IMG/VR virus record: IMGVR_UViG_3300030330_005139
DNA from: a virus
Taxonomy: Duplodnaviria > Caudoviricetes
DNA length: 64,000 nucleotides
Strand: one strand, 5' to 3'
Both the position numbers and the translations under genes were made by a program. Positions 1 to 64,000 of this stretch are shown here, piece after piece. Numbering within the stretch: position 1 is the stretch's first letter; every line of letters starts with the position of its first letter. Below the pieces are notes generated by a model. It was given only the letters and a program-made list of their open reading frames with translations. It had not been told where the DNA came from and ran no database searches.

Positions 1-401
1 CAGTAACTTCTTCTACTGTTGCTTTTTCTGGAGCTGTAACTGCAACGACTGTCACTTGTGGTGGAGCAAAGTGTTTCAACATTCCACACCCAACCAAGGA
101 GAACAAAAGACTTGTTCATGCTTGCATTGAGGGTCCAGAGACTGCAGTTTATGTTCGTGGTCGTCTGACAGACAATAGTGTTATTGAACTTCCAGATTAT
201 TGGAAAGGTCTTGTTGATCCAGACTCCATCACTGTCTCCCTGACACAGATTGGTTCCTCACAGGATTTGATTGTTGAGGGGGTTGATTGGGGAAACAAGG
301 TTAGAGTTCGTTCTGGGAATGCTTCTCGAATTGATTGTTATTATAACGTTACAGCAACTCGGATTGACCTGGCACCACTGGAAGTGGAACAGGACGCTTG
401 A
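1..401 (+). CDS. 5'-truncated virion structural/fibre-associated protein
   Basis: Open frame from position 3 to TGA at 399-401; KCFNIPHP..LVHACIEGPE..YVRG..ELPDYW motif typical of cyanophage structural protein C-termini. Confidence 0.7.
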   Translation, partial: VTSSTVAFSGAVTATTVTCGGAKCFNIPHPTKENKRLVHACIEGPETAVYVRGRLTDNSVIELPDYWKGLVDPDSITVSLTQIGSSQDLIVEGVDWGNKVRVRSGNASRIDCYYNVTATRIDLAPLEVEQDA

Positions 402-427
402 CAGATTGGATGGGATGGGTTTATGAT
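398..427 (+). promoter_or_regulatory. sigma70-like promoter
   Basis: TTGACA-18 nt-TATGAT upstream of ORF 451. Confidence 0.55.
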
Positions 428-450
428 GTAACCATCCCACAAGAGGTTCT

Positions 451-687
451 ATGAACAGTGATGATCTTTACGATCGTTGTAACGAAGATCCTGAATACCT
501 TGATAATGTTCTTGTTGACATTTGTTCCAGATCTATCATCTTGTTCTCCAATCATGGTAACCAAACTGATGTAACATGTGAGACTCCCAAACAGTTTATC
601 GAAACACTCACTGCAATTAGAGACAATGTTGACGAAGAGGACATTTATTTCAAGAAGCCCAAGGTAACAAACACAAGCGAGGTTTAG
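451..687 (+). CDS. hypothetical protein
   Basis: 78 aa ORF with GAGG RBS and upstream promoter. Confidence 0.75.
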   Translation: MNSDDLYDRCNEDPEYLDNVLVDICSRSIILFSNHGNQTDVTCETPKQFIETLTAIRDNVDEEDIYFKKPKVTNTSEV

Positions 688-850
688 TTTTGAAAATAAA
701 CATCTGGTATTCAAGTCACGCCACTCAATGGAGATGGGTTCTCACTGATGAAAACAACCACCAAGAAAGTGGTGGTCAGGAGGATCTTAGAGTTGCAATG
801 AATGACATTGCTAACACCATCGAGTGGTTGGCAAAGACTAAATTACCAGA

Positions 851-924
851 ATAAATAACCTCGTGTGAAGGAAGGCCGCGTCACTATCTGTGCGTGGAAA
901 GGACACCTTAGGGTGTCCTTTTTT
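851..924 (+). ncRNA. putative late small RNA
   Basis: Late promoter ATAAATA (851-857), GTGTGAAGGAAG, hairpin 876-897, terminator; no ORF. Confidence 0.35.
898..924 (+). terminator. intrinsic terminator
   Basis: GGACACC-TTAG-GGTGTCC followed by T run. Confidence 0.8.
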
Positions 925-929
925 GTGTT

Positions 930-936
930 CTAAATA
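930..936 (+). promoter_or_regulatory. T4-type late promoter
   Basis: CTAAATA upstream of structural gene 966. Confidence 0.7.
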
Positions 937-965
937 AGTTATAACAGAATTAGTGCGCCGGTAAG

Positions 966-3900
966 ATGCCCCTATCTCGATTAGATAACTTCCTCAAAAA
1001 CGTAAGAGGTAACGTAATCTACGTTGCAGGAAATGACCTGGATGCAACAGACGATATTGCCAATCAAGGCAATTCTAGGTCAAGACCCTTCCTGACAATT
1101 CAAAGAGCACTTCTTGAAGCGGTCAGGTTCTCTTATCAGATTGGTCTAAACAACGACAGGTTTGAATACACAACCATCGTCGTTGAACCTGGAGTTTATT
1201 ATGTTGATAATAGACCTGGTTGGATTCCCGATGGCGAAAACTTCAGACTCAGAAGTGGTGAAGTTACTGCCACTTACGAGGAGATGAATGCAAGGACAAA
1301 CTTTAACCTGCAGGATCCCAACAACAGACTTTATACTATTAATAGTATCTACGGCGGTGTTATTGTTCCCCGTGGATGTAGTATTGTAAGTGTTGATGCG
1401 GATAAGACTCAGATCAGACCCCTTTATATTCCGAGCTCGACGAACGAAAATATTGATCCAACAACGATCTTTAGAATCACAAGTGGAAGTTCTATTGACA
1501 GTTTGACATTCTTTGATGGTGACCCAACAAGCACTGTTTATACTGATTATACAACCACCAGAGTCAATCCTGACTATTCTCACCACAAACTGTCATCCAT
1601 TGAATATGTGGATGGTGTAAATGATGTGGACATTAAAGATGAATTTATTGATTATTCTACAAATCGTACAGATTTGCAGATGTATTATGAGAAGATTTCC
1701 ATTCTTTATGGTCAGAGTTCCAACAGACCTATCACCCCCACTTATCCTGCAGATGGTGTTGACCTCCAACCCCTCAGTAATGAATTTGAGATCATCTCTG
1801 TAAGTGAAATTTCAGAAACTGGAATTAGTAGCATCAAAGCCGGTGACGGTACAACTGCAACAATCACAATTACTGTTGATCTTGAAGATCCAATTGATGG
1901 AATTGAGATCAATGACCTCATCGAGATTGATGGAGTTTCCGATTCCCGTTACAACGGCAGATTTGTTGTTGACACTGTTCTTGCTCAGAATGATTTTGGT
2001 GTAACTCGATTCACTTATAAGACTCTTGTTGCTCCTGATAATGCTCTCCCAACGCCTTCTGGTTCATTCTTTACATTATCTGTTGACACAATCAATTCCC
2101 CAATTCCTAAGATTTCTAAAGTTTGTGTCAAGTCATCTTATGGTCTCTCTGGTCTGTTCTTTGATGGAGATAAGATTGGTGGAACAAAACAAACAACGGT
2201 AATTGGTTTTGATTATGAATCTTTCCAGAATGATAACAATGCTTTCATTCGTTATAACAGTTCAAGTGGAACATTTGACGATTCAACCTCTGTGAGTAAT
2301 CTTCACAGTGATTCTTCTGCAAAGTTTAAACCTGATTTTTATAATTACGGAGTCAAAGCAACAAATGATGTTGAGATTGAACTCGACAGTTGTGCCTTCA
2401 CTGGTGCTTACCAACACATTTGTTCAGAGAATGGAGCGAGAGTCTTCTCCAGATCTGCGACCTCTAATTTTGGACAGAGTTCCATGTGCTCAAGAGGATT
2501 TACTGACTCCTCCACAACAAGAGAAGACACTGGTTATATCTCCCACATCATCTCCCCAAAATCAAACCTCAACGACCCCATCAAGCTTGAGTGGGATCAG
2601 ATTGATGTTGAGAGAACTGCTGGAATTGGTTCCACATCCAGACTTTATCTTTACAATGAGACGAACAAGTCCAATCCACCTAAGTCAACACTTCAGGGTT
2701 ATCACATTGGTGCAGCGGATAATGATCAGTTGAGGGTCAGAATTCATGAGTCAGATTATCACGCTGACATTGTGATGCCTCCAACTGAGAAGGATGCAAT
2801 CAAGATCACTGGAACAAAGCGTTACAATGTTGGTAGAAATGTCTCAACAGGAAACAGCATTACCTCAAACACTCTGACACTCACTAGCAATCATTCACTT
2901 CTGAATGGTGAGACAATCAGAGTTATCAGTGATAATGCCAGACTTCCCGATGGTCTTGACTCTGGTTCGATTTATTACTCAATCACATCTGGTGTGAGTG
3001 CCGACCAACTAAAAATTGCAAAAACTTATAATGACGCAGTTCTTGGTGAAGCACTCACAATCAATAACTTGGGTGGAACACTGAGCGTTGAGAGTCGTGT
3101 TTCCGATAAGGATCCTGGAGATCTTGGACACCCAGTTCAGTTTGATGACTCTGTTAATCAGTGGTTCATTACAGTTGCAGAAAGTGCAACCGATAACACA
3201 ATTTACCACGTTGTTGTTGGTCTTGGAACTGCTACTCTTGGTGAAACCACGTCTTCAACTCTGTTTGAGAGAACTCCTGACACAAGGTCACTGACTGACA
3301 GGATTTATCGTTATCGTTATGTCATTCCTGTTTCTTCTGGAATCTCTTCGGCAAAAGTTCCTTATAACGGACAAGTCATCCAATCGTCCTCCGATGTGAG
3401 TGGTGCAACTAACGACGAGGTTGCTCTTCTTTACAGCCCCAGTGGTGTCTCGATGACCAACGCTGGTGAACTAAGAAACCCAAGTTACATCAAACAGACA
3501 ACTTACAGTGGAACCACTGCCTCTTACTTCACTGAGAGGAGACACAATCTTGCAGTGGGTAACATGGTTAAGATTGATAATGTCACCAGCTCCATCAACC
3601 CCACTGGTGTTGGTAACTCTGGTTACAATGGAGAGTTTACTGTTACTGGAATCACCAGTGCAACTGGTTTCACTGTCACTCTTGCGGATAACCCTGGAAC
3701 ATTCAGTAACAACACCTCTTCAAGAACAACAAGTCTCCCCACCTTCTCTCGTAACGAAGGTAATCACGATTTTTACATTTACAACACAGAAACCATTCAG
3801 GACTTCATTCCTGGATCGAGAGATGGAATTTATTATTTGACCGTTCTTAAGTCGTCAAACACTCCCACAGTTTCTCCATTCAATGATGAAGATCAGTTCG

Positions 3901-6794
3901 CCTTTAGTTCTCCCATAAAAGATCTTTATCCTCAAATTGACAGGGACAATCCTGTTAATAACCCTCCTGCTGCAAGTCTTTACGCTCTCCCCTATGAACT
4001 GGGAACAGTTGTTGTTGATGACCAGAAGAACAGTGTCACCAGAGGGATACTTGAGGAGTCTTATCTCGACTTTGGTGTTGGAATTGGTGTCAGTGACATC
4101 ACTTCGACAGACGCTGACACTCACACAATCTTCACTGATGTTGAGCATGGTCTCAACAGAATCACATCTCTGACCATCACAAATGGTGGTGCAGGTTATG
4201 GTAACGGTGTTGGTGCTGAGAACATTTACAACGCTGGACTGACAACCACGAGTAAAGCAGGAGGAGCAACTGCCAGAATCACAGTTGATGCTTCTGGAAC
4301 AATCACCGCAGTTAAGGTGATGGAAGGTGGTTCAGGTTATGCTGTTGGTGACACTCTGGAAGTGACAGGAACAGCAACCACAACTGGTTACTCGGTTGCA
4401 ACACTAACAGTTGCTAACATTTACGATAACACTGGAGACACAGTTGTTGTTGCTGGTGTTGGTTCTGAGACTTATTCTGGTTACAATGGACTTTACGCCA
4501 TTACTGGAATCACAACAGCAAAAGAAATCTCAGTAACCTCTGTAGAGAGTGTTTCTGGATTCACTACTACTGGTGTTGGTGCAACACTCACAAGTTCCTC
4601 TTTCACTAATGTGACTGGAGTTAGACTAGACATTTCTTCTCTGGTTTATAACAATGTAACTGGATTGGCAACAGTTACGACAGTTCAAAATCACGGATTG
4701 GTTGCTGGTAATCCCATTAAAATTGCTGGAGCGACTGATGACCTTTACAACAAACTGGTCCCAACAACTGAAATTGTTGGACTCACAACATTCATCGCTA
4801 AGATTGGAGTTTCAACTGACTCCCCTGCAGTTTCTGGAACACTGAGAGGTTACAAACCATGCGACGAATCGGCAGCTGGTTCGGTCAATTCCTCAAATGA
4901 GAATTTGGGTGGAAGAGCAGCGAAAATTTATGATGGTCCAACTGGAATTACAACCACACTCTCTGATGGAATTGTAACTCCATCTGTGGCTGAGATTGAA
5001 ATCTCCAACGTCGAGAACTTCAACTTTGAGATTGGTGACTTCCTTCAGATTGATGATGAGATATTGAGGATCAAATCAACTGTAACAGGAAACCCTGTCT
5101 CTGTGTTTAGAGGTGTTCTCTCAACAGAAGCTTCAACTCACGAGATTGGAAGTGTTGTGAGAAGAGTTAAGGTTCTCCCACGGGAATTGAGAGATCCCTC
5201 ATTGGTGTCCTCCAATGGCCACGTCTTCAACTCTGTTGGATTTGGACCTGGTAATCTTTCAACTTCTGCACCCAATAATCAAGCGATTTCTCTGTCCTCT
5301 GTTGAGCAGAAACACTCACATGCAAATAAAACCAACTCTGGTCAGATCATTTACAATGGAACTAACGAAAGAGCAGAGTACTTCGTCAACAACAGAAAGT
5401 TTGAAGCTGTAACAGGAAAAGAAATCATCTTTGATGTTCCAAACCCAACAGTAACTGGTGAAGACAGAGGTGCCTTTACAGATGAACCGAACGCCACCAG
5501 AGTTACTGCTGTAAGTGGTAACTTTGAAGGTGGAATTAGTGTTGATGGTGGTCCAGATGAGACAACAATCTCAACCTTTGATGGCCCTGTTGTTTTCTCC
5601 AACAAGGTAACGTCCACCTCCAATGATGGTCTGGAAGCAAACCACATCCTCATTCAGGGTGACTTGGATGTCTCCAGAAAGATCTCTGTCTCTGATGTCA
5701 TCCCAACAGAGGCAGGAAATGTTGGTGACATTGTTTATCATGGAGAACCAGTCACTGGTGGAACTCTTGGATGGGTTTATTCCTATCAGAATGAGTGGGT
5801 CACATTTGGCAGTGTTGGTCTTAACCCTCAAGGTGATGCACTTCTCACCAGAGTTGGTGTTGCAACAGCCACACTTGATGATGAACTGACAGTTCAAGTT
5901 GGGTCTGGTTCTTCACTGGTTGCAATTGATGAAACCGGTGTTGGAATTGGAACCACCGCTAACGAAGTGGCACTCAGAGTTGATGGTGAAGTTTACGCTA
6001 ACCTCTTCACTGGTGATGGTTCTGGACTGAGAAACCTCAGCAATGACAGTAAGTGGGCTGGAATTACAACTTATTATCCTATCGGACTGGCAGGTGTTGG
6101 TGTTGGAACAACCGCACCAGATGTGAATTACTCACTCACAGTGGGTTCACCTGGAACTGGTAAGACTGACCTCTTTGTTTATAACAAGGCAGTGTTTGCT
6201 GGTCAGGTTGAGTTTACGACAGGAAGTGGACTTGAAATCAACACTGGTGTTAGCAGCATCAGAACAGTTTACAGATTTGATCACCCCAGTGGTCAAATCA
6301 ACGCTGGAATTGTTACCACAACTTCCATTGTTGTTAACACTGACACACTTGTTTCTTCTGGCACAAGCATCGGCATTGGAACCACAGCACCAAATGCAGA
6401 TTTGGACATTGATGGTTCAACAAGATTGAAAACTTATCATGAAATCGTAAAAACAATTTCCAGTAACTCTGGAATTGCAATTATTGACCTCGCAGAAGCA
6501 CAAACATTCGCCATCACAGCGACTGAGGACATCACTGAGTTTACACTCACGAATGTTCCCACAAATTCCACAACAGCATTCACTCTGAAAATTACAAACG
6601 ATTCAACAACCGCAAGATCAATTACCGTCGATAACTTCAAGACCCCTGGTGGTTCTGTGATTGATGTTTATTGGCCTGGTGGCGTTGTTCCGACAGTAAC
6701 ACAGAGCACAGGTGCAGTTGACATTTATTCGTTCATGACTCTTGATGGTGGATCAACACTTTACGGCGCAACTAACGGACAGAACTTCTCATGA
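966..6794 (+). CDS. large virion structural / tail fibre protein
   Basis: 1942 aa; MPLSRLDNFLKN start typical of cyanophage fibres; G/T-rich beta repeats (GIGTT, GGAGY). Confidence 0.8.
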   Translation: MPLSRLDNFLKNVRGNVIYVAGNDLDATDDIANQGNSRSRPFLTIQRALLEAVRFSYQIGLNNDRFEYTTIVVEPGVYYVDNRPGWIPDGENFRLRSGEVTATYEEMNARTNFNLQDPNNRLYTINSIYGGVIVPRGCSIVSVDADKTQIRPLYIPSSTNENIDPTTIFRITSGSSIDSLTFFDGDPTSTVYTDYTTTRVNPDYSHHKLSSIEYVDGVNDVDIKDEFIDYSTNRTDLQMYYEKISILYGQSSNRPITPTYPADGVDLQPLSNEFEIISVSEISETGISSIKAGDGTTATITITVDLEDPIDGIEINDLIEIDGVSDSRYNGRFVVDTVLAQNDFGVTRFTYKTLVAPDNALPTPSGSFFTLSVDTINSPIPKISKVCVKSSYGLSGLFFDGDKIGGTKQTTVIGFDYESFQNDNNAFIRYNSSSGTFDDSTSVSNLHSDSSAKFKPDFYNYGVKATNDVEIELDSCAFTGAYQHICSENGARVFSRSATSNFGQSSMCSRGFTDSSTTREDTGYISHIISPKSNLNDPIKLEWDQIDVERTAGIGSTSRLYLYNETNKSNPPKSTLQGYHIGAADNDQLRVRIHESDYHADIVMPPTEKDAIKITGTKRYNVGRNVSTGNSITSNTLTLTSNHSLLNGETIRVISDNARLPDGLDSGSIYYSITSGVSADQLKIAKTYNDAVLGEALTINNLGGTLSVESRVSDKDPGDLGHPVQFDDSVNQWFITVAESATDNTIYHVVVGLGTATLGETTSSTLFERTPDTRSLTDRIYRYRYVIPVSSGISSAKVPYNGQVIQSSSDVSGATNDEVALLYSPSGVSMTNAGELRNPSYIKQTTYSGTTASYFTERRHNLAVGNMVKIDNVTSSINPTGVGNSGYNGEFTVTGITSATGFTVTLADNPGTFSNNTSSRTTSLPTFSRNEGNHDFYIYNTETIQDFIPGSRDGIYYLTVLKSSNTPTVSPFNDEDQFAFSSPIKDLYPQIDRDNPVNNPPAASLYALPYELGTVVVDDQKNSVTRGILEESYLDFGVGIGVSDITSTDADTHTIFTDVEHGLNRITSLTITNGGAGYGNGVGAENIYNAGLTTTSKAGGATARITVDASGTITAVKVMEGGSGYAVGDTLEVTGTATTTGYSVATLTVANIYDNTGDTVVVAGVGSETYSGYNGLYAITGITTAKEISVTSVESVSGFTTTGVGATLTSSSFTNVTGVRLDISSLVYNNVTGLATVTTVQNHGLVAGNPIKIAGATDDLYNKLVPTTEIVGLTTFIAKIGVSTDSPAVSGTLRGYKPCDESAAGSVNSSNENLGGRAAKIYDGPTGITTTLSDGIVTPSVAEIEISNVENFNFEIGDFLQIDDEILRIKSTVTGNPVSVFRGVLSTEASTHEIGSVVRRVKVLPRELRDPSLVSSNGHVFNSVGFGPGNLSTSAPNNQAISLSSVEQKHSHANKTNSGQIIYNGTNERAEYFVNNRKFEAVTGKEIIFDVPNPTVTGEDRGAFTDEPNATRVTAVSGNFEGGISVDGGPDETTISTFDGPVVFSNKVTSTSNDGLEANHILIQGDLDVSRKISVSDVIPTEAGNVGDIVYHGEPVTGGTLGWVYSYQNEWVTFGSVGLNPQGDALLTRVGVATATLDDELTVQVGSGSSLVAIDETGVGIGTTANEVALRVDGEVYANLFTGDGSGLRNLSNDSKWAGITTYYPIGLAGVGVGTTAPDVNYSLTVGSPGTGKTDLFVYNKAVFAGQVEFTTGSGLEINTGVSSIRTVYRFDHPSGQINAGIVTTTSIVVNTDTLVSSGTSIGIGTTAPNADLDIDGSTRLKTYHEIVKTISSNSGIAIIDLAEAQTFAITATEDITEFTLTNVPTNSTTAFTLKITNDSTTARSITVDNFKTPGGSVIDVYWPGGVVPTVTQSTGAVDIYSFMTLDGGSTLYGATNGQNFS

Positions 6795-8416
6795 GCCCAA
6801 TCGCTTTTAATGTCTTCAGAGGGACTCAGACAGATCTCGATCTGAATGGTCCCAATCTCTCCTTTCTTCAAAATGTGAGTGATGTTATTGTTGACAGCAC
6901 TGGTGGTGGTAATGCCACATTTGTTGGAATTGCAACAGCAACATTTCCCCAATCCGAAAGGGCAACTAACACAGGAACCATCACTTACCAGTGGTTTGAA
7001 CAGAAGGTTGGTGGTGATGTTAGATTACAAGATGGTGCAAACATTACAGGGACGGCGACAACAACACTCACTCTGAGTAACATCTTCTCTTCCGCAAACA
7101 ATGGAAGAGACTTTTACCAAGAAGTGAGTTACACACCTGGTCCAACAACTGGTAATGCAATCAACGAACCACTCAAATCTGCAGTTGGTGAATTGATTAT
7201 CATTCCCACACTTTCGTTTGTTGAGAACCCAGAACCCATTATTGTTGCTGAACAAGAGACAGCAAGGTTCGTTGCTGTTGCTGAAGTGAGTGATGAGAAC
7301 TTCCTTCCAATTACTTACTTCTGGACAAAGGATGGTGTCAAACTGACCGACAGTGACACTGTTGTTGGTTCTGCAACCACAACTCTTGAAATTACACTTG
7401 ACAGTGTTGGTCTTTCCACAATCCAATGTAACGCTGAAATTCAAGCTCAGGACAGAGTTGTAAGTGTTGGAAGCAGTGTTGTTGACCTGACAATCAGAGC
7501 ACCAGAAAGTAAGTTGAAGTTTGAGGCTTATGACACAAATGGAAATTATAAGACAATCACTCATGACATCTTGACTGATGGAACATTCACTCTCAACAGT
7601 GACACCTTTGGAAGTGATTATTCAATCATTCAGTTCACTGCACCTGAACTTGCCATTGATCGAGTGAGAGTGGATGCATTCGCCGCTGCTGGAAAGGACA
7701 GATCCATTCATAAAGGTGGTCAGGGTGGAAACTCAAGATTTGACCTTGACCTTGAGGTTGATGTTGAGTACACAATCATTGGAATCTCAAATAACACATC
7801 AATCTTTGTTTACAGACAGGCACAACTGATTGCTGTGATTGGTTCTGGTGGTGATGCTGGTTCCATTGGAGATGGTGGTGATGGTGGTGGAATCAACATT
7901 GATGGTTCAAGAGGAAGTGGAAAGACTCCTGGTGTTGGTGGAGAGTCACCCAACCCCGGAACATTGGAGTTGAATGGTGTGTTTGGTTCTCTCCTTGGTT
8001 CAAAGACAAGCAGCATCACAACTTATGTTGGTGACTCCATCGCAACAGGAAATGCTGGTGGACGGTCAATCTCTTGCACCAAGGGTTCTTATTGGACTGA
8101 CCTTGGAATCTCCCCATGTTCCAACAACTCCACAGATAAAATTAGGTTTTTTGATGACAGCGGACAAGAGATTGTTGACAGCATCAAAATCTTTAGAGGA
8201 TTCAAAGCAGGTTACACAATCAGCGACACCCGTGGTCTTGGAATCAATGATGGTGGAAATGGAGGAGGTGGTGCCACTGGTGGAGATGGTGGTGTGAATG
8301 GTTCTGGTGGTGGCGGTGGAAGTGGTTATTCCAACGGAACATTCGCTCTCCAGGAGTCGAGAAGAGGTGGAAACAACACGACAAACTCTTTCATGACATT
8401 TAGAATTCCCGATTAA
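6791..8416 (+). CDS. virion protein with Ig-like domains and glycine-rich C-terminus
   Basis: 541 aa; two ITY.W..G.T.TL Ig-like segments, GGxGG-rich tail; ATGA overlap with upstream gene. Confidence 0.75.
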   Translation: MSPIAFNVFRGTQTDLDLNGPNLSFLQNVSDVIVDSTGGGNATFVGIATATFPQSERATNTGTITYQWFEQKVGGDVRLQDGANITGTATTTLTLSNIFSSANNGRDFYQEVSYTPGPTTGNAINEPLKSAVGELIIIPTLSFVENPEPIIVAEQETARFVAVAEVSDENFLPITYFWTKDGVKLTDSDTVVGSATTTLEITLDSVGLSTIQCNAEIQAQDRVVSVGSSVVDLTIRAPESKLKFEAYDTNGNYKTITHDILTDGTFTLNSDTFGSDYSIIQFTAPELAIDRVRVDAFAAAGKDRSIHKGGQGGNSRFDLDLEVDVEYTIIGISNNTSIFVYRQAQLIAVIGSGGDAGSIGDGGDGGGINIDGSRGSGKTPGVGGESPNPGTLELNGVFGSLLGSKTSSITTYVGDSIATGNAGGRSISCTKGSYWTDLGISPCSNNSTDKIRFFDDSGQEIVDSIKIFRGFKAGYTISDTRGLGINDGGNGGGGATGGDGGVNGSGGGGGSGYSNGTFALQESRRGGNNTTNSFMTFRIPD

Positions 8417-8418
8417 GA

Positions 8419-8425
8419 CTAAATA
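8419..8425 (+). promoter_or_regulatory. T4-type late promoter
   Basis: CTAAATA in the intergenic gap. Confidence 0.7.
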
Positions 8426-8466
8426 AAGATAACAGTTTTGCGGTGGATAATGAAACCGCTAATTAA

Positions 8467-11400
8467 ATGGCAGAAAAGTCTTTTGTTGTAAGAAAGGGTC
8501 TTGAAGTTGCAGAAACTCTCATCTTTACCAATGATGAGATTAACAGTGTTGGAATTGCGTCCACTCAACCTGGTGGTAAGTTAACAGTCTCTGGAACCAT
8601 TGAAGGCGATGGAATTCGTTTGGTTGGTTTCAGCACTGCAGAAAGGGGTCTAAACATTGGTGTTGGTGGAACAGTTTTATCTGTTGAGACAAACACACAA
8701 AAGATTGGAGTTAACGAAGCGTCTCCATCGTTCCCACTGGAAGTCAAGGACCCAGCAGGAATTGGTGGGACAACTTTATTTGTGCATGGAAACATTGGAG
8801 TCAGCACCGACCTGATTGTTGATGAGACAGCAACGATTCAGAGAGACCTTACGGTCAATCGTCACTGTCTTGTCTCTGCTGCTGGCATCACAACATTAGC
8901 AAGTGAGACAAAGATTACTGGAGCAATCAGCGCTCATATCAACGCAACCAGCAGTCTTGCGGTTGGTTCGACTGCATCCTTTGGTGGAGCAGTTGCTTTC
9001 GCCAGTTCCATTGGTGGTCCTGAGGCACATATTGATGACCTGACTGTTAGACGCAACTTACATGTCAATGCAACAGGTTTCAGCACCATTGCAAGTGACC
9101 TGAGTGTGACTGGTAATGTCACAACTCACCTTGGAGTCACCAGCAGTCTCTCCATTGGTTCAACATCTGACTTCACTGGAGCAGTTGCTTTCGCCAGTTC
9201 GATTGGTGGTCCAGAAGCACACATTGATGACCTAACTGTCAGACGCAACTTGTTCGTCTCAAGTGCTGGTGTTGGTACCATTGCAGCAGACATTGCCATC
9301 ACTGGTTCTGTCACGGAACACCTTGGAGTTACCAGCAGTCTTTCCATTGGTTCCACTTCAGATTTCACTGGAGCAATCTCCTGTGCCAGTTCAATGACTG
9401 CTGTCACATTCTTTGGTGATGGTAATGGACTGACAAACATCAATCCAAGTGAAGTGAACTTGGATGGAACAGATCAAAGACTGGATGATCTGGACGTTGC
9501 CGGTGTCGGAACAGTCGCCACACTGGATGTTACTGGAGTTTCAACTTTCACAGGAGATGCCCACTTTGAGGCACAGATTGGAGTTGGAACAGCAGATCCA
9601 AAGACAGGATCTCTTCTTCATCTTTATGCCACTGCTCCTGAAATCTTCTTTGAGGAATCTGACGCACTTGCTGATAACAGAATTTGGTCTCAGAAAGTTG
9701 ATGGTGAAGAACTTCTCTTCGCTGCTGGTACCGATGCTCTTGGTTTTGGTACCACTCGGTTCAAGATGACTCGAACCCTCAACTCCATTGACACATTTGA
9801 AGCAGAGAAAGATGGAGAAACTTGGTTACTTGTTGACAACAGAGATAAGAGAGTTGGATTTGAAACTGCAGACCCAAAGGTTTCACTTCACGTTGTTGGT
9901 GACGCACAAGTAAGTGGTTTCTGTAGTGCAACCAACTTCTTTGGAGATGGTTCAGCACTCACCAACATTTCAGCATCTGAGGTTGACTTGGATGGAACCT
10001 ATCAAGACTTCCAAGGTCTGACTGTTGCTGGTGTTACCACACTCACAGAAGGATTGCGTTCAGTTGGATTTACAACTTTCCTTCAGAAGGTTCACATTCT
10101 CGATAACGTCCAACTTCAAATTGGTGGAGCAACAGAAGGTGCCACTGGAGACATGAGACTTTATCATGACACCACAAACAGTTTCATTGATGATAATGGA
10201 ACAGGTAATCTACAACTTAGAACTATCCTGGGAACAGGAATTGATATGATTGGTGGTGGTAGTACGGAGTACCTCTCAAGATTTATAAAAGATGGCGCTG
10301 TTGAACTTTATTATGACGGAAGTAAAAAATTAGAAACTCTCGAAGATGGTATTGATGTAACAGGTAATGTTGGGGGTGACACTTTAAACATCTCTGGAGT
10401 TGGAACCATCAGTGGTGGTTTGACAGGAAATGTGACTGGTAATGTTACTGGTGATCTGACTGGCACAGCCACTAACGCTACCAAGGTTAACATCGAGGGA
10501 TTGGATGCCACCGGAAACCGGGCCATCTTATTCCAGGGAGCCTCAGGAAATGCCGCCACCACTGAAGGTCGTGTTGCTTTGGCCTCCACTACTAACTATC
10601 CGAGGATTCAACCATCTACAGGAAAGATAACTGCTGCAGGTGGTGTTGTTGCCAATTTGACTGGTAATGTAACAGGTAACTTGACTGGTAATGTGACTGG
10701 CAGTGTCACGGGTAATGTGACGGGTGTTTCGACTGGATCAGATGCAGTCAAACTTACCACTGCAAGTGACGGAACAACCAGACAAATCCTCTTTGTTAGT
10801 GGGAGTAACACAGAATATGACGCCGTTGAGATTGACAGCGAATCCAGTGAGTTGACATACGTTCCATCAACAAACACATTCTCAGTTTCTAACATTGTTG
10901 GTGACTTGACTGGTAATGTTACAGGCAACGCAGACACAGCAACACTTGCAGCCACATCAACCATTGTTGCTGGTACTACAGCCTCCAGTTTCGTCAACTT
11001 CACTGATGGTGGAACAGGAGCACAGGCACTGAAGAGTGACACATCTTTGCGTTACACTCCCACATCACAGACACTTACAACTGGAACAGTTAATGCCGCT
11101 TTGACGGGTAATGTTACAGGTAATGTGACTGGTAACTTGACTGGTGATGTCACTGGTGATGTCACTGGTAACGCAGACACAGCAACAACTGCAACAAGTT
11201 CCACTAACATTCGGGTTGATTCTGATTCCACCAATGCTGATCGAATTATTGTATTCGCTGATAGTACAGGAACTAGCAAAAGAGCAAAGGCTGACACTAA
11301 CCTGACTTACAACCCATCCACAAACACACTGACAGCAGGAACTTATGACACAAGTTCTGACGAAAGAATCAAGAAAAACATCAATCCGATTGATGACGCT

Positions 11401-11619
11401 CTGGAGATTCTGAGTGAACTGAATGGTGTTAAGTTTGAGTGGAAAGAGAATGGTCTTCCTTCAGCAGGTGTCATTGCTCAGGATGTTGAGAAAGTTCTCC
11501 CAGAACTTGTCCATGAAGTTAACGAAGTCAAGAGAGTGAATTATGATGGACTTATCGGAGTCCTCATTGAATCAGTGAAGACTCTCACAAAGAGAGTTGA
11601 AGAACTTGAGAATAAATAA
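8467..11619 (+). CDS. tail fibre with C-terminal intramolecular chaperone (peptidase S74-like)
   Basis: 1050 aa; TGNV/TGDL repeats; SDERIKKNI..GVIAQDVEKVLPELV..VNY chaperone signature. Confidence 0.85.
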   Translation: MAEKSFVVRKGLEVAETLIFTNDEINSVGIASTQPGGKLTVSGTIEGDGIRLVGFSTAERGLNIGVGGTVLSVETNTQKIGVNEASPSFPLEVKDPAGIGGTTLFVHGNIGVSTDLIVDETATIQRDLTVNRHCLVSAAGITTLASETKITGAISAHINATSSLAVGSTASFGGAVAFASSIGGPEAHIDDLTVRRNLHVNATGFSTIASDLSVTGNVTTHLGVTSSLSIGSTSDFTGAVAFASSIGGPEAHIDDLTVRRNLFVSSAGVGTIAADIAITGSVTEHLGVTSSLSIGSTSDFTGAISCASSMTAVTFFGDGNGLTNINPSEVNLDGTDQRLDDLDVAGVGTVATLDVTGVSTFTGDAHFEAQIGVGTADPKTGSLLHLYATAPEIFFEESDALADNRIWSQKVDGEELLFAAGTDALGFGTTRFKMTRTLNSIDTFEAEKDGETWLLVDNRDKRVGFETADPKVSLHVVGDAQVSGFCSATNFFGDGSALTNISASEVDLDGTYQDFQGLTVAGVTTLTEGLRSVGFTTFLQKVHILDNVQLQIGGATEGATGDMRLYHDTTNSFIDDNGTGNLQLRTILGTGIDMIGGGSTEYLSRFIKDGAVELYYDGSKKLETLEDGIDVTGNVGGDTLNISGVGTISGGLTGNVTGNVTGDLTGTATNATKVNIEGLDATGNRAILFQGASGNAATTEGRVALASTTNYPRIQPSTGKITAAGGVVANLTGNVTGNLTGNVTGSVTGNVTGVSTGSDAVKLTTASDGTTRQILFVSGSNTEYDAVEIDSESSELTYVPSTNTFSVSNIVGDLTGNVTGNADTATLAATSTIVAGTTASSFVNFTDGGTGAQALKSDTSLRYTPTSQTLTTGTVNAALTGNVTGNVTGNLTGDVTGDVTGNADTATTATSSTNIRVDSDSTNADRIIVFADSTGTSKRAKADTNLTYNPSTNTLTAGTYDTSSDERIKKNINPIDDALEILSELNGVKFEWKENGLPSAGVIAQDVEKVLPELVHEVNEVKRVNYDGLIGVLIESVKTLTKRVEELENK
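8842..9417 (+). repeat. three 192-bp (64 aa) tandem coding repeats
   Basis: DLTV(R/N)R..TSSLS(I/V)GST units start at 8842, 9034 and 9226. Confidence 0.85.
11612..11618 (+). promoter_or_regulatory. T4-type late promoter
   Basis: ATAAATA upstream of the collar-protein trio. Confidence 0.6.
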
Positions 11620-11638
11620 GAGGAGGAGTTGATTTCTT

Positions 11639-12595
11639 ATGGCTGACAAGTATCAAGCGGGGGGATCGCTCCTTGCCGATAGTGAAGAGTTTCTAACAGG
11701 TAAAGATGGTACCTTCAGTGGAACGGTAAGTGCATCCGATTTCCATCTAACTGGAGGTATCCAGGCTGGATTGCCTTATCCAACTGGTACAGTTTTGTGG
11801 TGGCCAGCATCCTCAGCACCAACTGGTTGGAGGAAATGTAATGGTGATGCAATCAGCAGAACAACTTATTCTGATTTATTTGCACTCATTGGAACAACAT
11901 ATGGTTCTGGTAATGGTTCAACAACCTTCAACATTCCTACGATTAATGATGACCGTTTTATTCGGGGTTGGGGTAGTTCTGGTGGTCTTGATCCAGGGAG
12001 AACTTTTGGATCATCACAAAATAGTGACATAGGAAATCATAGTCACACATCAAACTCTGCCAATGCCCCACACACTCACACGGTGAACTCCAACGCCAAC
12101 CAGATGGGTCACAACCATCAGTTCGTGATTTCGGCAGCCAATATGCCACACCAACACAATGCCAACACTGGTGGTGCAAACGCTCCTCACAAACACGGCG
12201 GTAACGCGTCCGGCAATAACAATCACACCCACCCAATACGCAGAAGAGAAAACCGTTCGAACCCGGGCAATAACTATTCTGGACACTGGAACACCAACTC
12301 CCCGGCTGATAACGGCATGATGAGGCCTGCAGGAGGTCACAGCCACAATGTTGGTTTTGCAAATGCACAGGTTCCCCACAGTCATCCAGCCAACGTTGGT
12401 GCTGCCAATGCTCCTCACACTCACCCGACAGCTGTCGGGTCATCAAATGCTCCACACAATCATGGAACTAAGACCACTGCTGAAGCGAGTAATGTCTCAC
12501 ATACACACGCATTTGATGGTGGTGATGGTGGAGATAGTCCAGGGAACATAGTTAGGCCAGCTGCCTTCTCAATGATGGCTATTATCAAATTATAA
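11639..12595 (+). CDS. tail collar domain fibre protein with HxH repeats (paralogue 1)
   Basis: PTGW..CNG.AISRTTYSDLFA.IGTTYG.G.GSTTFN.P collar motif; 11 HxH motifs. Confidence 0.85.
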   Translation: MADKYQAGGSLLADSEEFLTGKDGTFSGTVSASDFHLTGGIQAGLPYPTGTVLWWPASSAPTGWRKCNGDAISRTTYSDLFALIGTTYGSGNGSTTFNIPTINDDRFIRGWGSSGGLDPGRTFGSSQNSDIGNHSHTSNSANAPHTHTVNSNANQMGHNHQFVISAANMPHQHNANTGGANAPHKHGGNASGNNNHTHPIRRRENRSNPGNNYSGHWNTNSPADNGMMRPAGGHSHNVGFANAQVPHSHPANVGAANAPHTHPTAVGSSNAPHNHGTKTTAEASNVSHTHAFDGGDGGDSPGNIVRPAAFSMMAIIKL

Positions 12596-12607
12596 GGAGG
12601 AATAAGA

Positions 12608-13513
12608 ATGCCATATAAAATAACAGGATCAGAAGTCGTTCAAGACGATCTTGACATATCTGGGAGAAATGCTACCTTTGTTGGTGTCGCAACTGCCGCG
12701 GCATTTGATGGTTTAAACGTAGCACCTACTGGTTCTATAGTTTGGTTCGCAGCTAATACAGCACCAACTGGTTGGCTTGCACTTGATGGTTCCAACGTCA
12801 GCAGAACAACTTATTCTAGATTATTCGCCATTTTTGGAACATCATTTGGTTCTGGTAATGGTTCAACAACCTTCGGGTTGCCTGACATGAGAGGTCGGTT
12901 CTTCAAACACCAAACGACCGGCAACGCGTTGACGAAGACAGGTGGAATTCCTCCACACAATCATTCACTTTCTGCCGCTAATGCAAAACACGAGCACCCT
13001 GGATCTAATTTCTCTAGCGTCAATGCACCACACGCTCATCCAGCCAACACTGGTAGTCACAACACTCCTCATTCTCATCCAGGAAATGCTGGTGGTGTAA
13101 ACGCTCCTCACGGTCATAACACAAACACAAATAATACAGGAGGTCACCACCATGAATTTACAGGAGCTGATGATATCGAAATTGACAACACTAGCTCCAG
13201 AGACAAATTTGTAAACGGCCCGGGTCCTCAGTCGCAAAATGCGAACACCTTCCCAGGTGGAGCTCATAGTCACCCCACAGTTAATTGCAACACTGTCAAT
13301 GCCCCACACAGCCATGCTGCGAACACCAGCAATAATCAGGTTCCCCATAATCACAGCTCGTCTATGACGAACACCAATGTTCCTCACACTCACCCAGCTA
13401 ACTTAAATACTGTTAACGCTCCACATAATCACGGTGCTGGTTCTCACACTGGCGGCGCCAGCAGTTATGTCAGACCCAAAAACATCGCTCTTCTTCCCAT
13501 CGTTAAGACCTGA
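12608..13513 (+). CDS. tail collar domain fibre protein with HxH repeats (paralogue 2)
   Basis: Collar motif, PDMRGRF, 11 HxH motifs, RPKNIALLPIVK C-terminus. Confidence 0.85.
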   Translation: MPYKITGSEVVQDDLDISGRNATFVGVATAAAFDGLNVAPTGSIVWFAANTAPTGWLALDGSNVSRTTYSRLFAIFGTSFGSGNGSTTFGLPDMRGRFFKHQTTGNALTKTGGIPPHNHSLSAANAKHEHPGSNFSSVNAPHAHPANTGSHNTPHSHPGNAGGVNAPHGHNTNTNNTGGHHHEFTGADDIEIDNTSSRDKFVNGPGPQSQNANTFPGGAHSHPTVNCNTVNAPHSHAANTSNNQVPHNHSSSMTNTNVPHTHPANLNTVNAPHNHGAGSHTGGASSYVRPKNIALLPIVKT

Positions 13514-13515
13514 TC

Positions 13516-14460
13516 ATGTCATTCAAAGTAGATTCTTCAACAATCATTGATAACAATCAAGATTATACATTCCAGGGAGGAACTTTCACAGGAACCTTAA
13601 CTTCCAATGGTGGGTTTAACTGGGGAGATGTTCCTGTTGGACTTATGCACTGGTGGGTTAAAAGTAACGTATCAGATCTCCCATCTAATTGGCTTCATTG
13701 TAATGGACAGGCAATCAGCAGAACAACTTATTCTGATTTATTTGCAGTCATTGGAACAACATATGGTTCTGGTAATGGTTCAACAACCTTCAACCTCCCT
13801 GACACCAGAAATCACTACATTATGGGTGATGTGTCTGGATCTGTTGGTGCTGGTCCACATGCACCAAAAATCTCTAACCACTCTCACCCCAGTAACACAT
13901 TAGGCCAAGCAGTAAACATTCCTCATACTCACACAGCGACTTCTGGTGGTGCGAACTCTCCACACACTCACAGCGCCAATACCTCTAACGCTTCCAATGC
14001 CCCACACACTCACAACGCGGCGACTAGTGCAGCCAACATGCCACACAGCCATAATGGCAGCACTGGCAACAATGGAAGTCACACTCATGCAGCCGGTACT
14101 GTTCCAACATCCGAAGTCGAAGCTTCGCCAGCTGGTAATCAAAATTATGCAGCCAAAAACGTAAGCCAACTCATTCCCGAGGGAACACGGCCTGCAGGAG
14201 GACACTCTCACCCCGTTGCTGGAACTGGAGCCAATGCTCCACATGGTCACATCTTGCCATGGTCTGGGAACGCACCTCATGGTCACACCGCCAACATCAA
14301 TCAATCAAACGCTCCACATAGTCACAGCTTATCGGTGAGTGACGCTAATGCTCCACATGTTCACAATACTGATGTAACAAATAACAACCCAGTTTCAGCC
14401 TCCAACAGTGGTGTGGAGTTGCATAGTTATCTCATGAGACTTATCATCAAGGTTACATAA
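13516..14460 (+). CDS. tail collar domain fibre protein with HxH repeats (paralogue 3)
   Basis: Collar motif and 11 HxH motifs. Confidence 0.85.
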   Translation: MSFKVDSSTIIDNNQDYTFQGGTFTGTLTSNGGFNWGDVPVGLMHWWVKSNVSDLPSNWLHCNGQAISRTTYSDLFAVIGTTYGSGNGSTTFNLPDTRNHYIMGDVSGSVGAGPHAPKISNHSHPSNTLGQAVNIPHTHTATSGGANSPHTHSANTSNASNAPHTHNAATSAANMPHSHNGSTGNNGSHTHAAGTVPTSEVEASPAGNQNYAAKNVSQLIPEGTRPAGGHSHPVAGTGANAPHGHILPWSGNAPHGHTANINQSNAPHSHSLSVSDANAPHVHNTDVTNNNPVSASNSGVELHSYLMRLIIKVT

Positions 14461-14502
14461 ACCACAATTTCAGTTATAATGTCAAAATATTGATTATCCA
14501 AA

Positions 14503-15621
14503 ATGAGATCTAAATTATTTTCCATCCTTGGTAACTCATATAAAGTTATACCGAATTATATCTCAAAGAAAGAAGCAATCAGACTTGGGAAGAAATTTGA
14601 GAAGGAAACTCGCGAAAAGAATTTACCAGGTGAGGCTGGAAACCTTGTGGGAGAAAACCACAACGACGAATACATGAATCCAGATCATGTTGCTCTTCTT
14701 TCTGAGAAGACCAAGTTCCTAAACAAGTTGTTTGGGACAAAGGTTGTTCCAAGTTATTGTTATTCTCGTGTTTACAGATCGGGAACTCATCTCGGAAGAC
14801 ACAAAGACAGGCCTGCCTGTGAAGTATCTCTGAGTGTTCATCTCTATGGAACAAAAGAGTGGGCATTTGGTATTGTCGATAAAGATGGAAAAGACATTGA
14901 AGTTGTTCTTCAACCTGGTGATGCCATCATCTATGATGCACCTTATGCGGAACACTGGAGACCACCATTTCCAGGAAATGATGATGATGTTTATGTTCAA
15001 ACATTTCAACATTATGTCTTTTTGAATGGAAAGTTTGAGAATGAGATCTTTGACAAGAAGAACTCAGTAACGAGTGTTGGTATTTCTAATGACCTAAAGT
15101 CTCAGATTTTTCTCTCTAAGGGTGTCTTTACAAAGAAAGAATGTAAAGAGATCATTAAAAGGGCAATCAAAGTGGATGATTGGGAACCACAACAAACTGT
15201 GGGAAAACATGAAGGTGTCAGGGTTTGTGAAGGATGGTTTATTCCAAAAATAGAAGAGATTGACTCCTTAATACACAGTAAGGTTGGTGAGATTCTAAGA
15301 AAATCGGAGATCTATTATACTGAACTTGGAGGAAGTCCCCAAATTAATGAGGATCATGGTTATACAGTTTTGAAGTACATACCTGGTGGAAAGTATGATC
15401 AGCATATTGATCAGGGCCCAACTAACAACAGAGTTCTCACAATGATTATTGCTCTCAATGATGATTATGAGGGTGGTGAGGTTGAATTCTGGGACGGAAA
15501 ATATAAGTTAAGATTAAATAAGGGAGATGTTTTAGTTTTCCCCTCCAATTTCATGTTCCCCCATGCAATTGTTCCGATCAAATCAGGGGAAAGATATTCT
15601 ATTGTTACTTGGATCACTTGA
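14503..15621 (+). CDS. tandem two-domain 2OG-Fe(II) oxygenase
   Basis: HKDRPACE..HWR and HID..HAI..RYSIVTW motif sets. Confidence 0.85.
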   Translation: MRSKLFSILGNSYKVIPNYISKKEAIRLGKKFEKETREKNLPGEAGNLVGENHNDEYMNPDHVALLSEKTKFLNKLFGTKVVPSYCYSRVYRSGTHLGRHKDRPACEVSLSVHLYGTKEWAFGIVDKDGKDIEVVLQPGDAIIYDAPYAEHWRPPFPGNDDDVYVQTFQHYVFLNGKFENEIFDKKNSVTSVGISNDLKSQIFLSKGVFTKKECKEIIKRAIKVDDWEPQQTVGKHEGVRVCEGWFIPKIEEIDSLIHSKVGEILRKSEIYYTELGGSPQINEDHGYTVLKYIPGGKYDQHIDQGPTNNRVLTMIIALNDDYEGGEVEFWDGKYKLRLNKGDVLVFPSNFMFPHAIVPIKSGERYSIVTWIT

Positions 15622-15622
15622 T

Positions 15623-16288
15623 ATGAATTACGAACTTGAATTAATTGAAGAGATGAGGAAGGCTCACTCCAATGATGATTTTATAAGAGAATTTAAAGGA
15701 AACTTATCACCCAAAGTTTGTAAACAATTAATTGATCTGTTTGAGAAAGAGACATATCTCACTACTCCTGGACAAACTGGAGCTGGACTGGACACTACGA
15801 TCAAAGATAGTCTAGATCTAATGATAGGTTACGCAGTAGTAGAGTCCAAAAAAGAAAAAAGAAGAAAGAAGTGGGCGAAGTTGGATTCAATTCTCTGCGA
15901 TGCCTTGAGTAAAGGAGTTAAGGAATATTACAACGAATTTAAGGTTTTTGATGAAAAGTATCCACATGAGTGGACGGCATTTAACCATCCTGCACTTGTT
16001 GACACTGGATATCAAATTCAAAAGACGACTCCAAAATCTGGTGGATACGTTCCACACCATGATTCAAGGTCAGAATTCATAGAAGATCGCCCTCAGACAA
16101 GACAGCTGACATTCATCTGGTATCTAAACGATGTTGATGGTGGACCAACTGGGTTCATCACAGGGAAAGACATTCAACCAGAGGAAGGAAAGTTGGTTCT
16201 CTTCCCAGCAACATGGAACATGGTTCACTGGGGTGTTCCACCCAACACGGGAAACAAATATATTGTTACAGGTTGGTTGTATGATTGA
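15623..16288 (+). CDS. 2OG-Fe(II) oxygenase (prolyl-hydroxylase-like)
   Basis: HHD..WYLND..FPA.W..HWG..KYIVTGW; start re-called to ATG 15623. Confidence 0.85.
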   Translation: MNYELELIEEMRKAHSNDDFIREFKGNLSPKVCKQLIDLFEKETYLTTPGQTGAGLDTTIKDSLDLMIGYAVVESKKEKRRKKWAKLDSILCDALSKGVKEYYNEFKVFDEKYPHEWTAFNHPALVDTGYQIQKTTPKSGGYVPHHDSRSEFIEDRPQTRQLTFIWYLNDVDGGPTGFITGKDIQPEEGKLVLFPATWNMVHWGVPPNTGNKYIVTGWLYD

Positions 16289-16313
16289 CAACCTGGAGAG
16301 AGACCTGTAAGAT
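16285..16313 (+). promoter_or_regulatory. sigma70-like promoter
   Basis: TTGACA-17-TAAGAT. Confidence 0.7.
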
Positions 16314-16332
16314 ATCAGTGTTGCACCTTCTT

Positions 16333-16434
16333 ATGACCGCTTCCGACAAGTTAATTTTTGTGTCATCCTTCTTCATTCTCATGAATTGGGGTGTTAGGGT
16401 AACTCAAGCTCTGATCAACCATGCTCTTAACTGA
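16333..16434 (+). CDS. small hydrophobic protein (33 aa)
   Basis: MTASDKLIFVSSFFILMNWGVRVTQALINHALN directly after the promoter; below ORF-track cutoff. Confidence 0.55.
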   Translation: MTASDKLIFVSSFFILMNWGVRVTQALINHALN

Positions 16435-16834
16435 AATCACTGGTCACAACTCAAGAAAGAAACTCTGTAGGAGTGTTATTCAGTGGTTTGACGCTAAGTA
16501 TCTAAAGGATTACACAATCGACCTCACAGTCCATCACAGAGGTCTCAAAAGAGAGGGTGTCTTTGGTTGGTGTACTCCTGAGACTGATGACATTGACCCT
16601 CGTGAATTTCTCGTTGAAGTTCACAACAGACTGGACGTGGACGCTTATGTGAAGATTCTTCTTCATGAACTTTGGCATGTCTATCAACATGTCCGAGGTG
16701 ATCTTGTCGATTATCCAGAGAAGAGATGTTGGAAAGGCATCGACCACACTGATACAAATTATGAAGATCAACCCTGGGAAAAGGAAGCAGTTGAAATGGA
16801 GGATGAACTCTATGAAGGATACTTAGAGTCATGA
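16421..16834 (+). CDS. zincin-like metallopeptidase domain protein
   Basis: HELWH motif and downstream PWE.EA. Confidence 0.75.
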   Translation: MLLTEITGHNSRKKLCRSVIQWFDAKYLKDYTIDLTVHHRGLKREGVFGWCTPETDDIDPREFLVEVHNRLDVDAYVKILLHELWHVYQHVRGDLVDYPEKRCWKGIDHTDTNYEDQPWEKEAVEMEDELYEGYLES

Positions 16835-17052
16835 ACATCAGCATCTACAGTTACTACACAACAATTCTAATCTTCATGGTTGTTGTATACGTGATCTCAC
16901 AAGATCAACTCCTTTCAGCAAGAATTGACCTCAACTTCAGAGCTTTCATGTTAAACTTACGGAAGTTGTGGCTTATGATTAAACTTCACCCACGAAATTT
17001 CATCACTAACTGGCAATTCGAACGTAAGTACAGAAACAGGAACAAGAAATGA
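16831..17052 (+). CDS. hypothetical membrane protein
   Basis: ATGA coupling; N-terminal hydrophobic stretch. Confidence 0.65.
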   Translation: MNISIYSYYTTILIFMVVVYVISQDQLLSARIDLNFRAFMLNLRKLWLMIKLHPRNFITNWQFERKYRNRNKK

Positions 17053-17375
17053 ACTACAACAAAGTTTGGGAAAAGATGAACCATCTTGAGGAATCTTTCA
17101 GTTCCATCTCCACAATCAAAGAACTTGTTGATGACGTTGATCGAATGATTGATTGTGAGGATCTTGAGAAGGCAAAGGAATCAGCAACAGTTCTGAAAGG
17201 TTATCTTGACATCTTCACTCGTAAGTGGGACAAAGCATTCCGAAGTGCTTGGAATGATGTTGTCATCCCTTGTAAAATTGAGGATCTCCACAGTTACTCT
17301 GAGCTCAATTACTCTGAGATCGCAGATGCTCTTGAAGAAGAAAAGCGACTGGATGAGACCTGTGGCACTCTCTGA
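17049..17375 (+). CDS. hypothetical protein
   Basis: 108 aa, ATGA coupling. Confidence 0.7.
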   Translation: MNYNKVWEKMNHLEESFSSISTIKELVDDVDRMIDCEDLEKAKESATVLKGYLDIFTRKWDKAFRSAWNDVVIPCKIEDLHSYSELNYSEIADALEEEKRLDETCGTL

Positions 17376-17535
17376 GCAACAGTGGAAGCAAATGAAGATT
17401 CTTCTCAGAATGAAAAGGAAGATGCCTCACATCTTTGATGAATCTGCATCAATGCGTTGGAATCAACTTAAGGGGTTGGCAACCCAAGATAAAAGGGTTA
17501 ATCTAGGTTCTGTAGCACCTCCGCACAATAAATAA
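17353..17535 (+). CDS. hypothetical protein
   Basis: ATG 17353 within the track ORF 17206-17535. Confidence 0.45.
   Translation: MRPVALSEQQWKQMKILLRMKRKMPHIFDESASMRWNQLKGLATQDKRVNLGSVAPPHNK
17528..17534 (+). promoter_or_regulatory. T4-type late promoter
   Basis: ATAAATA upstream of the CP12-like gene. Confidence 0.55.
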
Positions 17536-17577
17536 ACTCTGTGGAGGAAACAACTATTGTTTTTCAAGGTCAAAACA

Positions 17578-17781
17578 ATGTCCAAAGAAAAAGATCCAAA
17601 CGACAAGTATTCAGAGTACGACTTCGGTCTTCACTGTAAAGAAGAACACAAGGAAGATGAGTGGGACTCTGAGCACGACGGCAAAATTGCTGATTGGCAT
17701 GAGCGTCATCGAGATCAACTCTTAGATGACTTCTGTGATACACATCCAGGTTCTCCGATGTGTAAGGTCTTTGACGTTTGA
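17578..17781 (+). CDS. CP12-like protein
   Basis: Acidic; ends FCDTHPGSPMCKVFDV, matching the CP12 C-terminal C-x8-C motif. Confidence 0.65.
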   Translation: MSKEKDPNDKYSEYDFGLHCKEEHKEDEWDSEHDGKIADWHERHRDQLLDDFCDTHPGSPMCKVFDV

Positions 17782-17783
17782 TT

Positions 17784-17936
17784 ATGAGAGTCGAACAGAT
17801 GTTGATGGATCTCCAAACACACATAAAGTATTTGGAGACCACGATCGAAAAACAGAAAAACGAGATTGAAAAGTTGCAACAACTTATTCAATTCATACAA
17901 GACGCTTCACCTCCTTCAAAAAAGTTTGATCTCTGA
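17784..17936 (+). CDS. small coiled-coil protein (50 aa)
   Basis: MRVEQMLMDLQTHIKYLETTIEKQKNEIEKLQQL fills the gap between genes. Confidence 0.6.
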   Translation: MRVEQMLMDLQTHIKYLETTIEKQKNEIEKLQQLIQFIQDASPPSKKFDL

Positions 17937-17951
17937 GTTGATTTAAACAAA

Positions 17952-18140
17952 ATGACCGACAAAGAAAAAGCGGCACTCAATCTCATGATTGAAAGTGTAC
18001 TCAAACCTGATGCAAAGTTGAGAGGTTGTGCATATAACCAAGGTTGTTATGAAGAATTGATGCTCTGGCGTGGAAGAATCCTGGAGCAACTTTATAGTTA
18101 TGAAAAAGGTGATTCGAATGAAGTTCCGTCTGAAGTATGA
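17952..18140 (+). CDS. hypothetical protein
   Basis: 62 aa ORF in a packed operon. Confidence 0.7.
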   Translation: MTDKEKAALNLMIESVLKPDAKLRGCAYNQGCYEELMLWRGRILEQLYSYEKGDSNEVPSEV

Positions 18141-18270
18141 CAAGCCCAAGAAGAAGGGTCGGTGGTCGCGCCAAGAAGCAACGTTTTATGACATGAACGA
18201 CCTTCTCTGGTATAAAGACATTATACTGGAGTCTGGTTGTAAAAACTACACGATTACACCTGTTGATTGA
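18118..18270 (+). CDS. hypothetical protein
   Basis: ATG 18118, MKFRLKYDKPKKKG.. Confidence 0.6.
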   Translation: MKFRLKYDKPKKKGRWSRQEATFYDMNDLLWYKDIILESGCKNYTITPVD

Positions 18271-18272
18271 TT

Positions 18273-18566
18273 ATGGAACTCTTCTTCCATCGTGCCCCAG
18301 ATGGTTACGAATACGTTATTGACGACTTCAACAATACAACCAAACGAATCTGGATTCTCAATCGATCCAGAGAATTTATCTATCGTGAGGGTGCTGGACC
18401 TCCACGATCTGTTTGGGGTTTCTACAAACCAAAATCAAAGAAGTTTTACTCACCAATCAACCACAAAAAGGTTGGTAAAGAAGTTGACTTGAAAGAAACA
18501 TCTCCTTATTCTGCAATGCCACTCAACCTAAACCCACTAGAATCAATTCTCTATGGAAACTCGTAA
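18273..18566 (+). CDS. hypothetical phage protein
   Basis: SVWGF..SPIN..KVGK..PYSAMPLNLNPLE. Confidence 0.75.
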   Translation: MELFFHRAPDGYEYVIDDFNNTTKRIWILNRSREFIYREGAGPPRSVWGFYKPKSKKFYSPINHKKVGKEVDLKETSPYSAMPLNLNPLESILYGNS

Positions 18567-18825
18567 AGAGAAGATGCAGTTTGAATATGAAACTCCGAGA
18601 GTTGATGATTATGTGAGGTGGACCACATCAACTGGAATGGTTCATGAAGGATGGGTTTACTTTGCTGGTGATGAATACATTACAATTGAACTTGGGGTAA
18701 AGGATAAACCCAATTGCGAATACACGGTGAATGAGAAGCACAAAAAGATTCACAACTTACTCGTATGTCAAAACTGGTACTGGTCTGAGTTAGAATACAT
18801 CAAGACCAGAAAGGCTAGTAAATAG
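18553..18825 (+). CDS. hypothetical phage protein
   Basis: VDDYVRW..EGWVYF..YITIE. Confidence 0.75.
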   Translation: METRKEKMQFEYETPRVDDYVRWTTSTGMVHEGWVYFAGDEYITIELGVKDKPNCEYTVNEKHKKIHNLLVCQNWYWSELEYIKTRKASK

Positions 18826-18848
18826 ACACATTAACTTATGAGACTTAA

Positions 18849-19544
18849 ATGAAACGAACTTTATTTACTCTGGCACTTTTGTTGTCAGGAATGATTCCTG
18901 TGGGAGCCACACAATACACTGATGAAGTTGACTTCTCAACAAATCCCATCAGTGAAGTTGATTACAACTCAAACCATTCGATGGGTTGCATGTTACTTCA
19001 GGAATGTACTGCTGGAGTTGTCGAGATCACCTCATCGCAGGACCTGAAAGATTATTATGGTGAGTATTCCGAACTTCCATCAGAGTTTGAGAGCCTCCTG
19101 GAAGTTTTTGACGAGATTGGAATCAAAGTTTTCATTGCACCTGAGGAATACTTTGTTCAGAACACTCGTGGTGTTTATCACACCGTTTCGAACAATTTCT
19201 TTCTTAATGCAAAATACATGCAACATAAACATCATCTGATGTCTGTTGTTCGTCATGAAGGTTGGCATGCAGCACAGGATTGTATGGCTGGAAGCATCAA
19301 TAACTCATACATCGCTGTGATCCGCAATGACGATGACATTCCTCAGCTTTGGAAAGACATGGCTGAAGAACTTTATCCCCCAAGTGCTGTTCCCTGGGAG
19401 CAAGAGGCGGGATGGGCAGGAAGAACTGAGGGCATGACCCTTGAGGCACTCCGTGCGTGTGCTTCACCGACACCCATGTGGGAAATCTTGGAACCCACAC
19501 CACTGACGCGTCAGTTCCTGGTCGATAAGGGTTTCATCAAATGA
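18849..19544 (+). CDS. signal-peptide zincin-like metallopeptidase
   Basis: N-terminal signal-like segment; RHEGWHAAQDC; WEQEA. Confidence 0.75.
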   Translation: MKRTLFTLALLLSGMIPVGATQYTDEVDFSTNPISEVDYNSNHSMGCMLLQECTAGVVEITSSQDLKDYYGEYSELPSEFESLLEVFDEIGIKVFIAPEEYFVQNTRGVYHTVSNNFFLNAKYMQHKHHLMSVVRHEGWHAAQDCMAGSINNSYIAVIRNDDDIPQLWKDMAEELYPPSAVPWEQEAGWAGRTEGMTLEALRACASPTPMWEILEPTPLTRQFLVDKGFIK

Positions 19545-19653
19545 CAACAATTTACGTCTTATTCTTGACACTGGGTCTCTGTGGTGTAATGCATGTTACT
19601 ATTCCTGGGAGATATCGATAAGAAAAGTCAAGTCTTAAGAATAAATAAAACAC

Positions 19654-19682
19654 TTGACAGATCCCACCTGTCGGTGTAAACT
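19654..19682 (+). promoter_or_regulatory. sigma70-like promoter
   Basis: TTGACA-17-TAAACT. Confidence 0.7.
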
Positions 19683-19707
19683 TAATTCACATTCACCAGT
19701 CAGAACG

Positions 19708-19878
19708 ATGCAACTTTCTTCTTTGCCGGGTCAGAAAACGAAATATCGCATCACTCTTGAACTTGATGTTTTTGAAGACTTCTCACCCAATGATATTGAT
19801 TGGGAGAAAGTCCTTGACATTCAAGGAGATGAATCGATTAAATCTTATGTTGAAGATCTCTCGGTGGATGTTTGGTAA
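19708..19878 (+). CDS. hypothetical protein
   Basis: ATG 19708 downstream of promoter and followed by terminator. Confidence 0.7.
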   Translation: MQLSSLPGQKTKYRITLELDVFEDFSPNDIDWEKVLDIQGDESIKSYVEDLSVDVW

Positions 19879-19883
19879 TTGTT

Positions 19884-19910
19884 AAGACACCTTACAAAGG
19901 TGTCTTTTTT
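19884..19910 (+). terminator. intrinsic terminator
   Basis: AAGACACCTT-ACA-AAGGTGTCTT followed by T run. Confidence 0.8.
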
Positions 19911-19941
19911 ATGCTAAAATACTATTACTTGAGTCAGTAAA

Positions 19942-20103
19942 ATGGTCCTTCTCCCATACCTTCCTGTCGAGATTCCAGATGAGACCATTGAAATGAGGGA
20001 ATCAGTTCGCAAACTGATTGAACTTGATCCAAAAAATGATGAGTGGAGTCACGATCATGATGATGGAGACTTTGAGTTGGAAACAATGGAGACTGTTTAT
20101 TGA
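19942..20103 (+). CDS. small acidic protein (53 aa)
   Basis: Open frame filling the gap between genes. Confidence 0.5.
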   Translation: MVLLPYLPVEIPDETIEMRESVRKLIELDPKNDEWSHDHDDGDFELETMETVY

Positions 20104-20131
20104 TAAATAAGAAGAAGCTGTCTTTAGAAGA

Positions 20132-20761
20132 ATGAAGAATCTGAGAGATTTTGTGTCTGAAGCAACTTACGATCCAGATATTGCTGGTCGTTCTCAGATC
20201 AGAACAATGGGACAGGGTGGCAGACTGGCACCTTCCAAGAAAAAAGACGAAGCTCAGAAGACAAGAATGAAAGCCGCTGGTGGCGGTAAGATGGTCCCTG
20301 CAAAGGATTATAAACCTCGTTCTGACATTGGAACACCCAAACCCAAGTCCGCAAACATTCAACAACCCACAAAAGAACGTGGGTCTGCTGAGGTCAAACA
20401 GTCTTACGCAGATAAAGTAAGAGCTGAGAGAAAAGCTGCAGCACAAGCAAGAATTGCTGCTAAGAAATCAGGTGGTGAGGTGAAGAAAGACACCACATCT
20501 GCCAAAGCAAGTGAGAAGCAGGCAACTGAACTTCTGAAGAAAAAGACAACCAAGGCTGTCAACCCTAATTACAAGCCCCAGAAAGCGTCAGGATATACTA
20601 GACAAGAGCGCATGAAGATTACCCGCAAAGGTGAGACTGAACTCCGTGGCATCATGAAGCAACAAGAGACAGATCGTTATAAGAAAGAAACTGGCACCAA
20701 CCCTGACGCAAAAGGTCGGACTAAAATTATGGGTAGAGTACATCGCAGGATGAGCACTTGA
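20132..20761 (+). CDS. basic late protein, possibly internal head protein
   Basis: Late promoter ATAAATA at 20103-20109; K/R-rich; N-terminus MKNLRDFVSEA. Confidence 0.7.
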   Translation: MKNLRDFVSEATYDPDIAGRSQIRTMGQGGRLAPSKKKDEAQKTRMKAAGGGKMVPAKDYKPRSDIGTPKPKSANIQQPTKERGSAEVKQSYADKVRAERKAAAQARIAAKKSGGEVKKDTTSAKASEKQATELLKKKTTKAVNPNYKPQKASGYTRQERMKITRKGETELRGIMKQQETDRYKKETGTNPDAKGRTKIMGRVHRRMST

Positions 20762-20823
20762 TGTGTTATAATGTTAGTAACCACCAAAGCTCCCCTTTGG
20801 TGTAATCACTAATCTAAAACGAC

Positions 20824-21015
20824 ATGTCGAGCACCCTTCTGGCAATTCAATCTCTTCGTAAAGTTTGGCGTGAGCAAGACTTCAAATTGAGTTCTGATCA
20901 ACAAAAACGTCTCGACGAGTTGACAGACCTTCGCCGCCGTGAAGTGAGTGAATTCTATGAACAGGGTCGCGTTTGGTCTGGTCCTTCTGAGGCTAGCAAA
21001 CCCGTCGAAGAGTGA
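20824..21015 (+). CDS. hypothetical protein (cassette after repeat 1)
   Basis: 63 aa ORF between the repeat and a terminator. Confidence 0.75.
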   Translation: MSSTLLAIQSLRKVWREQDFKLSSDQQKRLDELTDLRRREVSEFYEQGRVWSGPSEASKPVEE

Positions 21016-21021
21016 CAAACT

Positions 21022-21047
21022 GAGGGGGTTTCGCCCCCTCTTTTTTT
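21022..21047 (+). terminator. intrinsic terminator
   Basis: GAGGGGG-TTTCG-CCCCCTC followed by T7. Confidence 0.85.
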
Positions 21048-21060
21048 ATCTTAACTTATC

Positions 21061-21354
21061 ATGACAATGACTGAATCTAATTACAGAGTTCTGAAGTTTG
21101 GTAATCATCCCACCGAGGGTTTGTGGAACAGCAGAACATTCACTCGTTCGCTTGTTGAGGCAGAAAGTCTTTTTCATGAAGCAGAGGTTGAGCGTGCCAC
21201 TGGTGGAGATCTCATCGGTTCTGTTCTCATTAAGGTTGATGACGATTCCTGGCATGTCCTTGACAAGTTTGGCACAGAGGGTTACAGTATTGGTCTGTCT
21301 CAAGTTGGAGTGTTTGAGGTCTCAAATTCCGACACTGTTATGGATCTATCATGA
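21061..21354 (+). CDS. hypothetical protein
   Basis: 97 aa ORF. Confidence 0.7.
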   Translation: MTMTESNYRVLKFGNHPTEGLWNSRTFTRSLVEAESLFHEAEVERATGGDLIGSVLIKVDDDSWHVLDKFGTEGYSIGLSQVGVFEVSNSDTVMDLS

Positions 21355-21623
21355 AATTTGTTGACTTTACGGCAGAAGAATATACCTTCGTTACCAAATT
21401 ATTGGAAGAGACGAAGGCATCTACAAACAAGGATCTTAAAGTTCTGAATGGTGCAATCTTGGCTCTCAAAATTGCATCGGCTGACGACCATTACCGTCGT
21501 TATGTGAAGATTGCTCCTCATGGTGAAAGACTCACTAGGGAACAATTCTTTGAGGAACTTTATCATATAACTGAACAAGATTTGAAGTCAAGAGATGATA
21601 ACGGCGGTTTCGGTTATTGTTAG
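21351..21623 (+). CDS. hypothetical protein
   Basis: ATGA coupling; stop TAG lies inside repeat 2. Confidence 0.7.
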   Translation: MKFVDFTAEEYTFVTKLLEETKASTNKDLKVLNGAILALKIASADDHYRRYVKIAPHGERLTREQFFEELYHITEQDLKSRDDNGGFGYC

Positions 21624-21647
21624 TAACCTCTAAAGCTCCCCTTTAGT

Positions 21648-22553
21648 ATGACTAAACCTCTCACCCACATAGCCCACCCAGAAGACCTCATCCTCTCCGG
21701 TGAGCTCTGGGTGGTTGATGCCCTAACTAATCAAGCCAATCACATCTCTGTCAAGATTGATGGAGCACCTGCGATTGTCTGGGGAACTCACCCACAAACT
21801 GGTAAGTTCTTTGTTTCAACCAAGTCTGCTTTCAACAAGAAAAAGGACAAAATCTGTTACACCATTGATGATGTCAGAAAGCACTTCAAAGGTGTTTATG
21901 AACTCCAAGACATTCTGATCACCTGTCTTATGAACTTGCCCGTAACTGAGGGCATCTTCCAAGGTGATTTCATTGGTTTTGGTGGTGAAGGTCAGAAAGC
22001 TTTCACTCCTAACACTCTCACCTACACCTTCTCTGAGGCACCACATCAGACCATCATTGTCGCCCCTCATACTTATTATGAGGTGGATTCTGACACTCAC
22101 ATGAGTCAAGCAGTCCCACATCCTCTGAAGGGTGATCTCATCTCGACCGACGATTGTTTGTTCATTCAACCTTTCGTTGATCGTTTCCAACGTGATCACC
22201 GTCCCTTCAAGATTAACAAGTCTCGTTGGAACTTTCTCTCTCAGAAAGACGCACAAAGTGCAATCATCTCCATCAACGCTTTGATCCGTTCTGGTCAAGA
22301 ACTTGATGACCAAACTCTCATCGAGATCATCGGTGATGCTGACCTGGTTAACCTCTATCAACTGGTCATTTCTCTAAAAGAGATGTTTATGGATGATCTC
22401 ATCGTTTATGGTTCTCCGACCTGTTCTGTGGGGTCTGAGAGGGTTCTGGCAGAGGGTTTCGTTATTTACTCCGACCACGGTGACATTCCTCTGAAACTTG
22501 TCAATCGTCATGAGTTCGCATTCAACAACATGAACTATGGTAAATTCTCCTGA
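21648..22553 (+). CDS. putative ligase-like covalent nucleotidyltransferase-fold protein
   Basis: KIDG, FQGDF, EGFV and LKLV resemble ligase motifs I, III, IV and V; ATG inside repeat 2, stop abuts repeat 3. Confidence 0.6.
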   Translation: MTKPLTHIAHPEDLILSGELWVVDALTNQANHISVKIDGAPAIVWGTHPQTGKFFVSTKSAFNKKKDKICYTIDDVRKHFKGVYELQDILITCLMNLPVTEGIFQGDFIGFGGEGQKAFTPNTLTYTFSEAPHQTIIVAPHTYYEVDSDTHMSQAVPHPLKGDLISTDDCLFIQPFVDRFQRDHRPFKINKSRWNFLSQKDAQSAIISINALIRSGQELDDQTLIEIIGDADLVNLYQLVISLKEMFMDDLIVYGSPTCSVGSERVLAEGFVIYSDHGDIPLKLVNRHEFAFNNMNYGKFS

Positions 22554-22605
22554 TTATTGTTAGTAACCTCCAAAGATCACCTTTAGTGTAACCGCCCCCC
22601 AACAC

Positions 22606-22803
22606 ATGAACGAACAGAACTCCAATCAACTGCGAGACAAAAGCATTGACACAATGGGTCAGACTCTTTTTGACCGTTTCGCTGAACTTCTGGACGACGA
22701 TCAAGAAACCGCTAAGGCACTCCATTCTGAATGGGTTGTTGATGGTCAGGATCCCGAAGAAGGCGATTACGAGTTCATCTTTGTTGAAAAGATCTCCTCA
22801 TGA
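22606..22803 (+). CDS. hypothetical protein
   Basis: Starts 12 nt after repeat 3. Confidence 0.7.
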   Translation: MNEQNSNQLRDKSIDTMGQTLFDRFAELLDDDQETAKALHSEWVVDGQDPEEGDYEFIFVEKISS

Positions 22804-23006
22804 AAAATCTCTCAGATCGCACAATTTCTAACCTGGCAACTGCAGTCCATGAGTCTGTCGTCAAACAGATCTACAGTGATCCTAAATTCCTGACAGACTT
22901 GTCTGAAGCCCTTGGCAGATCCCTCACCGAGCTTTATGGTGAGATGGACGAACAACTAAGGTCAGATATTGGAATGTTAATTTTCGACAGGATGACAATC
23001 AAATGA
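22800..23006 (+). CDS. hypothetical protein
   Basis: ATGA coupling. Confidence 0.7.
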   Translation: MKNLSDRTISNLATAVHESVVKQIYSDPKFLTDLSEALGRSLTELYGEMDEQLRSDIGMLIFDRMTIK

Positions 23007-23215
23007 GCAAATGGATTGTTCAGAAACCCTCCATTCTTGACCCAAAACAAATCTCTCACGGGTTTGTCATCAATGATGGAGAATATGCAGCAGTCCCAAT
23101 GAGTAACAGCGACGCACAACTGATGGTCATCCATAACGGATCACCACTCAAAGTTTGTCGTAACGAATCATCAGCTTTCAACTTTATCAAGAAACACCAA
23201 AAACGAAGAAAATGA
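23003..23215 (+). CDS. hypothetical protein
   Basis: ATGA coupling. Confidence 0.7.
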   Translation: MSKWIVQKPSILDPKQISHGFVINDGEYAAVPMSNSDAQLMVIHNGSPLKVCRNESSAFNFIKKHQKRRK

Positions 23216-23424
23216 AACAAACATTCAGATTCTTTTCATCCATCATCATCGGTTCTGTGGCACTTGCTGGTGTCTCTTTCATCTTTGATCAACAACGTAA
23301 CCAACAAGATTTTGTTGGTGGGCGAGTTGTTGGTTATGTTGAAGTTTCTCCTGGTGTTTGTGAATCCACCTTCATGGGAGAAGACAATGAGTTCTACATT
23401 ATTCAAGAGGAGTGCAACAAATGA
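23212..23424 (+). CDS. hypothetical membrane-anchored protein
   Basis: N-terminal hydrophobic helix; ATGA coupling. Confidence 0.7.
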   Translation: MKQTFRFFSSIIIGSVALAGVSFIFDQQRNQQDFVGGRVVGYVEVSPGVCESTFMGEDNEFYIIQEECNK

Positions 23425-23606
23425 TCAACACTGATCTTCTCGCAGTCATCGAAAGTCTGGAAGATGGTGTGAATGTCTCATATGAGGCACTTGATGATCC
23501 TGATCGGGGTTATACTTACGCCACTAGATATTCACGAGTCACGATGACTCACGCCATTGAATGTCTCAAACTCATCATTGAACAAAACCAAAAAGAAAAT
23601 GATTGA
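23421..23606 (+). CDS. hypothetical protein
   Basis: Start re-called to ATG 23421 (ATGA coupling). Confidence 0.7.
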   Translation: MINTDLLAVIESLEDGVNVSYEALDDPDRGYTYATRYSRVTMTHAIECLKLIIEQNQKEND

Positions 23607-23769
23607 CACTGATCTTCTCATCGCTTACGAAGAAGGAACCATTGAAAAAGATCAGTTCCTTGAATTGTTCCAACAAATTTATGACTCTAGGGCATATACC
23701 TGGCTTCAAGGTCATTATGGTCGCACACTTTCTGACCTGGCACAAGCTGGTCTGATAAATCTCAAGTGA
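23599..23769 (+). CDS. hypothetical protein
   Basis: MIDTDLL..WLQGHYGRT; stop abuts repeat 4. Confidence 0.7.
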   Translation: MIDTDLLIAYEEGTIEKDQFLELFQQIYDSRAYTWLQGHYGRTLSDLAQAGLINLK

Positions 23770-23820
23770 TTATTGTTAGTTACCCCTAAAGCTCCCCTTT
23801 AGTGTAACCACTGATTTACT

Positions 23821-24009
23821 ATGACACTCACTGAAAGAAACCAAAAACTCTTCGAACTTCGTCAGAAACTCAACAAAGCCCGTGCAGAAGTTGCATGGAT
23901 TGAGCAAGAGATCTGGCTCACCAAAGATCAATATGATCGTGAGGGTCTTGACCTCTTCAAAGAAATGGGTCTCGATAGTCCCATGTTCTACGAAATTTAC
24001 GGAGGTTGA
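23821..24009 (+). CDS. hypothetical coiled-coil protein
   Basis: Starts 11 nt after repeat 4. Confidence 0.7.
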   Translation: MTLTERNQKLFELRQKLNKARAEVAWIEQEIWLTKDQYDREGLDLFKEMGLDSPMFYEIYGG

Positions 24010-24013
24010 TGAC

Positions 24014-24181
24014 ATGATCACATCTAAGACACAAATGCTCAAGATCATGAAAACCTGTGCTCATGCAGATACTCTCACCCGAGAAGAAAAGTTTCTTGTC
24101 TTCTGTAGAGTATGTGACAACATGCTCAAAGAGGGCAGAATGACCAAGGCAACACATAAACGGTTCACTCAGATTTGGTGA
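24014..24181 (+). CDS. hypothetical protein
   Basis: ATG 24014; stop 2 nt before repeat 5. Confidence 0.7.
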   Translation: MITSKTQMLKIMKTCAHADTLTREEKFLVFCRVCDNMLKEGRMTKATHKRFTQIW

Positions 24182-24235
24182 CATTATTGTTAGTTACCCC
24201 TAAAGCTCCCCTTTAGTGTAACCACGTTTTCCATT

Positions 24236-24583
24236 ATGACTTTCGTAGCTCCACAACACAAATCAGAATATCTCACTGAGTGTCTCATTGAGGTTCTCAA
24301 CAACCGTGAGAAAGTGAACGCTCTTGAGTCTTCACGAACCGTTTACACTAACTTCGAGTATGAAGTTGGTCGTAAGTACATCAAAGTCTGGTCTTATCTG
24401 GTCGATGGTGATGAACGTCTCCGTGGTCGTTCCTGTTACATGTTCGTGGACAAAGAGACTGGAGCGGTTTACAAACCAGCCTCTTATAAGGCACCCGCTA
24501 AGGGCATTCGGTTCCAGATTGATCAGTTGGCTGATAACCCTGACATCTGTGATCCTTATGGGAGTTTCCTTTACATCCGATGA
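24236..24583 (+). CDS. hypothetical phage protein
   Basis: GRKYIKV..FVDKETGAVYKPASYKAPAKGIRF; lies between repeat 5 and a terminator. Confidence 0.8.
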   Translation: MTFVAPQHKSEYLTECLIEVLNNREKVNALESSRTVYTNFEYEVGRKYIKVWSYLVDGDERLRGRSCYMFVDKETGAVYKPASYKAPAKGIRFQIDQLADNPDICDPYGSFLYIR

Positions 24584-24587
24584 GAAT

Positions 24588-24615
24588 GAGAGAGGTTTAC
24601 AACCTCTCTTTTTTT
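24588..24615 (+). terminator. intrinsic terminator
   Basis: GAGAGAGGTT-TAC-AACCTCTCTT followed by T run. Confidence 0.8.
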
Positions 24616-24713
24616 ATGTTAAAATCCTTTTGTCTCAATGAAGGCGCTAAGAATCTAGAGTACATTGTTAGTAACCTCTAAAGCTCTCCTGTAGTGTAAC
24701 TTACTTGGTTTTT

Positions 24714-24908
24714 ATGACCAGTTCTGATCTTCGTCCTAATGTTGTGATGGAAATGGATGATTATTCATCCACCTTTGAACTCCTAACCCTTGACTTTAAG
24801 GCACGAGTAAAGATTCACAACTATGAAGTAAAGAAACTCGGTGAGGACATCAGAGCACTTTTCAACTTCGTTTCTGATAAGATGTTCTTCAAACTCATCG
24901 ACATGTGA
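24714..24908 (+). CDS. hypothetical protein
   Basis: ATG 12 nt after repeat 6. Confidence 0.65.
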   Translation: MTSSDLRPNVVMEMDDYSSTFELLTLDFKARVKIHNYEVKKLGEDIRALFNFVSDKMFFKLIDM

Positions 24909-24913
24909 TGAAC

Positions 24914-24939
24914 GAGAGAGGAGTAATCCTCTCTTTTTT
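24914..24939 (+). terminator. intrinsic terminator
   Basis: GAGAGAGGA-GTAA-TCCTCTCT followed by a T run merging into repeat 7. Confidence 0.8.
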
Positions 24940-24990
24940 ATTGTTAGTTACCTCCAAAGCTCACCCTTAGTGTAATCACTCATTCAAACC

Positions 24991-25170
24991 ATGATTCACT
25001 ATCTCGTTAAGTGTCCCTCTGATCCTTATGAGAACACCGATTGTTTAAGTGATCTCGACAGGGCTTGGGATCTCTGTCTCTCACTCGCTGAAGAGTATGG
25101 ATACGCCGAAGTTGGTTACTATAACATCCAAGGACATTACCAACTCGTCGGTGATTATTGTTTCAACTGA
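24991..25170 (+). CDS. hypothetical protein (59 aa)
   Basis: MIHYLVKCPSDPYE..GDYCFN after repeat 7; below ORF-track cutoff. Confidence 0.7.
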   Translation: MIHYLVKCPSDPYENTDCLSDLDRAWDLCLSLAEEYGYAEVGYYNIQGHYQLVGDYCFN

Positions 25171-25172
25171 TT

Positions 25173-25325
25173 ATGAATAATAATACCACTAACTCTGTCA
25201 TTTCTCTTGTTACCTATCTTCAGGAACTGGAAGAGAACAACAAAATCAATGAGAGTGAGTACAAAAGAGCGTTGAAACTTGTAAACAATATTGTTAGTAA
25301 CCTCCAAAACTCTCCTTTAGTATAA
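25173..25325 (+). CDS. hypothetical protein (50 aa) reading through repeat 8
   Basis: Open frame ending NNIVSNLQNSPLV. Confidence 0.55.
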   Translation: MNNNTTNSVISLVTYLQELEENNKINESEYKRALKLVNNIVSNLQNSPLV

Positions 25326-25339
25326 CCCACTCAATCATT

Positions 25340-25474
25340 ATGACACCTGAAGAATTTGAAGAAAATGTCAGAATCATCACGGGAGATCCTAACTGGTCCC
25401 TCCCTGATGATGAAGACAATAATGTTAGTAACCCCCAAAGCTCTCCTTTAGTACAACCCACTCAACCATTATGA
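25340..25474 (+). CDS. hypothetical protein (44 aa) reading through repeat 9
   Basis: Open frame ending NNVSNPQSSPLVQPTQPL; ATGA overlap with next gene. Confidence 0.5.
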   Translation: MTPEEFEENVRIITGDPNWSLPDDEDNNVSNPQSSPLVQPTQPL

Positions 25475-25659
25475 AAACTAAGAATCCTCGTCTTGTCTTT
25501 GGTGATGATGAATTCACCTTCTTCCGTGTTAAACTCCTTGAAGAGGTAAAAGCTCAGAAGAGGTTGTTCAACCCAACTCAAGCAAAGAAAGAACAGAAGA
25601 AGGCAGACGATTGTCTTCGTTATCTGATGAACCATCAACCACACCAACTGGAATTCTGA
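25471..25659 (+). CDS. hypothetical protein
   Basis: Starts 12 nt after repeat 9. Confidence 0.7.
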   Translation: MKTKNPRLVFGDDEFTFFRVKLLEEVKAQKRLFNPTQAKKEQKKADDCLRYLMNHQPHQLEF

Positions 25660-25808
25660 TGAACACTTTACAAGTCGAACAATTACAGGAAGACATCATC
25701 ACAATCATGGAATCTCATTTTCCTAATGAGAACGTAGATGAGGTGATTGAACTTCTATGTGACGCTGTTAACCAAAACATTTCACCCACACTTTCTGATC
25801 ATGACTAA
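25659..25808 (+). CDS. hypothetical protein
   Basis: TGATG coupling. Confidence 0.6.
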   Translation: MNTLQVEQLQEDIITIMESHFPNENVDEVIELLCDAVNQNISPTLSDHD

Positions 25809-26091
25809 AACTGAAGCACTCGCCATCTTCAAGCGAGCAGGATACACTTTCATTGGATACAAGGACACTGGCTGGGGTTGTAAGCAGTACTACTTCACTC
25901 ACCCCAACATTCAAGGAACTGAGGTTTCTTATGATCTGCCACTGTTGAGAAAGAGAGCAAGACATCTCGACATCAAGATGTGGCATGATGAGTATAAGGA
26001 ACAGCTGAGACAGGGCATTCAGGAGACTCTCTTCACTGACACGGAGATTGAGTGTAATTACTTCATCGAGAACCCTGTTGTAGTCGCCTAA
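25801..26091 (+). CDS. hypothetical protein
   Basis: ATG 25801; stop overlaps base 1 of repeat 10. Confidence 0.7.
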   Translation: MTKTEALAIFKRAGYTFIGYKDTGWGCKQYYFTHPNIQGTEVSYDLPLLRKRARHLDIKMWHDEYKEQLRQGIQETLFTDTEIECNYFIENPVVVA

Positions 26092-26148
26092 TATTGTTAG
26101 TTACCTCCAAAGCTCCCCTTTAGTGTAACCACTCATTCAACTCAAATC

Positions 26149-26631
26149 ATGGCAACTCGTGGACGAATTGGAATCAAACTTTCTGATGGTTCCATCCTCT
26201 CAGCTTATCATCACTGGGACTCCTATCCTCAGTGGCTCGGTGTTAACCTGGTGAAGAACTTCAATTCTTTTCAGAAAGCAGCTGAACTCATCGATGGTGG
26301 TGACATGTCAGCATGTTACACTACTCATACTTGGGAGTCTGAACCTCTCAAACGAGAGATCATTCAACCTGATGGATCTTCTAAGTTCGAGTACATCAAA
26401 GACAATGAAGGCAACTGGGTTTACACCAAAGTGAAGCCAGAAGCTGGTCCTCAGTATTACTCTGAGCGTGGTGAGGATTGTCCTCCCCGTCTCGATCCTG
26501 ACCTTTTCGAGTATCTCTCCAAAGGCGAAGAATTCGCATACGTTTTTGAAGGTGGAACCTGGATATGTTATGATCTACATGAGTTCGATAGTGAGGAACC
26601 TGAAATTGTTGAAATCCCTCAGGTTCTCTGA
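26149..26631 (+). CDS. hypothetical phage protein
   Basis: MATRGRIG..YHHWDSYP motif; single-gene cassette between repeats 10 and 11. Confidence 0.8.
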   Translation: MATRGRIGIKLSDGSILSAYHHWDSYPQWLGVNLVKNFNSFQKAAELIDGGDMSACYTTHTWESEPLKREIIQPDGSSKFEYIKDNEGNWVYTKVKPEAGPQYYSERGEDCPPRLDPDLFEYLSKGEEFAYVFEGGTWICYDLHEFDSEEPEIVEIPQVL

Positions 26632-26690
26632 TTATTGTTTGTAACCTCTAAAGATCCCCTTTAGTGTAATCAACCATTTTCTCTAAACTG

Positions 26691-26909
26691 ATGACCAACC
26701 CTTCACAAACCCATAAAGCTCTTCAACTCCTTCGTGATGGGTTCATGATTGAGTTGACTGAAAAGATCTACACCGATGATCGATTCACAAATCTCATGAT
26801 GGATCTCACCTCTGAGTTTGTTGAGCAAAACATTCCCGTTGTTGATGAAGATCTCCAAGTGGATCTGGCACTGATGATGATGGAATCGATCTCGCTTCGT
26901 TCTTATTGA
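26691..26909 (+). CDS. hypothetical protein
   Basis: Follows repeat 11. Confidence 0.7.
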   Translation: MTNPSQTHKALQLLRDGFMIELTEKIYTDDRFTNLMMDLTSEFVEQNIPVVDEDLQVDLALMMMESISLRSY

Positions 26910-26916
26910 TTTAAGT

Positions 26917-27435
26917 GTGACCGTGAAAACCAACCAAGAATTTATTTCCCTTGTAGAAGAGAGAACTCAATCAATTCTTTCCACCAAAGGTGATGTTGGG
27001 CGTCAGGCAATCGCAACGACTCGCGGTCAACAGGTGGAGAAAGCAGCAGCAATCTTATTATCGGATCACCCCAACGTTGAGAGTGTGGTTGAACAAGTCT
27101 TTGAAGAGGAAGTAGACGAGTTCTCCAACATTGACCTGGTTGTTACCACTAAAGACGGTCGAACAGTTTATGTACCCTGTGCTCGTGATCTTTGGTTGGG
27201 GACATCACAACAAGATCGCCTTCAGATTGTATGGGCAAAGTTTAAGGGTGGACTGTTTAATGACCATGATGTCTGTTATCTCTGCCTGGATGATATTAAC
27301 ACAATCTTGAACAAAGAGCACCGCAAGAGTGCCAGACGGGGACCAAAGATCAAAAACTGCTGTCGTGTTCTATTTGAAGCTGGAGTGATAATGAACTTCG
27401 AACACCTTTGGAATCACCTTCTCACCACTGATTGA
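26917..27435 (+). CDS. hypothetical protein, possible PD-(D/E)XK nuclease-like fold
   Basis: GTG start; RG..VE helix followed by IDLVV..VYV pattern; catalytic motif incomplete. Confidence 0.5.
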   Translation: MTVKTNQEFISLVEERTQSILSTKGDVGRQAIATTRGQQVEKAAAILLSDHPNVESVVEQVFEEEVDEFSNIDLVVTTKDGRTVYVPCARDLWLGTSQQDRLQIVWAKFKGGLFNDHDVCYLCLDDINTILNKEHRKSARRGPKIKNCCRVLFEAGVIMNFEHLWNHLLTTD

Positions 27436-27493
27436 TGGTGATTATTGTTTGTAACCTCCAAAGCTCCCCCTTAGTGTAACCATGTTTTTCATT

Positions 27494-27688
27494 ATGGCAT
27501 TTCTCGACTGGATTCAAGAAGCAATCGGTTCTAAAGTTGAAGACGAATTTGGCATGGTTCATGTCATCACAGGTGGCAAACTTGTGGCTGACTCTCCCAT
27601 GTGGCCGATGATTCAACTGACTGATGACATGGGTGTTCTACGATATGTCACTCTTGATCGTTTCATGGAACTCGTTTCTGTTGGGTGA
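27494..27688 (+). CDS. hypothetical protein
   Basis: Single-gene cassette between repeats 12 and 13; alternative ATG at 27482. Confidence 0.7.
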   Translation: MAFLDWIQEAIGSKVEDEFGMVHVITGGKLVADSPMWPMIQLTDDMGVLRYVTLDRFMELVSVG

Positions 27689-27803
27689 TATTGTTTGTTA
27701 CCTCCAAAGCTCTTCATTAGTGTAACCAGGACTTCTTCTCTAAGGTTGTTTCTCTGAAAAGACTTCTTCCTTAGAGTTGTTTCTCCTCTTAAACAAAAAC
27801 ATC

Positions 27804-28010
27804 ATGGTCTATCTCATCTCTCAATCCAACGGTTGCACATACACTCTCGACCCCGATCATTCCCGAGTTCTGTATTACGCACCTTTGTTGTCCGATGGTA
27901 CTTGTGAAACCGCATTCTCAGCTTACGCTGAAGTCGAATGGGACGAATTGGATGAAGATGTTCTTAACGAAGCAGATCGTTGTTATCACCTTCTGATGTC
28001 TGATCGTTGA
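27804..28010 (+). CDS. hypothetical protein
   Basis: ATG 27804; cassette between repeats 13 and 14. Confidence 0.7.
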   Translation: MVYLISQSNGCTYTLDPDHSRVLYYAPLLSDGTCETAFSAYAEVEWDELDEDVLNEADRCYHLLMSDR

Positions 28011-28064
28011 GGATTATTGTTTGTTACCTCCAAAGCTCTTCATTAGTGTAACCACATCAACCTC

Positions 28065-28208
28065 ATGAAACTCGTTCTTTTCGTCATCGTTGGAATTCTG
28101 TTCTGGACGAGTGATGACGCACGAAACTTTACCGCTAATCAACTCAATAACGCAGCTGAAATCGTCCGACCTGATACTAACAAGAACTCCTTCACAATCA
28201 AATTCTGA
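28065..28208 (+). CDS. small membrane/secreted protein (47 aa)
   Basis: MKLVLFVIVGILFW..; stop abuts repeat 15. Confidence 0.7.
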   Translation: MKLVLFVIVGILFWTSDDARNFTANQLNNAAEIVRPDTNKNSFTIKF

Positions 28209-28264
28209 TTATTGTTTGTTACCACCAAAGCTCCCCTTTAGTGTAACCACTCATTCAACCAATC

Positions 28265-28501
28265 ATGACTAACACCACTTACAACGGCTGGGCCAATTAC
28301 GAGACCTGGAATGTCGCTCTCTGGCTTGGAAATGACGAATCGATGTATCAAATGGCTCGGATGTTCCGCCATCATGGTTATAAGTCACTTTCACACATGT
28401 TGGAAGAAACTTTCGGTTCTGTGACTCCCGATGGTGTATATTGGAAGCACTCTGATCTTGACATTGAAAGTCTCAATGAAATGTTAGAGGATGATTTCTG
28501 A
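28265..28501 (+). CDS. hypothetical phage protein
   Basis: YNGWANYETWNVALW..TPDGV motif. Confidence 0.8.
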   Translation: MTNTTYNGWANYETWNVALWLGNDESMYQMARMFRHHGYKSLSHMLEETFGSVTPDGVYWKHSDLDIESLNEMLEDDF

Positions 28502-28503
28502 TT

Positions 28504-28791
28504 ATGTCATCAATTTATCAACTCCGCGGATCCACTTTGGATCCTTTTCTTTCTGCTAAACTTGCACCTTTCATTCACGCACATCGTCCACATGATAAAC
28601 CTCCCGCTAAAGAAGATTTGGATAAAGGTGATTACATCCCCAAAGAATCGCCATTGTCTAAAGATAACATCATCGACACTTATAAGGCAATTAAGTATCA
28701 CCAAGACCTTGAATGGTTAAAGAGAAAGAGAGAGTATAATAGTAAGTGGAAAGGATACAGATCTCATTTTGCGTTAGGTATCTCCGAATGA
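28504..28791 (+). CDS. hypothetical protein
   Basis: 95 aa; ATGA coupling to next gene. Confidence 0.6.
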   Translation: MSSIYQLRGSTLDPFLSAKLAPFIHAHRPHDKPPAKEDLDKGDYIPKESPLSKDNIIDTYKAIKYHQDLEWLKRKREYNSKWKGYRSHFALGISE

Positions 28792-29249
28792 AAGAATTTG
28801 ATTATGAACTTGATTACAAACGTCTTGACTTTACAGATGAAGAAACTCGTCAACTTTATCGTATTGGAAGGGGAGAACAAGGGGTTTTATTGGTACGCCC
28901 TTACACAGACGATATTTGTGCTCATTGGAAATTTAAAACCCCTCGTTTAGCATCATTATCATCACAAAAGATTCTAAAGATGTATGAAGATTATAAGGAG
29001 AATAAGGACTTTATTGGTATGGATATGTGTCGTAAGTTTTTAGAGATGGGTTTCACAAGAGCAAGAAGATATGCCAATCATAAGGATGGAAAGAAGTATA
29101 ATTCTCAGGGGGAGGTGTTACCTCAGGAGAAGGATTGGAGAACATCACCTAAGGCACAATCTGCTGTCATTTTTAAGAAGATAAGGGACCAAGTTGCTTA
29201 TGATCCTGTTTATAAGGAGATGAGAAGGTTATGGAGGGATAATGAGTAA
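28788..29249 (+). CDS. DUF4385-like protein
   Basis: YRIGRGEQGVL..PY..WKFKT..DFIGMDMCRKFLEMGFTRARRYANH; start re-called to ATG 28788. Confidence 0.8.
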   Translation: MKEFDYELDYKRLDFTDEETRQLYRIGRGEQGVLLVRPYTDDICAHWKFKTPRLASLSSQKILKMYEDYKENKDFIGMDMCRKFLEMGFTRARRYANHKDGKKYNSQGEVLPQEKDWRTSPKAQSAVIFKKIRDQVAYDPVYKEMRRLWRDNE

Positions 29250-29535
29250 ATGGTCCTAAAAAAAGGTCATAAATAACACTTTTTTATTAAATAAATGGTT
29301 TTTTAAATGTGTATGAGTGTTTTATTGTTTTCCACAAGTAATGTTCAATTCTGTGGAAATCGTGTGGAATAGTGTGATAAACTGTGGAAAAGTAACAGAA
29401 TAAGAGAGAGAATTATGGTCATCTTTTATCGTCCTAAATGTCTCCTGCCGTTGTGACTTATGTGTCTGGAAATGTGCCAGGTCTTGTGATCTTATTGTCA
29501 GTTTATGTCACCTGGCGTTGTGATCTTGGCGAGCA
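29250..29535. other. putative replication origin-like element
   Basis: AT-rich tract 29256-29330; TTTTCCACA-type boxes at 29328, 29352, 29363, 29373 and 29383; ~34-bp repeats at 29437-29530. Confidence 0.55.
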
Positions 29536-29626
29536 TTCTAACAGAAGGACTCAGAAATGTCAACCCCCCTCCGAGACACTCCCACCCCCAGATTGCAATT
29601 CCTTATGTATGACTTTCGCAACACAC

Positions 29627-29656
29627 TTAACACAGTGGAGATATACTTGTTATAAT
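29627..29656 (+). promoter_or_regulatory. sigma70-like promoter with extended -10
   Basis: TTAACA-18-TATAAT with TG motif. Confidence 0.6.
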
Positions 29657-29694
29657 ACTTTTGTCCTCATAAAGGCACTGAGACTCAGCAGCAT

Positions 29695-30243
29695 ATGAAT
29701 ATACTTACCAAGACACTTTTAGGCACTCTGAGTCTACTCAGCACCATCACTGCCACTGTACTCTCAGGAGAACAGATTGGTAAGTATCACTTCATGACTG
29801 GTGAAGACTTTGGAGAACATGAAGCACTTGCCACACAACTGATTGATACACTGAACCAGATGAATGTGCCTGTGTTGGATGGTACTAAGAATGAACTCTC
29901 ACAGTGTACATCAAAGACGAGTAATGTTCTGGGGTACTACTCAGCAAAGCATGATGTGATGGTGATTTGTACTAAGGATGTTCCAGATTGGTTGAGGTTT
30001 GAGACATTGGTGCATGAGACAGTTCATGTCATTCAAGACGCCAGAGATGGGTTGGAGAATGACACATTAGGGCAACCTGGTAGGAGTTACATTTCTACCC
30101 TATATGGAGATCTGGCTAAGAAGAAGCGCCGCCTAATCCGTGAGTCTTATCCACAGTCTCAGTGGAATGTTGAGGTGGAGGCATTCTACTTTGAGACGAA
30201 ACCTCAGGTGGTGTTGAATGAACTGAAGACGTGGGCATTCTGA
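29695..30243 (+). CDS. signal-peptide zincin-like metallopeptidase
   Basis: Hydrophobic N-terminus; LVHETVHVIQD; EVEA. Confidence 0.75.
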   Translation: MNILTKTLLGTLSLLSTITATVLSGEQIGKYHFMTGEDFGEHEALATQLIDTLNQMNVPVLDGTKNELSQCTSKTSNVLGYYSAKHDVMVICTKDVPDWLRFETLVHETVHVIQDARDGLENDTLGQPGRSYISTLYGDLAKKKRRLIRESYPQSQWNVEVEAFYFETKPQVVLNELKTWAF

Positions 30244-30282
30244 TGGTGTTATTGTTAGTAACCTCGAAACCTCTTCTTTAGT

Positions 30283-30519
30283 ATGAACAACACTTCTACC
30301 ATCACTTTCCGTCAAGCACTTGTCATTCTTGAAGAACACTTTGACTCAACCTATCGTGGCATCAAAAGTGTTCGTGAAATGTGTTCAGATTTGACTGACG
30401 CGATGTATTGGGACAAGGAAGATCCCAACACAATCTATCATCAATTCGAGACTAAATTTGGTCCGAATCGTATTGTCAAAGACGATCAAATCATCAAACT
30501 TGCTCTACACTACGTTTGA
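30283..30519 (+). CDS. hypothetical protein
   Basis: ATG inside repeat 16. Confidence 0.7.
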   Translation: MNNTSTITFRQALVILEEHFDSTYRGIKSVREMCSDLTDAMYWDKEDPNTIYHQFETKFGPNRIVKDDQIIKLALHYV

Positions 30520-30527
30520 CCCATTGA

Positions 30528-30556
30528 TTGACAACTAAGGAAGAAACAGTTATTAT
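30528..30556 (+). promoter_or_regulatory. sigma70-like promoter
   Basis: TTGACA-17-TATTAT. Confidence 0.75.
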
Positions 30557-30560
30557 ACAT

Positions 30561-30709
30561 ATGTGAGACCAAATCCCTAAGGTCTATAAACTTAGAGGGA
30601 CACATAGAGAGTGGTTACTTTATGTGAGCTGTAAAGATTGGTGGTTCTTTCTTTATAGTCTAGTGGTTACAAAAAACAAGGGCTGGGGGTGGTTCCCCTG
30701 GTCCTTTTT
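30561..30709 (+). ncRNA. putative ~150-nt structured sRNA with four GUGGUU motifs
   Basis: Own promoter and terminator, no ORF; G-U-containing hairpins at 30601-30626, 30628-30659 and 30678-30706, each with UGGUU in the loop. Confidence 0.65.
30678..30709 (+). terminator. intrinsic terminator
   Basis: AAGGGCTGGGGG-TGGTT-CCCCTGGTCCTT followed by T run. Confidence 0.75.
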
Positions 30710-30769
30710 ATTGCCTGGTTGTTATCACTGAAGTGGTGGTTATTATGTGACACAAAGTAACACTGAGAT

Positions 30770-30798
30770 TTGACAAATAAGAACAGTTCTGGTATACT
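30770..30798 (+). promoter_or_regulatory. sigma70-like promoter
   Basis: TTGACA-17-TATACT with TG extended -10. Confidence 0.75.
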
Positions 30799-31040
30799 GA
30801 AGGGACAGTGATTTCCGTTGTTATAGTATATCGGGGTGTCCGGCTTAGTGAATAATAAGTAATAAGGGTAATAAGGGTTAACCCCCGAATGACCCCCCCC
30901 CTACTTTTTTCGAAAAGTCTAACCTACAAAGGTGACAATTCGAGCGAACAATATCTTTCTAATAAAAATATTTCTGAGGTATACGAAGGTAAATCTATGT
31001 CGAATTCAATGAGACACCCGTCGAAACACTTAAAGCACTT

Positions 31041-31208
31041 ATGAGACCAGAAACAAGAAAGTCCATGGAGATGTTATTCACCGCCCGTTGGAATGTCCCG
31101 AAGGCAGCCAGACACTGTAACCTCACAGATAAGGAAATGAAGATTACTTTCAATGAGTATTGTCGTCTCAACCCTCCCACCTGGAAAGTCTCTGAGACCC
31201 CCCTGTGA
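31041..31208 (+). CDS. small cyanophage-type protein (55 aa)
   Basis: MRPETRKSMEMLFTARWNVPKAARHCNLTDKEMKITFNEYC..; below ORF-track cutoff. Confidence 0.7.
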   Translation: MRPETRKSMEMLFTARWNVPKAARHCNLTDKEMKITFNEYCRLNPPTWKVSETPL

Positions 31209-31282
31209 TCCCCTCAGAGAGGCTTTATGACACTCAGTGTGTGTTTATGTTATAACTAAGATATCCTTACAATTACTCACCT

Positions 31283-31459
31283 ATGATTGAAAGTAAAGGA
31301 GAGGTTTATCATGTTTACTGTGAAAGAGAATGTGTGATGAATAATCTTCCAAAAGAAAAGTTTGAGTCTGTGTGGGAATTCTGTAAAGAACTGCAAGACT
31401 CTCGGTTTTCTTATGAGAGATGTGATACAATCAAAACACTCGAAGAGGAGAGTTATTGA
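31283..31459 (+). CDS. hypothetical protein (58 aa)
   Basis: Open frame MIESKGEVYHVY..EEESY. Confidence 0.6.
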   Translation: MIESKGEVYHVYCERECVMNNLPKEKFESVWEFCKELQDSRFSYERCDTIKTLEEESY

Positions 31460-31461
31460 CC

Positions 31462-31617
31462 ATGAAGAAGTATCTGGGTCACTGTGTTGGTCAGGTCGGA
31501 GTTCCGGCAATTCATAACGTCATCGTCGAAGCTCGTAATCCAATTCAAGCTCGACAGTTCCTTGAGGCTCGTTATCCGGGTTACACGAAGTATTACACAA
31601 GCTCACAGGTTTCCTGA
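31462..31617 (+). CDS. hypothetical protein (51 aa)
   Basis: GAGGAG RBS-like sequence upstream; VEA.N..QAR..LEARYPG. Confidence 0.6.
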   Translation: MKKYLGHCVGQVGVPAIHNVIVEARNPIQARQFLEARYPGYTKYYTSSQVS

Positions 31618-31635
31618 AAGTGAGGTGCAACCGAA

Positions 31636-31845
31636 ATGAAGTTTGATCTCACAATGGAAGACTTCACCATTATTCAGAATGCTCTTCATTATTATAAGCA
31701 CGTTGAGAAACGGGGACAGTTCCAACAGTATGACGTTGAGAGAGTGAATCAACTCAGAGATAAGTTATCTTATCAGTTGATTCCAAGTCCCATGTCTCGT
31801 CGCATTGATGAGAGTGACTATGAGGATGAGTCTGAGGGATTATGA
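31636..31845 (+). CDS. hypothetical protein
   Basis: GAGGT RBS; 69 aa. Confidence 0.7.
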   Translation: MKFDLTMEDFTIIQNALHYYKHVEKRGQFQQYDVERVNQLRDKLSYQLIPSPMSRRIDESDYEDESEGL

Positions 31846-32402
31846 AAAAACCGGCGAAAAATAGGGCCGTTAAGAAAAAGAAAATCGTCCAAACATTTCC
31901 CAACTTCTTATCTAAGGAAGATTGGGACACGTCATTCTTTGAATATCTCCAACGACCGAAGTGGGGATATGGTCACGCTTCGGCAAGAAAAACGCCGTCA
32001 GTTCATTCTGCTCCTCTGTATTGGGAGATGATACTTGATGATGATGACTTCTTTGTTGAACATGTTTTTAATAAGATCAAGGAAGTTACTGGAGATGATC
32101 TTATTCTGAAAAAAGTGTATGCTGGAGGTAACACCTTCGGCACATCTGGTGACGTTCATATTGACGATTCAAAGGACATCTCACGGACTTTCTTGTATCA
32201 TGCCAGTCCAGACGTATGGAAACCAATGTGGGGTGGTAAGACAATCTTTTATCCAGAAGATCGAGATCCAATCTATAAAGAGTTTGTACCAAATCAAGGT
32301 CTTTACTTTAAATCAAACATCCCTCACATGGGAGAACCAACAACAAAGTTCTTTGAAGGTTTGAGGATCTGTGTCGCATTTAAGATGGCTGTAAAAATTT
32401 GA
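31842..32402 (+). CDS. 2OG-Fe(II) oxygenase
   Basis: HID..W..WGG.T.F..IPH.G..R..VAFK. Confidence 0.8.
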   Translation: MKKPAKNRAVKKKKIVQTFPNFLSKEDWDTSFFEYLQRPKWGYGHASARKTPSVHSAPLYWEMILDDDDFFVEHVFNKIKEVTGDDLILKKVYAGGNTFGTSGDVHIDDSKDISRTFLYHASPDVWKPMWGGKTIFYPEDRDPIYKEFVPNQGLYFKSNIPHMGEPTTKFFEGLRICVAFKMAVKI

Positions 32403-32479
32403 GTGTAGATTGTTGTTGAACCAAATAAATAAGTTTGTTATAATAACTTTATTCATTGTTTTCGTTGGAGATTGATTGA

Positions 32480-33298
32480 ATGGCCAAGGGGTTTACTGTG
32501 AAGGCGTCAAAGCCTGTTGCAAAGAAGAATGCATCTCAAGAGAATCCTTGGGATTATCAAGCAATTAAAGATCGATGGCGTGGAAAGACGATTGTGTTCT
32601 GTCTTCCAGGTCGTGGATGTTCTTACACCTTTCTGAAGAACTTCCTTCAGTTGGCATTTGATCTGGTTCAGAATGGAATGAGTATCCAGATTAGTCAGGA
32701 TTACTCTTCGATGGTAAACTTCGCACGTTGTAAGTGTTTGGGTGCAAATGTTCTCCGTGGACCTGATCAGATTCCCTGGGATGGTAAGTTGAATTATGAT
32801 TATCAACTTTGGATCGACAGTGACATTGTCTTCTCCACTGAAAAATTCTGGCAACTGGCTGATCTGGCACTTCCCGCTGATGCAGTCGATGAGAACGGTG
32901 AAACAGTTGAAGGAAAGGATCATCCAATCTCAGCAGGTTGGTATTCAACTGAAGATGGTCGTACCACCTCTGTTGCACACTGGTTGGAAGAAGACGACTT
33001 CCGTAACAATGGCGGTGTGATGAATCATGAGATGGTTGATGGTATCAGTAAGCGTCGGAAACCATTTACTGTTGATTACACTGGATTTGGTTGGGTTCTG
33101 ATCAAGAAAGGTGTGTTTGAAAACGAACAGATGAAGTATCCTTGGTTCGCACCTAAGATGCAGGTGTTTGAGTCTGGGGCTGTTCAGGACATGTGTGGTG
33201 AAGACGTTTCCTTCTGTCTGGATGCCATTGAAGCTGGATTTGAGATCTGGTGTGATCCTCGAATTCGTGTTGGTCACGAGAAGACACGCATTATTTGA
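32480..33298 (+). CDS. GT-A fold glycosyltransferase-like protein
   Basis: WIDSDIVF (DxD), TGFGWVLI, GEDVSFC, VGHEK. Confidence 0.75.
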   Translation: MAKGFTVKASKPVAKKNASQENPWDYQAIKDRWRGKTIVFCLPGRGCSYTFLKNFLQLAFDLVQNGMSIQISQDYSSMVNFARCKCLGANVLRGPDQIPWDGKLNYDYQLWIDSDIVFSTEKFWQLADLALPADAVDENGETVEGKDHPISAGWYSTEDGRTTSVAHWLEEDDFRNNGGVMNHEMVDGISKRRKPFTVDYTGFGWVLIKKGVFENEQMKYPWFAPKMQVFESGAVQDMCGEDVSFCLDAIEAGFEIWCDPRIRVGHEKTRII

Positions 33299-33305
33299 GT
33301 CAAGG

Positions 33306-33671
33306 ATGTATAATCTGACTGTGTACACTTATCTTGCTCCCAGTAAAGTCTGTGACGGGGTGGGTGTCTTTTCTTTAGTTGATATTCCACAAGACACTGT
33401 TATCTTTAAACCAAAGACATGTATTCAGATTACTGATGTGTCTCCTGAGATACAGAACTATCTCAAGAAGATATCTTATTATGATGATAATGGTTATTGG
33501 ATTGATGATGATCTACAACGGTTAGGTCAACAGTATTACATTAATCATTCACATCATCCGAATGTATCTTACGAACGTAGTACAGGACAATTGTATGCGA
33601 TTCGTGATATAATTAAGGACGAAGAACTCACTGATTATTATTTTCCAGGAGAAAGGGATTGGCTTACTTAA
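33306..33671 (+). CDS. SET-domain protein
   Basis: GVGVFS..DIP; INHSHHPNV; AIRDI..EELT..Y; start re-called to ATG 33306. Confidence 0.8.
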   Translation: MYNLTVYTYLAPSKVCDGVGVFSLVDIPQDTVIFKPKTCIQITDVSPEIQNYLKKISYYDDNGYWIDDDLQRLGQQYYINHSHHPNVSYERSTGQLYAIRDIIKDEELTDYYFPGERDWLT

Positions 33672-34339
33672 ATCACAGTTTACCTGATTGGTCTTGTTAC
33701 ATTCGTAACGAGTTTCTTTTCAATCACAAGAAGGGACATGGAGAAGTTACCAGGTGTGATGTTCACTGTGTCGCAAGTATTGAAAAGAGAGTTCCACTCT
33801 TTGAGGCGTTTCTTGAGAATGGTGTGAACTGGACTCGTCGTCCCTTACACGCTTTTTGTTGGAAACCAGACGCACCGGTTGAACCTCTTGAAGATACGAT
33901 GTACTGGGATTGTTTCTCACCTTACATTGATGTTCAACGAAGACATCGATTGGCTGGACTGAATGCTGAACTCATTCGTCCTGATGGAAAGAAGGTGTTG
34001 GGAACTTACATGTTCACTCTGGATTGGTCTTGGGAGAACAAAGGTGTTCCTGACCTGAATTTCTCTGAGACACCCGAACACAAGTGTGCTCACCTGTTCA
34101 AGATGGAGAACGGTAATTATTACGCTTATCCAAATAATCGAATCATTTGGTTTGATGACGCTTGGACATTCAATCGAATCGATAAGAACCCTGGGTTTGA
34201 GATTGACACCACTGTTTACTCTGTCGAAAACAAGAGACGAATTGAAACAAGTGATCACTTCATGTATGAGATCACAGATTTGACAAGACAACCCTATGAA
34301 GTTACACTTGAATCGGACACAGAAGAGGACAACAACTAA
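33659..34339 (+). CDS. hypothetical phage protein
   Basis: 226 aa, TTG start; WDCFS..YMFTLDW..EHKC.H..YPNNR. Confidence 0.75.
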   Translation: MAYLNHSLPDWSCYIRNEFLFNHKKGHGEVTRCDVHCVASIEKRVPLFEAFLENGVNWTRRPLHAFCWKPDAPVEPLEDTMYWDCFSPYIDVQRRHRLAGLNAELIRPDGKKVLGTYMFTLDWSWENKGVPDLNFSETPEHKCAHLFKMENGNYYAYPNNRIIWFDDAWTFNRIDKNPGFEIDTTVYSVENKRRIETSDHFMYEITDLTRQPYEVTLESDTEEDNN

Positions 34340-34498
34340 ATGGCAATGACTTGGAGTACCGCTAAGGTACACACTCATAAAGACGGTCACACTATGGGTG
34401 ATCGAAATAAACGAACCTCAATTGGTAACGGTCATCGTAAGCGAGGATCCTACAAACTTCGTGGAAAGAAAGCCTATCGAGGCCAAGGACGTAAATGA
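34340..34498 (+). CDS. small basic protein (52 aa)
   Basis: Ends KKAYRGQGRK; followed by terminator. Confidence 0.7.
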   Translation: MAMTWSTAKVHTHKDGHTMGDRNKRTSIGNGHRKRGSYKLRGKKAYRGQGRK

Positions 34499-34505
34499 GA
34501 TTCAT

Positions 34506-34538
34506 AAGTTCTGTGGGAGAAATCCTACAGAACTTTTT
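34506..34538 (+). terminator. intrinsic terminator
   Basis: AAGTTCTGTGGGA-GAAA-TCCTACAGAACTT followed by T run. Confidence 0.8.
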
Positions 34539-34552
34539 CTTTGCTTACCCTT

Positions 34553-34559
34553 CTAAATA
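34553..34559 (+). promoter_or_regulatory. T4-type late promoter
   Basis: CTAAATA upstream of gp25. Confidence 0.75.
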
Positions 34560-34584
34560 ACTGAGAAATGCTGTAAGGATAAGC

Positions 34585-34995
34585 GTGCCTCTCATTCCAA
34601 CTGAAAGAAAGAGTTTTGCTTTCAAAGACATCAGTGCAACGTTTAAGATTAATCCTATCAATGATGATCTTATTGGGTTGAAGAATGAGAATGCAATTGC
34701 TCGTTCAATTCGTAATTTGATTCTGACTGTTCCTGGTGAGAAACCTTTTAATCCTCAAATTGGTTGTCGTGTCTCTGCTCTCTTATTTGAGAACTTTGAC
34801 AGTCTGACAGCTAACTCGATCAAAAGAGAAATTGAGTACACAGTCGATCGTTATGAACCGAGGGTCAAACTTCGTGAAGTTGAAGTTGAAGCAGATTTAG
34901 ACAGTCATAGTTTTCATGTTGTAATTCGTTATGACATCGTTGGAATACTTGTTCCAGCACAAGAGATTCAGTTCGCATTAGTTCCAACAAGGTAA
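34585..34995 (+). CDS. gp25: baseplate wedge subunit
   Basis: AIARSIRNLILT.PGEKPFNP..G..LFE..YEPRV. Confidence 0.9.
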   Translation: MPLIPTERKSFAFKDISATFKINPINDDLIGLKNENAIARSIRNLILTVPGEKPFNPQIGCRVSALLFENFDSLTANSIKREIEYTVDRYEPRVKLREVEVEADLDSHSFHVVIRYDIVGILVPAQEIQFALVPTR

Positions 34996-35000
34996 GGTCA

Positions 35001-36902
35001 ATGCCTCTAGTTAATTTTAGTAACGTCGATTTTGACCAGATAAAAGAATCCATCAAGGATTATCTGAGATCAAACTCAAACTTCACTGATTATGATTTTG
35101 AGGGGTCTAACCTCACAACAATCATCGACACGTTAGCATATAACACCTACATCAACTCGTACAACGCCAACATGGTGACGAACGAGGTGTTTATCGATAG
35201 TGCCACTCTTCGGGAGAATGTGGTATCTCTTGCGAGAAACATTGGTTATGTTCCTCGTTCGAGAACATCGTCAGTTGCAACCGTATCCTTTAGTGTGGAT
35301 GTTTCCAATACCACTGCAGTGACACTGACACTTAAGGCTGGACTTGTTGCTGTTAGTACAAAGTCTTTTGGAAAGAACACTTATACCTTCTGTATTCCTA
35401 ACGACATCACTGTTCCTGTTGATTCAACTGGATTGGCATCCTTCAGAGGAATTGAAATTTATGAAGGAACCTTTGTTAAAGAAACCTTCTCCGTTGACTC
35501 AAGAAACCCCAACCAAAGATTTATTCTTGGAAACAGTGGAATTGACACTAAACTCATGAGTGTCATTGTGAGAGACTCCGAGACTTCCACAATCTCCAGA
35601 AAGTTTAATCAGTTCAACTCACTTATTAATGTAACTGCATCAACAGCTGCTTACTTCATTCAAGAATCACCCAATGAGAGATATGAACTTCTCTTTGGTG
35701 ATGGAACATTTGGTGTCAGATTGGAAGAACCCAACTTCGTTGAAGTGAGTTACATTACATCAAATGGTCAAGAAGGAAATGGAGTCTCTGACTTCCTATT
35801 CTCTGGAAGACTGGTAGACAACCAAGAGAGATCTGTGTCGAGTGGGATCTCAATTATTTCAACCAATGATCCTTCTGGTGGTGGAGCTGCAATTGAAAGC
35901 ACCGAGTCTGTAAGAAAGTATGCTCCTCAGGTTTATTCCTCTCAATACAGAGCAGTCACCGCAGCTGATTATGAATCACTGGTTCCTGTTATCTATCCTG
36001 AAACTGAATCTGTTTCTGCCTTTGGTGGAGAAGAACTTGATCCTCCTGCCTTTGGTAAGGTGTTCGTGAGTATCAAACCTCTCAATGGTGTTTATCTGTC
36101 ATCCAATATCAAAGAGAACATCCAAAGAGACCTGAGAAAGTATTCTTGTGCTGGAATTGTTGCTGAAATTATTGACCTTAAATATCTTTATCTTGAGCCG
36201 ACAGTAACTGCATATTACAACACATCATCGGCTCCAAGTTCTAACTTTGTGAAGGATTCGATTGTTCGTAACATCACAATTTACTCTGATTCTACTGAGT
36301 TAAATAAGTTTGGGGCAAGGTTTAAATATAGTAAATTCCAGAAGGTTATTGATGATAGTCATGAGTCCATTACCTCTAACATCACCACTGTGGCGATGAG
36401 AAGAGACATGGAAGCACTTCTCAATCAGTTTGCTGAATATGAGATTTGTTTTGGTAATCGTTTCCACATTGCAAGTAAAGATGGTTACAACATTAAATCA
36501 TCTGGTTTCACAGTAAGTGGCATTTCTGGAACTGTTTATCTCGGTGACACTCCAGCAGCTGATATGAAGACTGGTCAAGTCTTCCTCTTCAAGTTGAATT
36601 CACCAACAGAACCTGTGATTGTCAAGAGAGGTCTTGGCACTATTGATTACATGAAAGGAGAGATTAAACTCAATCCAGTTAACATTCTCTCAACAGAAGT
36701 CAAAAGAGGAACAAACCTTATTGAGATTTCGGCAACACCTTACTCAAATGATGTTATTGGTCTTCAAGACCTTTATCTTCAGCTTGATAACTCAAAACTG
36801 TCAGTTACCATGGTTGCTGACGAAATCGCTTCAGGGGCAGATGTCTCTGGTAGCAACTACTTTGTAACTTCTAGTTACTCAAACGGTTCACTCACCCGAT
36901 AA
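35001..36902 (+). CDS. gp6: baseplate wedge subunit
   Basis: DFDQIK..FTDYDFEGSNL..LAYNTY..SATLRENVVSLA; RAVT..DY. Confidence 0.92.
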   Translation: MPLVNFSNVDFDQIKESIKDYLRSNSNFTDYDFEGSNLTTIIDTLAYNTYINSYNANMVTNEVFIDSATLRENVVSLARNIGYVPRSRTSSVATVSFSVDVSNTTAVTLTLKAGLVAVSTKSFGKNTYTFCIPNDITVPVDSTGLASFRGIEIYEGTFVKETFSVDSRNPNQRFILGNSGIDTKLMSVIVRDSETSTISRKFNQFNSLINVTASTAAYFIQESPNERYELLFGDGTFGVRLEEPNFVEVSYITSNGQEGNGVSDFLFSGRLVDNQERSVSSGISIISTNDPSGGGAAIESTESVRKYAPQVYSSQYRAVTAADYESLVPVIYPETESVSAFGGEELDPPAFGKVFVSIKPLNGVYLSSNIKENIQRDLRKYSCAGIVAEIIDLKYLYLEPTVTAYYNTSSAPSSNFVKDSIVRNITIYSDSTELNKFGARFKYSKFQKVIDDSHESITSNITTVAMRRDMEALLNQFAEYEICFGNRFHIASKDGYNIKSSGFTVSGISGTVYLGDTPAADMKTGQVFLFKLNSPTEPVIVKRGLGTIDYMKGEIKLNPVNILSTEVKRGTNLIEISATPYSNDVIGLQDLYLQLDNSKLSVTMVADEIASGADVSGSNYFVTSSYSNGSLTR

Positions 36903-36908
36903 TAAAGA

Positions 36909-39900
36909 ATGTCTGCAGATAGAGTCAAGTTTCAAAGTCGAGTATCCAGTCAACTCCCAACCTACGTTAGAGAAGACTTTCCTCTTCTGGTTGAATTTCT
37001 TGAGCAATATTATGTTTCTCAAGAATATGAGGGTGCCACCCTTGACCTGGTGCAGAATCTCGACAAGTATGTCAAAGTCGATGCACTCTTTGAGCTTGAA
37101 ACTACTACAGTTCTTGCGAAGGATCTAAACTTTACCACCAGAACAATCACCGCAGCCCCCTCTGGAAACTTCACTTATGGTTTCCCAGAGAGAGACGGTC
37201 TCATCATGATTGATGAGGAAATCATTTATTACGAATATAAGACAGAAGATACATTTGAAAATTGTTCAAGGGGTTTCTCTGCAGTTACCTCTTATGATGA
37301 GGGACCAGTTAGAGACAAACTCTCCTTTACGGAAACCACTGCAAAAACACACAAGAAAGGTGCAACGATTAAGAACCTGAATGTTCTGTTCTTGCAACAG
37401 TTCTTCAAGAAACTGAAAACACAGATTGCCCCTGGTTTCGACGACAGAACTCTTTACTCTGAACTTGATCAGAGAAACTTCCTTTATGGTGTTGAAAGTT
37501 TTTATCAGACAAAGGGGACTGAACAGTCTTTTGAGATTCTATTCAGAGCACTTTATGGATTGGATGTTGAGGTTATTGATCCCTCTCAGTATCTTCTCCG
37601 TCCTTCCAATGCAGATTATAAGATCACTAAAGATTTTGTAGTTGAGGCAATTGATGGAGATCCAATGGATCTCAGAAACTTCACTCTTAACCAAGAGATC
37701 TCTGGGGCAAGAGGTTCTGTTTCCAATGTTGTGCCGATTGACAGTCAAGAGTATCCTGGAAAGTATTTCCAAATCAGTGTTGATAGTGGTTTTCAAAGAG
37801 ACATCAGTGTTCAGGGTACGATCTTTGGTGAGTTTCAGGTTGAACCAAAAACAATTGTTTTGCGTGAGACTCCAGCAGGCTCCACATGCCTCGATGTGGA
37901 TTCGACAGTTGGGTTCCCAAGTGAGGGTGAACTCTTTATTGTCGATATTGATGGAAGTTCTCTTCATCTCACATACACTGGGAAGACAATTAATCAATTC
38001 ACTGGTGTTGGTGGGTTGAATAGTGTTATTGCTGACCAATCTGAGATTAGACTAAAATCTGTTTCTTATGCTTTCACTGGACCAAACAACACCAAGAAAG
38101 TTACTGTAAGAATCTGTTCTGCCCTGAAGAGATATAAGGGAAATGATAACACTCGATTCATGAGGAAGGGAGAGAAACTTGAGATTCAGTCGATTGGTTT
38201 AGAGTCGAAGACTATTAGAAACCAAAACTGGTTCTCTTCCGCTAAAGTTTTCTGGAACATCAAGAAAGTTGAGGTTATTGATGAAACTGAAAGAACATAT
38301 AGATTCGACACTTATGATCCCCACTTCCTCAAAAATGAATTCAATGTTATCATTGAAAATGTAAAGGGATCTGTAGACACCAATGGTGTAGTTGTTCGTG
38401 TCTTTGGTAGTAACTCTTTTGCAGTTAAAGTCTCACAACCAATCAACACCGATGAGAACTGGATTGTTACCAACATTCCCCTCAAAGGTGATTCCACTAA
38501 TTACCCACAGATCAACGATTACTTTACAAATGTTCTCAATACTTACACTCAGTTTGAGGGTGATGTTCTTGTTGCTTCTAATTCACTCCCCACTTATCCC
38601 AACACATCTCTAAATCCAGACAACAGACAAATTACATTTGGAAGTCAAGACGTTAACAACACAATCATCACAATTGAAGATCATGGATTCTTCACTGGTG
38701 ATGGTGTTTTCTACTCTCCTGGGACCATTACACTCACCAGCACAACTCCAGATGGTTTCATTGAAGAGACACAGATTGAGAGTAAATTCAGGGGTGTTGA
38801 CACTGGTGTTTATTACATCTACAAAATTAATGAAAATCAGTTCTCACTTTCGAGAAGTAGATCTGACATTTATGCTGGTGTCTTTGTCCAACTTACTACA
38901 GATGTGTTGGTTGAAAATAACACACTCACATACTATCCGTTTGTTGGTAAAGGTCTTGATGCACAACCAATCATCAAACAATTTACTGATCCAGTAACTC
39001 CTGAGAGACCCGAAGACACTTTGACTCTTCCTGGCAAAATCGGGATGTTTGTCAATGGTGTTGAGATTCAGAACTACAAAGGAAGAGATAAAGTCTTTAC
39101 TGGTCCCATCACTCAAATTACTCCCCTTGCTGGTGGATCTGGTTATGATGTAACCACCCCACCAATCCTCAACATCCAGGACCCTAAGGGTGTTGGAGTT
39201 GGAGCAACAGGAACGATTTCCGTTAAGGGTTCGGTCGAAGAGATTCAAATCATTGACACTGGTTTCGATTACATAGATGTCCCCACGGTTAACTTAACTG
39301 GTGGTAATGGTTCTGGTGCAGTTCTTTCGGCTCAGTTGGCCAAGATTGTCCATAAAGTCAATTTCAACTCAAATGACAATCAGGTTGTGAGTGCTGCCAA
39401 TAACACAATCGGATTTACAACTTTCCACAAGTTTAGAGATTATGAGAGAGTTGTTTATAAAACGAATGATGGTGTTGCAATTGTTGGTCTTTCGACTAAT
39501 GCCTCTTACTATGTTGGAGTTGAAGATGCACACACAGTAAAACTTTATAACAACCAAGATGATGCTGTCAGTGGAATCAACACTGTTGGTCTTGGTAACA
39601 CTTTGGGAATTGGTCTTCATACTCTTCAAGCTGCTGAGAAGAAGGCAGTTTTGTCTAAGATCGCTGTTGCTAACGGTGGAAGTAACTACACCAACAACAA
39701 GAGAGAGATTCCTGACTTTGATGCAGTAAGGGGAGTTGGAATTAGCTCAGCTCTGAATTTTGTAGTGATCCCCAATCATCAATTTAACAATAAAGATGTT
39801 ATCCAGTACACTCCTGGAACGATTCCTGTTGAGGGTCTCGAATCAAATAAAGATTATTTCGTTTCCAAAATTGATGATAAGACATTCCAGCTTGTTGAGG

Positions 39901-42900
39901 TTGGAATTGGATCAACGGCAAGAGATGAATTCTGGAATAAGAACATCTACGTTGAGATTGATTCTGGAGGTAATGGGTCGTTCAATCACAAACCAATCGT
40001 AGTCACAATTGAGGGTACCACTGGAGTTTCCACTCTGACTGGTCAGGACTTTAACGCTGTTGTTCAACCAATTGTTAGAGGTGAGATTTTCTCCGTTGAC
40101 CGTGTTCTTGGTGGTGTTGGTTATGGTGCATCAACTGTTTATAACCTGGAGAGACAACCAGAACTGATTATTGAACAGGGTGAGAACGCAGAGGTCAGTG
40201 TTGTTATTAACAATGGTACCATTGTTGAGGTCAATGTCACAAGAGCTGGACAGAAATATGGAGCTCCACCAAGACTTGTCTTTGAGGATGAGGGTGAAGG
40301 TGAGGCTGCCCAACTGACACCAATCATCACTAACACTGGAATTTTGGAAAAAGTCATTGTTGTTAATGGTGGTGTTGGTTATTCCAAGGAAACAAAGATT
40401 AGAGTTGAAAACCCTGGAATCAACGCTAATCTTTATGCAAACATTCAGAACTGGGATGTCAATCTCTTCAACAAATTTTTTGACAGCATTGGTCCTGATG
40501 ATGGACTTCTTGCAACAAACATCAGTGAAGAGTCACTTCAGTATGTCAGTATCGTAGCTCCTCGTAAATTGAGACAACTCCTCAACCCGATTGAGTCGAG
40601 TGTCAATGGTGTTGGTTCTAAAAAGATCTTCTCGAAAGTGGATCTTGAAGTTTTCTCTGGAGCTGAGCTCACAAACTCAGATCACTCTCCAATCATTGGT
40701 TGGGCATATGATGGAAACCCCATCTATGGTCCTTATGGTTTCAGTAACAGAGACGGATCTGGTCAGATTAGACAAATGAAGAGTGGATATACCACCCTGC
40801 AAAATCCAGATAACAGACCTCCATACTCTGTTTTTCCCTCAGGGCACTTTTCTGGTGATTATCTCTTTGAAGATTCTGGTGATCTTGACATCCACAATGG
40901 TCGTTTTTGTGTCACACCAGATTTCCCTGGTGGTGTTTATGCTTATTTTGCCACTTATGGTGAAACGATTGACACTGATGGACCTTATGCTGGATTCAGA
41001 AGACCAGCTTTCCCTTATTTGATTGGTAATACTTATAACTCATTACCTAATCCTGAAAACTTTAAGTCGAACACGACTCAATCTGAATATGATTTCAAAG
41101 GAGAGTGGTTCAGAAACACCTCCAATTATCACATTGGGGACGATCATAGTGGATACAATTATGTAATCGACTCTTCAAAGGAAAAAGCACAGTTTGCACA
41201 AGTTGAATCTGTCTCTATTGGTCAGGTTTCAAGGATTGGAATCTTCACTGGTGGTGATGATTATAAGATTGGAGATAAAGTTGTCTTCGATTATAGTAAG
41301 ACAACTGGAAGTAACGCCTCTGCAAGTGTCTCATTCATCGAAGGAAAAGAGATGAATGGGATTAGTGTTGCGACATCTGAATATTCAGATGTTCAAATCG
41401 TCCCACATCAATCGGCTGATGAATTTATCGGTCTAACAACCACTCCACATAGCATCAAAACTAACGATTTTGTCATAATTTCTGGACTTTCGACAGATTA
41501 TACAGGTCTTGGTGGTGGTTACAGGGTCGGAATTGTGACAAATTCTCTCATTTTGAGGACTGGTGTCGCAACAACTGATGAAAATGTGTCATATTTCGAT
41601 GTTAGTGGCACTTTCAGTAAGATTTTACCAAATAATTTTTATAAAATCGACGATGAAAGTGTAAAAGTTCTCAATATTGACAGAATTGGGTCCAGAATTA
41701 GAGTTTTGAGAGCTCAAAACGGCACAACTGGTGCTGCACACACTCTCGGAACCATTCTTCACGAGCAATCGAGAGAATTTAGGTTCAGTGCTGGGATTCA
41801 AACCTCCAAAAATGTCAAACTTGACACCGAACTTTACTTTGACCCTGCAGAAAGTGTTGGTCTTGGGACAACTTCTGGAACTGGAGTTGGAAACACAATC
41901 ACTTTTGCGAATCCTGGAGTCGGAAAAACTCAAATCTTCATCAAACCCAAACAAATCTACTTCAGAAACCACGGACTTCTCCTAAATGATGAGATTTCTT
42001 ACGAAACCAATGGTGGAACTTCACTCCAGGTGTGGAATGGGTTGGTTGGCTCTCCTTATCAGAGTCTAACCGATTTCTCCGAACTTTATGTTTACAGATT
42101 TGATGACAATTTCATTGGAATTTCCTCCAACAAGATCGGAATTGGCTCAACTGGGGCGGTTGTTGGTGTTAACACGACTACTTCTCTGTTATCATTCACA
42201 AATGTAGGAACTGGAGACACTCATAGTTTCACAACTAACTTCACAAACAACTTGAGGGTTAAAGTTGACAGTAATGTCGTCACAGTTTCGACTGCAGTTA
42301 CTCACAGTCTCCAAGTCTCTGACAGAATTGATATCGAAGTCAAACCAAAAACAGTTATTGACGTTGATGTTATCTATAATGAGTATAATAGAAGAATTGT
42401 GTTTGACCCAAGAACATTCTCTTCTGGTGATGTTGATGTAAATAAAAATTCCATCAATTTCTCCTCTAGATATTTTGAAACCGGAGACAGAGTCATCTAT
42501 ACTGAGACATCTCCAATTGGTGGTCTTGTCGATCAAGAGATGTATTATGTTCTCATCTACGAGAGAAACAAGATTAGACTTGTAAATGAACTTTATCAGA
42601 TAAAAACAGAAGAATGTGTCAATATCACTTCAACCGGAAGTGGTACACTCTCCAGAATCAATCCAAGTGTTGTTCTAAACAAAAATAACACTGTCAGATT
42701 CAATCTTTCCGATGAATCATTGGCATTCAACTTCGTTGGTGAGAATTATTCAGCCTTTGAGATGGAAATCTTCAAGGATAGTAATTATCAGAAGGAATTT
42801 GTAAAAACTGAAGGTTCTGAGGTCTTTAATGTCACCAAAACTGGTCAAATTGGAATCAGTGCTGATGCTAAGTTGGAAGTTGACTGTGTAGACGACATTC

Positions 42901-45900
42901 CCGACTCACTTTTCTACAATTTCATTCCAGTAAATGCTCAAATTGCCCCAGTAAACAAATTGTCAGCCGTAATTGACAGAACGGTGGCTGGACATAACCA
43001 AATTGAGATTGTTAAGAGTCCATATTCCACAAATGCTGCAATTTCTGGAATTGGAAGCACCTCCTTCACTTATTCGATTGTTTCAAAACCAACAGAACCT
43101 GGATATAACGAAGAATCAGCCGAATTTAGTTATATTACTAACTCTAGGAATGAGTCTGGTCCAATTGCTTCGTTCTTCGTTGAAAATGGAGGAACTAACT
43201 TTAACTCTCTTCCTGGAATCACTTCAGTTACAAGTGTAAGTGGTAGTGGTGCTCTCGTTACTCCTGAAAGTAACAATATTGGAATCATTCAGAACACTCA
43301 GTTCACTGACATTGGTTATGATTACCCAAGTGATGAGACAATGAGACTTGTCTCCAATGTTCCTGAGCGTTTGACCCTGAGTGCCAGTGCTAAACTTGAC
43401 TTTGTTGGAATCTCTTCTCAAGGTAGAAATTACACCAGACCAGCCAAACTCGTTTTCATTGACGGTGAAACCAAAGAGGTTCTCAGTGATGTTGATTCCA
43501 CATACAAACTTGGAGGCAAGGAAGTAAAGATCATTACTCAACCAGATTTCATGTCAAGAGCGACACCAAGAGTCGTTCCGACAGAAAACTCAAATGGTGT
43601 TGGAATTCTCTCTGCTTCGTTCGATTCTTCGACAAGAAGAGCGAGAGCATTCCTTGACAGAACCTTCAGTGTGACTCCCACCAATTATCCAATTGAAGTT
43701 GGTGATAGTGTGATTGTTGAGGGAATCTCAATTGGTTCTGTTGGAGTTGGAACAACAGGTAAGGGTTATAACTCAGCAGATCATGGTTACAAATTCTTTG
43801 AAGTTACTGACATTGATTTCCAACTTGGTGGAGCAAATGCTTACATTGAATATGACTTGTCGAAAGTTATTAAAGCTGGTCAAGTTGCAGGTAATTGTTT
43901 AGTTGATCAAACATATGGAAACATAAGCAATGAGAAAGACCTTGCAACATTCAGCGTTCGACTTAGAAATGCTCAGTTTGCTATTGGTGAACAGGTTGTC
44001 TCTGAGACGACTGGATTGACTGGTGTTGTAAGAGATTGGATTGACATCTCTGAAACTCTAACAGTTCTCTCAAAGGATGACTTCAAAGTTGGTGAGGTTA
44101 TTCGTGGTGTTGCTTCAAGAGCAGTTGGCACTATTGAACAAACAACAGATGACCAGGCAGAGATCATTACTGGAGCTGGAACTACTGTTATTCATGGTTG
44201 GCAGTCAATTTCTGGTGTTCTCAATAATGATTTCCAGAAACTTCCCAACAATGAATATTATCAGAACTTCTCTTACTCACTGAAGTCTCAAGTCCCTTAT
44301 GGAACTTGGAACGATCCTGTGAGTGCGATGACACACACTGCTGGATTCCAAAAGTTTGGTGATCTCCAGATTGAAAGTAAAGAAGCTGGTTTTACTGCAG
44401 TTGTTCAGCCTGCGGCATCCAGAGCGGATCTGGTTATTGACCTTGAGAGTTCTGCTGATTTGAATTGTTATTATTCTTGGGATAATGTTTCTGAGGACAC
44501 CGTTGAAATCAATGGAACTGTTACTAGTAATGTAATCAACTTTGATAATAAGGTTCTGACAGATTACACCAAGTCTATTACAAACAGAGCTCTCAGAATT
44601 GATGACTTTAGTGATACTTTCAACTCAAATCAGAGACTTGAACAGTTCTCTGTTGTTGCGAGTTATCCATCCTCTCGTATCTATAATAAGGTCATCGCTC
44701 TTGTTACCGATCAAGAGTTCCAGAATGACACTCAGATGGCAATTCTTGCCACTCTAAACGGAAAAGTTTTGAGTGAATATGCAGTCAGTTCGACTGCTGT
44801 TGATCTTGGAACATTTGACATTTCAATTAATCTTGATACCACCGATCATGAGATTTCATTCTTCCCAACATTCTTCACCATCAACAGATATGATATTACA
44901 ACTCTGAGTTTCTCTGAAACTATTGATGACGCTGCGGCGAATGACATCAGTCTCGGAAACATTGTCAGATTTGATTCGAAGGCTGTTACCGCAACTGGTG
45001 GATCTTCTATTGAAGTTATTACGATTCCTTCAACATACAGATCAGCAAAGATTCACGCTCTTGCGGTTGATGATGAAACCGGTGAGGCATTTGGAACAGA
45101 AGTCAATCTTATCAATGATGGAAGTGAAGTTCTGAGTGTGTTTATTAACACTGTTGAGGAGAGTAATAATTTATCTGCACAACAGACAAATGCTTACACA
45201 CCTGGCATTGGAACCTTTGGTGCAGCCAACAGCAGTGGATCAACTGTTATCACCTTCTACCCAAGTGGAACCAATGATGTCAACGTTATTGCTAATGTTG
45301 CTCAGTTGAGATCATCTCCTGGTGGAACTGGTGGATCCCAAACTTTGAAAGTTGCGAAACTGAATGCATCTCAAACTTCCATTGCACCCACTGCTTCACC
45401 CACTGCAGTTGGAATTGCTTCCTTTACAACTCCTTATGAGGCTGATTATCTGACAGTTCAATTGACTGACACAACCAACGCCGAATTGGAACTCTTTGAC
45501 CTCACAGTCTTGGCGGCGACAGATGAAGTTCCGATCAATGACATTCGTTTTGGTGACATCAGAACTGGTGGAACAATTGGAACTGTTGGAACAAGAAGAG
45601 ATGGTGAGTTCATTGTCATTGAGTTTACACCTGTTGCTAATGTCGCAGTTGATGTTACTGTTTATGAGAATCAACTTCAGATTGATTCAGGAAATGGATC
45701 TCCCAATGATATTGATCTGAATTCTTCCATCATTGGTGGTCAGAGTGGAAACTATACAGGTACTCAGCTTGACCCACAAACAGAGTTTGAACTGAAGCAT
45801 AATGATATTCCAATCTTCCGTAAGGAGTTCATTGGTAATGATTCTGAAATTGTTAATGTTCAGTTTAACACAATTGAGATTCCAAACCACTATTTCGAAA

Positions 45901-48900
45901 CTGGTGAGTTGTTGGAATACTCTTACGCTGGAACCGGAACAACTCAAGCAATTGGAATTGTCACAACCAATGTTCCTGGAATCGGTAACACAGAATATGT
46001 TCCCCACCAAGTTTATGCTGTCAAGGTTGATGACAAGACAATCAGATTAGCAACATCTGCAGAGAAAGCTCTGAAGTATCCGACTCCTGAAGTTCTTGAC
46101 TTCACCACAGTTGGTTTTGGTGTTTCTCACAGCTTCACCTCAACTAATCAGAACGCTAAGCTTCTGGTTGCTCTTGATAATATGATCCAGTCCCCAATCT
46201 CTCGGACTGGAATCACAACAACACTTCAGGAGAGTGTCACCTTCTCGTCTGAACTTCCTGTTGTTGGTGTTCAGTCATTCTTCGCTGGTGACATCATCCA
46301 GGTTCGTGAAGAGTTGATGACTGTTACCGCAGTCAACTCAGTCACAAATAATCTCAGTGTGTTGAGAGCACAACTTGGAACCATTCTTGCATCTCACCCA
46401 GCTGATACTGTCGTGAGGAAGATGGTTGGTAATTATAATATTGTCAATAACAACATCAACTTTGTTAAAGCTCCGTTTGGTAAGGTTCCCGTCAATGTTA
46501 CTGGTGGTGACCCTGAGTTTAGAGACTGGACTGGTTTGACAACCAGTTCCACCTTCCAAGGAAGAGTGTTCCTGAGAACTGCTCCTATCAACTCTTCAGA
46601 TGAGACTTACGATCATAACTATGTGTTTGATGATATCTCATCTTCTTTCAATGGAATTACAACTAATTTCACTCTGAAGAGTTCTGGAAATAGTGTTTCT
46701 GGAATGTCATCGGATAACGCTGTCATTATGGTTGATGGAATTATCCAGAAACCCGACCCAATTAGTGTTGGTGGAACGGATTATGAGAAGTCTAGTTACA
46801 CAATATTTGAGAACGGAAGTAACACCGATATTCAGTTCTTTGGAACCTCTGATATTCTTGATTATGATCCAAACAGAGCTGGTCTTCCCCTTGGTGGAGT
46901 TATTGTGTCACTTGGAATGACTCAGGGTCTTGGTTATCAACCCTTGGTTTCCGCAGGTGGAACATCAGTTGTTTCTGGATTGGGAACCATCTCTTCCATC
47001 AGCATTGGAAACTCTGGTTCTGGTTACCGTCCTGGAATTCAAACCTTCATCAATGTCGGTGTTCAGACCTACAGTGATGGTGTTCCAAACATTGAATTTA
47101 TTGGAACAGCAGCCGTCAGTGGTGGCCACATTGTGAGCATCGCGATCACCAACCCAGGAACTGGTTACACATCCACCAATCCACCTGAAGTTGTCATCGA
47201 TGCACCTCTCAATTACACCAACATTCCTCTGATCTACAGTGATGAAACAACCACTGGAGTAGGAACTGGTGCTGTTGTTGATATTGTTGTCGGACAGGGT
47301 TCCAGCATTATTAACTTTGTTCTTAGCAGATCTGGATATGGTTATAGAGATTTGGAAAAACTGACCGTTGAGATTGGTGGAACAACTGGAATTCCCACAG
47401 ACACCTCTGTCACATTCAATGAGTTCCAACTTGAAGTTGAGTCAATCAAAGATCAAAGTTTTAATGGTTGGTCTGTTGGTGGTCTTAAGGTTTATGATTC
47501 TATCACTAAGTTCTTTGATGGTAAGCGTACTTCTTTCCCACTTCTGTTGGAAGGAGAGTACTCCGCGATTGATAAAGATAAGGGAGTCAACATTGACCTG
47601 GATCACACTCTGATTGTCTTTATTGGTAATGTTCTCCAAGAACCAGGAGTTGCTTATAACTTTAAGGGTGGCTCATTCATTACCTTTACAAAGGCACCAG
47701 AACCAGGTGAAGATTCACTGATTCTCTTCTTTGAGGGAACTCCTGGATTAGACACCAAATTCACCAGAGTTCCTAAGACAGTTCAACGTGGTGACACTCT
47801 TGAGATTCCAAGATATCGTGATGAGACCATCTCTATCGCTGGCCAGGATCCGAGAATTGTTTCTCTTGTTCCTTCCACTGACTTTGTCAACACCACACCT
47901 TACACTGGTCCTGGAATCGATCCGACTGGTGGATTGCTTAGACCTGTTAATTGGTGTAAGTCCACAGTTGACAAGGTCATTGATGGAACTGTCGCTGGTA
48001 AAGACAGAGAACTCTTTGAGACATCTCTCTTCCCAACAGCAACTGTGATTCAGTCCGTTGGTCTTGGTTCGACTCAAATTTATGTTGATCATCTGAGACC
48101 AATGTTTAACGCGGTCAATGAGGATAACGCAACTCCTTTAGAACCTGATTATCAGAATAGTATAAGATTCAACACTCAAACTGTTGTTGTTGGTGCAGCT
48201 GGAACAGCTCTGTTGGCGTTCGATGGAACGATCACTGATGTGATTATCAACAATGTTGGATCTGGTTACACTCAAGCTCCAACAATTACATTTGAAACTC
48301 CATCTGGAATTGGAACCGAAGGAAGAGCTGAGGCGACTTCAGTTGTTTCGAACGGTGTTATTGAGTCAATCACGGTGACAAATCCTGGTGTTGGTTACAC
48401 AAGAGTTCCTCACGTCCTCATTGAACCTCCTAAGGTTGTCAGTGAGAAGGTTGATGTTGAAGCTTATTATGGTGATAATGGTAAAATTGTTGGAATGGCA
48501 TTGACCACATTGAGTGCTAATGAGGCTTTCTTCCTCTTTGACTTCTACATTCCTGTTGATTCTCCTCTCAGAGATGAGAAGATTGTTGGAACATCCGCAA
48601 CATCAATTAGTGGAATTTCAACTGGTGACTTCTTTGTTCTGAGTCAAACCAATGGAGCTCTGGTTCAACAAAGAAGAATGCAACCCAGAATGACAGACAA
48701 TGAAACAATCATTTGCGTCACCGACCCCTACTTGGATGGTGTTTGGCAAGTTGACTCCACACAACATCTTGAAACCAATGTCACTGGTGTTGGAACCACC
48801 GCTGTTGTTCGTGTCTTCAGTAGAGTTTCTCTTGGTGGAACAATCACATTTGACACAGATCAGACTGACTTTAGCACCACTGTTATTAAATTTGATAATG

Positions 48901-49106
48901 ATGATGGAGTTGTTCTTGCTGGAGTAATCTTCACGAATCCAGATCTTGGAGAGTTCAGTTGGGGTAAGATTGATCTTGGTCCAAGATTTACTCCTCAGGT
49001 TTACACATATTTTGGTGATGATGGAGCTGCTGGTTTGAGCACCTGTCCTTTAATTACCAGACAGAACCGTCTCGCCTTTAAAGAGTATCAAGATTACAGT
49101 GGATAA
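36909..49106 (+). CDS. gp7: giant baseplate wedge initiator-like protein with YHYH-like domain
   Basis: 4065 aa directly after gp6; FLEQYY, FY..KGT..SF..LFR.LYG; HSPIIGWAYDGNPIYGPYG. Confidence 0.75.
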   Translation: MSADRVKFQSRVSSQLPTYVREDFPLLVEFLEQYYVSQEYEGATLDLVQNLDKYVKVDALFELETTTVLAKDLNFTTRTITAAPSGNFTYGFPERDGLIMIDEEIIYYEYKTEDTFENCSRGFSAVTSYDEGPVRDKLSFTETTAKTHKKGATIKNLNVLFLQQFFKKLKTQIAPGFDDRTLYSELDQRNFLYGVESFYQTKGTEQSFEILFRALYGLDVEVIDPSQYLLRPSNADYKITKDFVVEAIDGDPMDLRNFTLNQEISGARGSVSNVVPIDSQEYPGKYFQISVDSGFQRDISVQGTIFGEFQVEPKTIVLRETPAGSTCLDVDSTVGFPSEGELFIVDIDGSSLHLTYTGKTINQFTGVGGLNSVIADQSEIRLKSVSYAFTGPNNTKKVTVRICSALKRYKGNDNTRFMRKGEKLEIQSIGLESKTIRNQNWFSSAKVFWNIKKVEVIDETERTYRFDTYDPHFLKNEFNVIIENVKGSVDTNGVVVRVFGSNSFAVKVSQPINTDENWIVTNIPLKGDSTNYPQINDYFTNVLNTYTQFEGDVLVASNSLPTYPNTSLNPDNRQITFGSQDVNNTIITIEDHGFFTGDGVFYSPGTITLTSTTPDGFIEETQIESKFRGVDTGVYYIYKINENQFSLSRSRSDIYAGVFVQLTTDVLVENNTLTYYPFVGKGLDAQPIIKQFTDPVTPERPEDTLTLPGKIGMFVNGVEIQNYKGRDKVFTGPITQITPLAGGSGYDVTTPPILNIQDPKGVGVGATGTISVKGSVEEIQIIDTGFDYIDVPTVNLTGGNGSGAVLSAQLAKIVHKVNFNSNDNQVVSAANNTIGFTTFHKFRDYERVVYKTNDGVAIVGLSTNASYYVGVEDAHTVKLYNNQDDAVSGINTVGLGNTLGIGLHTLQAAEKKAVLSKIAVANGGSNYTNNKREIPDFDAVRGVGISSALNFVVIPNHQFNNKDVIQYTPGTIPVEGLESNKDYFVSKIDDKTFQLVEVGIGSTARDEFWNKNIYVEIDSGGNGSFNHKPIVVTIEGTTGVSTLTGQDFNAVVQPIVRGEIFSVDRVLGGVGYGASTVYNLERQPELIIEQGENAEVSVVINNGTIVEVNVTRAGQKYGAPPRLVFEDEGEGEAAQLTPIITNTGILEKVIVVNGGVGYSKETKIRVENPGINANLYANIQNWDVNLFNKFFDSIGPDDGLLATNISEESLQYVSIVAPRKLRQLLNPIESSVNGVGSKKIFSKVDLEVFSGAELTNSDHSPIIGWAYDGNPIYGPYGFSNRDGSGQIRQMKSGYTTLQNPDNRPPYSVFPSGHFSGDYLFEDSGDLDIHNGRFCVTPDFPGGVYAYFATYGETIDTDGPYAGFRRPAFPYLIGNTYNSLPNPENFKSNTTQSEYDFKGEWFRNTSNYHIGDDHSGYNYVIDSSKEKAQFAQVESVSIGQVSRIGIFTGGDDYKIGDKVVFDYSKTTGSNASASVSFIEGKEMNGISVATSEYSDVQIVPHQSADEFIGLTTTPHSIKTNDFVIISGLSTDYTGLGGGYRVGIVTNSLILRTGVATTDENVSYFDVSGTFSKILPNNFYKIDDESVKVLNIDRIGSRIRVLRAQNGTTGAAHTLGTILHEQSREFRFSAGIQTSKNVKLDTELYFDPAESVGLGTTSGTGVGNTITFANPGVGKTQIFIKPKQIYFRNHGLLLNDEISYETNGGTSLQVWNGLVGSPYQSLTDFSELYVYRFDDNFIGISSNKIGIGSTGAVVGVNTTTSLLSFTNVGTGDTHSFTTNFTNNLRVKVDSNVVTVSTAVTHSLQVSDRIDIEVKPKTVIDVDVIYNEYNRRIVFDPRTFSSGDVDVNKNSINFSSRYFETGDRVIYTETSPIGGLVDQEMYYVLIYERNKIRLVNELYQIKTEECVNITSTGSGTLSRINPSVVLNKNNTVRFNLSDESLAFNFVGENYSAFEMEIFKDSNYQKEFVKTEGSEVFNVTKTGQIGISADAKLEVDCVDDIPDSLFYNFIPVNAQIAPVNKLSAVIDRTVAGHNQIEIVKSPYSTNAAISGIGSTSFTYSIVSKPTEPGYNEESAEFSYITNSRNESGPIASFFVENGGTNFNSLPGITSVTSVSGSGALVTPESNNIGIIQNTQFTDIGYDYPSDETMRLVSNVPERLTLSASAKLDFVGISSQGRNYTRPAKLVFIDGETKEVLSDVDSTYKLGGKEVKIITQPDFMSRATPRVVPTENSNGVGILSASFDSSTRRARAFLDRTFSVTPTNYPIEVGDSVIVEGISIGSVGVGTTGKGYNSADHGYKFFEVTDIDFQLGGANAYIEYDLSKVIKAGQVAGNCLVDQTYGNISNEKDLATFSVRLRNAQFAIGEQVVSETTGLTGVVRDWIDISETLTVLSKDDFKVGEVIRGVASRAVGTIEQTTDDQAEIITGAGTTVIHGWQSISGVLNNDFQKLPNNEYYQNFSYSLKSQVPYGTWNDPVSAMTHTAGFQKFGDLQIESKEAGFTAVVQPAASRADLVIDLESSADLNCYYSWDNVSEDTVEINGTVTSNVINFDNKVLTDYTKSITNRALRIDDFSDTFNSNQRLEQFSVVASYPSSRIYNKVIALVTDQEFQNDTQMAILATLNGKVLSEYAVSSTAVDLGTFDISINLDTTDHEISFFPTFFTINRYDITTLSFSETIDDAAANDISLGNIVRFDSKAVTATGGSSIEVITIPSTYRSAKIHALAVDDETGEAFGTEVNLINDGSEVLSVFINTVEESNNLSAQQTNAYTPGIGTFGAANSSGSTVITFYPSGTNDVNVIANVAQLRSSPGGTGGSQTLKVAKLNASQTSIAPTASPTAVGIASFTTPYEADYLTVQLTDTTNAELELFDLTVLAATDEVPINDIRFGDIRTGGTIGTVGTRRDGEFIVIEFTPVANVAVDVTVYENQLQIDSGNGSPNDIDLNSSIIGGQSGNYTGTQLDPQTEFELKHNDIPIFRKEFIGNDSEIVNVQFNTIEIPNHYFETGELLEYSYAGTGTTQAIGIVTTNVPGIGNTEYVPHQVYAVKVDDKTIRLATSAEKALKYPTPEVLDFTTVGFGVSHSFTSTNQNAKLLVALDNMIQSPISRTGITTTLQESVTFSSELPVVGVQSFFAGDIIQVREELMTVTAVNSVTNNLSVLRAQLGTILASHPADTVVRKMVGNYNIVNNNINFVKAPFGKVPVNVTGGDPEFRDWTGLTTSSTFQGRVFLRTAPINSSDETYDHNYVFDDISSSFNGITTNFTLKSSGNSVSGMSSDNAVIMVDGIIQKPDPISVGGTDYEKSSYTIFENGSNTDIQFFGTSDILDYDPNRAGLPLGGVIVSLGMTQGLGYQPLVSAGGTSVVSGLGTISSISIGNSGSGYRPGIQTFINVGVQTYSDGVPNIEFIGTAAVSGGHIVSIAITNPGTGYTSTNPPEVVIDAPLNYTNIPLIYSDETTTGVGTGAVVDIVVGQGSSIINFVLSRSGYGYRDLEKLTVEIGGTTGIPTDTSVTFNEFQLEVESIKDQSFNGWSVGGLKVYDSITKFFDGKRTSFPLLLEGEYSAIDKDKGVNIDLDHTLIVFIGNVLQEPGVAYNFKGGSFITFTKAPEPGEDSLILFFEGTPGLDTKFTRVPKTVQRGDTLEIPRYRDETISIAGQDPRIVSLVPSTDFVNTTPYTGPGIDPTGGLLRPVNWCKSTVDKVIDGTVAGKDRELFETSLFPTATVIQSVGLGSTQIYVDHLRPMFNAVNEDNATPLEPDYQNSIRFNTQTVVVGAAGTALLAFDGTITDVIINNVGSGYTQAPTITFETPSGIGTEGRAEATSVVSNGVIESITVTNPGVGYTRVPHVLIEPPKVVSEKVDVEAYYGDNGKIVGMALTTLSANEAFFLFDFYIPVDSPLRDEKIVGTSATSISGISTGDFFVLSQTNGALVQQRRMQPRMTDNETIICVTDPYLDGVWQVDSTQHLETNVTGVGTTAVVRVFSRVSLGGTITFDTDQTDFSTTVIKFDNDDGVVLAGVIFTNPDLGEFSWGKIDLGPRFTPQVYTYFGDDGAAGLSTCPLITRQNRLAFKEYQDYSG

Positions 49107-49109
49107 ATA
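49103..49109 (+). promoter_or_regulatory. T4-type late promoter
   Basis: ATAAATA overlapping the gp7 stop codon. Confidence 0.6.
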
Positions 49110-49147
49110 AAGTTTGAGGATCAAACAGTAGTTAGAGACCCGAAGTA

Positions 49148-51526
49148 ATGGCAAAGCAAACAATTAATCTCGGATCATCGTCCAATGACGGAACTGGTGA
49201 TCCGATAAGAAATGGTGGAGACATTATTAATGACAACTTCAACGAACTTTATGACATCGTTGGAGATGGCACGAATGTCTATGCGGGAATCGTAACCAAC
49301 GTTAAACCAGGCAGCACCAACCTTGAGTTCAGTGGTCAGTCTGACAATGTTACTATTGATCTTGCTGATAGGATTGACATTGATCGTGGATTCTTTGATT
49401 ATGTTGGAATTGGAACCACAGAGAAAAATAATGATCTCGCTGTAAGAAGTGGTGGTCACTCGTTTGAGGTGAAGGCTGACAGGGGTGGTGTTGGAGAACA
49501 ATCGATCATCTCTTATAACAGAGCTGGATCAGTTTATGATCCTCTCGTTCTCCAAGCTGACCATTATGATTTCTACAATGGTGATGTAAGTAGCACAAAT
49601 CATCTTGTAAGTATAGAGAATGGTGGAAATGTTGGCCTCGGCACCACCAATCCTGATGCGAAACTTGTTGTCTCCAATGGTGGAAATGAGACTGTAAGAA
49701 TTCTACCTGGACAATCTTCACAGAAAAACAGAATTGACCACAGAGATCTTGAAGATAGTTCTTATGTGATTGCTGAGACACGAGCAAGCACTCACACTTG
49801 GAAGATTAACAATTCAGAGAAAGTTAGGGTTCACTCTAATGGTTATCTGGGCATTGGCACCATCACACCAGATGTTCCACTCTATGTTTTTGGTGATGCA
49901 AGAATCACTGGAGACTTGGATGTGGAGGGAACATTCCCTCAGTTCAATAACGTCTCTGGTTACTTTAACGTCGATCAGGGATTGACAGTTGGTACTGCCA
50001 CCACCATTGGAGGAGATCTCTCAGTTGATGGAGGAACATTCTTCTATAAAGCAAGCCAAGACAGATTGGGACTGGGAACTCAAAATCCAGATCAGAGACT
50101 TCACATTTATGAGGGATCTAACAATGCAGCCATTGTTCACTTAGAGAACCAAGAAGGTGAGGTTTATTGGAGAACTAATGGTGACATTGCTTCTTGGTAT
50201 GGAGCCACCTACTTCCAGTTTATGAATAATGGTGGAACCAATAATTGGCTTAAGATTGAAAGTTCCCAAATTACTGGTCCAGCTGCCAACTGGACTGTAA
50301 GACCTGGATCGGGTAGTCATAATTTGAATCTTCTTCCTGGTGATGGAGGAGGTAATGTTATCATTGGTAATTCTTCTAGTGATCAGATCAGATTCCGTGG
50401 TAACAGTGGATCCGGCACTTATCGTTTCGCCAAGGCTGGACAGACTACCATTGAAGGTGTACTGAGTTTTGAATCTCTGTCTACCGATAAAACTTACACC
50501 TTCCCCAACTCCAATGGAACCATTGCACTTACTTCCAGCACTGTCGCCAATGCAACTAATGCAGTTAATGCAACTAACGCGACAAATGCAACCAACGCCA
50601 CTAATGCAACTAACGCAGACAATGCTGATTTTGCAACAAACGCTGGAAAGTTAGACAACCTTGATTCCTCTGCTTTCCTTCGCAGTAATGCGAATGACAG
50701 TTGTTCTGGTAACATCACCTTCTCGGGTGATATCACCATGAGCAGTAGTTCTGAAATGCTCTTCAAAGATAATGTCAGACTTCGTTTTGGAACTAGTGAA
50801 GACTCTAATATTAGATTTAATGGAACTGATACAATCTTCAATGCATCGAACGGTGAGATCAGGTTCCAGAAGAATGGAACAACCTGCTTCAGGACCAGTG
50901 ATAATAATGACCTGTTTGTTACTGACAGGCTAGATTGTGAAAAGTTAGAAGTGAGGGGAGGTAAGATTAAATCCGATTCTGGTGACAATGAGTTTGAATT
51001 CTATCCAGAAGGAAGATCCGAGGCCGATGGTCCAATCTTCCAAATCTTTAACCGAACTTCACCTGGTAATAGACCTGCCATTGAACAAATCGGTAAAGGA
51101 TATGTCGAATTTGAAGGAGTTTGGGAGAATGCCACATCTGGTGGATCTGATGTTAGAGTTACCAGTTCTGGTAAGCTGAGAAGACAAGTTTCTTCTCGGA
51201 AGTGGAAGACAAACATCACCGACTTGACTGATTTTGATTGTGATCTCTTCCTTGAGAAGGCAAGACCAATTTCTTATAATCCAATTCAAGGTAACCCAGC
51301 ACTTGTGGAACCTGCCGATGAAGAGTTCATTGGATTTATCGCTGAGGAGTTGGCTGAGGTTGATCCCAGACTTGTTATGTTTGACAAAGAAGGTCCGTCT
51401 TCTGTTCATTATGAGAGAGTTGGAGCAGTCTTGACCAACCTTGTAAAGAGACAAAGAGACAGAATTGCCGAGCTGGAAGCACAAAATGCAGCCATCCTCG
51501 CAAGACTTGATGCAGCAGGCATCTAA
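49148..51526 (+). CDS. fibre protein with gp9/gp10-like N-terminus and S74-like chaperone
   Basis: MAKQ.IN.G...NDGTGD.IR..G..IN.NF.ELY; SSRKWKTNI..GFIAEEL..VHY. Confidence 0.8.
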   Translation: MAKQTINLGSSSNDGTGDPIRNGGDIINDNFNELYDIVGDGTNVYAGIVTNVKPGSTNLEFSGQSDNVTIDLADRIDIDRGFFDYVGIGTTEKNNDLAVRSGGHSFEVKADRGGVGEQSIISYNRAGSVYDPLVLQADHYDFYNGDVSSTNHLVSIENGGNVGLGTTNPDAKLVVSNGGNETVRILPGQSSQKNRIDHRDLEDSSYVIAETRASTHTWKINNSEKVRVHSNGYLGIGTITPDVPLYVFGDARITGDLDVEGTFPQFNNVSGYFNVDQGLTVGTATTIGGDLSVDGGTFFYKASQDRLGLGTQNPDQRLHIYEGSNNAAIVHLENQEGEVYWRTNGDIASWYGATYFQFMNNGGTNNWLKIESSQITGPAANWTVRPGSGSHNLNLLPGDGGGNVIIGNSSSDQIRFRGNSGSGTYRFAKAGQTTIEGVLSFESLSTDKTYTFPNSNGTIALTSSTVANATNAVNATNATNATNATNATNADNADFATNAGKLDNLDSSAFLRSNANDSCSGNITFSGDITMSSSSEMLFKDNVRLRFGTSEDSNIRFNGTDTIFNASNGEIRFQKNGTTCFRTSDNNDLFVTDRLDCEKLEVRGGKIKSDSGDNEFEFYPEGRSEADGPIFQIFNRTSPGNRPAIEQIGKGYVEFEGVWENATSGGSDVRVTSSGKLRRQVSSRKWKTNITDLTDFDCDLFLEKARPISYNPIQGNPALVEPADEEFIGFIAEELAEVDPRLVMFDKEGPSSVHYERVGAVLTNLVKRQRDRIAELEAQNAAILARLDAAGI
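50549..50644 (+). repeat. 9-bp (NAT tripeptide) coding tandem repeat
   Basis: NATNAVNATNATNATNATNATNADNADFATNA. Confidence 0.85.
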
Positions 51527-51533
51527 AACCCCA

Positions 51534-51540
51534 CTAAATA
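51534..51540 (+). promoter_or_regulatory. T4-type late promoter
   Basis: CTAAATA upstream of gp8. Confidence 0.75.
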
Positions 51541-51559
51541 AGTAAAAATCCACTAACAA

Positions 51560-53116
51560 ATGGCAGCTATAATTACTGACCAACTAAGAATTTTGAACGC
51601 CAAGAACTTTGTTTCTGGAGTTCAGACTACAAGCAATTCTTATTACGCTTGGATTGGTCTCCCTAACGCTACTGAGATCTCTTCGGATTGGCCGGACCAA
51701 CCACCCACACCGAAGGATAACCTCGACGAATCTAACGATTATTGGGACACAATGATCGCGATGAAGAAGATCGCTGATGCCGACATTTCACAGGTTGTCA
51801 AGAAAGTCACTTGGACTTCTGGTGTCACTTATGACATGTGGAGGAACGACATCGATCGTGACAATCCCTCACAACCTTCTGGTTCGTTTGACATCTATGA
51901 TGCAAACTACTATGTGTTGAACAGTGATTTTAGGGTTTACATCTGTCTCGACAATAACGCTTCTCCAGAGAACAACTTTCAAGGTGGTCCTTCACTGGAT
52001 GAACCAACTTTCACTGACTTGGAGCCAAGAGCTGCTGGTTCCAGTGGTGATGGTTACATTTGGAAGTATCTTTACACAATCAAACCATCTCAAGCTGTTA
52101 GGTTTGATACAACTGATTATATTCCTGTTCCAGATGAGTGGCAAACTAATTCAACTGATGCTGCCGTTAGAGATAACGCAAGCACAAGTGGTCAGTTGAA
52201 GATTATCAAGATCAGAAACAGAGGAGTTGGTCTTGGAACTGCTAATTTGACTTATGTTGGAGTTCCCATCAAGGGTGATGGTACTGGTGCTAAAGCCACT
52301 GTTGTTATCAATAACGACTCTGAGGTTGAGACGGTTACTGTTTCTCATGGTGGTAGTGGATACACTTACGGAACTCTTGACCTTGCTGAAGTTGGAATTC
52401 CCGCTGGTTCAACCGCAGCTGCATTTGATGTCATCATCCCTCCCAATGGTGGACATGGAGCTGACATTTACAGAGAACTTGGAGCTCTTCAGGTTCTGTT
52501 CTATGCTAGATTTGAGAACGATACTGAAAACCCAGATTTCATCACAGGAAACGAGTTTGCAAGAATTGGAATTTGTGAAAATCCAATCGAACAAGGAACT
52601 TCAACTCTCCTCACCAAAGATAAGGCAAGTGCGGTTTATGCACTGAAACTTGTCGGAACTGGATACAGTGAAGCCGTTTTTACAGCAGACTCTTTCATTA
52701 CACAAACAGTTGGTGTTGCTTCAACTGCGGTTGGTAGAGTTATTTCTTATGATGGTTCAACTGGAGTTCTGAAGTATTGGCAGAACAGAACCAATGCTGG
52801 TTTCAACACAGACGGATCTGATAACACCAGTCCTCAGTATGGGTTTGAAGAGTTCAGATTCACTTCTTCCGTTGCAACTGGAGGGTCACTTACAATTAAT
52901 GGTGGATCGGTTGCCCTCGACATTCAAGATGATTTTCAGGGTATCACAACAGTCCTAAATAACAGAACATACTACCTTGGACAGAACTTCATAAATGGAG
53001 TTTCACTCCCAGAAGTGAAGAAGTATTCGGGAAATATTGTCTATGTTGACAATAGACCACCAATTACGAGATCTTCATCTCAAAAGGAAGACATAAAGAT
53101 CATCTTGCAATTCTAA
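51560..53116 (+). CDS. gp8: baseplate wedge subunit
   Basis: MAAIITDQ.RI.NA; VYICL.N; DGYIWKYLYTI; Y.DNR.PITR...QKEDIKIILQF. Confidence 0.9.
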   Translation: MAAIITDQLRILNAKNFVSGVQTTSNSYYAWIGLPNATEISSDWPDQPPTPKDNLDESNDYWDTMIAMKKIADADISQVVKKVTWTSGVTYDMWRNDIDRDNPSQPSGSFDIYDANYYVLNSDFRVYICLDNNASPENNFQGGPSLDEPTFTDLEPRAAGSSGDGYIWKYLYTIKPSQAVRFDTTDYIPVPDEWQTNSTDAAVRDNASTSGQLKIIKIRNRGVGLGTANLTYVGVPIKGDGTGAKATVVINNDSEVETVTVSHGGSGYTYGTLDLAEVGIPAGSTAAAFDVIIPPNGGHGADIYRELGALQVLFYARFENDTENPDFITGNEFARIGICENPIEQGTSTLLTKDKASAVYALKLVGTGYSEAVFTADSFITQTVGVASTAVGRVISYDGSTGVLKYWQNRTNAGFNTDGSDNTSPQYGFEEFRFTSSVATGGSLTINGGSVALDIQDDFQGITTVLNNRTYYLGQNFINGVSLPEVKKYSGNIVYVDNRPPITRSSSQKEDIKIILQF

Positions 53117-53125
53117 TAAGAAATC

Positions 53126-56100
53126 ATGCCACAGGAAACTAATCTCAATGTTGCTCCTTACTTTGACGATTTTGATCCTCAAAGTAACTATCACAAGGTT
53201 CTTTTCAAACCAGCTTATCCTGTTCAGGCAAGAGAGCTTACGGGGTTGCAATCGATCCTGCAGAATCAGATCGAACAGTTCGGTAATCATATCTTCAAAG
53301 AGGGTGCAAAGGTCATTCCTGGAAACCTGAGTTATCTTAATAACTTTAAGGGAATTCAGATTGAGACCAGTTACCTTGGAATTCCTGTTACTTTATATCT
53401 TGATAAACTCATTGGCAAGAAGATTACTGGTGCAACCAGTGGTGTTACCGCAGAAGTCATCACTTATATTACTAATGAGCAATCTGAACTTGGTAACTGC
53501 ACGATCTATGTCAATTATATTGCATCGAGCAACACTGATGCCGAGGTTTCGACTTTCCTGGACAATGAAGTTCTGTTGACAGACGAGGCAATCACATATG
53601 CCACTACATTCATTCCTTCTGGTGATGGTTTTGCTCGTTCGATTGTTCAACAATCCAACATTTCGGGAGCAGCGATGGCAATCTCTCCTGGTGTTTATTT
53701 CCTGAGAGGTTACTTCGTCAATGTTGAAGAGCAGTTGATCATTCTCAGTCAGAACTCCAGAACTCCTAGTTTTCAGATTGGATTCAATGTTCTTGAGGAG
53801 ATTATCAGTGCAGATGTTGATCCTTCCCTTGGAGACAACTCTAAGGGATTCAATAACTACACAGCACCTGGTGCAGACAGACTGAAAATTACTCCAATTC
53901 TGATCAAGAAGAAGAAAGACGAAACAATCTCCAACTTTGTTCAACTTGCTGAAGTTCAGGATGGAATTCTGAAAACAGTAAATGATGACACACAATATAA
54001 CATTCTTGGCGATGAGATGGCCAAGAGAACCTTTGAGGAGTCTGGTCATTATTATGTGAAGGAATTCATCACTTCTGTGAAGGATAGTATCAACGATCAA
54101 ATTGGAAACAGAGGTGTTTATCTTCCTGGACAAGTCACAGCAAGTGGACAGAATCCCTCAGATGATCTTGGTGTCTATAAGATTTCTCCTGGAACTGCTT
54201 ATGTTTCTGGATACAGAGTTCAGATTCTTGGAACCACTCTTGTTGACTTCAATAAACCAAGAACCACAAAGAATTTAGAAAACCAATCAATCAGTTTTGG
54301 TTTCGGGCCCTCGTTCAATGTTAACAATGTAACAGGAAATCCAAAGTTTGGTATTGACACAACTTATGAGCTTTCTCTTAGAAACAGAAGAAAAGGTTCT
54401 AATCCTCTTGCTAATCCTGGAACTGAAATTGGAAGAGCAAGAATTTATGACTTCGATCTTGAGGGTGGTTCTTACGATGCTACGAACCCTTCTGCCAATA
54501 AGTGGGACCTGTCTCTTTGGGATCTTGAGGTTTACACTTTCTTGACAGTAAACCAAGCTGTAACACTCAATGTTCCCACTTTTGTTGAGGGTCAATCCAG
54601 TGGAGCGACTGGTTTCCTGAGAGCGAGTGTCAGCAGTGGAACTTCATTGAAGATTACTGATGTAAAGGGTGAATTCCACATTGGTGAACAGATCAAGTTC
54701 GATGGAGTTGATGAGAACGCCAGATCTATTGTTGATGTTGTCAACTATGAACTCTCTGACATTAAGTCAGTGAGGGGCAAAAGTGGAATCTCCACCTTTA
54801 CTGCTGATGTCATTCAGGAAAACAAACAGTTTATTGGAATTGCTTCAGTCTCTTCTGCTGGTAAAGTTACTGTTCCTGGTCTCACTTGGCCTGGAATTTC
54901 AACATCAAATAACTTAGTTTCATACACAGATCCAGCTAGAGATCTTCCTGTTATCAATAGAGTCAGTAATGTAAGTACCAGCCAGCTCAGCCTAGCCGCG
55001 GTACAGGATGTTGCTGGTGTGTGTGATGGAAGTCTTCCTTCAGGCAACATTGAAGTAACTGACTTCAGAATCATTGAATCCAAACTCGCCAACGTCGGTT
55101 CAAGTGGAAACCAAAGTCCCAACAACACACTCTTCAGTGTGTTTCCTAAGAGGAATATTGAATCGACTGACCTTATTGATGCAAATCTAATCGTCAGACG
55201 AGATTTTGATGTTACAGTCACTAATGGTCAGACAAACACAGTTTCCGCTGGTATCAATGAAACATTCCTTCCTTTTGATGAGGAGAGGTACTCCATCGTC
55301 ATGCAGAATGGTGCAGTTCAAGTTCTCTCGGCGGACAAGATTACCATCTCTGCTGATGGTTCATCTCTGACATTTAAGAACCTGAGTGGAAGTGGTTCTG
55401 GTCAATTGGTTGCAACACTGAGGAAGATTAAGGTCACAGCCAAAGAGAAAGTCAAGCTCCCCGTTCAGAGTCTCATTATTGATAAGTCTAATGTCGAAGG
55501 TTCTGGAACTGGTGATGGAACTTTCAATGATGGACTTACTTATGGTAACTACGCCTTTGGAACAAGGGTTCAGGATAAGATCATCTGTCTGAACAAACCA
55601 GATGTCATCAAAGTTCATGCCATCTATGAAGCAAATGGGACTGATGACCCGGAAGCTCCTGTTGTTGTCCTTGGTGGAATTGATGGGGAATCTGGAACAA
55701 CAGGTGATTTGATTGTTGGTGAGCAGTTTATTGGTGAAGAGAGTGGAGCTGTTTGTACACTTCTCGTCAATAAGAATGACATTAGTTCCAACTTCTGTTA
55801 TCTGAACACCTCGACTCTTGTTGAGGGTGAGACTGTAAAGTTCCAAAGTTCAAATGTCACGGCAACGGTTTCATCTACCACAGAGTCTGACCAGAGAATC
55901 TCCGGTGACTTTAAACTCGATCAAGGTCAGAGAGCCACTTTCTATGATTACGCTAGAATCATCAGAAAGCCTGATGTTGATGCACCCAATAAGAAGATTA
56001 TTGTTTACTTCATGGCTGCAGAGTATGACTCTGAGGACACTGGAGATATCACACTAACCGACTCCTATAAGAACTTTGATTATGGGAGGGAGATTCCCTC

Positions 56101-59100
56101 ATTCAGAGGATTCCGTCTCACAGACATGATCGATGCGAGACCGAGAGTCAATAACTTTACAGTAACCGAAGGTTCTAGATCTCCGTTTGAATTTAAGGGG
56201 AGAGAGTTCAATGGTTCCTCAACTCAACACAGCTCTAAGAACATTCTTGCAACTGAAGAGTCGATTACAATCTCTTATGATTTCTATCTTCCCAGAGTTG
56301 ATTCGATCTACTGTGGAAGAGATGGGTCTCTGACTGTCAGATATGGTAATCCTGATGAAAATCCTCAGCCACCTGAGAGAATGAATGGTGGAATGAGAAT
56401 TGCCAATATCACACTTCCTGCTTATCTTTATAACACAAACAACGCCAAGATTAAGTTTATTGAGCATAAGAGATATCAGATGAGTGATATCGCAAAGCTC
56501 GAAACAAGGATCTCTAATCTTGAATATTACACTTCACTGAACGCTCTTGAGCAAGATGCAACAAGTCAGTTTATTCCTGATGCCAATGGAAATAACAGAT
56601 TTAAGTCTGGAATCTTCGTTGATAACTTCTCCACTACACTCCCTCAGGACACCAACATTGGATTCAAAAACAGTGTTGATACGAAGAGTGGATCAATGAG
56701 ACCATGCCATTACACAACAGCAATTGGTCTTGAGCCTGGTCTGAAGCCAGGACAAGATCCTAATATTGATGAAGCCTTTGCTGAAATCATTGGAAACAAT
56801 ATTGTCAGATCTGGTGATGTAATTACACTCGATTTTGATGAAGTTGAATATATTCGGCAACCATTTGGAACTCGTGTTGAGAATGTAACTCCGTTCCTTG
56901 TCACATTCTACGCTGGTGCTGTTGCTCTTGTTCCGGAGACCGATGTTTGGATTGACACTCAGACACTGGAACCACATAATGTTGAATTTGAAAATGATCT
57001 GTTCGACTCAATGGTAGCTGCCACTGGTGCCGAAGTCACTTCGGATGCTGATGGAAACAGAACTGGTGTTTCTCCAATTATCTGGGATTCTTGGGAGACC
57101 ACTGGAGTTAATGTTAACCAAGAACTTGATGTTAATATTAGCACCAACCAGATAGGTTCAAATTCAGAAACTGACAATGACTCAAACACTTCTGGTAACA
57201 CAACTTCAACGACAACAACTACCACCACAACCACTGAGTTTGAAACAGAAGTTAGTGTTGGAAGTGAAATTACCACTAGCCTTGATCAACAGAGAACAGG
57301 CCAACAGATCACAATCAACGAGACAACACAAACCGAGTCCCTTGGTGAATCTATTGTTGACAGAGAAATCATTCACTTCCTGAGAGCAAGAAACATCGAA
57401 ACGACTGCGACAAGAATGAAACCATTCACTCGCATTTATGGTTTCTTCGATGGTGTTGATCTCAACAGATACATCACTCCTAAGTTGATTGAAATTGACA
57501 TGCAACAGGGAACTTTCCAGGTTGGTGAGACAGTTGAGGGTGTGATGCCATCTTCACTGCAGGATGATGAGGACGACAGAACAGTTCCATTCATCACATT
57601 TAGAGTTGCTGCTTCTAACCATAAGTATGGAGCATTCAACAATCCAACTGATCGTTATGATCAGAACATGTACGATCCTGAAAGAAATGACATTCCAGCA
57701 ACGTACTCACCTTCGTCTACCATTCTGAATGTTGACACTAATTCCCTTCAGAACATCAACCAGAACCAGTTCGCTGGATTTATTGCCAAAGGAATGAGAC
57801 TGAGAGGTAGTACCTCCGGCGCTCAAGCAACTGTAAGTGACCTCAGGTTCATCACTGATGATGTTGGAACTTTCCAAGGTTGTTTCAGAGTACCTGATCC
57901 AAATAATCCCGCCAACCCCACATTTGAAAATGGCAGAAACACTTGGAGATTTACAAGTAGTGCTACCAACAGTCAACTTGAAGGTTCCTTAACGACAGCT
58001 GCAGAACACATCTTCTACTCTCAAGGTGACCTGGATAGTGTTCAGGAAACCACTCTGTCTCTGCAGAATGTTGGATTTGAGACTGAGGAGTTCACTCAAA
58101 ACAGAGAACTTACTGACACATCCTCCACAACCAGCACAGACAGTGATACCTTCGAAACTGTCAACACTAACTCATCGACTGAGATTGAGACTGTTGAAAT
58201 TGAAGAGGTCATTATCGAAGAGAACCAACAGGACCCGCTCGCTCAAACCTTCTTTGTTGGGGAGACGAACGGTATCTATGTCAATTCTGTTGATGTTTTC
58301 TTCTTCCAGACTGATGAGACATCGACTGTTACCTTCCAAATCAGAGAGGTAGAGCTCGGAACTCCAACACAAAAAGTTCTGGCTTATTCTGAAACCATTA
58401 TTTCTGGAGCGGATATTGTTACTTCTGAAGATGGTCAGACTCCAACAACAATTCAATTGAAATCTCCTGTTTACCTTGCAGGTGGTAAGGAGTATTGTCT
58501 TGTTCTGATGTCACAATCAACAAACTTTATTGTTTGGATTTCTCGTCTTGGTGAGGCAGATGTTGCCAGCAGCGCTGGTGGAGAACAGAACCAGGTTATT
58601 GTTACGGAACAACCTCTCCTTGGATCTCTGTTCAAGTCACAAAATGGTTCAACCTGGACACCAAGTCAATATGAGGATCTCAAGTTTGAACTCCGTAGAT
58701 GTAAGTTTGTAAAGAATGGTGACATCTCGTTGTTCAATCAAAACCTTCCTAAGGATCTTGAGAAACTTGATCCCAACGCTCTCACAATGAAGTCCAGAAA
58801 GGTCAAACTCAACACAACCACAATTACAGACACCGGTCTTCAGCCTGGATTTACAATTAGACAGCAGAACACTGGAGCAACTGGTAACTTCTTAGGTTAT
58901 GGTGGTGCTGCTTCTGGAGCTCTCGGTCTTGATAATGTTGGTGCTGGATTCACTCCTTCCTCTTCTTACTTTGTCTACACTGGAGTTGCTCTTACTTCTG
59001 TCACAGGAAGTGGTCTGAACGCGACAGCAAACATTGCGATTGAGAATGGAGTGGCACTGGCGGCAACGATCAGTGCTGGTGGTGAGGGTTATGCAGTTGG

Positions 59101-60688
59101 TGATGTTCTTACTCCGATCACTATTGGAAATGACAACCTTGGTTCTGGAATGAGATTGTCTGTTGGAACCATCAGTGGAAATAACCAACTCCTTTTGGAT
59201 GGTGTCCAAGGTAACTTCAACGCAATCGGTGGTAATGACCTTGAGTATGTCAGTACTGCTGGAACAACCACTCAACTCAATGGTGGAGGTGTTGTCCCAT
59301 CGAACCCAATCATCGTTCCTCATGAGAAGGATGAAGGTGTTTACATGAAGGTCTGGCACAGAAACCATGGAATGTACAATGAAGGTAACAGAGTTGTACT
59401 TTCTGGCATCACACCAAGTGGATCTAAGATCACTCTTACATCTGACTATGGTGTTAATGCCACTGGCAATATTAATGTTTCTGCTGGAGCTGGCTTCACT
59501 TCATTCGAACAAGTTGCTGTTGGTGCCACTAACCCTGGTTATGTTAAGATCGGACAAGAGATTATCAGTTACGAGGGTGTTAGTGGAGACAACCTGACTG
59601 GAATTACCAGAGGAATTGATAATACTAAGGTTGAGATCCATCAGAAGTCTGATAAAGTTACTAAGTATGAGTTGAATGGTGTTTCTTTGAGAAGAATCAA
59701 TAAGACACACTCTCTCAACACAACCTCTGACATCATTAGACCAATCACACTTGACTCTTACTATATCAAGATTGACATGAGTTCGAATGGTGTCAACAGG
59801 AGTGAGGGTCAATCTACATTCCCTCCTCTCTACTTTGCAGAGACTAAGAAGGGTGGTGGAGTTAACGGAAGATCGACTTATAACCTTCCCTTCAATTGCA
59901 TTGTTCCTAAGATTAATTCAATTATTCCCCAAGGAACAACAATCACTTCATCTGTTAGAACGACTTCTGGAACATCTGTTGATGGAACTCAACCATCGTT
60001 CGTTGATAAGGGATTCGTTGGATCAACTCTCAACACAAAGACCTGGTTTGATGATCCAAGAGCGGTTTACTCAGTGGAGAACGAGAACACTTTCCTCACT
60101 TCACTTCCCAATAACAAATCGTTCACCTACAATATGCAACTGGAGACAGGATCTACCCGCCTTTCTCCCGCAATTGATCTTTCTTCCTCAAGCGCTATCT
60201 TTATTCATAACAGAACAAATGCACCAATCTCAGATTATGCGACAGATTTCAGAGTCAACACAACAGAGGATGATCCTAACTCATTCTTCTATGTAACCAA
60301 GTTGATCAACTTGGAGAACCCTGGAACATCGATTCAAGTTCTTTTTGACGCTTACATCTCACAGGTTAATGATGTTAGAGTTCTCTTTGCCACAGGTCAG
60401 AGAGTTCCTGTTGACCAGACTGTGTTTATTCCTTTCCCTGGGTATGGAAACATTGGTCCTAATGGAGAAGTCCTGAACAGCGCACTTAACAACGGTAATC
60501 CTGACACTAAGACTCCAAAGAGTGATAGACTTGTCACAAAACCAAAGGCCAAAGACTTCAAGGAATTTAAGTTTACAGTTGAGAACTTGACTCCATTCAG
60601 TGAGTTTAGAATCAAAATTATTGGTTCTTCTACTAACTCCTCAATCTGTCCAATTATAAGAAACTTTAGAGTTACTGCACTTGCATAA
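53126..60688 (+). CDS. VrlC-like (DUF4815) large structural protein
   Basis: NLNV.PYFDDF..KVLFKP..PVQARELT.LQSILQNQ; APGADR; DPLAQTF. Confidence 0.85.
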   Translation: MPQETNLNVAPYFDDFDPQSNYHKVLFKPAYPVQARELTGLQSILQNQIEQFGNHIFKEGAKVIPGNLSYLNNFKGIQIETSYLGIPVTLYLDKLIGKKITGATSGVTAEVITYITNEQSELGNCTIYVNYIASSNTDAEVSTFLDNEVLLTDEAITYATTFIPSGDGFARSIVQQSNISGAAMAISPGVYFLRGYFVNVEEQLIILSQNSRTPSFQIGFNVLEEIISADVDPSLGDNSKGFNNYTAPGADRLKITPILIKKKKDETISNFVQLAEVQDGILKTVNDDTQYNILGDEMAKRTFEESGHYYVKEFITSVKDSINDQIGNRGVYLPGQVTASGQNPSDDLGVYKISPGTAYVSGYRVQILGTTLVDFNKPRTTKNLENQSISFGFGPSFNVNNVTGNPKFGIDTTYELSLRNRRKGSNPLANPGTEIGRARIYDFDLEGGSYDATNPSANKWDLSLWDLEVYTFLTVNQAVTLNVPTFVEGQSSGATGFLRASVSSGTSLKITDVKGEFHIGEQIKFDGVDENARSIVDVVNYELSDIKSVRGKSGISTFTADVIQENKQFIGIASVSSAGKVTVPGLTWPGISTSNNLVSYTDPARDLPVINRVSNVSTSQLSLAAVQDVAGVCDGSLPSGNIEVTDFRIIESKLANVGSSGNQSPNNTLFSVFPKRNIESTDLIDANLIVRRDFDVTVTNGQTNTVSAGINETFLPFDEERYSIVMQNGAVQVLSADKITISADGSSLTFKNLSGSGSGQLVATLRKIKVTAKEKVKLPVQSLIIDKSNVEGSGTGDGTFNDGLTYGNYAFGTRVQDKIICLNKPDVIKVHAIYEANGTDDPEAPVVVLGGIDGESGTTGDLIVGEQFIGEESGAVCTLLVNKNDISSNFCYLNTSTLVEGETVKFQSSNVTATVSSTTESDQRISGDFKLDQGQRATFYDYARIIRKPDVDAPNKKIIVYFMAAEYDSEDTGDITLTDSYKNFDYGREIPSFRGFRLTDMIDARPRVNNFTVTEGSRSPFEFKGREFNGSSTQHSSKNILATEESITISYDFYLPRVDSIYCGRDGSLTVRYGNPDENPQPPERMNGGMRIANITLPAYLYNTNNAKIKFIEHKRYQMSDIAKLETRISNLEYYTSLNALEQDATSQFIPDANGNNRFKSGIFVDNFSTTLPQDTNIGFKNSVDTKSGSMRPCHYTTAIGLEPGLKPGQDPNIDEAFAEIIGNNIVRSGDVITLDFDEVEYIRQPFGTRVENVTPFLVTFYAGAVALVPETDVWIDTQTLEPHNVEFENDLFDSMVAATGAEVTSDADGNRTGVSPIIWDSWETTGVNVNQELDVNISTNQIGSNSETDNDSNTSGNTTSTTTTTTTTTEFETEVSVGSEITTSLDQQRTGQQITINETTQTESLGESIVDREIIHFLRARNIETTATRMKPFTRIYGFFDGVDLNRYITPKLIEIDMQQGTFQVGETVEGVMPSSLQDDEDDRTVPFITFRVAASNHKYGAFNNPTDRYDQNMYDPERNDIPATYSPSSTILNVDTNSLQNINQNQFAGFIAKGMRLRGSTSGAQATVSDLRFITDDVGTFQGCFRVPDPNNPANPTFENGRNTWRFTSSATNSQLEGSLTTAAEHIFYSQGDLDSVQETTLSLQNVGFETEEFTQNRELTDTSSTTSTDSDTFETVNTNSSTEIETVEIEEVIIEENQQDPLAQTFFVGETNGIYVNSVDVFFFQTDETSTVTFQIREVELGTPTQKVLAYSETIISGADIVTSEDGQTPTTIQLKSPVYLAGGKEYCLVLMSQSTNFIVWISRLGEADVASSAGGEQNQVIVTEQPLLGSLFKSQNGSTWTPSQYEDLKFELRRCKFVKNGDISLFNQNLPKDLEKLDPNALTMKSRKVKLNTTTITDTGLQPGFTIRQQNTGATGNFLGYGGAASGALGLDNVGAGFTPSSSYFVYTGVALTSVTGSGLNATANIAIENGVALAATISAGGEGYAVGDVLTPITIGNDNLGSGMRLSVGTISGNNQLLLDGVQGNFNAIGGNDLEYVSTAGTTTQLNGGGVVPSNPIIVPHEKDEGVYMKVWHRNHGMYNEGNRVVLSGITPSGSKITLTSDYGVNATGNINVSAGAGFTSFEQVAVGATNPGYVKIGQEIISYEGVSGDNLTGITRGIDNTKVEIHQKSDKVTKYELNGVSLRRINKTHSLNTTSDIIRPITLDSYYIKIDMSSNGVNRSEGQSTFPPLYFAETKKGGGVNGRSTYNLPFNCIVPKINSIIPQGTTITSSVRTTSGTSVDGTQPSFVDKGFVGSTLNTKTWFDDPRAVYSVENENTFLTSLPNNKSFTYNMQLETGSTRLSPAIDLSSSSAIFIHNRTNAPISDYATDFRVNTTEDDPNSFFYVTKLINLENPGTSIQVLFDAYISQVNDVRVLFATGQRVPVDQTVFIPFPGYGNIGPNGEVLNSALNNGNPDTKTPKSDRLVTKPKAKDFKEFKFTVENLTPFSEFRIKIIGSSTNSSICPIIRNFRVTALA

Positions 60689-60906
60689 TGTACATCCCAG
60701 TCGAAGGTGATCCCGCCCTGGTGCGGGATAAGAGAAACGGTTCAATTGTCAACATTGACAAGACAGGTTATCAAGCCTACATTGCCAGAAGAGACAAGGA
60801 ACTTTCAGAAAAAGAGAAACTAGTGGATCTGGAAACTAAGGTTGAATCTCTCCAAAATGACATTGGAGAGATAAAGGATTTACTTAGAAAGGCTCTTGAT
60901 AAATAG
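60688..60906 (+). CDS. small coiled-coil protein
   Basis: TAATG coupling; VEG...LVRD..G.I.N. Confidence 0.75.
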   Translation: MYIPVEGDPALVRDKRNGSIVNIDKTGYQAYIARRDKELSEKEKLVDLETKVESLQNDIGEIKDLLRKALDK

Positions 60907-60928
60907 TAAAAATAGTAAGAGTAAATAA

Positions 60929-61807
60929 ATGGCTCAACCCTCTACCAGACAAGAACTTATCGACTATTGCCTGAGGAAGCTGGGAGCCCCTGTCCTTGAG
61001 ATCAATGTTGCTGAAGAGCAAGTTGAGGACCTGGTTGATGATGCCCTTCAGTACTTTCAAGAGAGACACTTTGATGGTGTCTCTAGGGTGTACTTGAAGT
61101 ATCAGGTAACACAAGAAGATGTAGACAGAGGAAGAGCAAGACCACCGGGAGCTCCTTCAAACGGATCTGGAACTGTTGGAATTGCCTCCACATCCGCAAC
61201 CACCACCATTGTGGGGACTGCAACCACATTCACCTACTATGAGAATAGTAATTACTTACAGGTTGCCCCAGACATTATTGGAATCAATAAGGTGTTCCAA
61301 TATAACGCCACACTGGGTAACGGAATGTATAATGTGAAATATCAATTCATGCTCAATGACGTTTTTGGTCTTTGGGGTGGTTATGGTAATGCCAGTGGTT
61401 ATGATCTTACATCATATTCAATGACAATGAGTTATCTGGAGACAATGAACTTTCTCCTGAACACCCACAAACAAATCAGATTCAATCAAAGATTAGACAG
61501 GATGTATCTTGATGTTGATTGGAGTGAATTGAAAGTTGGTGAATTCCTCATTATTGATTGCTTCAGAGCAATGGACGGAGATGAATATTCAAGAGTTTGG
61601 AATGACTCATTCCTGAAGAAATATCTCACATCTCTGATTAAGAGACAATGGGGTCAAAATCTTATCAAGTTCCAAGGAGTTAAACTTCCCGGTGGAATTG
61701 AGTTCAACGGAAGAGCAATTTATGATGATGCTCAAAGAGAACTCGATGCAATTAGAGAGGAGATGTCCAATACTTACGAGTTGCCTCCAATGGACTTTAT
61801 TGGATGA
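60929..61807 (+). CDS. gp13: neck protein
   Basis: LIDYCLR.LGAPVLEINV..F.ERHFDG; KRQWGQNL.KFQGVKLPGG; late promoter at 60899-60905. Confidence 0.92.
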   Translation: MAQPSTRQELIDYCLRKLGAPVLEINVAEEQVEDLVDDALQYFQERHFDGVSRVYLKYQVTQEDVDRGRARPPGAPSNGSGTVGIASTSATTTIVGTATTFTYYENSNYLQVAPDIIGINKVFQYNATLGNGMYNVKYQFMLNDVFGLWGGYGNASGYDLTSYSMTMSYLETMNFLLNTHKQIRFNQRLDRMYLDVDWSELKVGEFLIIDCFRAMDGDEYSRVWNDSFLKKYLTSLIKRQWGQNLIKFQGVKLPGGIEFNGRAIYDDAQRELDAIREEMSNTYELPPMDFIG

Positions 61808-61814
61808 TTGAGAT

Positions 61815-63281
61815 ATGCTAAATCCATTCTTTCTAAACGGAACTTCATCAGAGCAGGGTCTTCTTCAGTCTCTGATGACGGAAACCATCCAAATGCATGG
61901 GGTGGAGTGTTATTACTTGCCAAGAAGTTACGCGACAACCAACACAGTCATTAGAGAAGTTGTCCAATCTGAATTTAACAACGCTTATCCTCTAGAGGCT
62001 TATGTTGAATCTTATGATGGTTATGGTGGTCAGGGTGACATTCTTTCCAAGTTTGGAATTCAAGGACTGGATGATTTAGAAATCACCATTTCAAGGGAAA
62101 GGTTTGAGAGTTATATTAGTCCTTTGATGGAGGATCTTCCTGATATGGAGCTCACCGATCGACCTAAAGAGGGTGATCTTATTTGGTTCCCTCTTGGGGA
62201 TCGATTATTTGAAATTAAGTTTGTTGAACACGAACAACCTTTCTACCAACTTAAAGAGAGATATGTTTATCAACTGAAGTGTGAACTCTTCCGTCTGGAG
62301 GACGAGGTTCTCGATACCAATGTCTCAGAGATTGATGAGTCGATCGAACAACTTGGTCACATCTTCACACTGAACATGTTGGGTGTGGGAAGGACAGCAA
62401 CAGCCACAGCTGGAATCTGTACTTCTGGAGCCATCAACTACATTACCATCAAAAACATGGGTGGCAGTTATGATTTCCAACCTTACATTGGAATCTCCTC
62501 TTCGCCAACTGGTGATAACGCAGTTGGGGTTGCCTCGATCACTAACATTTATACCAATTGCAATGGAGAGTATGGTGGAAAAATTGCTGCTATTAACCTC
62601 ATTAACGCAGGTTGCGGGTACACACAAGCTCCGTGGATTACGATTAGTGGAGGGGGTGGATCTGGTGCGGAAGCAGTCGCGGGCATTGGTACAGGTTCTG
62701 TCCAATTTATAACTATTACTGATGGTGGAGCTGGTTACACAACAGCACCAACTGTCACGTTTAGTAATCCTTTACTTGATAATGTATTTTGTGATAGTGA
62801 TCAAATTACATGCGACTCTGATCAGCTCACAGTGGATGACACAGACATCCCTGGGGAAGAGGCAGCAAGAGCTCTGAGTGTCATTAACTCCGCAGGAATC
62901 GTCACTGGAATTTACGTTACTTACGGTGGCGTAGGTTATCAGGATCCCCCAACGATTACGATCGCTGGTCCTGTTGGATTTGAGACAGGAACAGGAGTGG
63001 GAAGATTCATCTTCAATGAGATCGTCACTGGTTCAACTTCTGGAACAACAGCAAGAGTCAAAGAGTGGAACTCGGACACTTACAAGTTGGAAGTTTCCAT
63101 TGTTGATGGATCGTTTACAAATGGTGAGAGGATCACTGGTAATGAATCTGGAGCTGTTTATGTTCTCAGTTCGACTAGTGAGTTTGATGAAGTCTCAGCA
63201 TATGCAGACAACGATACGATTGAAACCAAAGCTGATTCGATTATCGATTTTTCAGAAACAAACCCATTTGGGATGCCCTGA
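61815..63281 (+). CDS. gp14: neck protein (head closure)
   Basis: NPFF..EQ.L; YYLPR; RPKEGDLIWFP; FVEHEQPFYQL; DFSETNPFG. Confidence 0.92.
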   Translation: MLNPFFLNGTSSEQGLLQSLMTETIQMHGVECYYLPRSYATTNTVIREVVQSEFNNAYPLEAYVESYDGYGGQGDILSKFGIQGLDDLEITISRERFESYISPLMEDLPDMELTDRPKEGDLIWFPLGDRLFEIKFVEHEQPFYQLKERYVYQLKCELFRLEDEVLDTNVSEIDESIEQLGHIFTLNMLGVGRTATATAGICTSGAINYITIKNMGGSYDFQPYIGISSSPTGDNAVGVASITNIYTNCNGEYGGKIAAINLINAGCGYTQAPWITISGGGGSGAEAVAGIGTGSVQFITITDGGAGYTTAPTVTFSNPLLDNVFCDSDQITCDSDQLTVDDTDIPGEEAARALSVINSAGIVTGIYVTYGGVGYQDPPTITIAGPVGFETGTGVGRFIFNEIVTGSTSGTTARVKEWNSDTYKLEVSIVDGSFTNGERITGNESGAVYVLSSTSEFDEVSAYADNDTIETKADSIIDFSETNPFGMP

Positions 63282-63288
63282 ATAAATA
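63282..63288 (+). promoter_or_regulatory. T4-type late promoter
   Basis: ATAAATA after the gp14 stop codon. Confidence 0.7.
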
Positions 63289-63313
63289 ACTTAGCAAGGA
63301 GTAACCACAGAAA

Positions 63314-64000
63314 ATGGCAAAACAGGTAATTGGCATTGGAACAACAGCAAATGATGGAACAGGAGATTCCCTGCGAGTCAGTGCTGAGAAGTCAAACGAC
63401 AACTTTACTGAGGTTTACACTCTTCTGGGTGATGGTGCTACCTTGCCTTCTGGAATTGTCACCACACTTACAGCTGGGACCAACGTTACACTTTCGGGTT
63501 CAACCGGAAATGTAACCATCAACGCTTCGATTACTGGAGGATCAACAGCAGAAGTCAGTGCGAACACATTGGTGGTTACTGGAGTTTCCACACTTGGTGT
63601 CATTACTGGTGCAACTTCCCTTGGTGTCGTTGATGTTTTTGCAACCACATTGACAGGTAATCTGACTGGTAATCTGACTGGTAATGTGACAGGTAACCTG
63701 ACAGGTGATGTAACTGGTGATGGATCAAACCTGACAGGAATCACTACACTGATTCAAGCTGGAGATAATGTAACTGTAACTACGGCTTCTGGTATTACCA
63801 CAATTTCTTCAGCAGGTGTTTCTACTGCTGAAGTTAGAGCAAATACTCTTGTCGTTACTGGTATCACTACTCTTGGTATTGTTACTGGAGTAACCTCAGT
63901 TGAGGCTACAGACTTCTATGGAAATGGATCACAACTGGTTGATGGTAAGTGGACTCTGGGTGCTAACAATTCAGATCATTATACTTTCACTGGAATTGGT
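63314..64000 (+). CDS. 3'-truncated fibre protein with gp9/gp10-like N-terminus
   Basis: MAKQVIGIGTTANDGTGDSLR..NDNFTEVY; TGNL repeats; open to the window end. Confidence 0.8.
   Translation, partial: MAKQVIGIGTTANDGTGDSLRVSAEKSNDNFTEVYTLLGDGATLPSGIVTTLTAGTNVTLSGSTGNVTINASITGGSTAEVSANTLVVTGVSTLGVITGATSLGVVDVFATTLTGNLTGNLTGNVTGNLTGDVTGDGSNLTGITTLIQAGDNVTVTTASGITTISSAGVSTAEVRANTLVVTGITTLGIVTGVTSVEATDFYGNGSQLVDGKWTLGANNSDHYTFTGIG

What the first reader, a model, noticed from the sequence alone, without database searches (positions are those of the whole stretch)
11639..14460. Three tandem fibres with an identical 6+5 HxH register but unrelated tips
Seen: each collar-domain paralogue has 11 HxH motifs, mostly N-x-P-H-x-H and spaced ~11-15 residues apart. 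Six lie before and five after a ~35-40 aa unrelated segment. Known: in the T4 gp37 needle, HxH pairs from three chains bind iron along an out-and-back strand with the receptor-binding tip at the turn. Inference: needles holding ~11 metal ions each. The matched register across exactly three genes allows a heterotrimer or mixed assembly with combinatorial tips, or three alternative receptor-binding homotrimers. Relevant to the phage-bound iron (Ferrojan horse) hypothesis.
Basis: partly seen in the sequence, partly recalled or inferred. Interest (0 to 1): 0.7.

Follow-up and report, generated by a model that had tools for sequence, protein, structure and literature searches.

The report
Three tandem histidine-needle cyanophage fibres
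A marine T4-like cyanophage has three neighbouring genes for short fibres built like the metal-stapled tip of phage T4's long tail fibre; they are most likely three separate host-recognition needles, an extended but essentially known design.

Summary
ORFs A (11639-12595), B (12608-13513) and C (13516-14460) each have a Pfam Collar domain followed by 11 HxH motifs. Six motifs come before a 35-38-residue segment and five after it. All 22 histidines are invariant in 16 orthologues. A profile of the family matches the T4 gp37 tip (2XGF, E 6e-8) and the Anabaena phage A-1(L) long fibre (8KEC, E 2e-15). Both are homotrimers. A three-copy model of A scored 0.58 against 0.00 for controls, with every HxH histidine at the interface.

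The most likely reading is three homotrimeric receptor-binding needles, each with 11 metal sites, its own conserved N-terminal anchor and a fast-diverging tip. The heterotrimer idea is not excluded but is unlikely (about 7%). A parallel 8+7 clade in giant-virus-like contigs has three copies in six contigs and two in a seventh. Spacing inside paralogue B changes on its own. Core residues show no size compensation between paralogues. The closest cultured cyanophages have no collar gene at all.

An "n outgoing, n-1 returning" count holds for 67 of 79 needles examined. Metal identity and the docking site on the virion are untested. Earlier unchecked notes of this scan report similar tandem needle genes on other DNA.

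The parts
11639..12595 (+). Needle fibre A, 318 aa. N-terminal anchor residues 1-45, collar 46-133, outgoing arm with six HxH 134-198, tip 199-233, returning arm with five HxH 234-290, C-terminal strand 291-318.
12233..12337 (+). Tip (turn) segment of A, residues 199-233.
   Evidence: It is 10-21% identical to the tips of B and C. It is 65-100% identical in orthologues at 74-91% overall identity and 24% in deep orthologues. It is not in the confident trimer interface.
12608..13513 (+). Needle fibre B, 301 aa. Collar at about residues 42-98, outgoing arm 117-182, tip 183-219 (13154-13264), returning arm 220-275. It has its own AAGGAGG ribosome site.
13516..14460 (+). Needle fibre C, 314 aa. Collar at about residues 55-100, outgoing arm 122-191, tip 192-229 (14089-14202), returning arm 230-283. 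Its start lies 2 nt after the stop of B.
8467..11619 (+). Upstream 1050-aa tail fibre with a C-terminal Peptidase_S74 self-cleaving chaperone domain. It ends 19 nt before A.
966..6794 (+). First gene of the fibre operon, 1942 aa. Its first ~1,650 residues are 34% identical to the start of the ACG-2014f 1955-aa fibre (printed alignment cut near residue 1,425). That fibre carries a 6+5 needle at its C-terminus; the window protein has no collar.
6791..8416 (+). 541-aa protein of unknown function (phrog_24848), lying between the two large fibre genes.
896..923 (+). Strong terminator-like hairpin (12-bp stem and a T run) just before the operon. The terminator-like sites found between 966 and 14460 have stems of only 5-8 pairs.
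14503..16288 (+). Two 2OG-Fe(II) oxygenase genes (372 and 241 aa) directly downstream. ORFs of the same lengths follow C in the relatives L003 and L086.

Best explanation
A, B and C are three paralogous, probably co-transcribed genes for short stand-alone tail fibres of a marine T4-like cyanomyovirus. Each most likely forms its own homotrimer. Within a chain, a 45-residue paralogue-specific N-terminus docks the fibre on the virion. The collar domain closes the trimer. The chain then runs out as a beta-strand carrying six HxH pairs, makes a 35-38-residue tip, and runs back with five HxH pairs that sit between the outgoing ones. A hydrophobic C-terminal strand returns to the collar. At each level three HxH pairs give six imidazoles around one metal ion, as in T4 gp37, so each needle of roughly 22-28 nm would hold 11 ions. 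The small trimeric tip contacts the host receptor. Three different tips give the phage three receptor specificities. The identical 6+5 count is inherited from the ancestor of the three genes. It is hard to change because both arms must gain or lose a unit together. Shown here: the gene anatomy, homology to gp37 and A-1(L) gp34, conservation, and copy numbers in relatives. Supported only by a model: the trimer with inward-facing histidines. Inferred: metal binding, receptor binding at the tip, homotrimer rather than heterotrimer, and the docking role of the N-terminus.
For: Collar domain in all three proteins. 11 HxH split 6+5, with all 22 histidines invariant in 16 sequences. The family profile hits 8kec_A, the A-1(L) long tail fibre, at E 2.2e-15, and 2xgf_A, the T4 gp37 tip, at E 5.9e-8 with both collar and needle aligned. 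A-1(L) gp34 is a homotrimer whose gp37-like arm binds the host surface (PMC10966104). T4 gp37 itself reads 3 + 4 HxH around a 37-residue gap.

Complex model of A x3 with 4 Fe riding along: score 0.58, best of 3 controls 0.00. That mark was reached by 20 of 30 proteins solved as pairs of one chain and by 1 of 23 solved as single chains. These counts hold only roughly, because my own alignment and a small molecule were used. The runs agree in at least 73% of contacts and the partner pLDDT is at least 62. Every HxH histidine and alternate residues of both arms are in the interface; the tip is not. Similar complexes are solved, so the pass may reflect likeness to them.

The N-terminal 45 residues are the best conserved part among orthologues (68-98%) but differ between paralogues (21-27%). 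The tips fall to 24-33% identity in deep orthologues. A, B and C each form a well-supported orthologous clade. Evidence for homotrimers: the parallel 8+7 clade has one contig with two copies; B's internal spacing varies alone; there is no core size compensation; and the ACG-2014f fibre and its ~1,900-aa relatives carry a single fused needle.
Against: No metal, oligomer or binding measurement exists. The trimer model may come from memory of 2XGF and 8KEC. The docking site is unknown, and 45 residues is a much shorter anchor than the 155-residue shoulder of A-1(L) gp34. Exactly three copies with equal register are kept in all six complete contigs of the window's clade. Three-copy arrays also recur in other virus lineages, which the homotrimer reading leaves as coincidence or as an unexplained need for equal length. 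Giant cyanophage fibres do vary between 5+4, 6+5 and 7+6, so the count is not frozen.
Confidence: 0.7

Rival explanations
1. Obligate A-B-C heterotrimer. One chain of each gene assembles into a single asymmetric needle. The matched 6+5 register lines up the 11 metal sites, and the three different turn segments form one composite receptor-binding head.
For: There are exactly three genes with the same HxH count in all six complete contigs of the clade. Three-copy arrays with matched registers also occur in an unrelated giant-virus-like clade and in unchecked earlier notes. The T-F-x-G core of the N-terminal stalk is shared by A, B and C. B and C are 2 nt apart, which would suit coupled translation. 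At five inward positions one paralogue has a bulky residue and the other two have small ones.
Against: I know of no heterotrimeric phage fibre (own knowledge). The solved relatives are homotrimers. One contig of the parallel clade has only two copies. ACG-2014f has two tandem collar genes, and S-B43 and P-TIM68 have none. Paralogue-specific spacings differ at 6 of 9 intervals, and B changes 14 to 13 on its own in L004 and L091. The variance of summed core volumes equals the shuffled expectation, P = 0.59. Tip lengths change independently: 38/40/41 against 39/34/46.
Confidence: 0.07
2. Random mixed trimers. The three chains co-assemble in any combination, giving up to ten tip combinations per virion.
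For: The register is equal. The histidine ladder and the collar core (GSGNGSTTF) are shared. In the giant-virus-like clade the N- and C-termini of the paralogues are nearly identical, so mixing would be hard to avoid there.
Against: In the window's clade the N-termini, the collar interface segment (A: FIRGWG; B: FFKHQT; C: YIMGDV) and the C-termini are paralogue-specific. Each is largely conserved within its orthologue group. That pattern points to self-matched packing.
Confidence: 0.05
3. The proteins form homotrimeric needles, but they do not serve mainly for receptor recognition at the tip. They could be baseplate struts, spacers that set the distance to the cell, or a metal store. Alternatively, binding occurs along the shaft.
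For: The anchor is very short. The closest cultured relatives lack these genes altogether, so they are not essential parts. The needle arms also evolve quickly, with non-histidine identity of 44-53% in deep orthologues.
Against: In T4 gp37 and A-1(L) gp34 this module is the receptor-binding part (Bartual et al. 2010, from own knowledge). The turn segment is the most divergent part between paralogues and in deep orthologues, as expected for a binding surface.
Confidence: 0.1
4. The histidine ladder holds zinc, nickel or another ion rather than iron, or holds no metal, so the link to phage-bound iron fails.
For: T4 gp12, which shares the collar domain, binds zinc through histidines (own knowledge; 1ocy matched). 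Iron is very scarce in the open ocean.
Against: T4 gp37, the solved relative with a multi-site HxH needle, binds Fe(II) at every HxH layer (Bartual et al. 2010, from own knowledge; summarised in PMC11705849).
Confidence: 0.2

Closest known systems
Receptor-binding tip of the phage T4 long tail fibre, gp37 residues 785-1026 (PDB 2XGF)
   Same: Collar domain, then an out-and-back needle with HxH pairs on both arms and a ~35-residue turn that forms the binding head. The C-terminus returns to the collar. The profile match is E 5.9e-8 over both collar and needle. The gap between the arms is 37 residues in T4 and 38-41 here.
   Different: T4 has 7 HxH (3 + 4) at irregular spacing, at the end of a 1026-aa fibre. 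Here there are 11 HxH (6 + 5) at a regular ~13-residue period in stand-alone 301-318-aa proteins, and the gene is triplicated.
Long tail fibre gp34 of Anabaena myophage A-1(L) (PDB 8KEC; PMC10966104)
   Same: This is the best sequence match among solved structures, at E 2.2e-15. It is a short (379 aa) stand-alone homotrimeric fibre of a cyanophage. Its arm is gp37-like and binds the host surface.
   Different: gp34 has a 155-residue shoulder domain that grips the baseplate wedge, whereas A, B and C have only 45 residues before the collar. gp34 has fewer HxH motifs, and the paper describes a single long-fibre protein.
Giant (~1,900-aa) fibres of T4-like cyanophages, for example the ACG-2014f 'putative short tail fiber' (AIX30210.1)
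   Same: The C-terminal 270 residues are a collar plus a 6+5 HxH needle with almost the same spacing as A (11, 15, 12, 13, 13 | 39 | 13, 13, 13, 15) and 33% identity. Their long N-terminal body is homologous to window gene 966-6794.
   Different: There the needle is fused to the giant protein and occurs once. Relatives have 5+4, 6+5 or 7+6 motifs. In the window the giant protein has a different C-terminus, and the needles are three separate genes.
Three tandem 8+7 HxH needle genes in giant-virus-like contigs (L088, L089, L095-L099)
   Same: Stand-alone ~350-aa collar-plus-needle proteins in a tandem array directly after a long fibre gene. The HxH count is equal within the array, and the turn segments and arm sequences differ.
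   Different: 15 motifs instead of 11. The N- and C-termini are nearly identical between paralogues. The virus type differs (NCLDV-type capsid genes and an AEP primase). One contig has two copies, the second a type 2/3 hybrid.

Membership tests
Pfam PF07484 Collar (phage tail collar domain) | Match to the family model above its gathering score. | tested here: met
   A 70.8, B 79.0 and C 73.0 bits against a cut-off of 24.
T4 gp37-type collar-needle-head receptor-binding tip | Sequence homology to the solved tip over both collar and needle. | tested here: met
   Profile A2 against 2xgf_A: E 5.9e-8, with two stretches covering the collar (chain 23-109) and the needle (chain 126-221).
T4 gp37-type collar-needle-head receptor-binding tip | HxH motifs on an outgoing and a returning arm, separated by a ~30-40-residue turn. 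| tested here: met
   6 | 38-41 | 5 in A, B and C. T4 gp37 computed the same way gives 3 | 37 | 4.
T4 gp37-type collar-needle-head receptor-binding tip | Homotrimer with the HxH histidines facing the threefold axis. | tested here: met
   In silico only. A x3 scored 0.58 against a best control of 0.00 (mark reached by 20 of 30 solved pairs of one chain and 1 of 23 single chains). All 22 histidines are in the interface, contact agreement is at least 73% and pLDDT is at least 62. The pass may reflect memory of 2XGF and 8KEC.
T4 gp37-type collar-needle-head receptor-binding tip | One Fe(II) bound at each HxH layer. | not testable with these tools
   Needs ICP-MS, X-ray fluorescence or a structure.
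T4 gp37-type collar-needle-head receptor-binding tip | The module sits at the C-terminal end of a long distal fibre subunit. | tested here: not met
   A, B and C are 301-318 aa with 45 residues before the collar. No protein of 558-2000 aa is a close full-length relative; the fused forms are at most 36% identical.
A-1(L) gp34-type short long-tail-fibre | N-terminal ~155-residue shoulder domain that anchors to the baseplate wedge. | tested here: not met
   The alignment to 8kec_A starts at chain residue 159, the start of its arm. A, B and C have no counterpart of residues 1-155.
T4 gp12 short tail fibre | Collar followed by a globular head with a single histidine-bound zinc; long N-terminal shaft. 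| tested here: not met
   Only the collar aligns, to 1ocy_A at E 2.9e-6 over profile positions 40-114. Here the collar is followed by an 11-site needle.
Hypothetical heterotrimeric (A-B-C) fibre | Exactly three paralogues with equal register in every relative. | tested here: inconclusive
   Met in 6 of 6 complete contigs of the window's clade. Not met in the parallel clade, where L099 has two. Not met across cyanophages, which carry 0, 3 or 4 collar genes of differing architecture.
Hypothetical heterotrimeric (A-B-C) fibre | Size compensation between chains at axis-facing positions. | tested here: not met
   Pairwise volume correlations are -0.01, 0.17 and -0.11. The variance of the sum is 3314 against 3186 in shuffles, P = 0.59, for 28 positions.

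The most novel reading that the evidence does not exclude
The three genes encode the three chains of one asymmetric heterotrimeric metal needle, or a set that co-assembles. Tandem needle arrays in phages and algal giant viruses would then keep equal HxH counts because the chains must share metal sites. This would be the first heterotrimeric viral receptor-binding fibre, with a composite tip built from three unrelated segments.
Probability: 0.07. Interest if true: 0.8.

Novelty: new member of a known kind. Interest (0 to 1): 0.4.

Why it matters
If the needles bind iron as T4 gp37 does, each trimer holds 11 ions, against 7 in T4. A virion carrying several copies of three needle types could hold far more metal than the 42 ions of T4's six fibres. 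That bears on the idea that marine phages lock up iron in iron-poor water. The copy number per virion and the metal identity are unknown.

The three tips on one constant scaffold give a compact natural system for studying how cyanophages change or widen host recognition. The 'n out, n-1 back' rule is a simple way to read needle length, from 5 to 15 sites here, from sequence alone. The recurrence of equal-register tandem arrays, also in giant-virus-like contigs, is a small open question.

Tried and rejected
- Megablast of 8400-15700 against cultured phages found nothing.
- The window's own genome is not held, and the nearest record, G001, has no collar gene.
Copy numbers therefore came from the search for related loci and from contigs laid on the window.
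- The AlphaFold2 monomer of A had mean pLDDT 33. This is unusable, as expected for an obligate trimer, so no fold search was made.
- Only one complex job was allowed and it went to A x3. A-B-C, BBB and CCC were not modelled.
- The volume-compensation test for a heterotrimer showed no signal.
- Regional dN/dS is noisy. It shows only that the N-terminal anchors are the most constrained part and that tips have the highest dN in the deep comparison.
- The collar tree gives clean A, B and C orthologue clades. It does not resolve how the three relate to each other or to the fused cyanophage needles.
- There is no T4 late-promoter motif TATAAATA in the window, and sigma-70-like sites are at chance level.
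- Metatranscriptome contigs cover only small pieces of A and of the B/C junction, and they may be DNA carry-over. This is no evidence of expression.
- Bartual et al. 2010 (PMC2996694) is not held. What I say about iron in gp37 rests on own knowledge and on its summary in PMC11705849.
Full report
**Observation.** The window holds three adjacent + strand ORFs: A at 11639-12595 (318 aa), B at 12608-13513 (301 aa) and C at 13516-14460 (314 aa).
- Each has a Pfam Collar domain at 71-79 bits against a cut-off of 24.
- Each has exactly 11 HxH motifs. Spacings within an arm are 11-15 residues, with one gap of 38, 40 or 41 between the sixth and seventh motif.
- In each protein 22 of the 24-27 histidines lie in these motifs. 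Shuffled sequences average about 2 HxH, with maxima of 7, 8 and 10 for A, B and C.
- N-x-P-H-x-H accounts for 19 of the 33 motifs.
- The paralogues are 37-44% identical overall. Collars are 38-47% identical, and the turn segments only 10-21%.
- In an alignment of 16 orthologues and paralogues, all 22 motif histidines are invariant.

**Context.** The window is part of a T4-like cyanomyovirus.
- It encodes gp6-, gp7- and gp8-type baseplate wedge proteins, neck proteins and several giant structural proteins.
- Its gp6 is 67-69% identical to that of Synechococcus phages S-B05 and S-B43 and of Prochlorococcus phage P-TIM68.
- A strong terminator-like hairpin at 896-923 precedes a run of genes with only short-stemmed (5-8 pair) terminator-like sites among them. 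The run is a 1942-aa fibre (966-6794), a 541-aa protein, a 1050-aa fibre ending in a Peptidase_S74 chaperone domain, then A, B and C, then two 2OG-Fe(II) oxygenases.
- A starts 19 nt after the upstream fibre. B has its own AAGGAGG site. C starts 2 nt after the stop of B.
- The stretch occurs in marine metagenomes from several studies. Two independent contigs at about 95% identity run across all three genes.

**What the proteins are.** A profile of the family matches two solved homotrimeric fibres.
- The long tail fibre gp34 of Anabaena phage A-1(L) (8KEC) matches at E 2.2e-15.
- The T4 gp37 receptor-binding tip (2XGF) matches at E 5.9e-8, with both the collar and the needle aligned.
- The T4 gp12 collar matches more weakly.

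The gp37-like arm of A-1(L) gp34 binds the host surface (PMC10966104). T4 gp37, counted the same way, has 3 + 4 HxH around a 37-residue gap. That fits the seven iron ions reported for it (Bartual et al. 2010, own knowledge; summarised in PMC11705849).

A model of three copies of A, with four Fe riding along, scored 0.58 against 0.00 for the best of three controls.
- That mark was reached by 20 of 30 proteins solved as pairs of one chain and by 1 of 23 solved as single chains. The counts hold only roughly, because my own alignment and a small molecule were used.
- The runs agree in at least 73% of contacts, and the partner pLDDT is at least 62.
- The confident interface holds all 22 HxH histidines, alternate residues along both arms, the N-terminal stretch 17-39, the collar segment 102-113 and the C-terminal strand. 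It does not hold the turn 199-231.
- Similar complexes are solved, so this shows likeness to them, not proof.

**A general rule.** The simplest reading, which is my inference, is that the returning sites sit between the outgoing ones. Both ends of the needle are then capped by outgoing-arm sites, and the two arms must change length together. The window's 11 sites are not the maximum. Synechococcus phage Sf-FR1 and a giant-virus-like clade have 15.

From the strand length between the first and sixth motif (62-67 residues), the needle alone is about 20-22 nm long (own estimate, assuming about 3.3 A per residue). Adding a collar and a tip gives about 26-28 nm, and scaling the 180 A, 224-residue A-1(L) arm gives about 22 nm, so each fibre would be roughly 22-28 nm long.

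**Relatives and copy number.**
- All six complete contigs of the window's own clade keep three genes with the same paralogue-specific spacing patterns. These are the window, L003, L090, L091, L004 and L092, with A orthologues at 62-91% identity.
- A, B and C each form a well-supported orthologue clade, so the triplication predates this clade.
- No long protein is a close full-length relative of A, so the proteins do stand alone.
- A family of ~1,900-aa cyanophage fibres carries a collar-needle fused at the C-terminus, with 5+4, 6+5 or 7+6 motifs.
- Over about 1,650 residues the body of the ACG-2014f member is 34% identical to window gene 966-6794, which has no collar.
- Collar genes are accessory in cyanomyoviruses. 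The complete genomes of S-B43 and P-TIM68 have none. ACG-2014f has three of different architecture. Sf-FR1 has four.

**A parallel case.** Contigs with NCLDV-type capsid genes and an AEP primase carry a ~1,550-aa fibre gene followed by tandem ~350-aa collar-needle genes. Each needle has 8+7 HxH.
- Six contigs have three copies.
- L099 has two between the same flanking genes. Its second copy has the N-terminus of type 2 and the arms and tip of type 3, as unequal crossing-over would produce.
- In this clade the N- and C-termini are nearly identical between paralogues.

**Homotrimers or a heterotrimer?** Nothing here proves either.

For a heterotrimer:
- There are exactly three genes with equal register in the whole clade.
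- Three-copy arrays recur elsewhere, including in unchecked earlier notes of this scan.

Against a heterotrimer:
- The solved relatives are homotrimers.
- One contig of the parallel clade has two copies, and ACG-2014f has a two-gene tandem.
- Spacing differs between paralogues at six of nine intervals. B changes from 14 to 13 on its own in two lineages.
- Tip lengths change independently: 38/40/41 against 39/34/46.
- Axis-facing residues show no size compensation between chains, P = 0.59.

The N-terminal 45 residues are the most conserved part of each orthologue group (68-98%) but differ between paralogues (21-27%). The collar interface segment is likewise paralogue-specific and largely conserved within each group. 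I read this as three self-consistent trimers, each with its own docking site. I put homotrimers at about 85% and an obligate heterotrimer at about 7%.

**Verdict.** These are new members of the known gp37-type collar-needle family of receptor-binding fibre tips. They are unusual in being short stand-alone proteins, triplicated, and long (11 sites).
- Metal binding, the metal's identity, tip-mediated receptor binding and the docking site are inferences.
- HxH fibres in marine phages and their possible role in iron cycling are already in the literature (PMC11705849; Bonnain et al. 2016, as cited in PMC11724200).
- Interest is moderate. The main open point is why tandem needle arrays keep equal counts and so often come in threes.

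Noticed in passing
L088:2051-11068; also L089 and L095-L099: Contigs with two NCLDV-type double-jelly-roll capsid genes (PF16903 + PF04451) and an AEP primase carry a ~1,550-aa beta-helix fibre gene. It is followed by three tandem 350-aa phage-type collar plus 8+7 HxH needle genes (two in L099), with nearly identical N- and C-termini. Phage-style metal needles therefore seem to occur in giant-virus-like genomes.
   Followed up: partly
L099:7001-9150: This contig has only two needle genes between the same flanking genes. The second has a type-2 N-terminus and collar (KIKTF, IAPWYGS) joined to type-3 arms and tip. That pattern is expected from unequal crossing-over within the array.
   Followed up: partly
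window 14503-16288: Two 2OG-Fe(II) oxygenase genes, with three oxygenase domains in all, directly follow gene C. ORFs of the same lengths follow C in the relatives L003 and L086. ACG-2014f has a PiuC-type oxygenase just upstream of its needle-bearing fibre. A role in modifying the Asn/Pro/His-rich needles is possible, but these genes are very common in cyanophages.
   Followed up: no
L162:633-1992 (Synechococcus phage ACG-2014f, record 209-210 kb): Two tandem small collar proteins (236 and 223 aa as open frames) with collagen-like G-x-y repeats before the collar. They have three to four closely spaced HxH on the outgoing side only, followed by a histidine-free Thr/Asn-rich stretch. The C-terminal motif RPxNxxLMYIIKT is of the same kind as the ending of A, B and C (VRPxxxxMxxIIKx).
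   Followed up: no
P0126, P0128, P0143, P0155 and others: Proteins of Candidatus Saccharibacteria with a prepilin-type N-terminal signal, a Collar domain, PF21939 and fibronectin type III domains. Those checked (P0141-P0143, P0155) have three repeats of closely spaced HxH groups about 176-184 residues apart. Some bacteria seem to mount the phage collar module on pilin-like proteins.
   Followed up: no
window 966-6794: The 1942-aa fibre is 34% identical over ~1,650 residues to the ACG-2014f 1955-aa fibre but ends in a different C-terminal domain (phrog_9017) instead of the collar-needle. The receptor-binding end of this giant protein has been swapped between phages.
   Followed up: partly
window 896-923: A strong terminator-like hairpin (12-bp stem and a T run) lies just before the fibre gene run. 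The window contains no T4-type late promoter motif TATAAATA.
   Followed up: no
window A/B/C and L004: The three gaps between motifs 6 and 7 sum to 119 residues in both the window (38+40+41) and the 62%-identical L004 lineage (39+34+46). The sum is not constant in the 8+7 clade, so this is probably coincidence.
   Followed up: partly

Follow-up and report, generated by a model that had tools for sequence, protein, structure and literature searches.

A hyperplastic region in the 64-kb stretch of T4-like cyanophage DNA analysed here (hereafter the window) is divided by 16 same-strand copies of a 40-bp repeat, and comparison of the sequences indicates that these repeats are probably lineage-specific, compact promoter cassettes of fixed geometry that double as recombination seams. 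T4-like cyanophages rank with the most abundant of ocean viruses, and most of their uncharacterised genes reside in hyperplastic regions. If this reading is true, a single 40-base element would account both for the activation of such genes in the absence of host-type promoters and ribosome-binding sites and for their shuffling among phages.

Results

An earlier note on this DNA had described 16 same-strand, gap-free copies of the repeat and none outside the island that they form. We built a position-weight matrix from the 16 window copies and scanned both strands of the 64-kb window with it, recovering all of them in register at the starts listed in Table 1, with scores of 50-66 bits; the best other site on either strand scored -3.6, which bears out the absence of outside copies for the window, and shuffled sequence gave 0 matches. 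This absence is also true or nearly true in the whole records of relatives and in contigs of 83-141 kb. The 9.5-kb array is flanked by tail-fibre and 2OG-oxygenase genes on one side and by purM and baseplate (gp25, gp6, gp7, gp8) genes on the other. The division into units of 1-6 small ORFs was seen as described, and most of these ORFs had no family match in our family searches of window ORFs.

When the stop positions were recomputed for the copies, the geometry claimed for them was confirmed as well. The upstream stop codon abuts or overlaps the first base of the repeat at 22554, 23770, 26091, 26632, 27688 and 28209, precedes it by 3-6 nt at 20768, 27442, 28014 and 30249, and lies inside it at 21614 and also at 25288, while a doubtful ORF ends 2 nt before the repeat at 24184.

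Table 1. Repeat copies and terminator-like hairpins of the array, in window coordinates.
Feature	Position	Strand	Remarks
Whole array	20768..30288	+	Hyperplastic region; 16 repeat-headed units of 1-6 small genes
Repeat 1	20768..20807	+	ATG at element position 57; sole copy with a stable 8-bp hairpin
Intrinsic-terminator-like hairpin and T-run	21022..21047	+	Inside unit 1
Repeat 2	21614..21653	+	Upstream stop inside (positions 8-10); ATG35 of a 301-aa DUF6267 gene
Repeat 3	22554..22593	+	Heads a unit of six small ORFs
Repeat 4	23770..23809	+	Same sequence as repeat 5
Repeat 5	24184..24223	+	Heads a DUF7717 gene
Terminator-like hairpin	24588..24616	+	46 nt upstream of repeat 6
Repeat 6	24662..24701	+	Left partner of an L055 crossover
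Terminator-like hairpin	24914..24939	+	T-run enters repeat 7
Repeat 7	24938..24977	+	Adjoins terminator hairpin; right partner of the L055 crossover with repeat 6
Repeat 8	25288..25327	+	Within a 160-nt insertion (25177-25336) missing in relatives L015, L055 and L101
Repeat 9	25419..25458	+	Weight-matrix match
Repeat 10	26091..26130	+	Top score; ORF block inserted or deleted exactly at the 5' edge in L055
Repeat 11	26632..26671	+	Left partner of the second L055 crossover
Repeat 12	27442..27481	+	Right partner of the second L055 crossover
Repeat 13	27688..27727	+	Followed by an unusually long leader (76 nt) with a direct repeat
Repeat 14	28014..28053	+	Weight-matrix match
Repeat 15	28209..28248	+	368-nt insertion at the 5' edge in relative L101
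Repeat 16	30249..30288	+	ATG35 of a 78-aa gene inside

The uniqueness that the earlier note had implied does not hold, since the element belongs to a widespread modular family of which it is the form found in one lineage. Our collection comprises 343 distinct copies, from 68 viral metagenome contigs and from cultured phages, the cultured carriers being S-B05, S-B43, SynMITS9220M01, S-SM2 and P-TIM68. Within each genome the copies lie on one strand and almost all in a single island of 6-15 kb: SynMITS9220M01 and five contigs of 46-141 kb have 10-15 copies each, all in one island and on one strand, and S-B05 has 11 of its 12 copies in the island. Syn9 and P-TIM40 had no true match when their whole records were scanned for the motif, and on our best reading the element class is specific to one clade of T4-like cyanophages (Kyanoviridae).

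The element is modular. Its downstream core (positions 18-36), common to most lineages, consists of YAAA, two variable bases, TCC, any base, C, TATAGT and then a purine, and the upstream box (positions 5-17) varies by lineage. In the family alignment the information content is about 2 bits at positions 6-21, 24-25 and 28-36, conservation is at background upstream of position -1, and it drops off after about position 46. Window copies read TTTAG where most relatives read TATAG, and position 30 is never A in the window's lineage. Variable positions are homogenised within each genome (concerted evolution), and in the window neighbouring copies are more similar than distant ones (permutation p = 0.012); the upstream box, for its part, is invariant beyond any single genome, across many diverged ones.

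The distance to the next start codon is constrained. The ATG of the next gene falls at element position 52-60 in 12 of the 16 window copies; it lies inside the repeat, at position 35 (ATG35), in those at 21614 and 30249, the copy at 27442 has an extra in-frame ATG at position 41, and the copy at 27688 is 117 nt away from its next ATG. Among the 343 non-redundant family copies this distance is bimodal, with ATG at position 35 in 98 of them, at 49-60 in about 200 and almost never at 36-48. Nearly all ATGs at position 35 (98 of 101) open at least 35 codons, with any second downstream ATG in frame, and they occur in at least five gene families; one of these is DUF6267, for which ATG35 is the real start because the Pfam match begins at residue 6. 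A purine occupies position 35 in 342 of the 343 members of the family and in every one of the 16 window copies, and T occupies position 34 in 99%.

Start codons at 35 or 49-60 suggest an mRNA 5' end near positions 33-35, and we infer that it lies at the invariant T34/purine-35 step, although selection acting on transcripts that read through from copies further upstream could also explain why ATG35 codons stay in frame. A 5' end at 33-35 leaves TCC, any base and C at -12 to -7, which is no sigma-70-type -10 hexamer. Sigma-70-like readings, for which TATAGT at 29-34 (most relatives), TAGTRT at 31-36 (all lineages) and the conserved C40-A41 are the options, put the start at 41-44, downstream of the ATG35 codons, so that start-codon geometry and hexamer positions conflict over the start site. 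In the window's lineage TATAGT cannot be a sigma-70 -10 element, because position 30 is never A there.

The repeat had also been set apart from promoters of the TTGACA/TATAAT type, and rightly so: with a threshold of 9 or more matches out of 12, a sigma-70 scan called 0 of the 16 window copies, whose best hexamer pairs have 2-3 of 6 matches in the -35 part, while near-consensus host-type promoters adjoin the array just downstream (29627, 30528, 30770 and 32416 in the same scan). None of the S-B05 copies passed it either. These results count against an ordinary early promoter read by host sigma-A, of the true PeSL (promoter-early stem-loop) type, which we consider quite improbable. Its -10 element would be TAGTRT at 31-36, with the start at about 42-44 and no special factor, and the conserved upstream part would merely be a strong UP or -35-like region made uniform by gene conversion. 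This hexamer keeps the critical A at -11 and T at -7 in all lineages (T31 98%, A32 90%, T36 92%) and C40-A41 is a typical start dinucleotide, but a start at 42-44 falls downstream of the ATG35 codons of at least five gene families, DUF6267 among them, and would give leaders of 6-12 nt without a Shine-Dalgarno sequence. A -10 element on its own is frequent among marine picocyanobacterial promoters, which favours sigma-A, as does the capacity of within-genome homogenisation to imitate functional conservation; the invariance of the upstream box across many diverged genomes argues the other way.

In the family alignment the element has no conserved hairpin and no long-range covariation. The AAAG/CTTT hairpin of the window copies is non-canonical in most of the family (positions 20 and 30 pair in 14%, 16 and 34 in 3%), and typical copies have folding energies of -0.7 to -4.3 kcal/mol with z-scores of -1.4 to +1.4, copy 1 being the exception. 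Rfam 15 gave no match at the gathering threshold in the window, and the array region had only two chance-level matches, neither on a repeat. Since terminators stand beside few of the copies, transcription must also continue through most units, and repeat 7 (24938) is the only copy with a PeSL-like layout of terminator followed by promoter.

An RNA-level explanation seems to us quite unlikely: a few ordinary promoters would produce a long polycistronic RNA, and the repeat would be a processing or translation-initiation signal, either cut by an endonuclease near 33-35 to give leaderless or short-leader mRNAs or recruiting ribosomes without a Shine-Dalgarno sequence. The scarcity of terminators before the copies would fit, upstream ORFs often enter or cross the element (stops at positions 10, 33 and 38), which places it surely in read-through RNA, and no sigma-70 -10 element can be fitted to the RNA 5' end that the start-codon geometry indicates at about 33-35. 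However, some 35 nt of conserved upstream primary sequence without structure or covariation is typical of promoters and unlike known RNase sites, and the Rfam search also speaks against an RNA element. The first S-B05 copy is a further obstacle. Its site is a divergent intergenic region of 285 bp, and the first + strand gene begins 11 nt further on; there is no same-strand upstream transcription to process there, and the 9-of-12 scan found no sigma-70-like alternative. From this arrangement, the copy appears to head a divergent transcription unit.

The role of the repeat as a crossover site, also proposed in the earlier note, stood in part: gene-content differences between relatives are bounded by repeats and two crossovers lie inside them, but many indels lie elsewhere. 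In relative L055 two deletions have their junctions inside the repeat, each joining the left flank and repeat variant of one copy to the leader of the next. Among 230 unique synteny breakpoints between relatives, 90 (39%) fall at the element, counted as within -10 to +60 of its start, against 6.3% expected from its share of bases; this enrichment overstates the repeat's role, because gene boundaries are favoured in any compact phage genome. The other 61% lie away from repeats, often at stop/start junctions.

The breakpoint enrichment, the two internal crossovers and the resemblance of the layout to a cassette array would also suit a pure recombination or mobility site with no expression role, such as an integron-attC-like site, a homing target or a selfish miniature repeat. 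We regard this as very improbable indeed, given the strict co-orientation with genes, the fixed start-codon distance and the built-in start codon; moreover, the element has no conserved inverted repeat or hairpin as attC sites need, no integrase or recombinase family was found among the window ORFs searched, and the copies are confined to one island and not scattered.

Discussion

The earlier note had called the repeat a dedicated expression element for a co-regulated host-takeover gene set. An expression element agrees with the fixed start-codon distance and with a sequence that is not of the sigma-70 type, but an early or host-takeover role of the genes, their co-regulation and a dedicated binding protein are conjectural. 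The architecture of the element, its distribution, its spacing from start codons, the recombination junctions and the lack of a conserved hairpin are seen directly in the sequences; promoter activity, the start site, the timing and the RNA polymerase holoenzyme or factor that would recognise the element are what we infer from them. The repeat occupies the space that separates the stop codon ending one unit from the start codon opening the following one. As a promoter cassette, it would drive expression of the small genes in a single hyperplastic region, about 30% of the downstream genes being leaderless or nearly so (ATG35) and the remainder having leaders of 15-20 nt that are G-poor, C/A-rich and devoid of a Shine-Dalgarno sequence. 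With 8-16 near-identical, same-orientation copies within a few kb, the phage homologous-recombination machinery would also use them as seams, and unequal exchange between copies would delete, insert or swap whole units and keep the copies alike within a genome.

A more specific version, in our view fairly unlikely, makes the repeats a promoter class not recognised by host sigma-A, with a start at T34/purine-35 after CTATAG(T), about a third of the transcripts leaderless, and a separate factor. Candidates for that factor would be an injected virion protein, an immediate-early phage protein or an alternative host sigma, and the lineage-specific upstream box would be its address; if true, T4-like phages would have a novel means of launching their accessory-gene programme. 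More practically, the element offers a sequence handle for delimiting accessory-gene units in metagenomic contigs, helps to correct start codons (ATG at position 35) and may serve as bait for its putative transcription factor.

The promoters used by single-subunit (T7-type) RNA polymerases show contiguous conservation over about 30 bp, with a CTATAG end and a purine start. The element resembles them in some 30 bp conserved up to CTATAG plus a purine and in conservation that would extend into the first transcribed bases, but window copies read TTTAG and not TATAG. The single-subunit RNA polymerase family was not found among the window ORFs searched, and none is known from T4-like cyanophages. 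In T4 middle promoters a MotA box centred at -30 accompanies a sigma-70 -10 element. Were the start at 41, the invariant GTTAGTAACC box would be centred at about -30 before a -10-like hexamer, the layout of an activator-dependent 'sigma appropriation' promoter; however, the box sequence is unrelated and start-codon geometry is against a start at 41. Moreover, motA and asiA are missing from T4-like cyanophages (PMC5780444). An integron attC cassette array was rejected as a model, with no conserved hairpin in the element and no integrase family among the window ORFs searched.

An early-gene regulatory element in the T4-like cyanophages Syn9 and P-TIM40 was reportedly described by Doron et al. 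in 2016 (ISME J 10:1437). It is reported to be likewise non-canonical, to precede small genes and to occupy the same region of T4-like cyanophage genomes, with host-like promoters serving another gene class, much as near-consensus ones follow the window array. Syn9 and P-TIM40 nevertheless lack the window motif in the whole-record scans, and the equivalent region of Syn9 has GTGACA/GTGCCA-N10-TGTCCAC boxes followed at variable distance by sigma-70-like -35 and -10 hexamers.

PeSLs are known from the T4-type phages RB49/phi1, T4/PST and KVP40/nt-1 (Arbiol et al. 2010, PMC2839356; Comeau et al. 2014, PMC4122927) and combine a sigma-70-type promoter (TTGACA-N17-TATAAT or close) with a stable, transcription-terminating stem-loop; cyanophages were outside the scope of those papers, and few PeSLs are reported in cyanophage S-PM2 (Puxty et al. 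2015, PMC4503421). Unlike PeSLs, the window element has neither a sigma-70 consensus promoter nor a stable stem-loop, and it has a rigid, gap-free length, a lineage-variable upstream box and, in about 30% of copies, a built-in start codon. Like them, it is a short repeated regulatory cassette placed before small ORFans in hyperplastic regions, its consensus varies by lineage, and close relatives differ by insertions, deletions and replacements that recombination among copies explains.

A same-strand array in the hyperplastic region

The earlier note had reported 16 same-strand, gap-free copies of a 40-bp element in the window, and this observation is confirmed. The degenerate 40-mer written there matched 14 sites with at most 3 mismatches (0 in shuffled sequence); two more, at 20768 and 30249, came from gap-free repeat finding. 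With a weight matrix derived from all 16, these copies score 50-66 bits and the best other site on either strand of the 64 kb scores -3.6; all 16 copies lie on the + strand, in register, and the geometry of stop and start codons around them is as originally described.

The window was identified as a T4-like cyanomyovirus, and because the array sits between tail-fibre/2OG-oxygenase genes and purM/baseplate genes, its location is that of the usual hyperplastic region. Most of the 30-odd ORFs in the array belong to no family, the exceptions being DUF6267, DUF7417, DUF7717, DUF7249 and DUF4385; a sequence search with the DUF6267 protein found no relative of solved structure. The longest leader of the array follows repeat 13 and holds two direct repeats that are 84% alike, with no ATG-started ORF of at least 28 codons beginning before 27804. 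Near-consensus host-type promoters, found by sigma-70 scan, start at the end of the array; they match 10-11 of 12 consensus positions, several with an extended -10 TG, and one lies on the minus strand, facing back into the AT-rich gap 29250-29440. These predicted sites would be a second promoter class within the same hyperplastic region.

Features of the window and of related cyanophages
Genome	Position	Strand	Feature
Window			Tail-fibre and 2OG-oxygenase genes, upstream of array
Window	20132-20761	+	Very basic, largely disordered 209-aa protein, directly upstream of repeat 1
Window	21648-22553	+	DUF6267 / PHROG 455 gene, 301 aa, largest cassette gene
Window	23419-23619		178-nt tandem duplication flanked by 23-nt direct repeat
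Window	23421-23606		Small ORF, paralogue of the next
Window	23599-23769		Small ORF, DUF7417
Window	25177-25336		160-nt insertion with small ORF and extra repeat
Window	27728-27803		76-nt leader after repeat 13
Window	27730-27754, 27761-27785		25-nt direct repeats in this leader
Window	29535-29656		Predicted host-type promoter sequence, including the site at 29627
Window	30528-30556, 30770-30798, 32416-32444		Predicted host-type promoters
Window			purM, baseplate gp25, gp6, gp7, gp8, gp9/10, downstream of array
S-B05	31.6-40.4 kb		11 copies, with one orphan copy elsewhere; ATTACTCACC box
SynMITS9220M01	36.3-50.0 kb		10 copies; GTTACTCACC box
S-SM2 (NC_015279)	42.7-58.5 kb		About 12 copies; GGGGGGTCGCC box, core unchanged, AAAGCGTCCCTATAGT
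P-TIM68 (NC_028955)	47.1-56.0 kb		12 copies; upstream box as in window, downstream half different
S-B43			At least 4 copies of core
Syn9 (NC_008296)	43114-49101		Small-gene region with GTGACA/GTGCCA-N10-TGTCCAC boxes

A family of elements with a common core

When the weight-matrix scan was extended from the window, where the copies are confined to the island, to related cyanophages, the motif was found there too. A degenerate pattern search of IMG/VR returned 68 stretches, in which the matrix found 395 copies, on one strand per contig without exception; 314 of these are non-redundant with full flanks, and 343 copies were available once the window and two cultured phages were included. The family consensus reads WTAWWGTTAGTAACCTCYAAA, two variable bases, TCC, any base, CTATAGT, purine, TAA, any base, CA. 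Counted from the first base of the 40-mer, conservation sets in abruptly at position -1/1, is near 2 bits at 6-21, 24-25 and 28-36 and tails off from about 46 onwards. Whole-record scans likewise restricted the copies to one island and one strand, with 8-15 copies inside 6-15 kb in contigs of 83-141 kb, and found no copy in Syn9 or P-TIM40. The element is thus a family and not a repeat private to the window phage, and since the cultured-phage variants differ in this way, it is modular, with a common core and a lineage-dependent upstream box.

The G-rich box of S-SM2 can pair with the core into a GGGTCGC/GCGTCCC stem, and the downstream half of the P-TIM68 element contains TTGACA, is one base longer and is followed by a leader that holds a Shine-Dalgarno-like AGGA. 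Recombination between lineages appears to have brought boxes and cores into new combinations.

Structural and regulatory readings of the element

None of the 16 window copies and no S-B05 copy passed a 9-of-12 scan for sigma-70-type promoters. A hairpin, a terminator, an N4-type hairpin promoter and an attC site were all rejected, given unconserved pairing and weak folding. The AAAG/CTTT stem that lends the window copies a palindromic look needs T30, and 73-77% of the family has A30; canonical pairing is found in 14% of the family for pair 20-30 and in 3% for pair 16-34, and the strongest mutual information joins adjacent bases only. The folding energies of typical copies, -0.7 to -4.3 kcal/mol, are not better than those of shuffled sequence, and copy 1 (-9.6 kcal/mol) is the sole clear outlier. 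The GTTAGTAAC palindrome is lost in half of the window copies, those with T12. No Rfam family reached the gathering threshold in the window, and at E<=1 in the array no match fell on any repeat. Further candidates were discarded on the ground that the matching bases vary between lineages: mimicry of the 16S rRNA 3' end (ACCTCC), the T4 RegA operator, cyanobacterial Pho boxes, NtcA sites (GTA-N8-TAC), RpaB HLR1 repeats, and sigma-28, ECF and sigma-54 promoter forms.

Position of the putative start site

Across the 343 copies, the first long-ORF ATG has two preferred places, position 35 (98 copies) and positions 49-60 (about 200 copies, peak 50-54), with almost none at 36-48. Where an ATG stands at position 35, it opens at least 35 codons in 98 of 101 copies, a second ATG at 50, 53 or 62, where present, is in frame, and several gene families have no alternative start. 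The DUF6267 protein matches its Pfam family from residue 6 on, which shows ATG35 to be its real start. Unrelated proteins started at ATG35 have the codon pattern M-x-N/T-T in common, and therefore the element runs on into the beginning of the coding sequence, as far as about position 46.

In S-B05, the first + strand gene begins 11 nt after the first copy, which is placed in a divergent intergenic region of 285 bp; a scan of this region found no sigma-70-like site. A copy so placed would be able to stand at the start of a transcription unit, and this speaks for a promoter rather than a processing site. The built-in ATG, the step from T34 (99%) to a purine at 35 (342 of 343 copies) and the resulting leaders of 0 nt or 15-20 nt point to a 5' end at about 33-35, for which no sigma-70 -10 hexamer is suitably placed. 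Sigma-70-like readings place the start at 41-44: all lineages have TAGTRT at 31-36, most relatives have TATAGT at 29-34, and C40-A41 offers a step for initiation. Such a start would fall downstream of the ATG35 start codons, and TATAGT is ruled out as a -10 hexamer in the window's lineage because position 30 is never A there. If the element is a promoter, we consider a start at 33-35 slightly the more probable; if true, it implies a mode of recognition other than sigma-A.

Recombination at the repeats

Close relatives of the window were compared, namely L015 (92-96% identical), L055 (about 90%) and L101, a 183-kb ENA contig. L055 lacks the unit between the copies at 24662 and 24938 and the two-gene unit between 26632 and 27442, and in both cases the remaining repeat combines the variants of the left copy with the leader of the right one; at the second junction the overlap between alignments equals the repeat, 40 nt. 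Elsewhere the boundary of an indel coincides with the 5' edge of a repeat (for example 25659/26091 in L055 and a 368-nt insertion at 28209 in L101). The 160-nt insertion is found only in the window among the relatives compared, and is flanked by the common leader/ATG motif TTATGA. Among the 230 unique breakpoints from all locus pairs with 88% identity or more, 90 fell at -10 to +60 of an element start, vs 6.3% of bases, although a P value should not be taken literally here because the events depend on each other and breakpoints prefer gene boundaries in any case.

The variable positions of the element are uniform inside each genome and different between genomes, and neighbouring window copies are more alike than distant ones, a pattern that fits ongoing exchange between copies. 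Many indels lie away from the repeats, among them the 178-nt tandem duplication 23419-23597 and a 194-nt indel at 24012. The earlier interpretation, a dedicated expression element that also acts as crossover site, is partly supported: its non-sigma-70 character and the indels at repeats agree with it, and the many indels elsewhere do not. The tandem duplication itself produced two paralogous small ORFs, and L015 and L101 have a single copy of the segment.

A putative injected protein upstream of repeat 1

In the family of the 209-aa protein the N-terminus reads MKTFQQFIAEA (MKNLRDFVSEA in the window) and is almost identical to residues 1-11 of the T4 internal virion proteins IPII and IPIII (MKTYQEFIAEA). 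This stretch is the T4 capsid-targeting sequence, cleaved after Glu10. By this match the protein is probably packaged and injected. Marine metagenomes contain 1693 clusters of homologues, and the protein occurs together with the element in S-B05, where the homologue adjoins the orphan copy, and in SynMITS9220M01, P-TIM68 and S-SM2; homologues are absent from Syn9, P-TIM40 and S-B43. The AlphaFold model is mostly disordered and confident only for a C-terminal helical hairpin (residues 157-208). As specificity factor of the element, the protein was demoted to a lead, since S-B43 has the element and no homologue, and the model gives no hint of DNA specificity.

Comparison with known systems

Doron et al. 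2016 are said to have described, for Syn9 and P-TIM40, host-like middle promoters and a previously unknown early regulatory element, with conservation across T4-like cyanophages; papers citing that work give no motif sequence. The equivalent region of Syn9, which lacks the element studied here, instead has GTGACA/GTGCCA-N10-TGTCCAC boxes before sigma-70-like hexamers, and these may be the published Syn9 early element. Four exact copies and one N11 variant lie directly after stop codons, each with a -10-like TATAnn 28-34 nt later and sometimes a TTGACA-like -35. The two boxes form a near inverted repeat and are spaced as positions 5-11 and 22-28 are in the window element. Their equivalence to the element is not established, as only four copies are exact and looser matches are at noise level.

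The site search of Sullivan et al. 2010, who sequenced S-SM2, was limited to sigma-70, T4-late, Pho and NtcA sites, and literature searches by literal sequence returned nothing relevant, the motif family being described nowhere there. The promoter-early stem-loop (PeSL) of T4-type phages consists, per its authors, of a strong sigma-70-like promoter and a terminator stem-loop (PMC2839356, PMC4122927), whereas the present element lacks both defining parts. Like the PeSL, it recurs as a regulatory cassette within a hyperplastic region, where it mediates the shuffling of modules, and in function it would be a PeSL analogue.

Follow-up and report, generated by a model that had tools for sequence, protein, structure and literature searches.

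Trans-acting base-pairing sRNAs of the GcvB type have G/U-rich seeds. The element described here, a probable sRNA gene of a cyanophage, resembles these RNAs and the phage and prophage RNA DicF in having its own promoter, an intrinsic terminator, a length within 100–200 nt and a short, exposed predicted seed. Like them it could reach many mRNAs near the ribosome entry site, and its G/U content would suit wobble-tolerant targeting. It differs from them in that there is no homology of sequence or structure (the Rfam searches reported below are negative), in that its seed is placed in a hairpin loop and not in a linear stretch, and in that its proposed targets are the phage's own genes. We know of no Hfq-type chaperone in the marine picocyanobacteria.

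The C4 antisense RNA of phages P1 and P7 is a small RNA that represses genes of the phage encoding it (PMC8198154). C4 is cut out of the transcript of the operon that it controls, acts through a short complementary stretch close to the start of translation, and serves lysogenic immunity. The RNA studied here is likewise encoded by a phage and would act in a similar way, but the phage is lytic, the RNA has a separate gene and many candidate targets instead of one, and it has no Rfam C4 match at E up to 10. The CsrB and RsmZ RNAs share with it a short motif that is repeated through successive hairpin loops, including that of the terminator. In the cyanophage RNA, however, the motif is UGGU(U)/GUGGUU instead of GGA and is present in only 3–4 copies, and no CsrA-like partner was found among the neighbouring genes. 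By these features it falls outside the CsrB/RsmZ type as that type is defined. Cyanobacteria are not known to have CsrA.

Several non-coding RNAs are carried by T4-like cyanophages, namely the CfrI antisense RNA and the PhotoRC-II, wcaG, manA and glnA motifs (PMC2984593, PMC9964418, PMC2864571). None of them matches the element. CfrI is a cis-antisense RNA and the rest are cis-regulatory or widespread structured motifs, whereas the cyanophage sRNA is free-standing and is restricted to one small lineage. T4-type phages also carry PeSL cassettes, in which short regulatory repeats head small genes in hyperplastic regions (PMC2839356). The repeat of about 42 bp that lies upstream of the sRNA resembles PeSL, and the early element of T4-like cyanophages, in heading small genes in a hyperplastic region, but it is not sigma-70-like and as a rule has no terminator stem-loop.

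Gene anatomy and predicted fold

The window analysed here is a stretch of viral DNA of 64 kb. Among its large + strand genes there are matches to T4-type families of the baseplate, the tail fibre and head closure, and to a ferrochelatase/2OG oxygenase. At the nucleotide level it matches cyanophage records, those of Synechococcus and Prochlorococcus phages included, and all of them belong to the Kyanoviridae wherever the taxonomy was checked. The sRNA lies immediately after an array of repeats, in a hyperplastic region of small + strand genes. The features discussed in the text are listed in Table 1.

Table 1 Positions of the sRNA gene, its predicted structural elements and the associated repeat features in the window
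Feature	Position	Strand	Description
Repeat array	20768–30290	+	16 copies of a repeat of about 42 bp heading small genes; candidate target set
Candidate target box	26125–26134	+	GTAACCACTC, 3' end of the cassette repeat; same 10-mer at 28243–28252
Promoter P1	30528–30556	+	-35 TTGACA (30528–30533), 17-bp spacer, -10 TATTAT (30551–30556); 11 of 12 consensus matches
Predicted sRNA transcript	30562–30711	+	About 148 nt; putative start 5–7 nt past the -10, end at the T run
Closing helix, 5' arm	30567–30571	+	GACCA, pairs with 30664–30668 inside the third GTGGTT; pair probabilities 0.66–0.99
Hairpin 1	30574–30600	+	Bulged, 9 pairs; does not contain GTGGTT
Hairpin 2	30601–30626	+	9-bp stem, 8-nt loop AGUGGUUA at 30610–30617; the one fully exposed motif (P unpaired 0.88)
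Hairpin 3	30628–30659	+	10-bp stem and weak 2-bp inner helix; second motif (30641), only the UGGU core exposed
Third motif copy	30663–30670	+	GTGGTTAC; 3' arm of the closing helix, P unpaired 0.001
Intrinsic terminator	30678–30711	+	12-pair stem (30678–30706), loop UGGUU with the fourth GTGGTT (30689), then T run
Fifth GTGGTT	30736–30757	+	In an incomplete second copy of the P1 -10/start region (GTTATTAT...TGTGA); past the terminator, outside the transcript, missing in L011

The initial annotation described a TTGACA-17-TATTAT promoter followed by about 150 nt with no ORF and then by a terminator, and this arrangement is present, with the refinement that the RNA region is better described as having no conserved ORF. 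When the sequence variants (described below) were compared, none was found on either strand. A frame of 35 aa on the + strand is disrupted by two 1-nt indels in L011, and a frame of 31 aa on the - strand has 5 nucleotide changes that give 4 residue changes, being thus mostly non-synonymous. The -35 of P1 is invariant across all of the variants and the -10 is kept, reading TAGTAT in G001. Promoters with 11 of 12 consensus matches number only four in 12 kb, all within 29.5–30.8 kb; by our own estimate about 0.2 would be expected per 12 kb. L011 retains the terminator stem, with a single bulge in it. Promoter and terminator enclose precisely the folding unit, P1 lying 5–7 nt before the first folded base. 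A free-standing sRNA gene is expected to have a promoter directly upstream and an intrinsic terminator at its 3' end; both were found here, and both are kept in relatives.

A second promoter with 11 of 12 matches, P2 (30770–30798), lies directly beyond the terminator and serves the downstream genes. An attenuating riboswitch or leader was dismissed, since the downstream genes have this promoter of their own. Between P2 and a 55-aa gene (phrog_1308) at 31041 there is a leader that may be as long as about 235 nt. This leader contains a C run, a short tandem repeat at 30859–30878 (GTAATAAGG, 2.2 copies) and a box, CTAACCTACAAAGG, that is shared with G001; there is a similar stretch in S-B43 and a diverged one in L011. 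Allowing up to 2 mismatches, the box was found in none of 79 other cyanophage loci around the 55-aa gene, the single match (L107) belonging to G001. Two more promoters with 11 of 12 matches face each other within 29535–29656, at 29563 on the - strand and 29627 on the + strand.

The fold of the RNA region is specific to one strand. For 30562–30712, the + strand has a minimum free energy of -53.8 kcal/mol (z -4.37), which none of 200 shuffles equalled, and the - strand of the same region has a z of only -0.98. Folding was also scanned over 2554 windows of 151 nt across the 64 kb, on a 25-nt grid that did not sample the exact sRNA window. Compared with these, the sRNA region has the largest asymmetry between + and - strand folding, and only one + strand window is more stable, at -54.5 kcal/mol. 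In the predicted shape, a short helix closes off a group of three hairpins, beyond which stands the hairpin of the terminator. Pair probabilities are mostly at least 0.7, with the weakest at 0.62–0.66, and about 10 of the 46 predicted pairs are G-U. The repeats inside the sRNA are short and diverged only, and an internal repeat comparison shows that hairpins 2 and 3 resemble diverged duplicates. The stems are kept in all three variants; that of hairpin 3 has 4 variable positions, all of which stay paired by way of G-U. The changes are one-sided, with no double compensatory change among the three, the divergence being too small for covariation. Elsewhere in the window, the 151 nt at 701–851 belong to the most stable windows of either strand (-54.5 and -55.2 kcal/mol); a late-promoter-like ATAAATA near 850 and, at about 895–925, a hairpin resembling a terminator come just after them.

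GTGGTT occurs on the + strand at 30611, 30641, 30663, 30689 and 30736, which is five times in 131 nt. The remaining window has 19 copies on the + strand in 64 kb, or about 0.04 expected per 131 nt. The first four copies are invariant in all three variants. The initial annotation gave the same five positions, with the fifth past the terminator, and placed three copies in the loops of stems. This is true of those at 30611, 30641 and 30689, but the copy at 30611 is the only one that is fully open, and the other two show just the UGGU(U) core (4–5 nt). With the copy at 30663 buried in the closing helix and the fifth outside the RNA, the description of the sRNA as multivalent was an overstatement.

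Searches for a known RNA family were negative. The Rfam search that had been suggested as a check was run over the whole window with the Rfam 15 covariance models, and recognised no family at the gathering thresholds, the models of manA, wcaG, C4, Yfr1/2, CsrB/Rsm, ToxI and 6S included; at E up to 10 the only match was to cow-rumen-3, which scored 15.5 bits where the gathering score is 86.7. ARAGORN found no tRNA or tmRNA genes in the whole window. A type III antitoxin RNA (ToxI-like, with tandem repeats of about 34–40 nt and a toxin gene) was rejected, as there is no tandem array and no toxin family nearby. Binding of tRNA 3' ends (ACCA) by the UGGU loops was considered and set aside as unsupported.

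Because promoter, terminator, strand-specific fold, the lack of a conserved ORF and the lack of an Rfam or tRNA match are found together, the most economical reading is that 30528–30711 is probably an independent sRNA gene with a product of about 148 nt. The original call of an sRNA gene is thus well supported by its promoter, its terminator, its fold on one strand and the absence of a conserved ORF. The gene anatomy and the fold are observed directly; transcription we infer.

Distribution of the element

The sRNA is known in only three sequence variants, all of them from marine metagenomes. Viral, metagenome and genome collections were scanned with motif patterns, the viral matches being judged by eye and those from metagenomes and genomes by covariance model R1 only. 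Pattern scans and R1 together found the element in G001 and L011, both from IMG/VR, and in two metagenome contigs, L150 and L207. The nearest record to the window is the contig G001. L150 is identical to the window and L207 to L011, and G002 contains L011. The other viral pattern matches were tandem coding repeats (of Gly-Gly-Tyr type) and chance matches, and were rejected, as was a GTGGTT cluster in S-B43, the sole match among 52 cyanophage records, which is antisense inside a CDS. None of the other metagenome and genome pattern matches was recognised by R1.

R1 was also run on defined sets of sequences. The element is absent from 93 cyanophage loci around the neighbouring genes, a set in which R1 recognised only the window itself, added to it, and from 49 of 50 records that include the complete S-B43 and S-H38, the sole match being G002. 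Matches in 80 metagenome loci were to the known relatives only, and 80 prokaryote loci, including Prochlorococcus and Synechococcus, do not have it. Overall, about 140 further loci or records of cyanophages, the complete S-B43 among them, do not have the sRNA. Searches of 50,697 phage records by megablast and blastn left the RNA part unmatched, and matched only the flanking genes of 78 and 55 aa.

The three variants differ by about 3–6% in the RNA core and by up to about 11% in the terminator. The block made up of the 78-aa gene and the RNA (30283–30712) is 94–97% identical among them, third codon positions included, while the conserved genes directly downstream (30770–31635) are only 64–86% identical. 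These figures suggest a mosaic boundary, with the block of 78-aa gene and RNA recently exchanged. Because the identity is uniform and extends to third codon positions, the conservation of the block is to be read as recent ancestry and not as demonstrated selection. The element is probably a new family of phage sRNA that is confined to one small lineage.

The cassette repeat and its complementarity to the RNA

Related copies of the repeat are present in G001 (15 copies, L250), where array and sRNA occur together, and in S-B43 (7 dispersed copies, L251–L257). The exact repeat pattern was not found in Syn9 or S-H38. The repeat has two conserved sequence blocks and a 6-bp hairpin, whose most frequent variant reads as a C/A mismatch on the + strand and as a U-G wobble in the sense of the - strand. 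In S-B43 this hairpin is missing, and the sequence of the element is ...CACTATAGTG.

The box at the 3' end of the repeat is also present in versions of 8–9 nt at 23804, 24218 and 28048, and wobble-compatible variants are found in 13 of the 16 copies. The window has 12 copies of GTAACCAC, where 1.4 would be expected; six of these are in repeats and two are antisense in the RNA. GTAACCAC is also found ahead of the gene at 63314, between the AAGGAG Shine-Dalgarno and the ATG, where it may be an additional pairing site or a coincidence; the stretch at 63283–63316 has the T4-type late-promoter-like AATAAATA, followed by AAGGAG.

In most copies the box, counted from the purine after TTTAGT, is 17–19 nt upstream of the ATG, and no Shine-Dalgarno is present on the cassette leaders. 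Two copies (21614 and 30249) have an ATG built in, which replaces the box directly after TTTAGT. An ATG in this place fits a start of the cassette transcripts at the purine after TTTAGT, which would put the box at the 5' end of the mRNA and make two of the genes leaderless. Alternatively, TAGTRT may be a -10 element, in which case the box would be upstream of the start and transcribed only by read-through.

The initial annotation proposed that the sRNA could pair with the shared leader of the cassette mRNAs, and quoted complementarities to the repeat copies at 20768, 23770, 26091 and 28209. All of these are present. With wobble allowed, the exposed loop 2 (9 nt) forms at least 7 contiguous pairs with 13 of the 16 leaders in the window and 13 of the 15 in G001, and only 9 of 2000 permutations of the loop did as well (p about 0.005). 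At the level of sequence, the antisense relation between loop and box is not due to chance. For the sRNA as a whole the result is marginal: when its reverse complement was aligned locally with the repeats, 33 of 500 shuffles were as good.

The predicted pairing energies are weak. They were obtained from our own accessibility-aware helix scan, which replaced ViennaRNA duplexfold, a program that allows long interior loops and is unrealistic here. The mean energy is -4.4 and the best -7.8 kcal/mol, and 56 of 100 dinucleotide-shuffled RNAs match or beat these values. The comparison with shuffled controls, which had been suggested together with the proposal, has thus given no support for strong pairing. 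The array leaders score above 38 control leaders (Mann-Whitney p 8e-4, for copies that are not independent). A target scan across the window found equally good sites within unrelated coding sequence, among which the array sites do not stand out. In addition, the complete phage S-B43 keeps an AACCAC-type box in its repeats and does not have the sRNA, which implies that the box is not maintained for this RNA. The complementarity is observed to be non-random, and from here on pairing in vivo and the direction of its effect are what we infer.

Possible functions and their meaning for cyanophages

We hypothesise that host RNA polymerase would read the sRNA from the near-consensus sigma-70-type promoter and would stop at the intrinsic terminator, and that the same terminator may also halt read-through from the upstream cassette array. 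Hairpin 2 is predicted to offer an open 8-nt loop as seed, with a core made purely of G and U. The seed loop would pair with the GUAACCAC-type box, possibly assisted by the loops of the terminator and of hairpin 3. This box closes the 42-bp repeat before most of the cassette genes, and would be at or next to the 5' end of the mRNA. Pairing would block ribosome entry on short leaders that have no Shine-Dalgarno, and a single RNA may in this way dampen the whole cassette class together. A seed of G and U only should tolerate any transition in the target, so that one RNA could cover leaders that have diverged.

Leader pairing is the best single mechanism that we can offer; next come another target or a protein partner, then a role in cis at the 3' end, and then sites at the level of DNA. 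As the explanation of the whole, pairing of loop 2 with the repeat box to regulate the cassette genes is the one that we prefer, and we put it forward tentatively. It is possible, if on the whole doubtful, that the RNA is real and acts elsewhere, either on a host mRNA or sRNA that has AACCAC or ACCA, or by titrating a protein through its UGGU(U) loops in the manner of CsrB/RsmZ, so that the match to the box would be incidental or a trace of common origin. Three loops exposing the same UGGU(U) core, and four motifs that are invariant in the variants, agree with such a role, as do a leader pairing that is no better than that of shuffles or of random coding sites and the presence of the box in S-B43 where there is no RNA. 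However, the neighbouring genes are phrogs of unknown function or DUFs and offer no candidate binding protein, the motif differs from the GGA that Csr/Rsm sponges carry, and the complementarity of loop and box (permutation p about 0.005) would be left unexplained.

The terminator scan is empty between the last repeat (30249) and 30678, so that read-through from the array would end at this structure. It could thus be a cis element, providing a structured 3' end and terminator for the array transcripts that shields them from 3' exonucleases and insulates the next unit, with P1 minor or fortuitous and the motif a by-product of hairpin duplication. The resemblance of hairpins 2 and 3 to diverged duplicates and the strong promoter immediately after the terminator fit this proposal, which we nevertheless regard as unlikely: P1 has 11 of 12 consensus positions where about 0.2 such sites are expected per 12 kb, is 5–7 nt before the first folded base and is kept in all variants, and a simple terminator does not need a multi-helix domain of 110 nt. 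It is more improbable again that the locus works as DNA, as a roadblock, for instance, or as a site of control where the array ends, with four or five inverted AACCAC/GTAACC sites binding the factor that binds the repeat box. The same 8-mer is indeed shared in opposite orientation, the repeat behaves as a DNA element (with two conserved blocks, and a hairpin lost in S-B43), and the - strand sites, as we read them, alternate between two box types with a spacing of 23–29 bp. That spacing, however, lacks helical phasing, CCAC is the core conserved in the RNA where the repeat conserves GTAACC, and strand-asymmetric folding with many G-U pairs points to selection on + strand RNA. The least probable reading, to which we give very little weight, is that the segment has no function, being a recently acquired mosaic piece that folds, and resembles a promoter and terminator, by chance. 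The very narrow distribution and a divergence too low to show selection would be compatible with this, but that a consensus promoter, a terminator, so extreme a fold and five clustered copies of the motif should coincide by chance is very unlikely.

Returning to pairing with the cassette leaders, its timing in the infection cycle can be considered. Doron et al. (in 2016) reportedly found that a novel element drives the early genes of T4-like cyanophages, and that host-like promoters drive the middle genes. If this scheme holds here, the sRNA would be a product of the middle phase and the cassettes would be early genes. We therefore speculate, with more doubt than confidence, that this is an 'anti-repeat' sRNA, which is made from a host-type promoter and shuts off the early class of cassette mRNAs by way of their common 5' box, with a seed built for tolerance of transitions.

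T4-like cyanophages rank with the most abundant viruses of the ocean, and the regulatory RNAs known from them are few. Even if pairing with the leaders fails, the element is still a well-defined and probably new RNA family, although its very narrow distribution limits its general importance. T4-like cyanophages shut off their early genes without the MotA, AsiA and RegB of T4. A free-standing sRNA that lies at the end of an early-type array and is antisense to the box shared by that array provides a concrete hypothesis that is cheap to test. If it is true, the anti-repeat sRNA would act as a temporal switch made of RNA, in the role that the proteins RegB and RegA have in T4.
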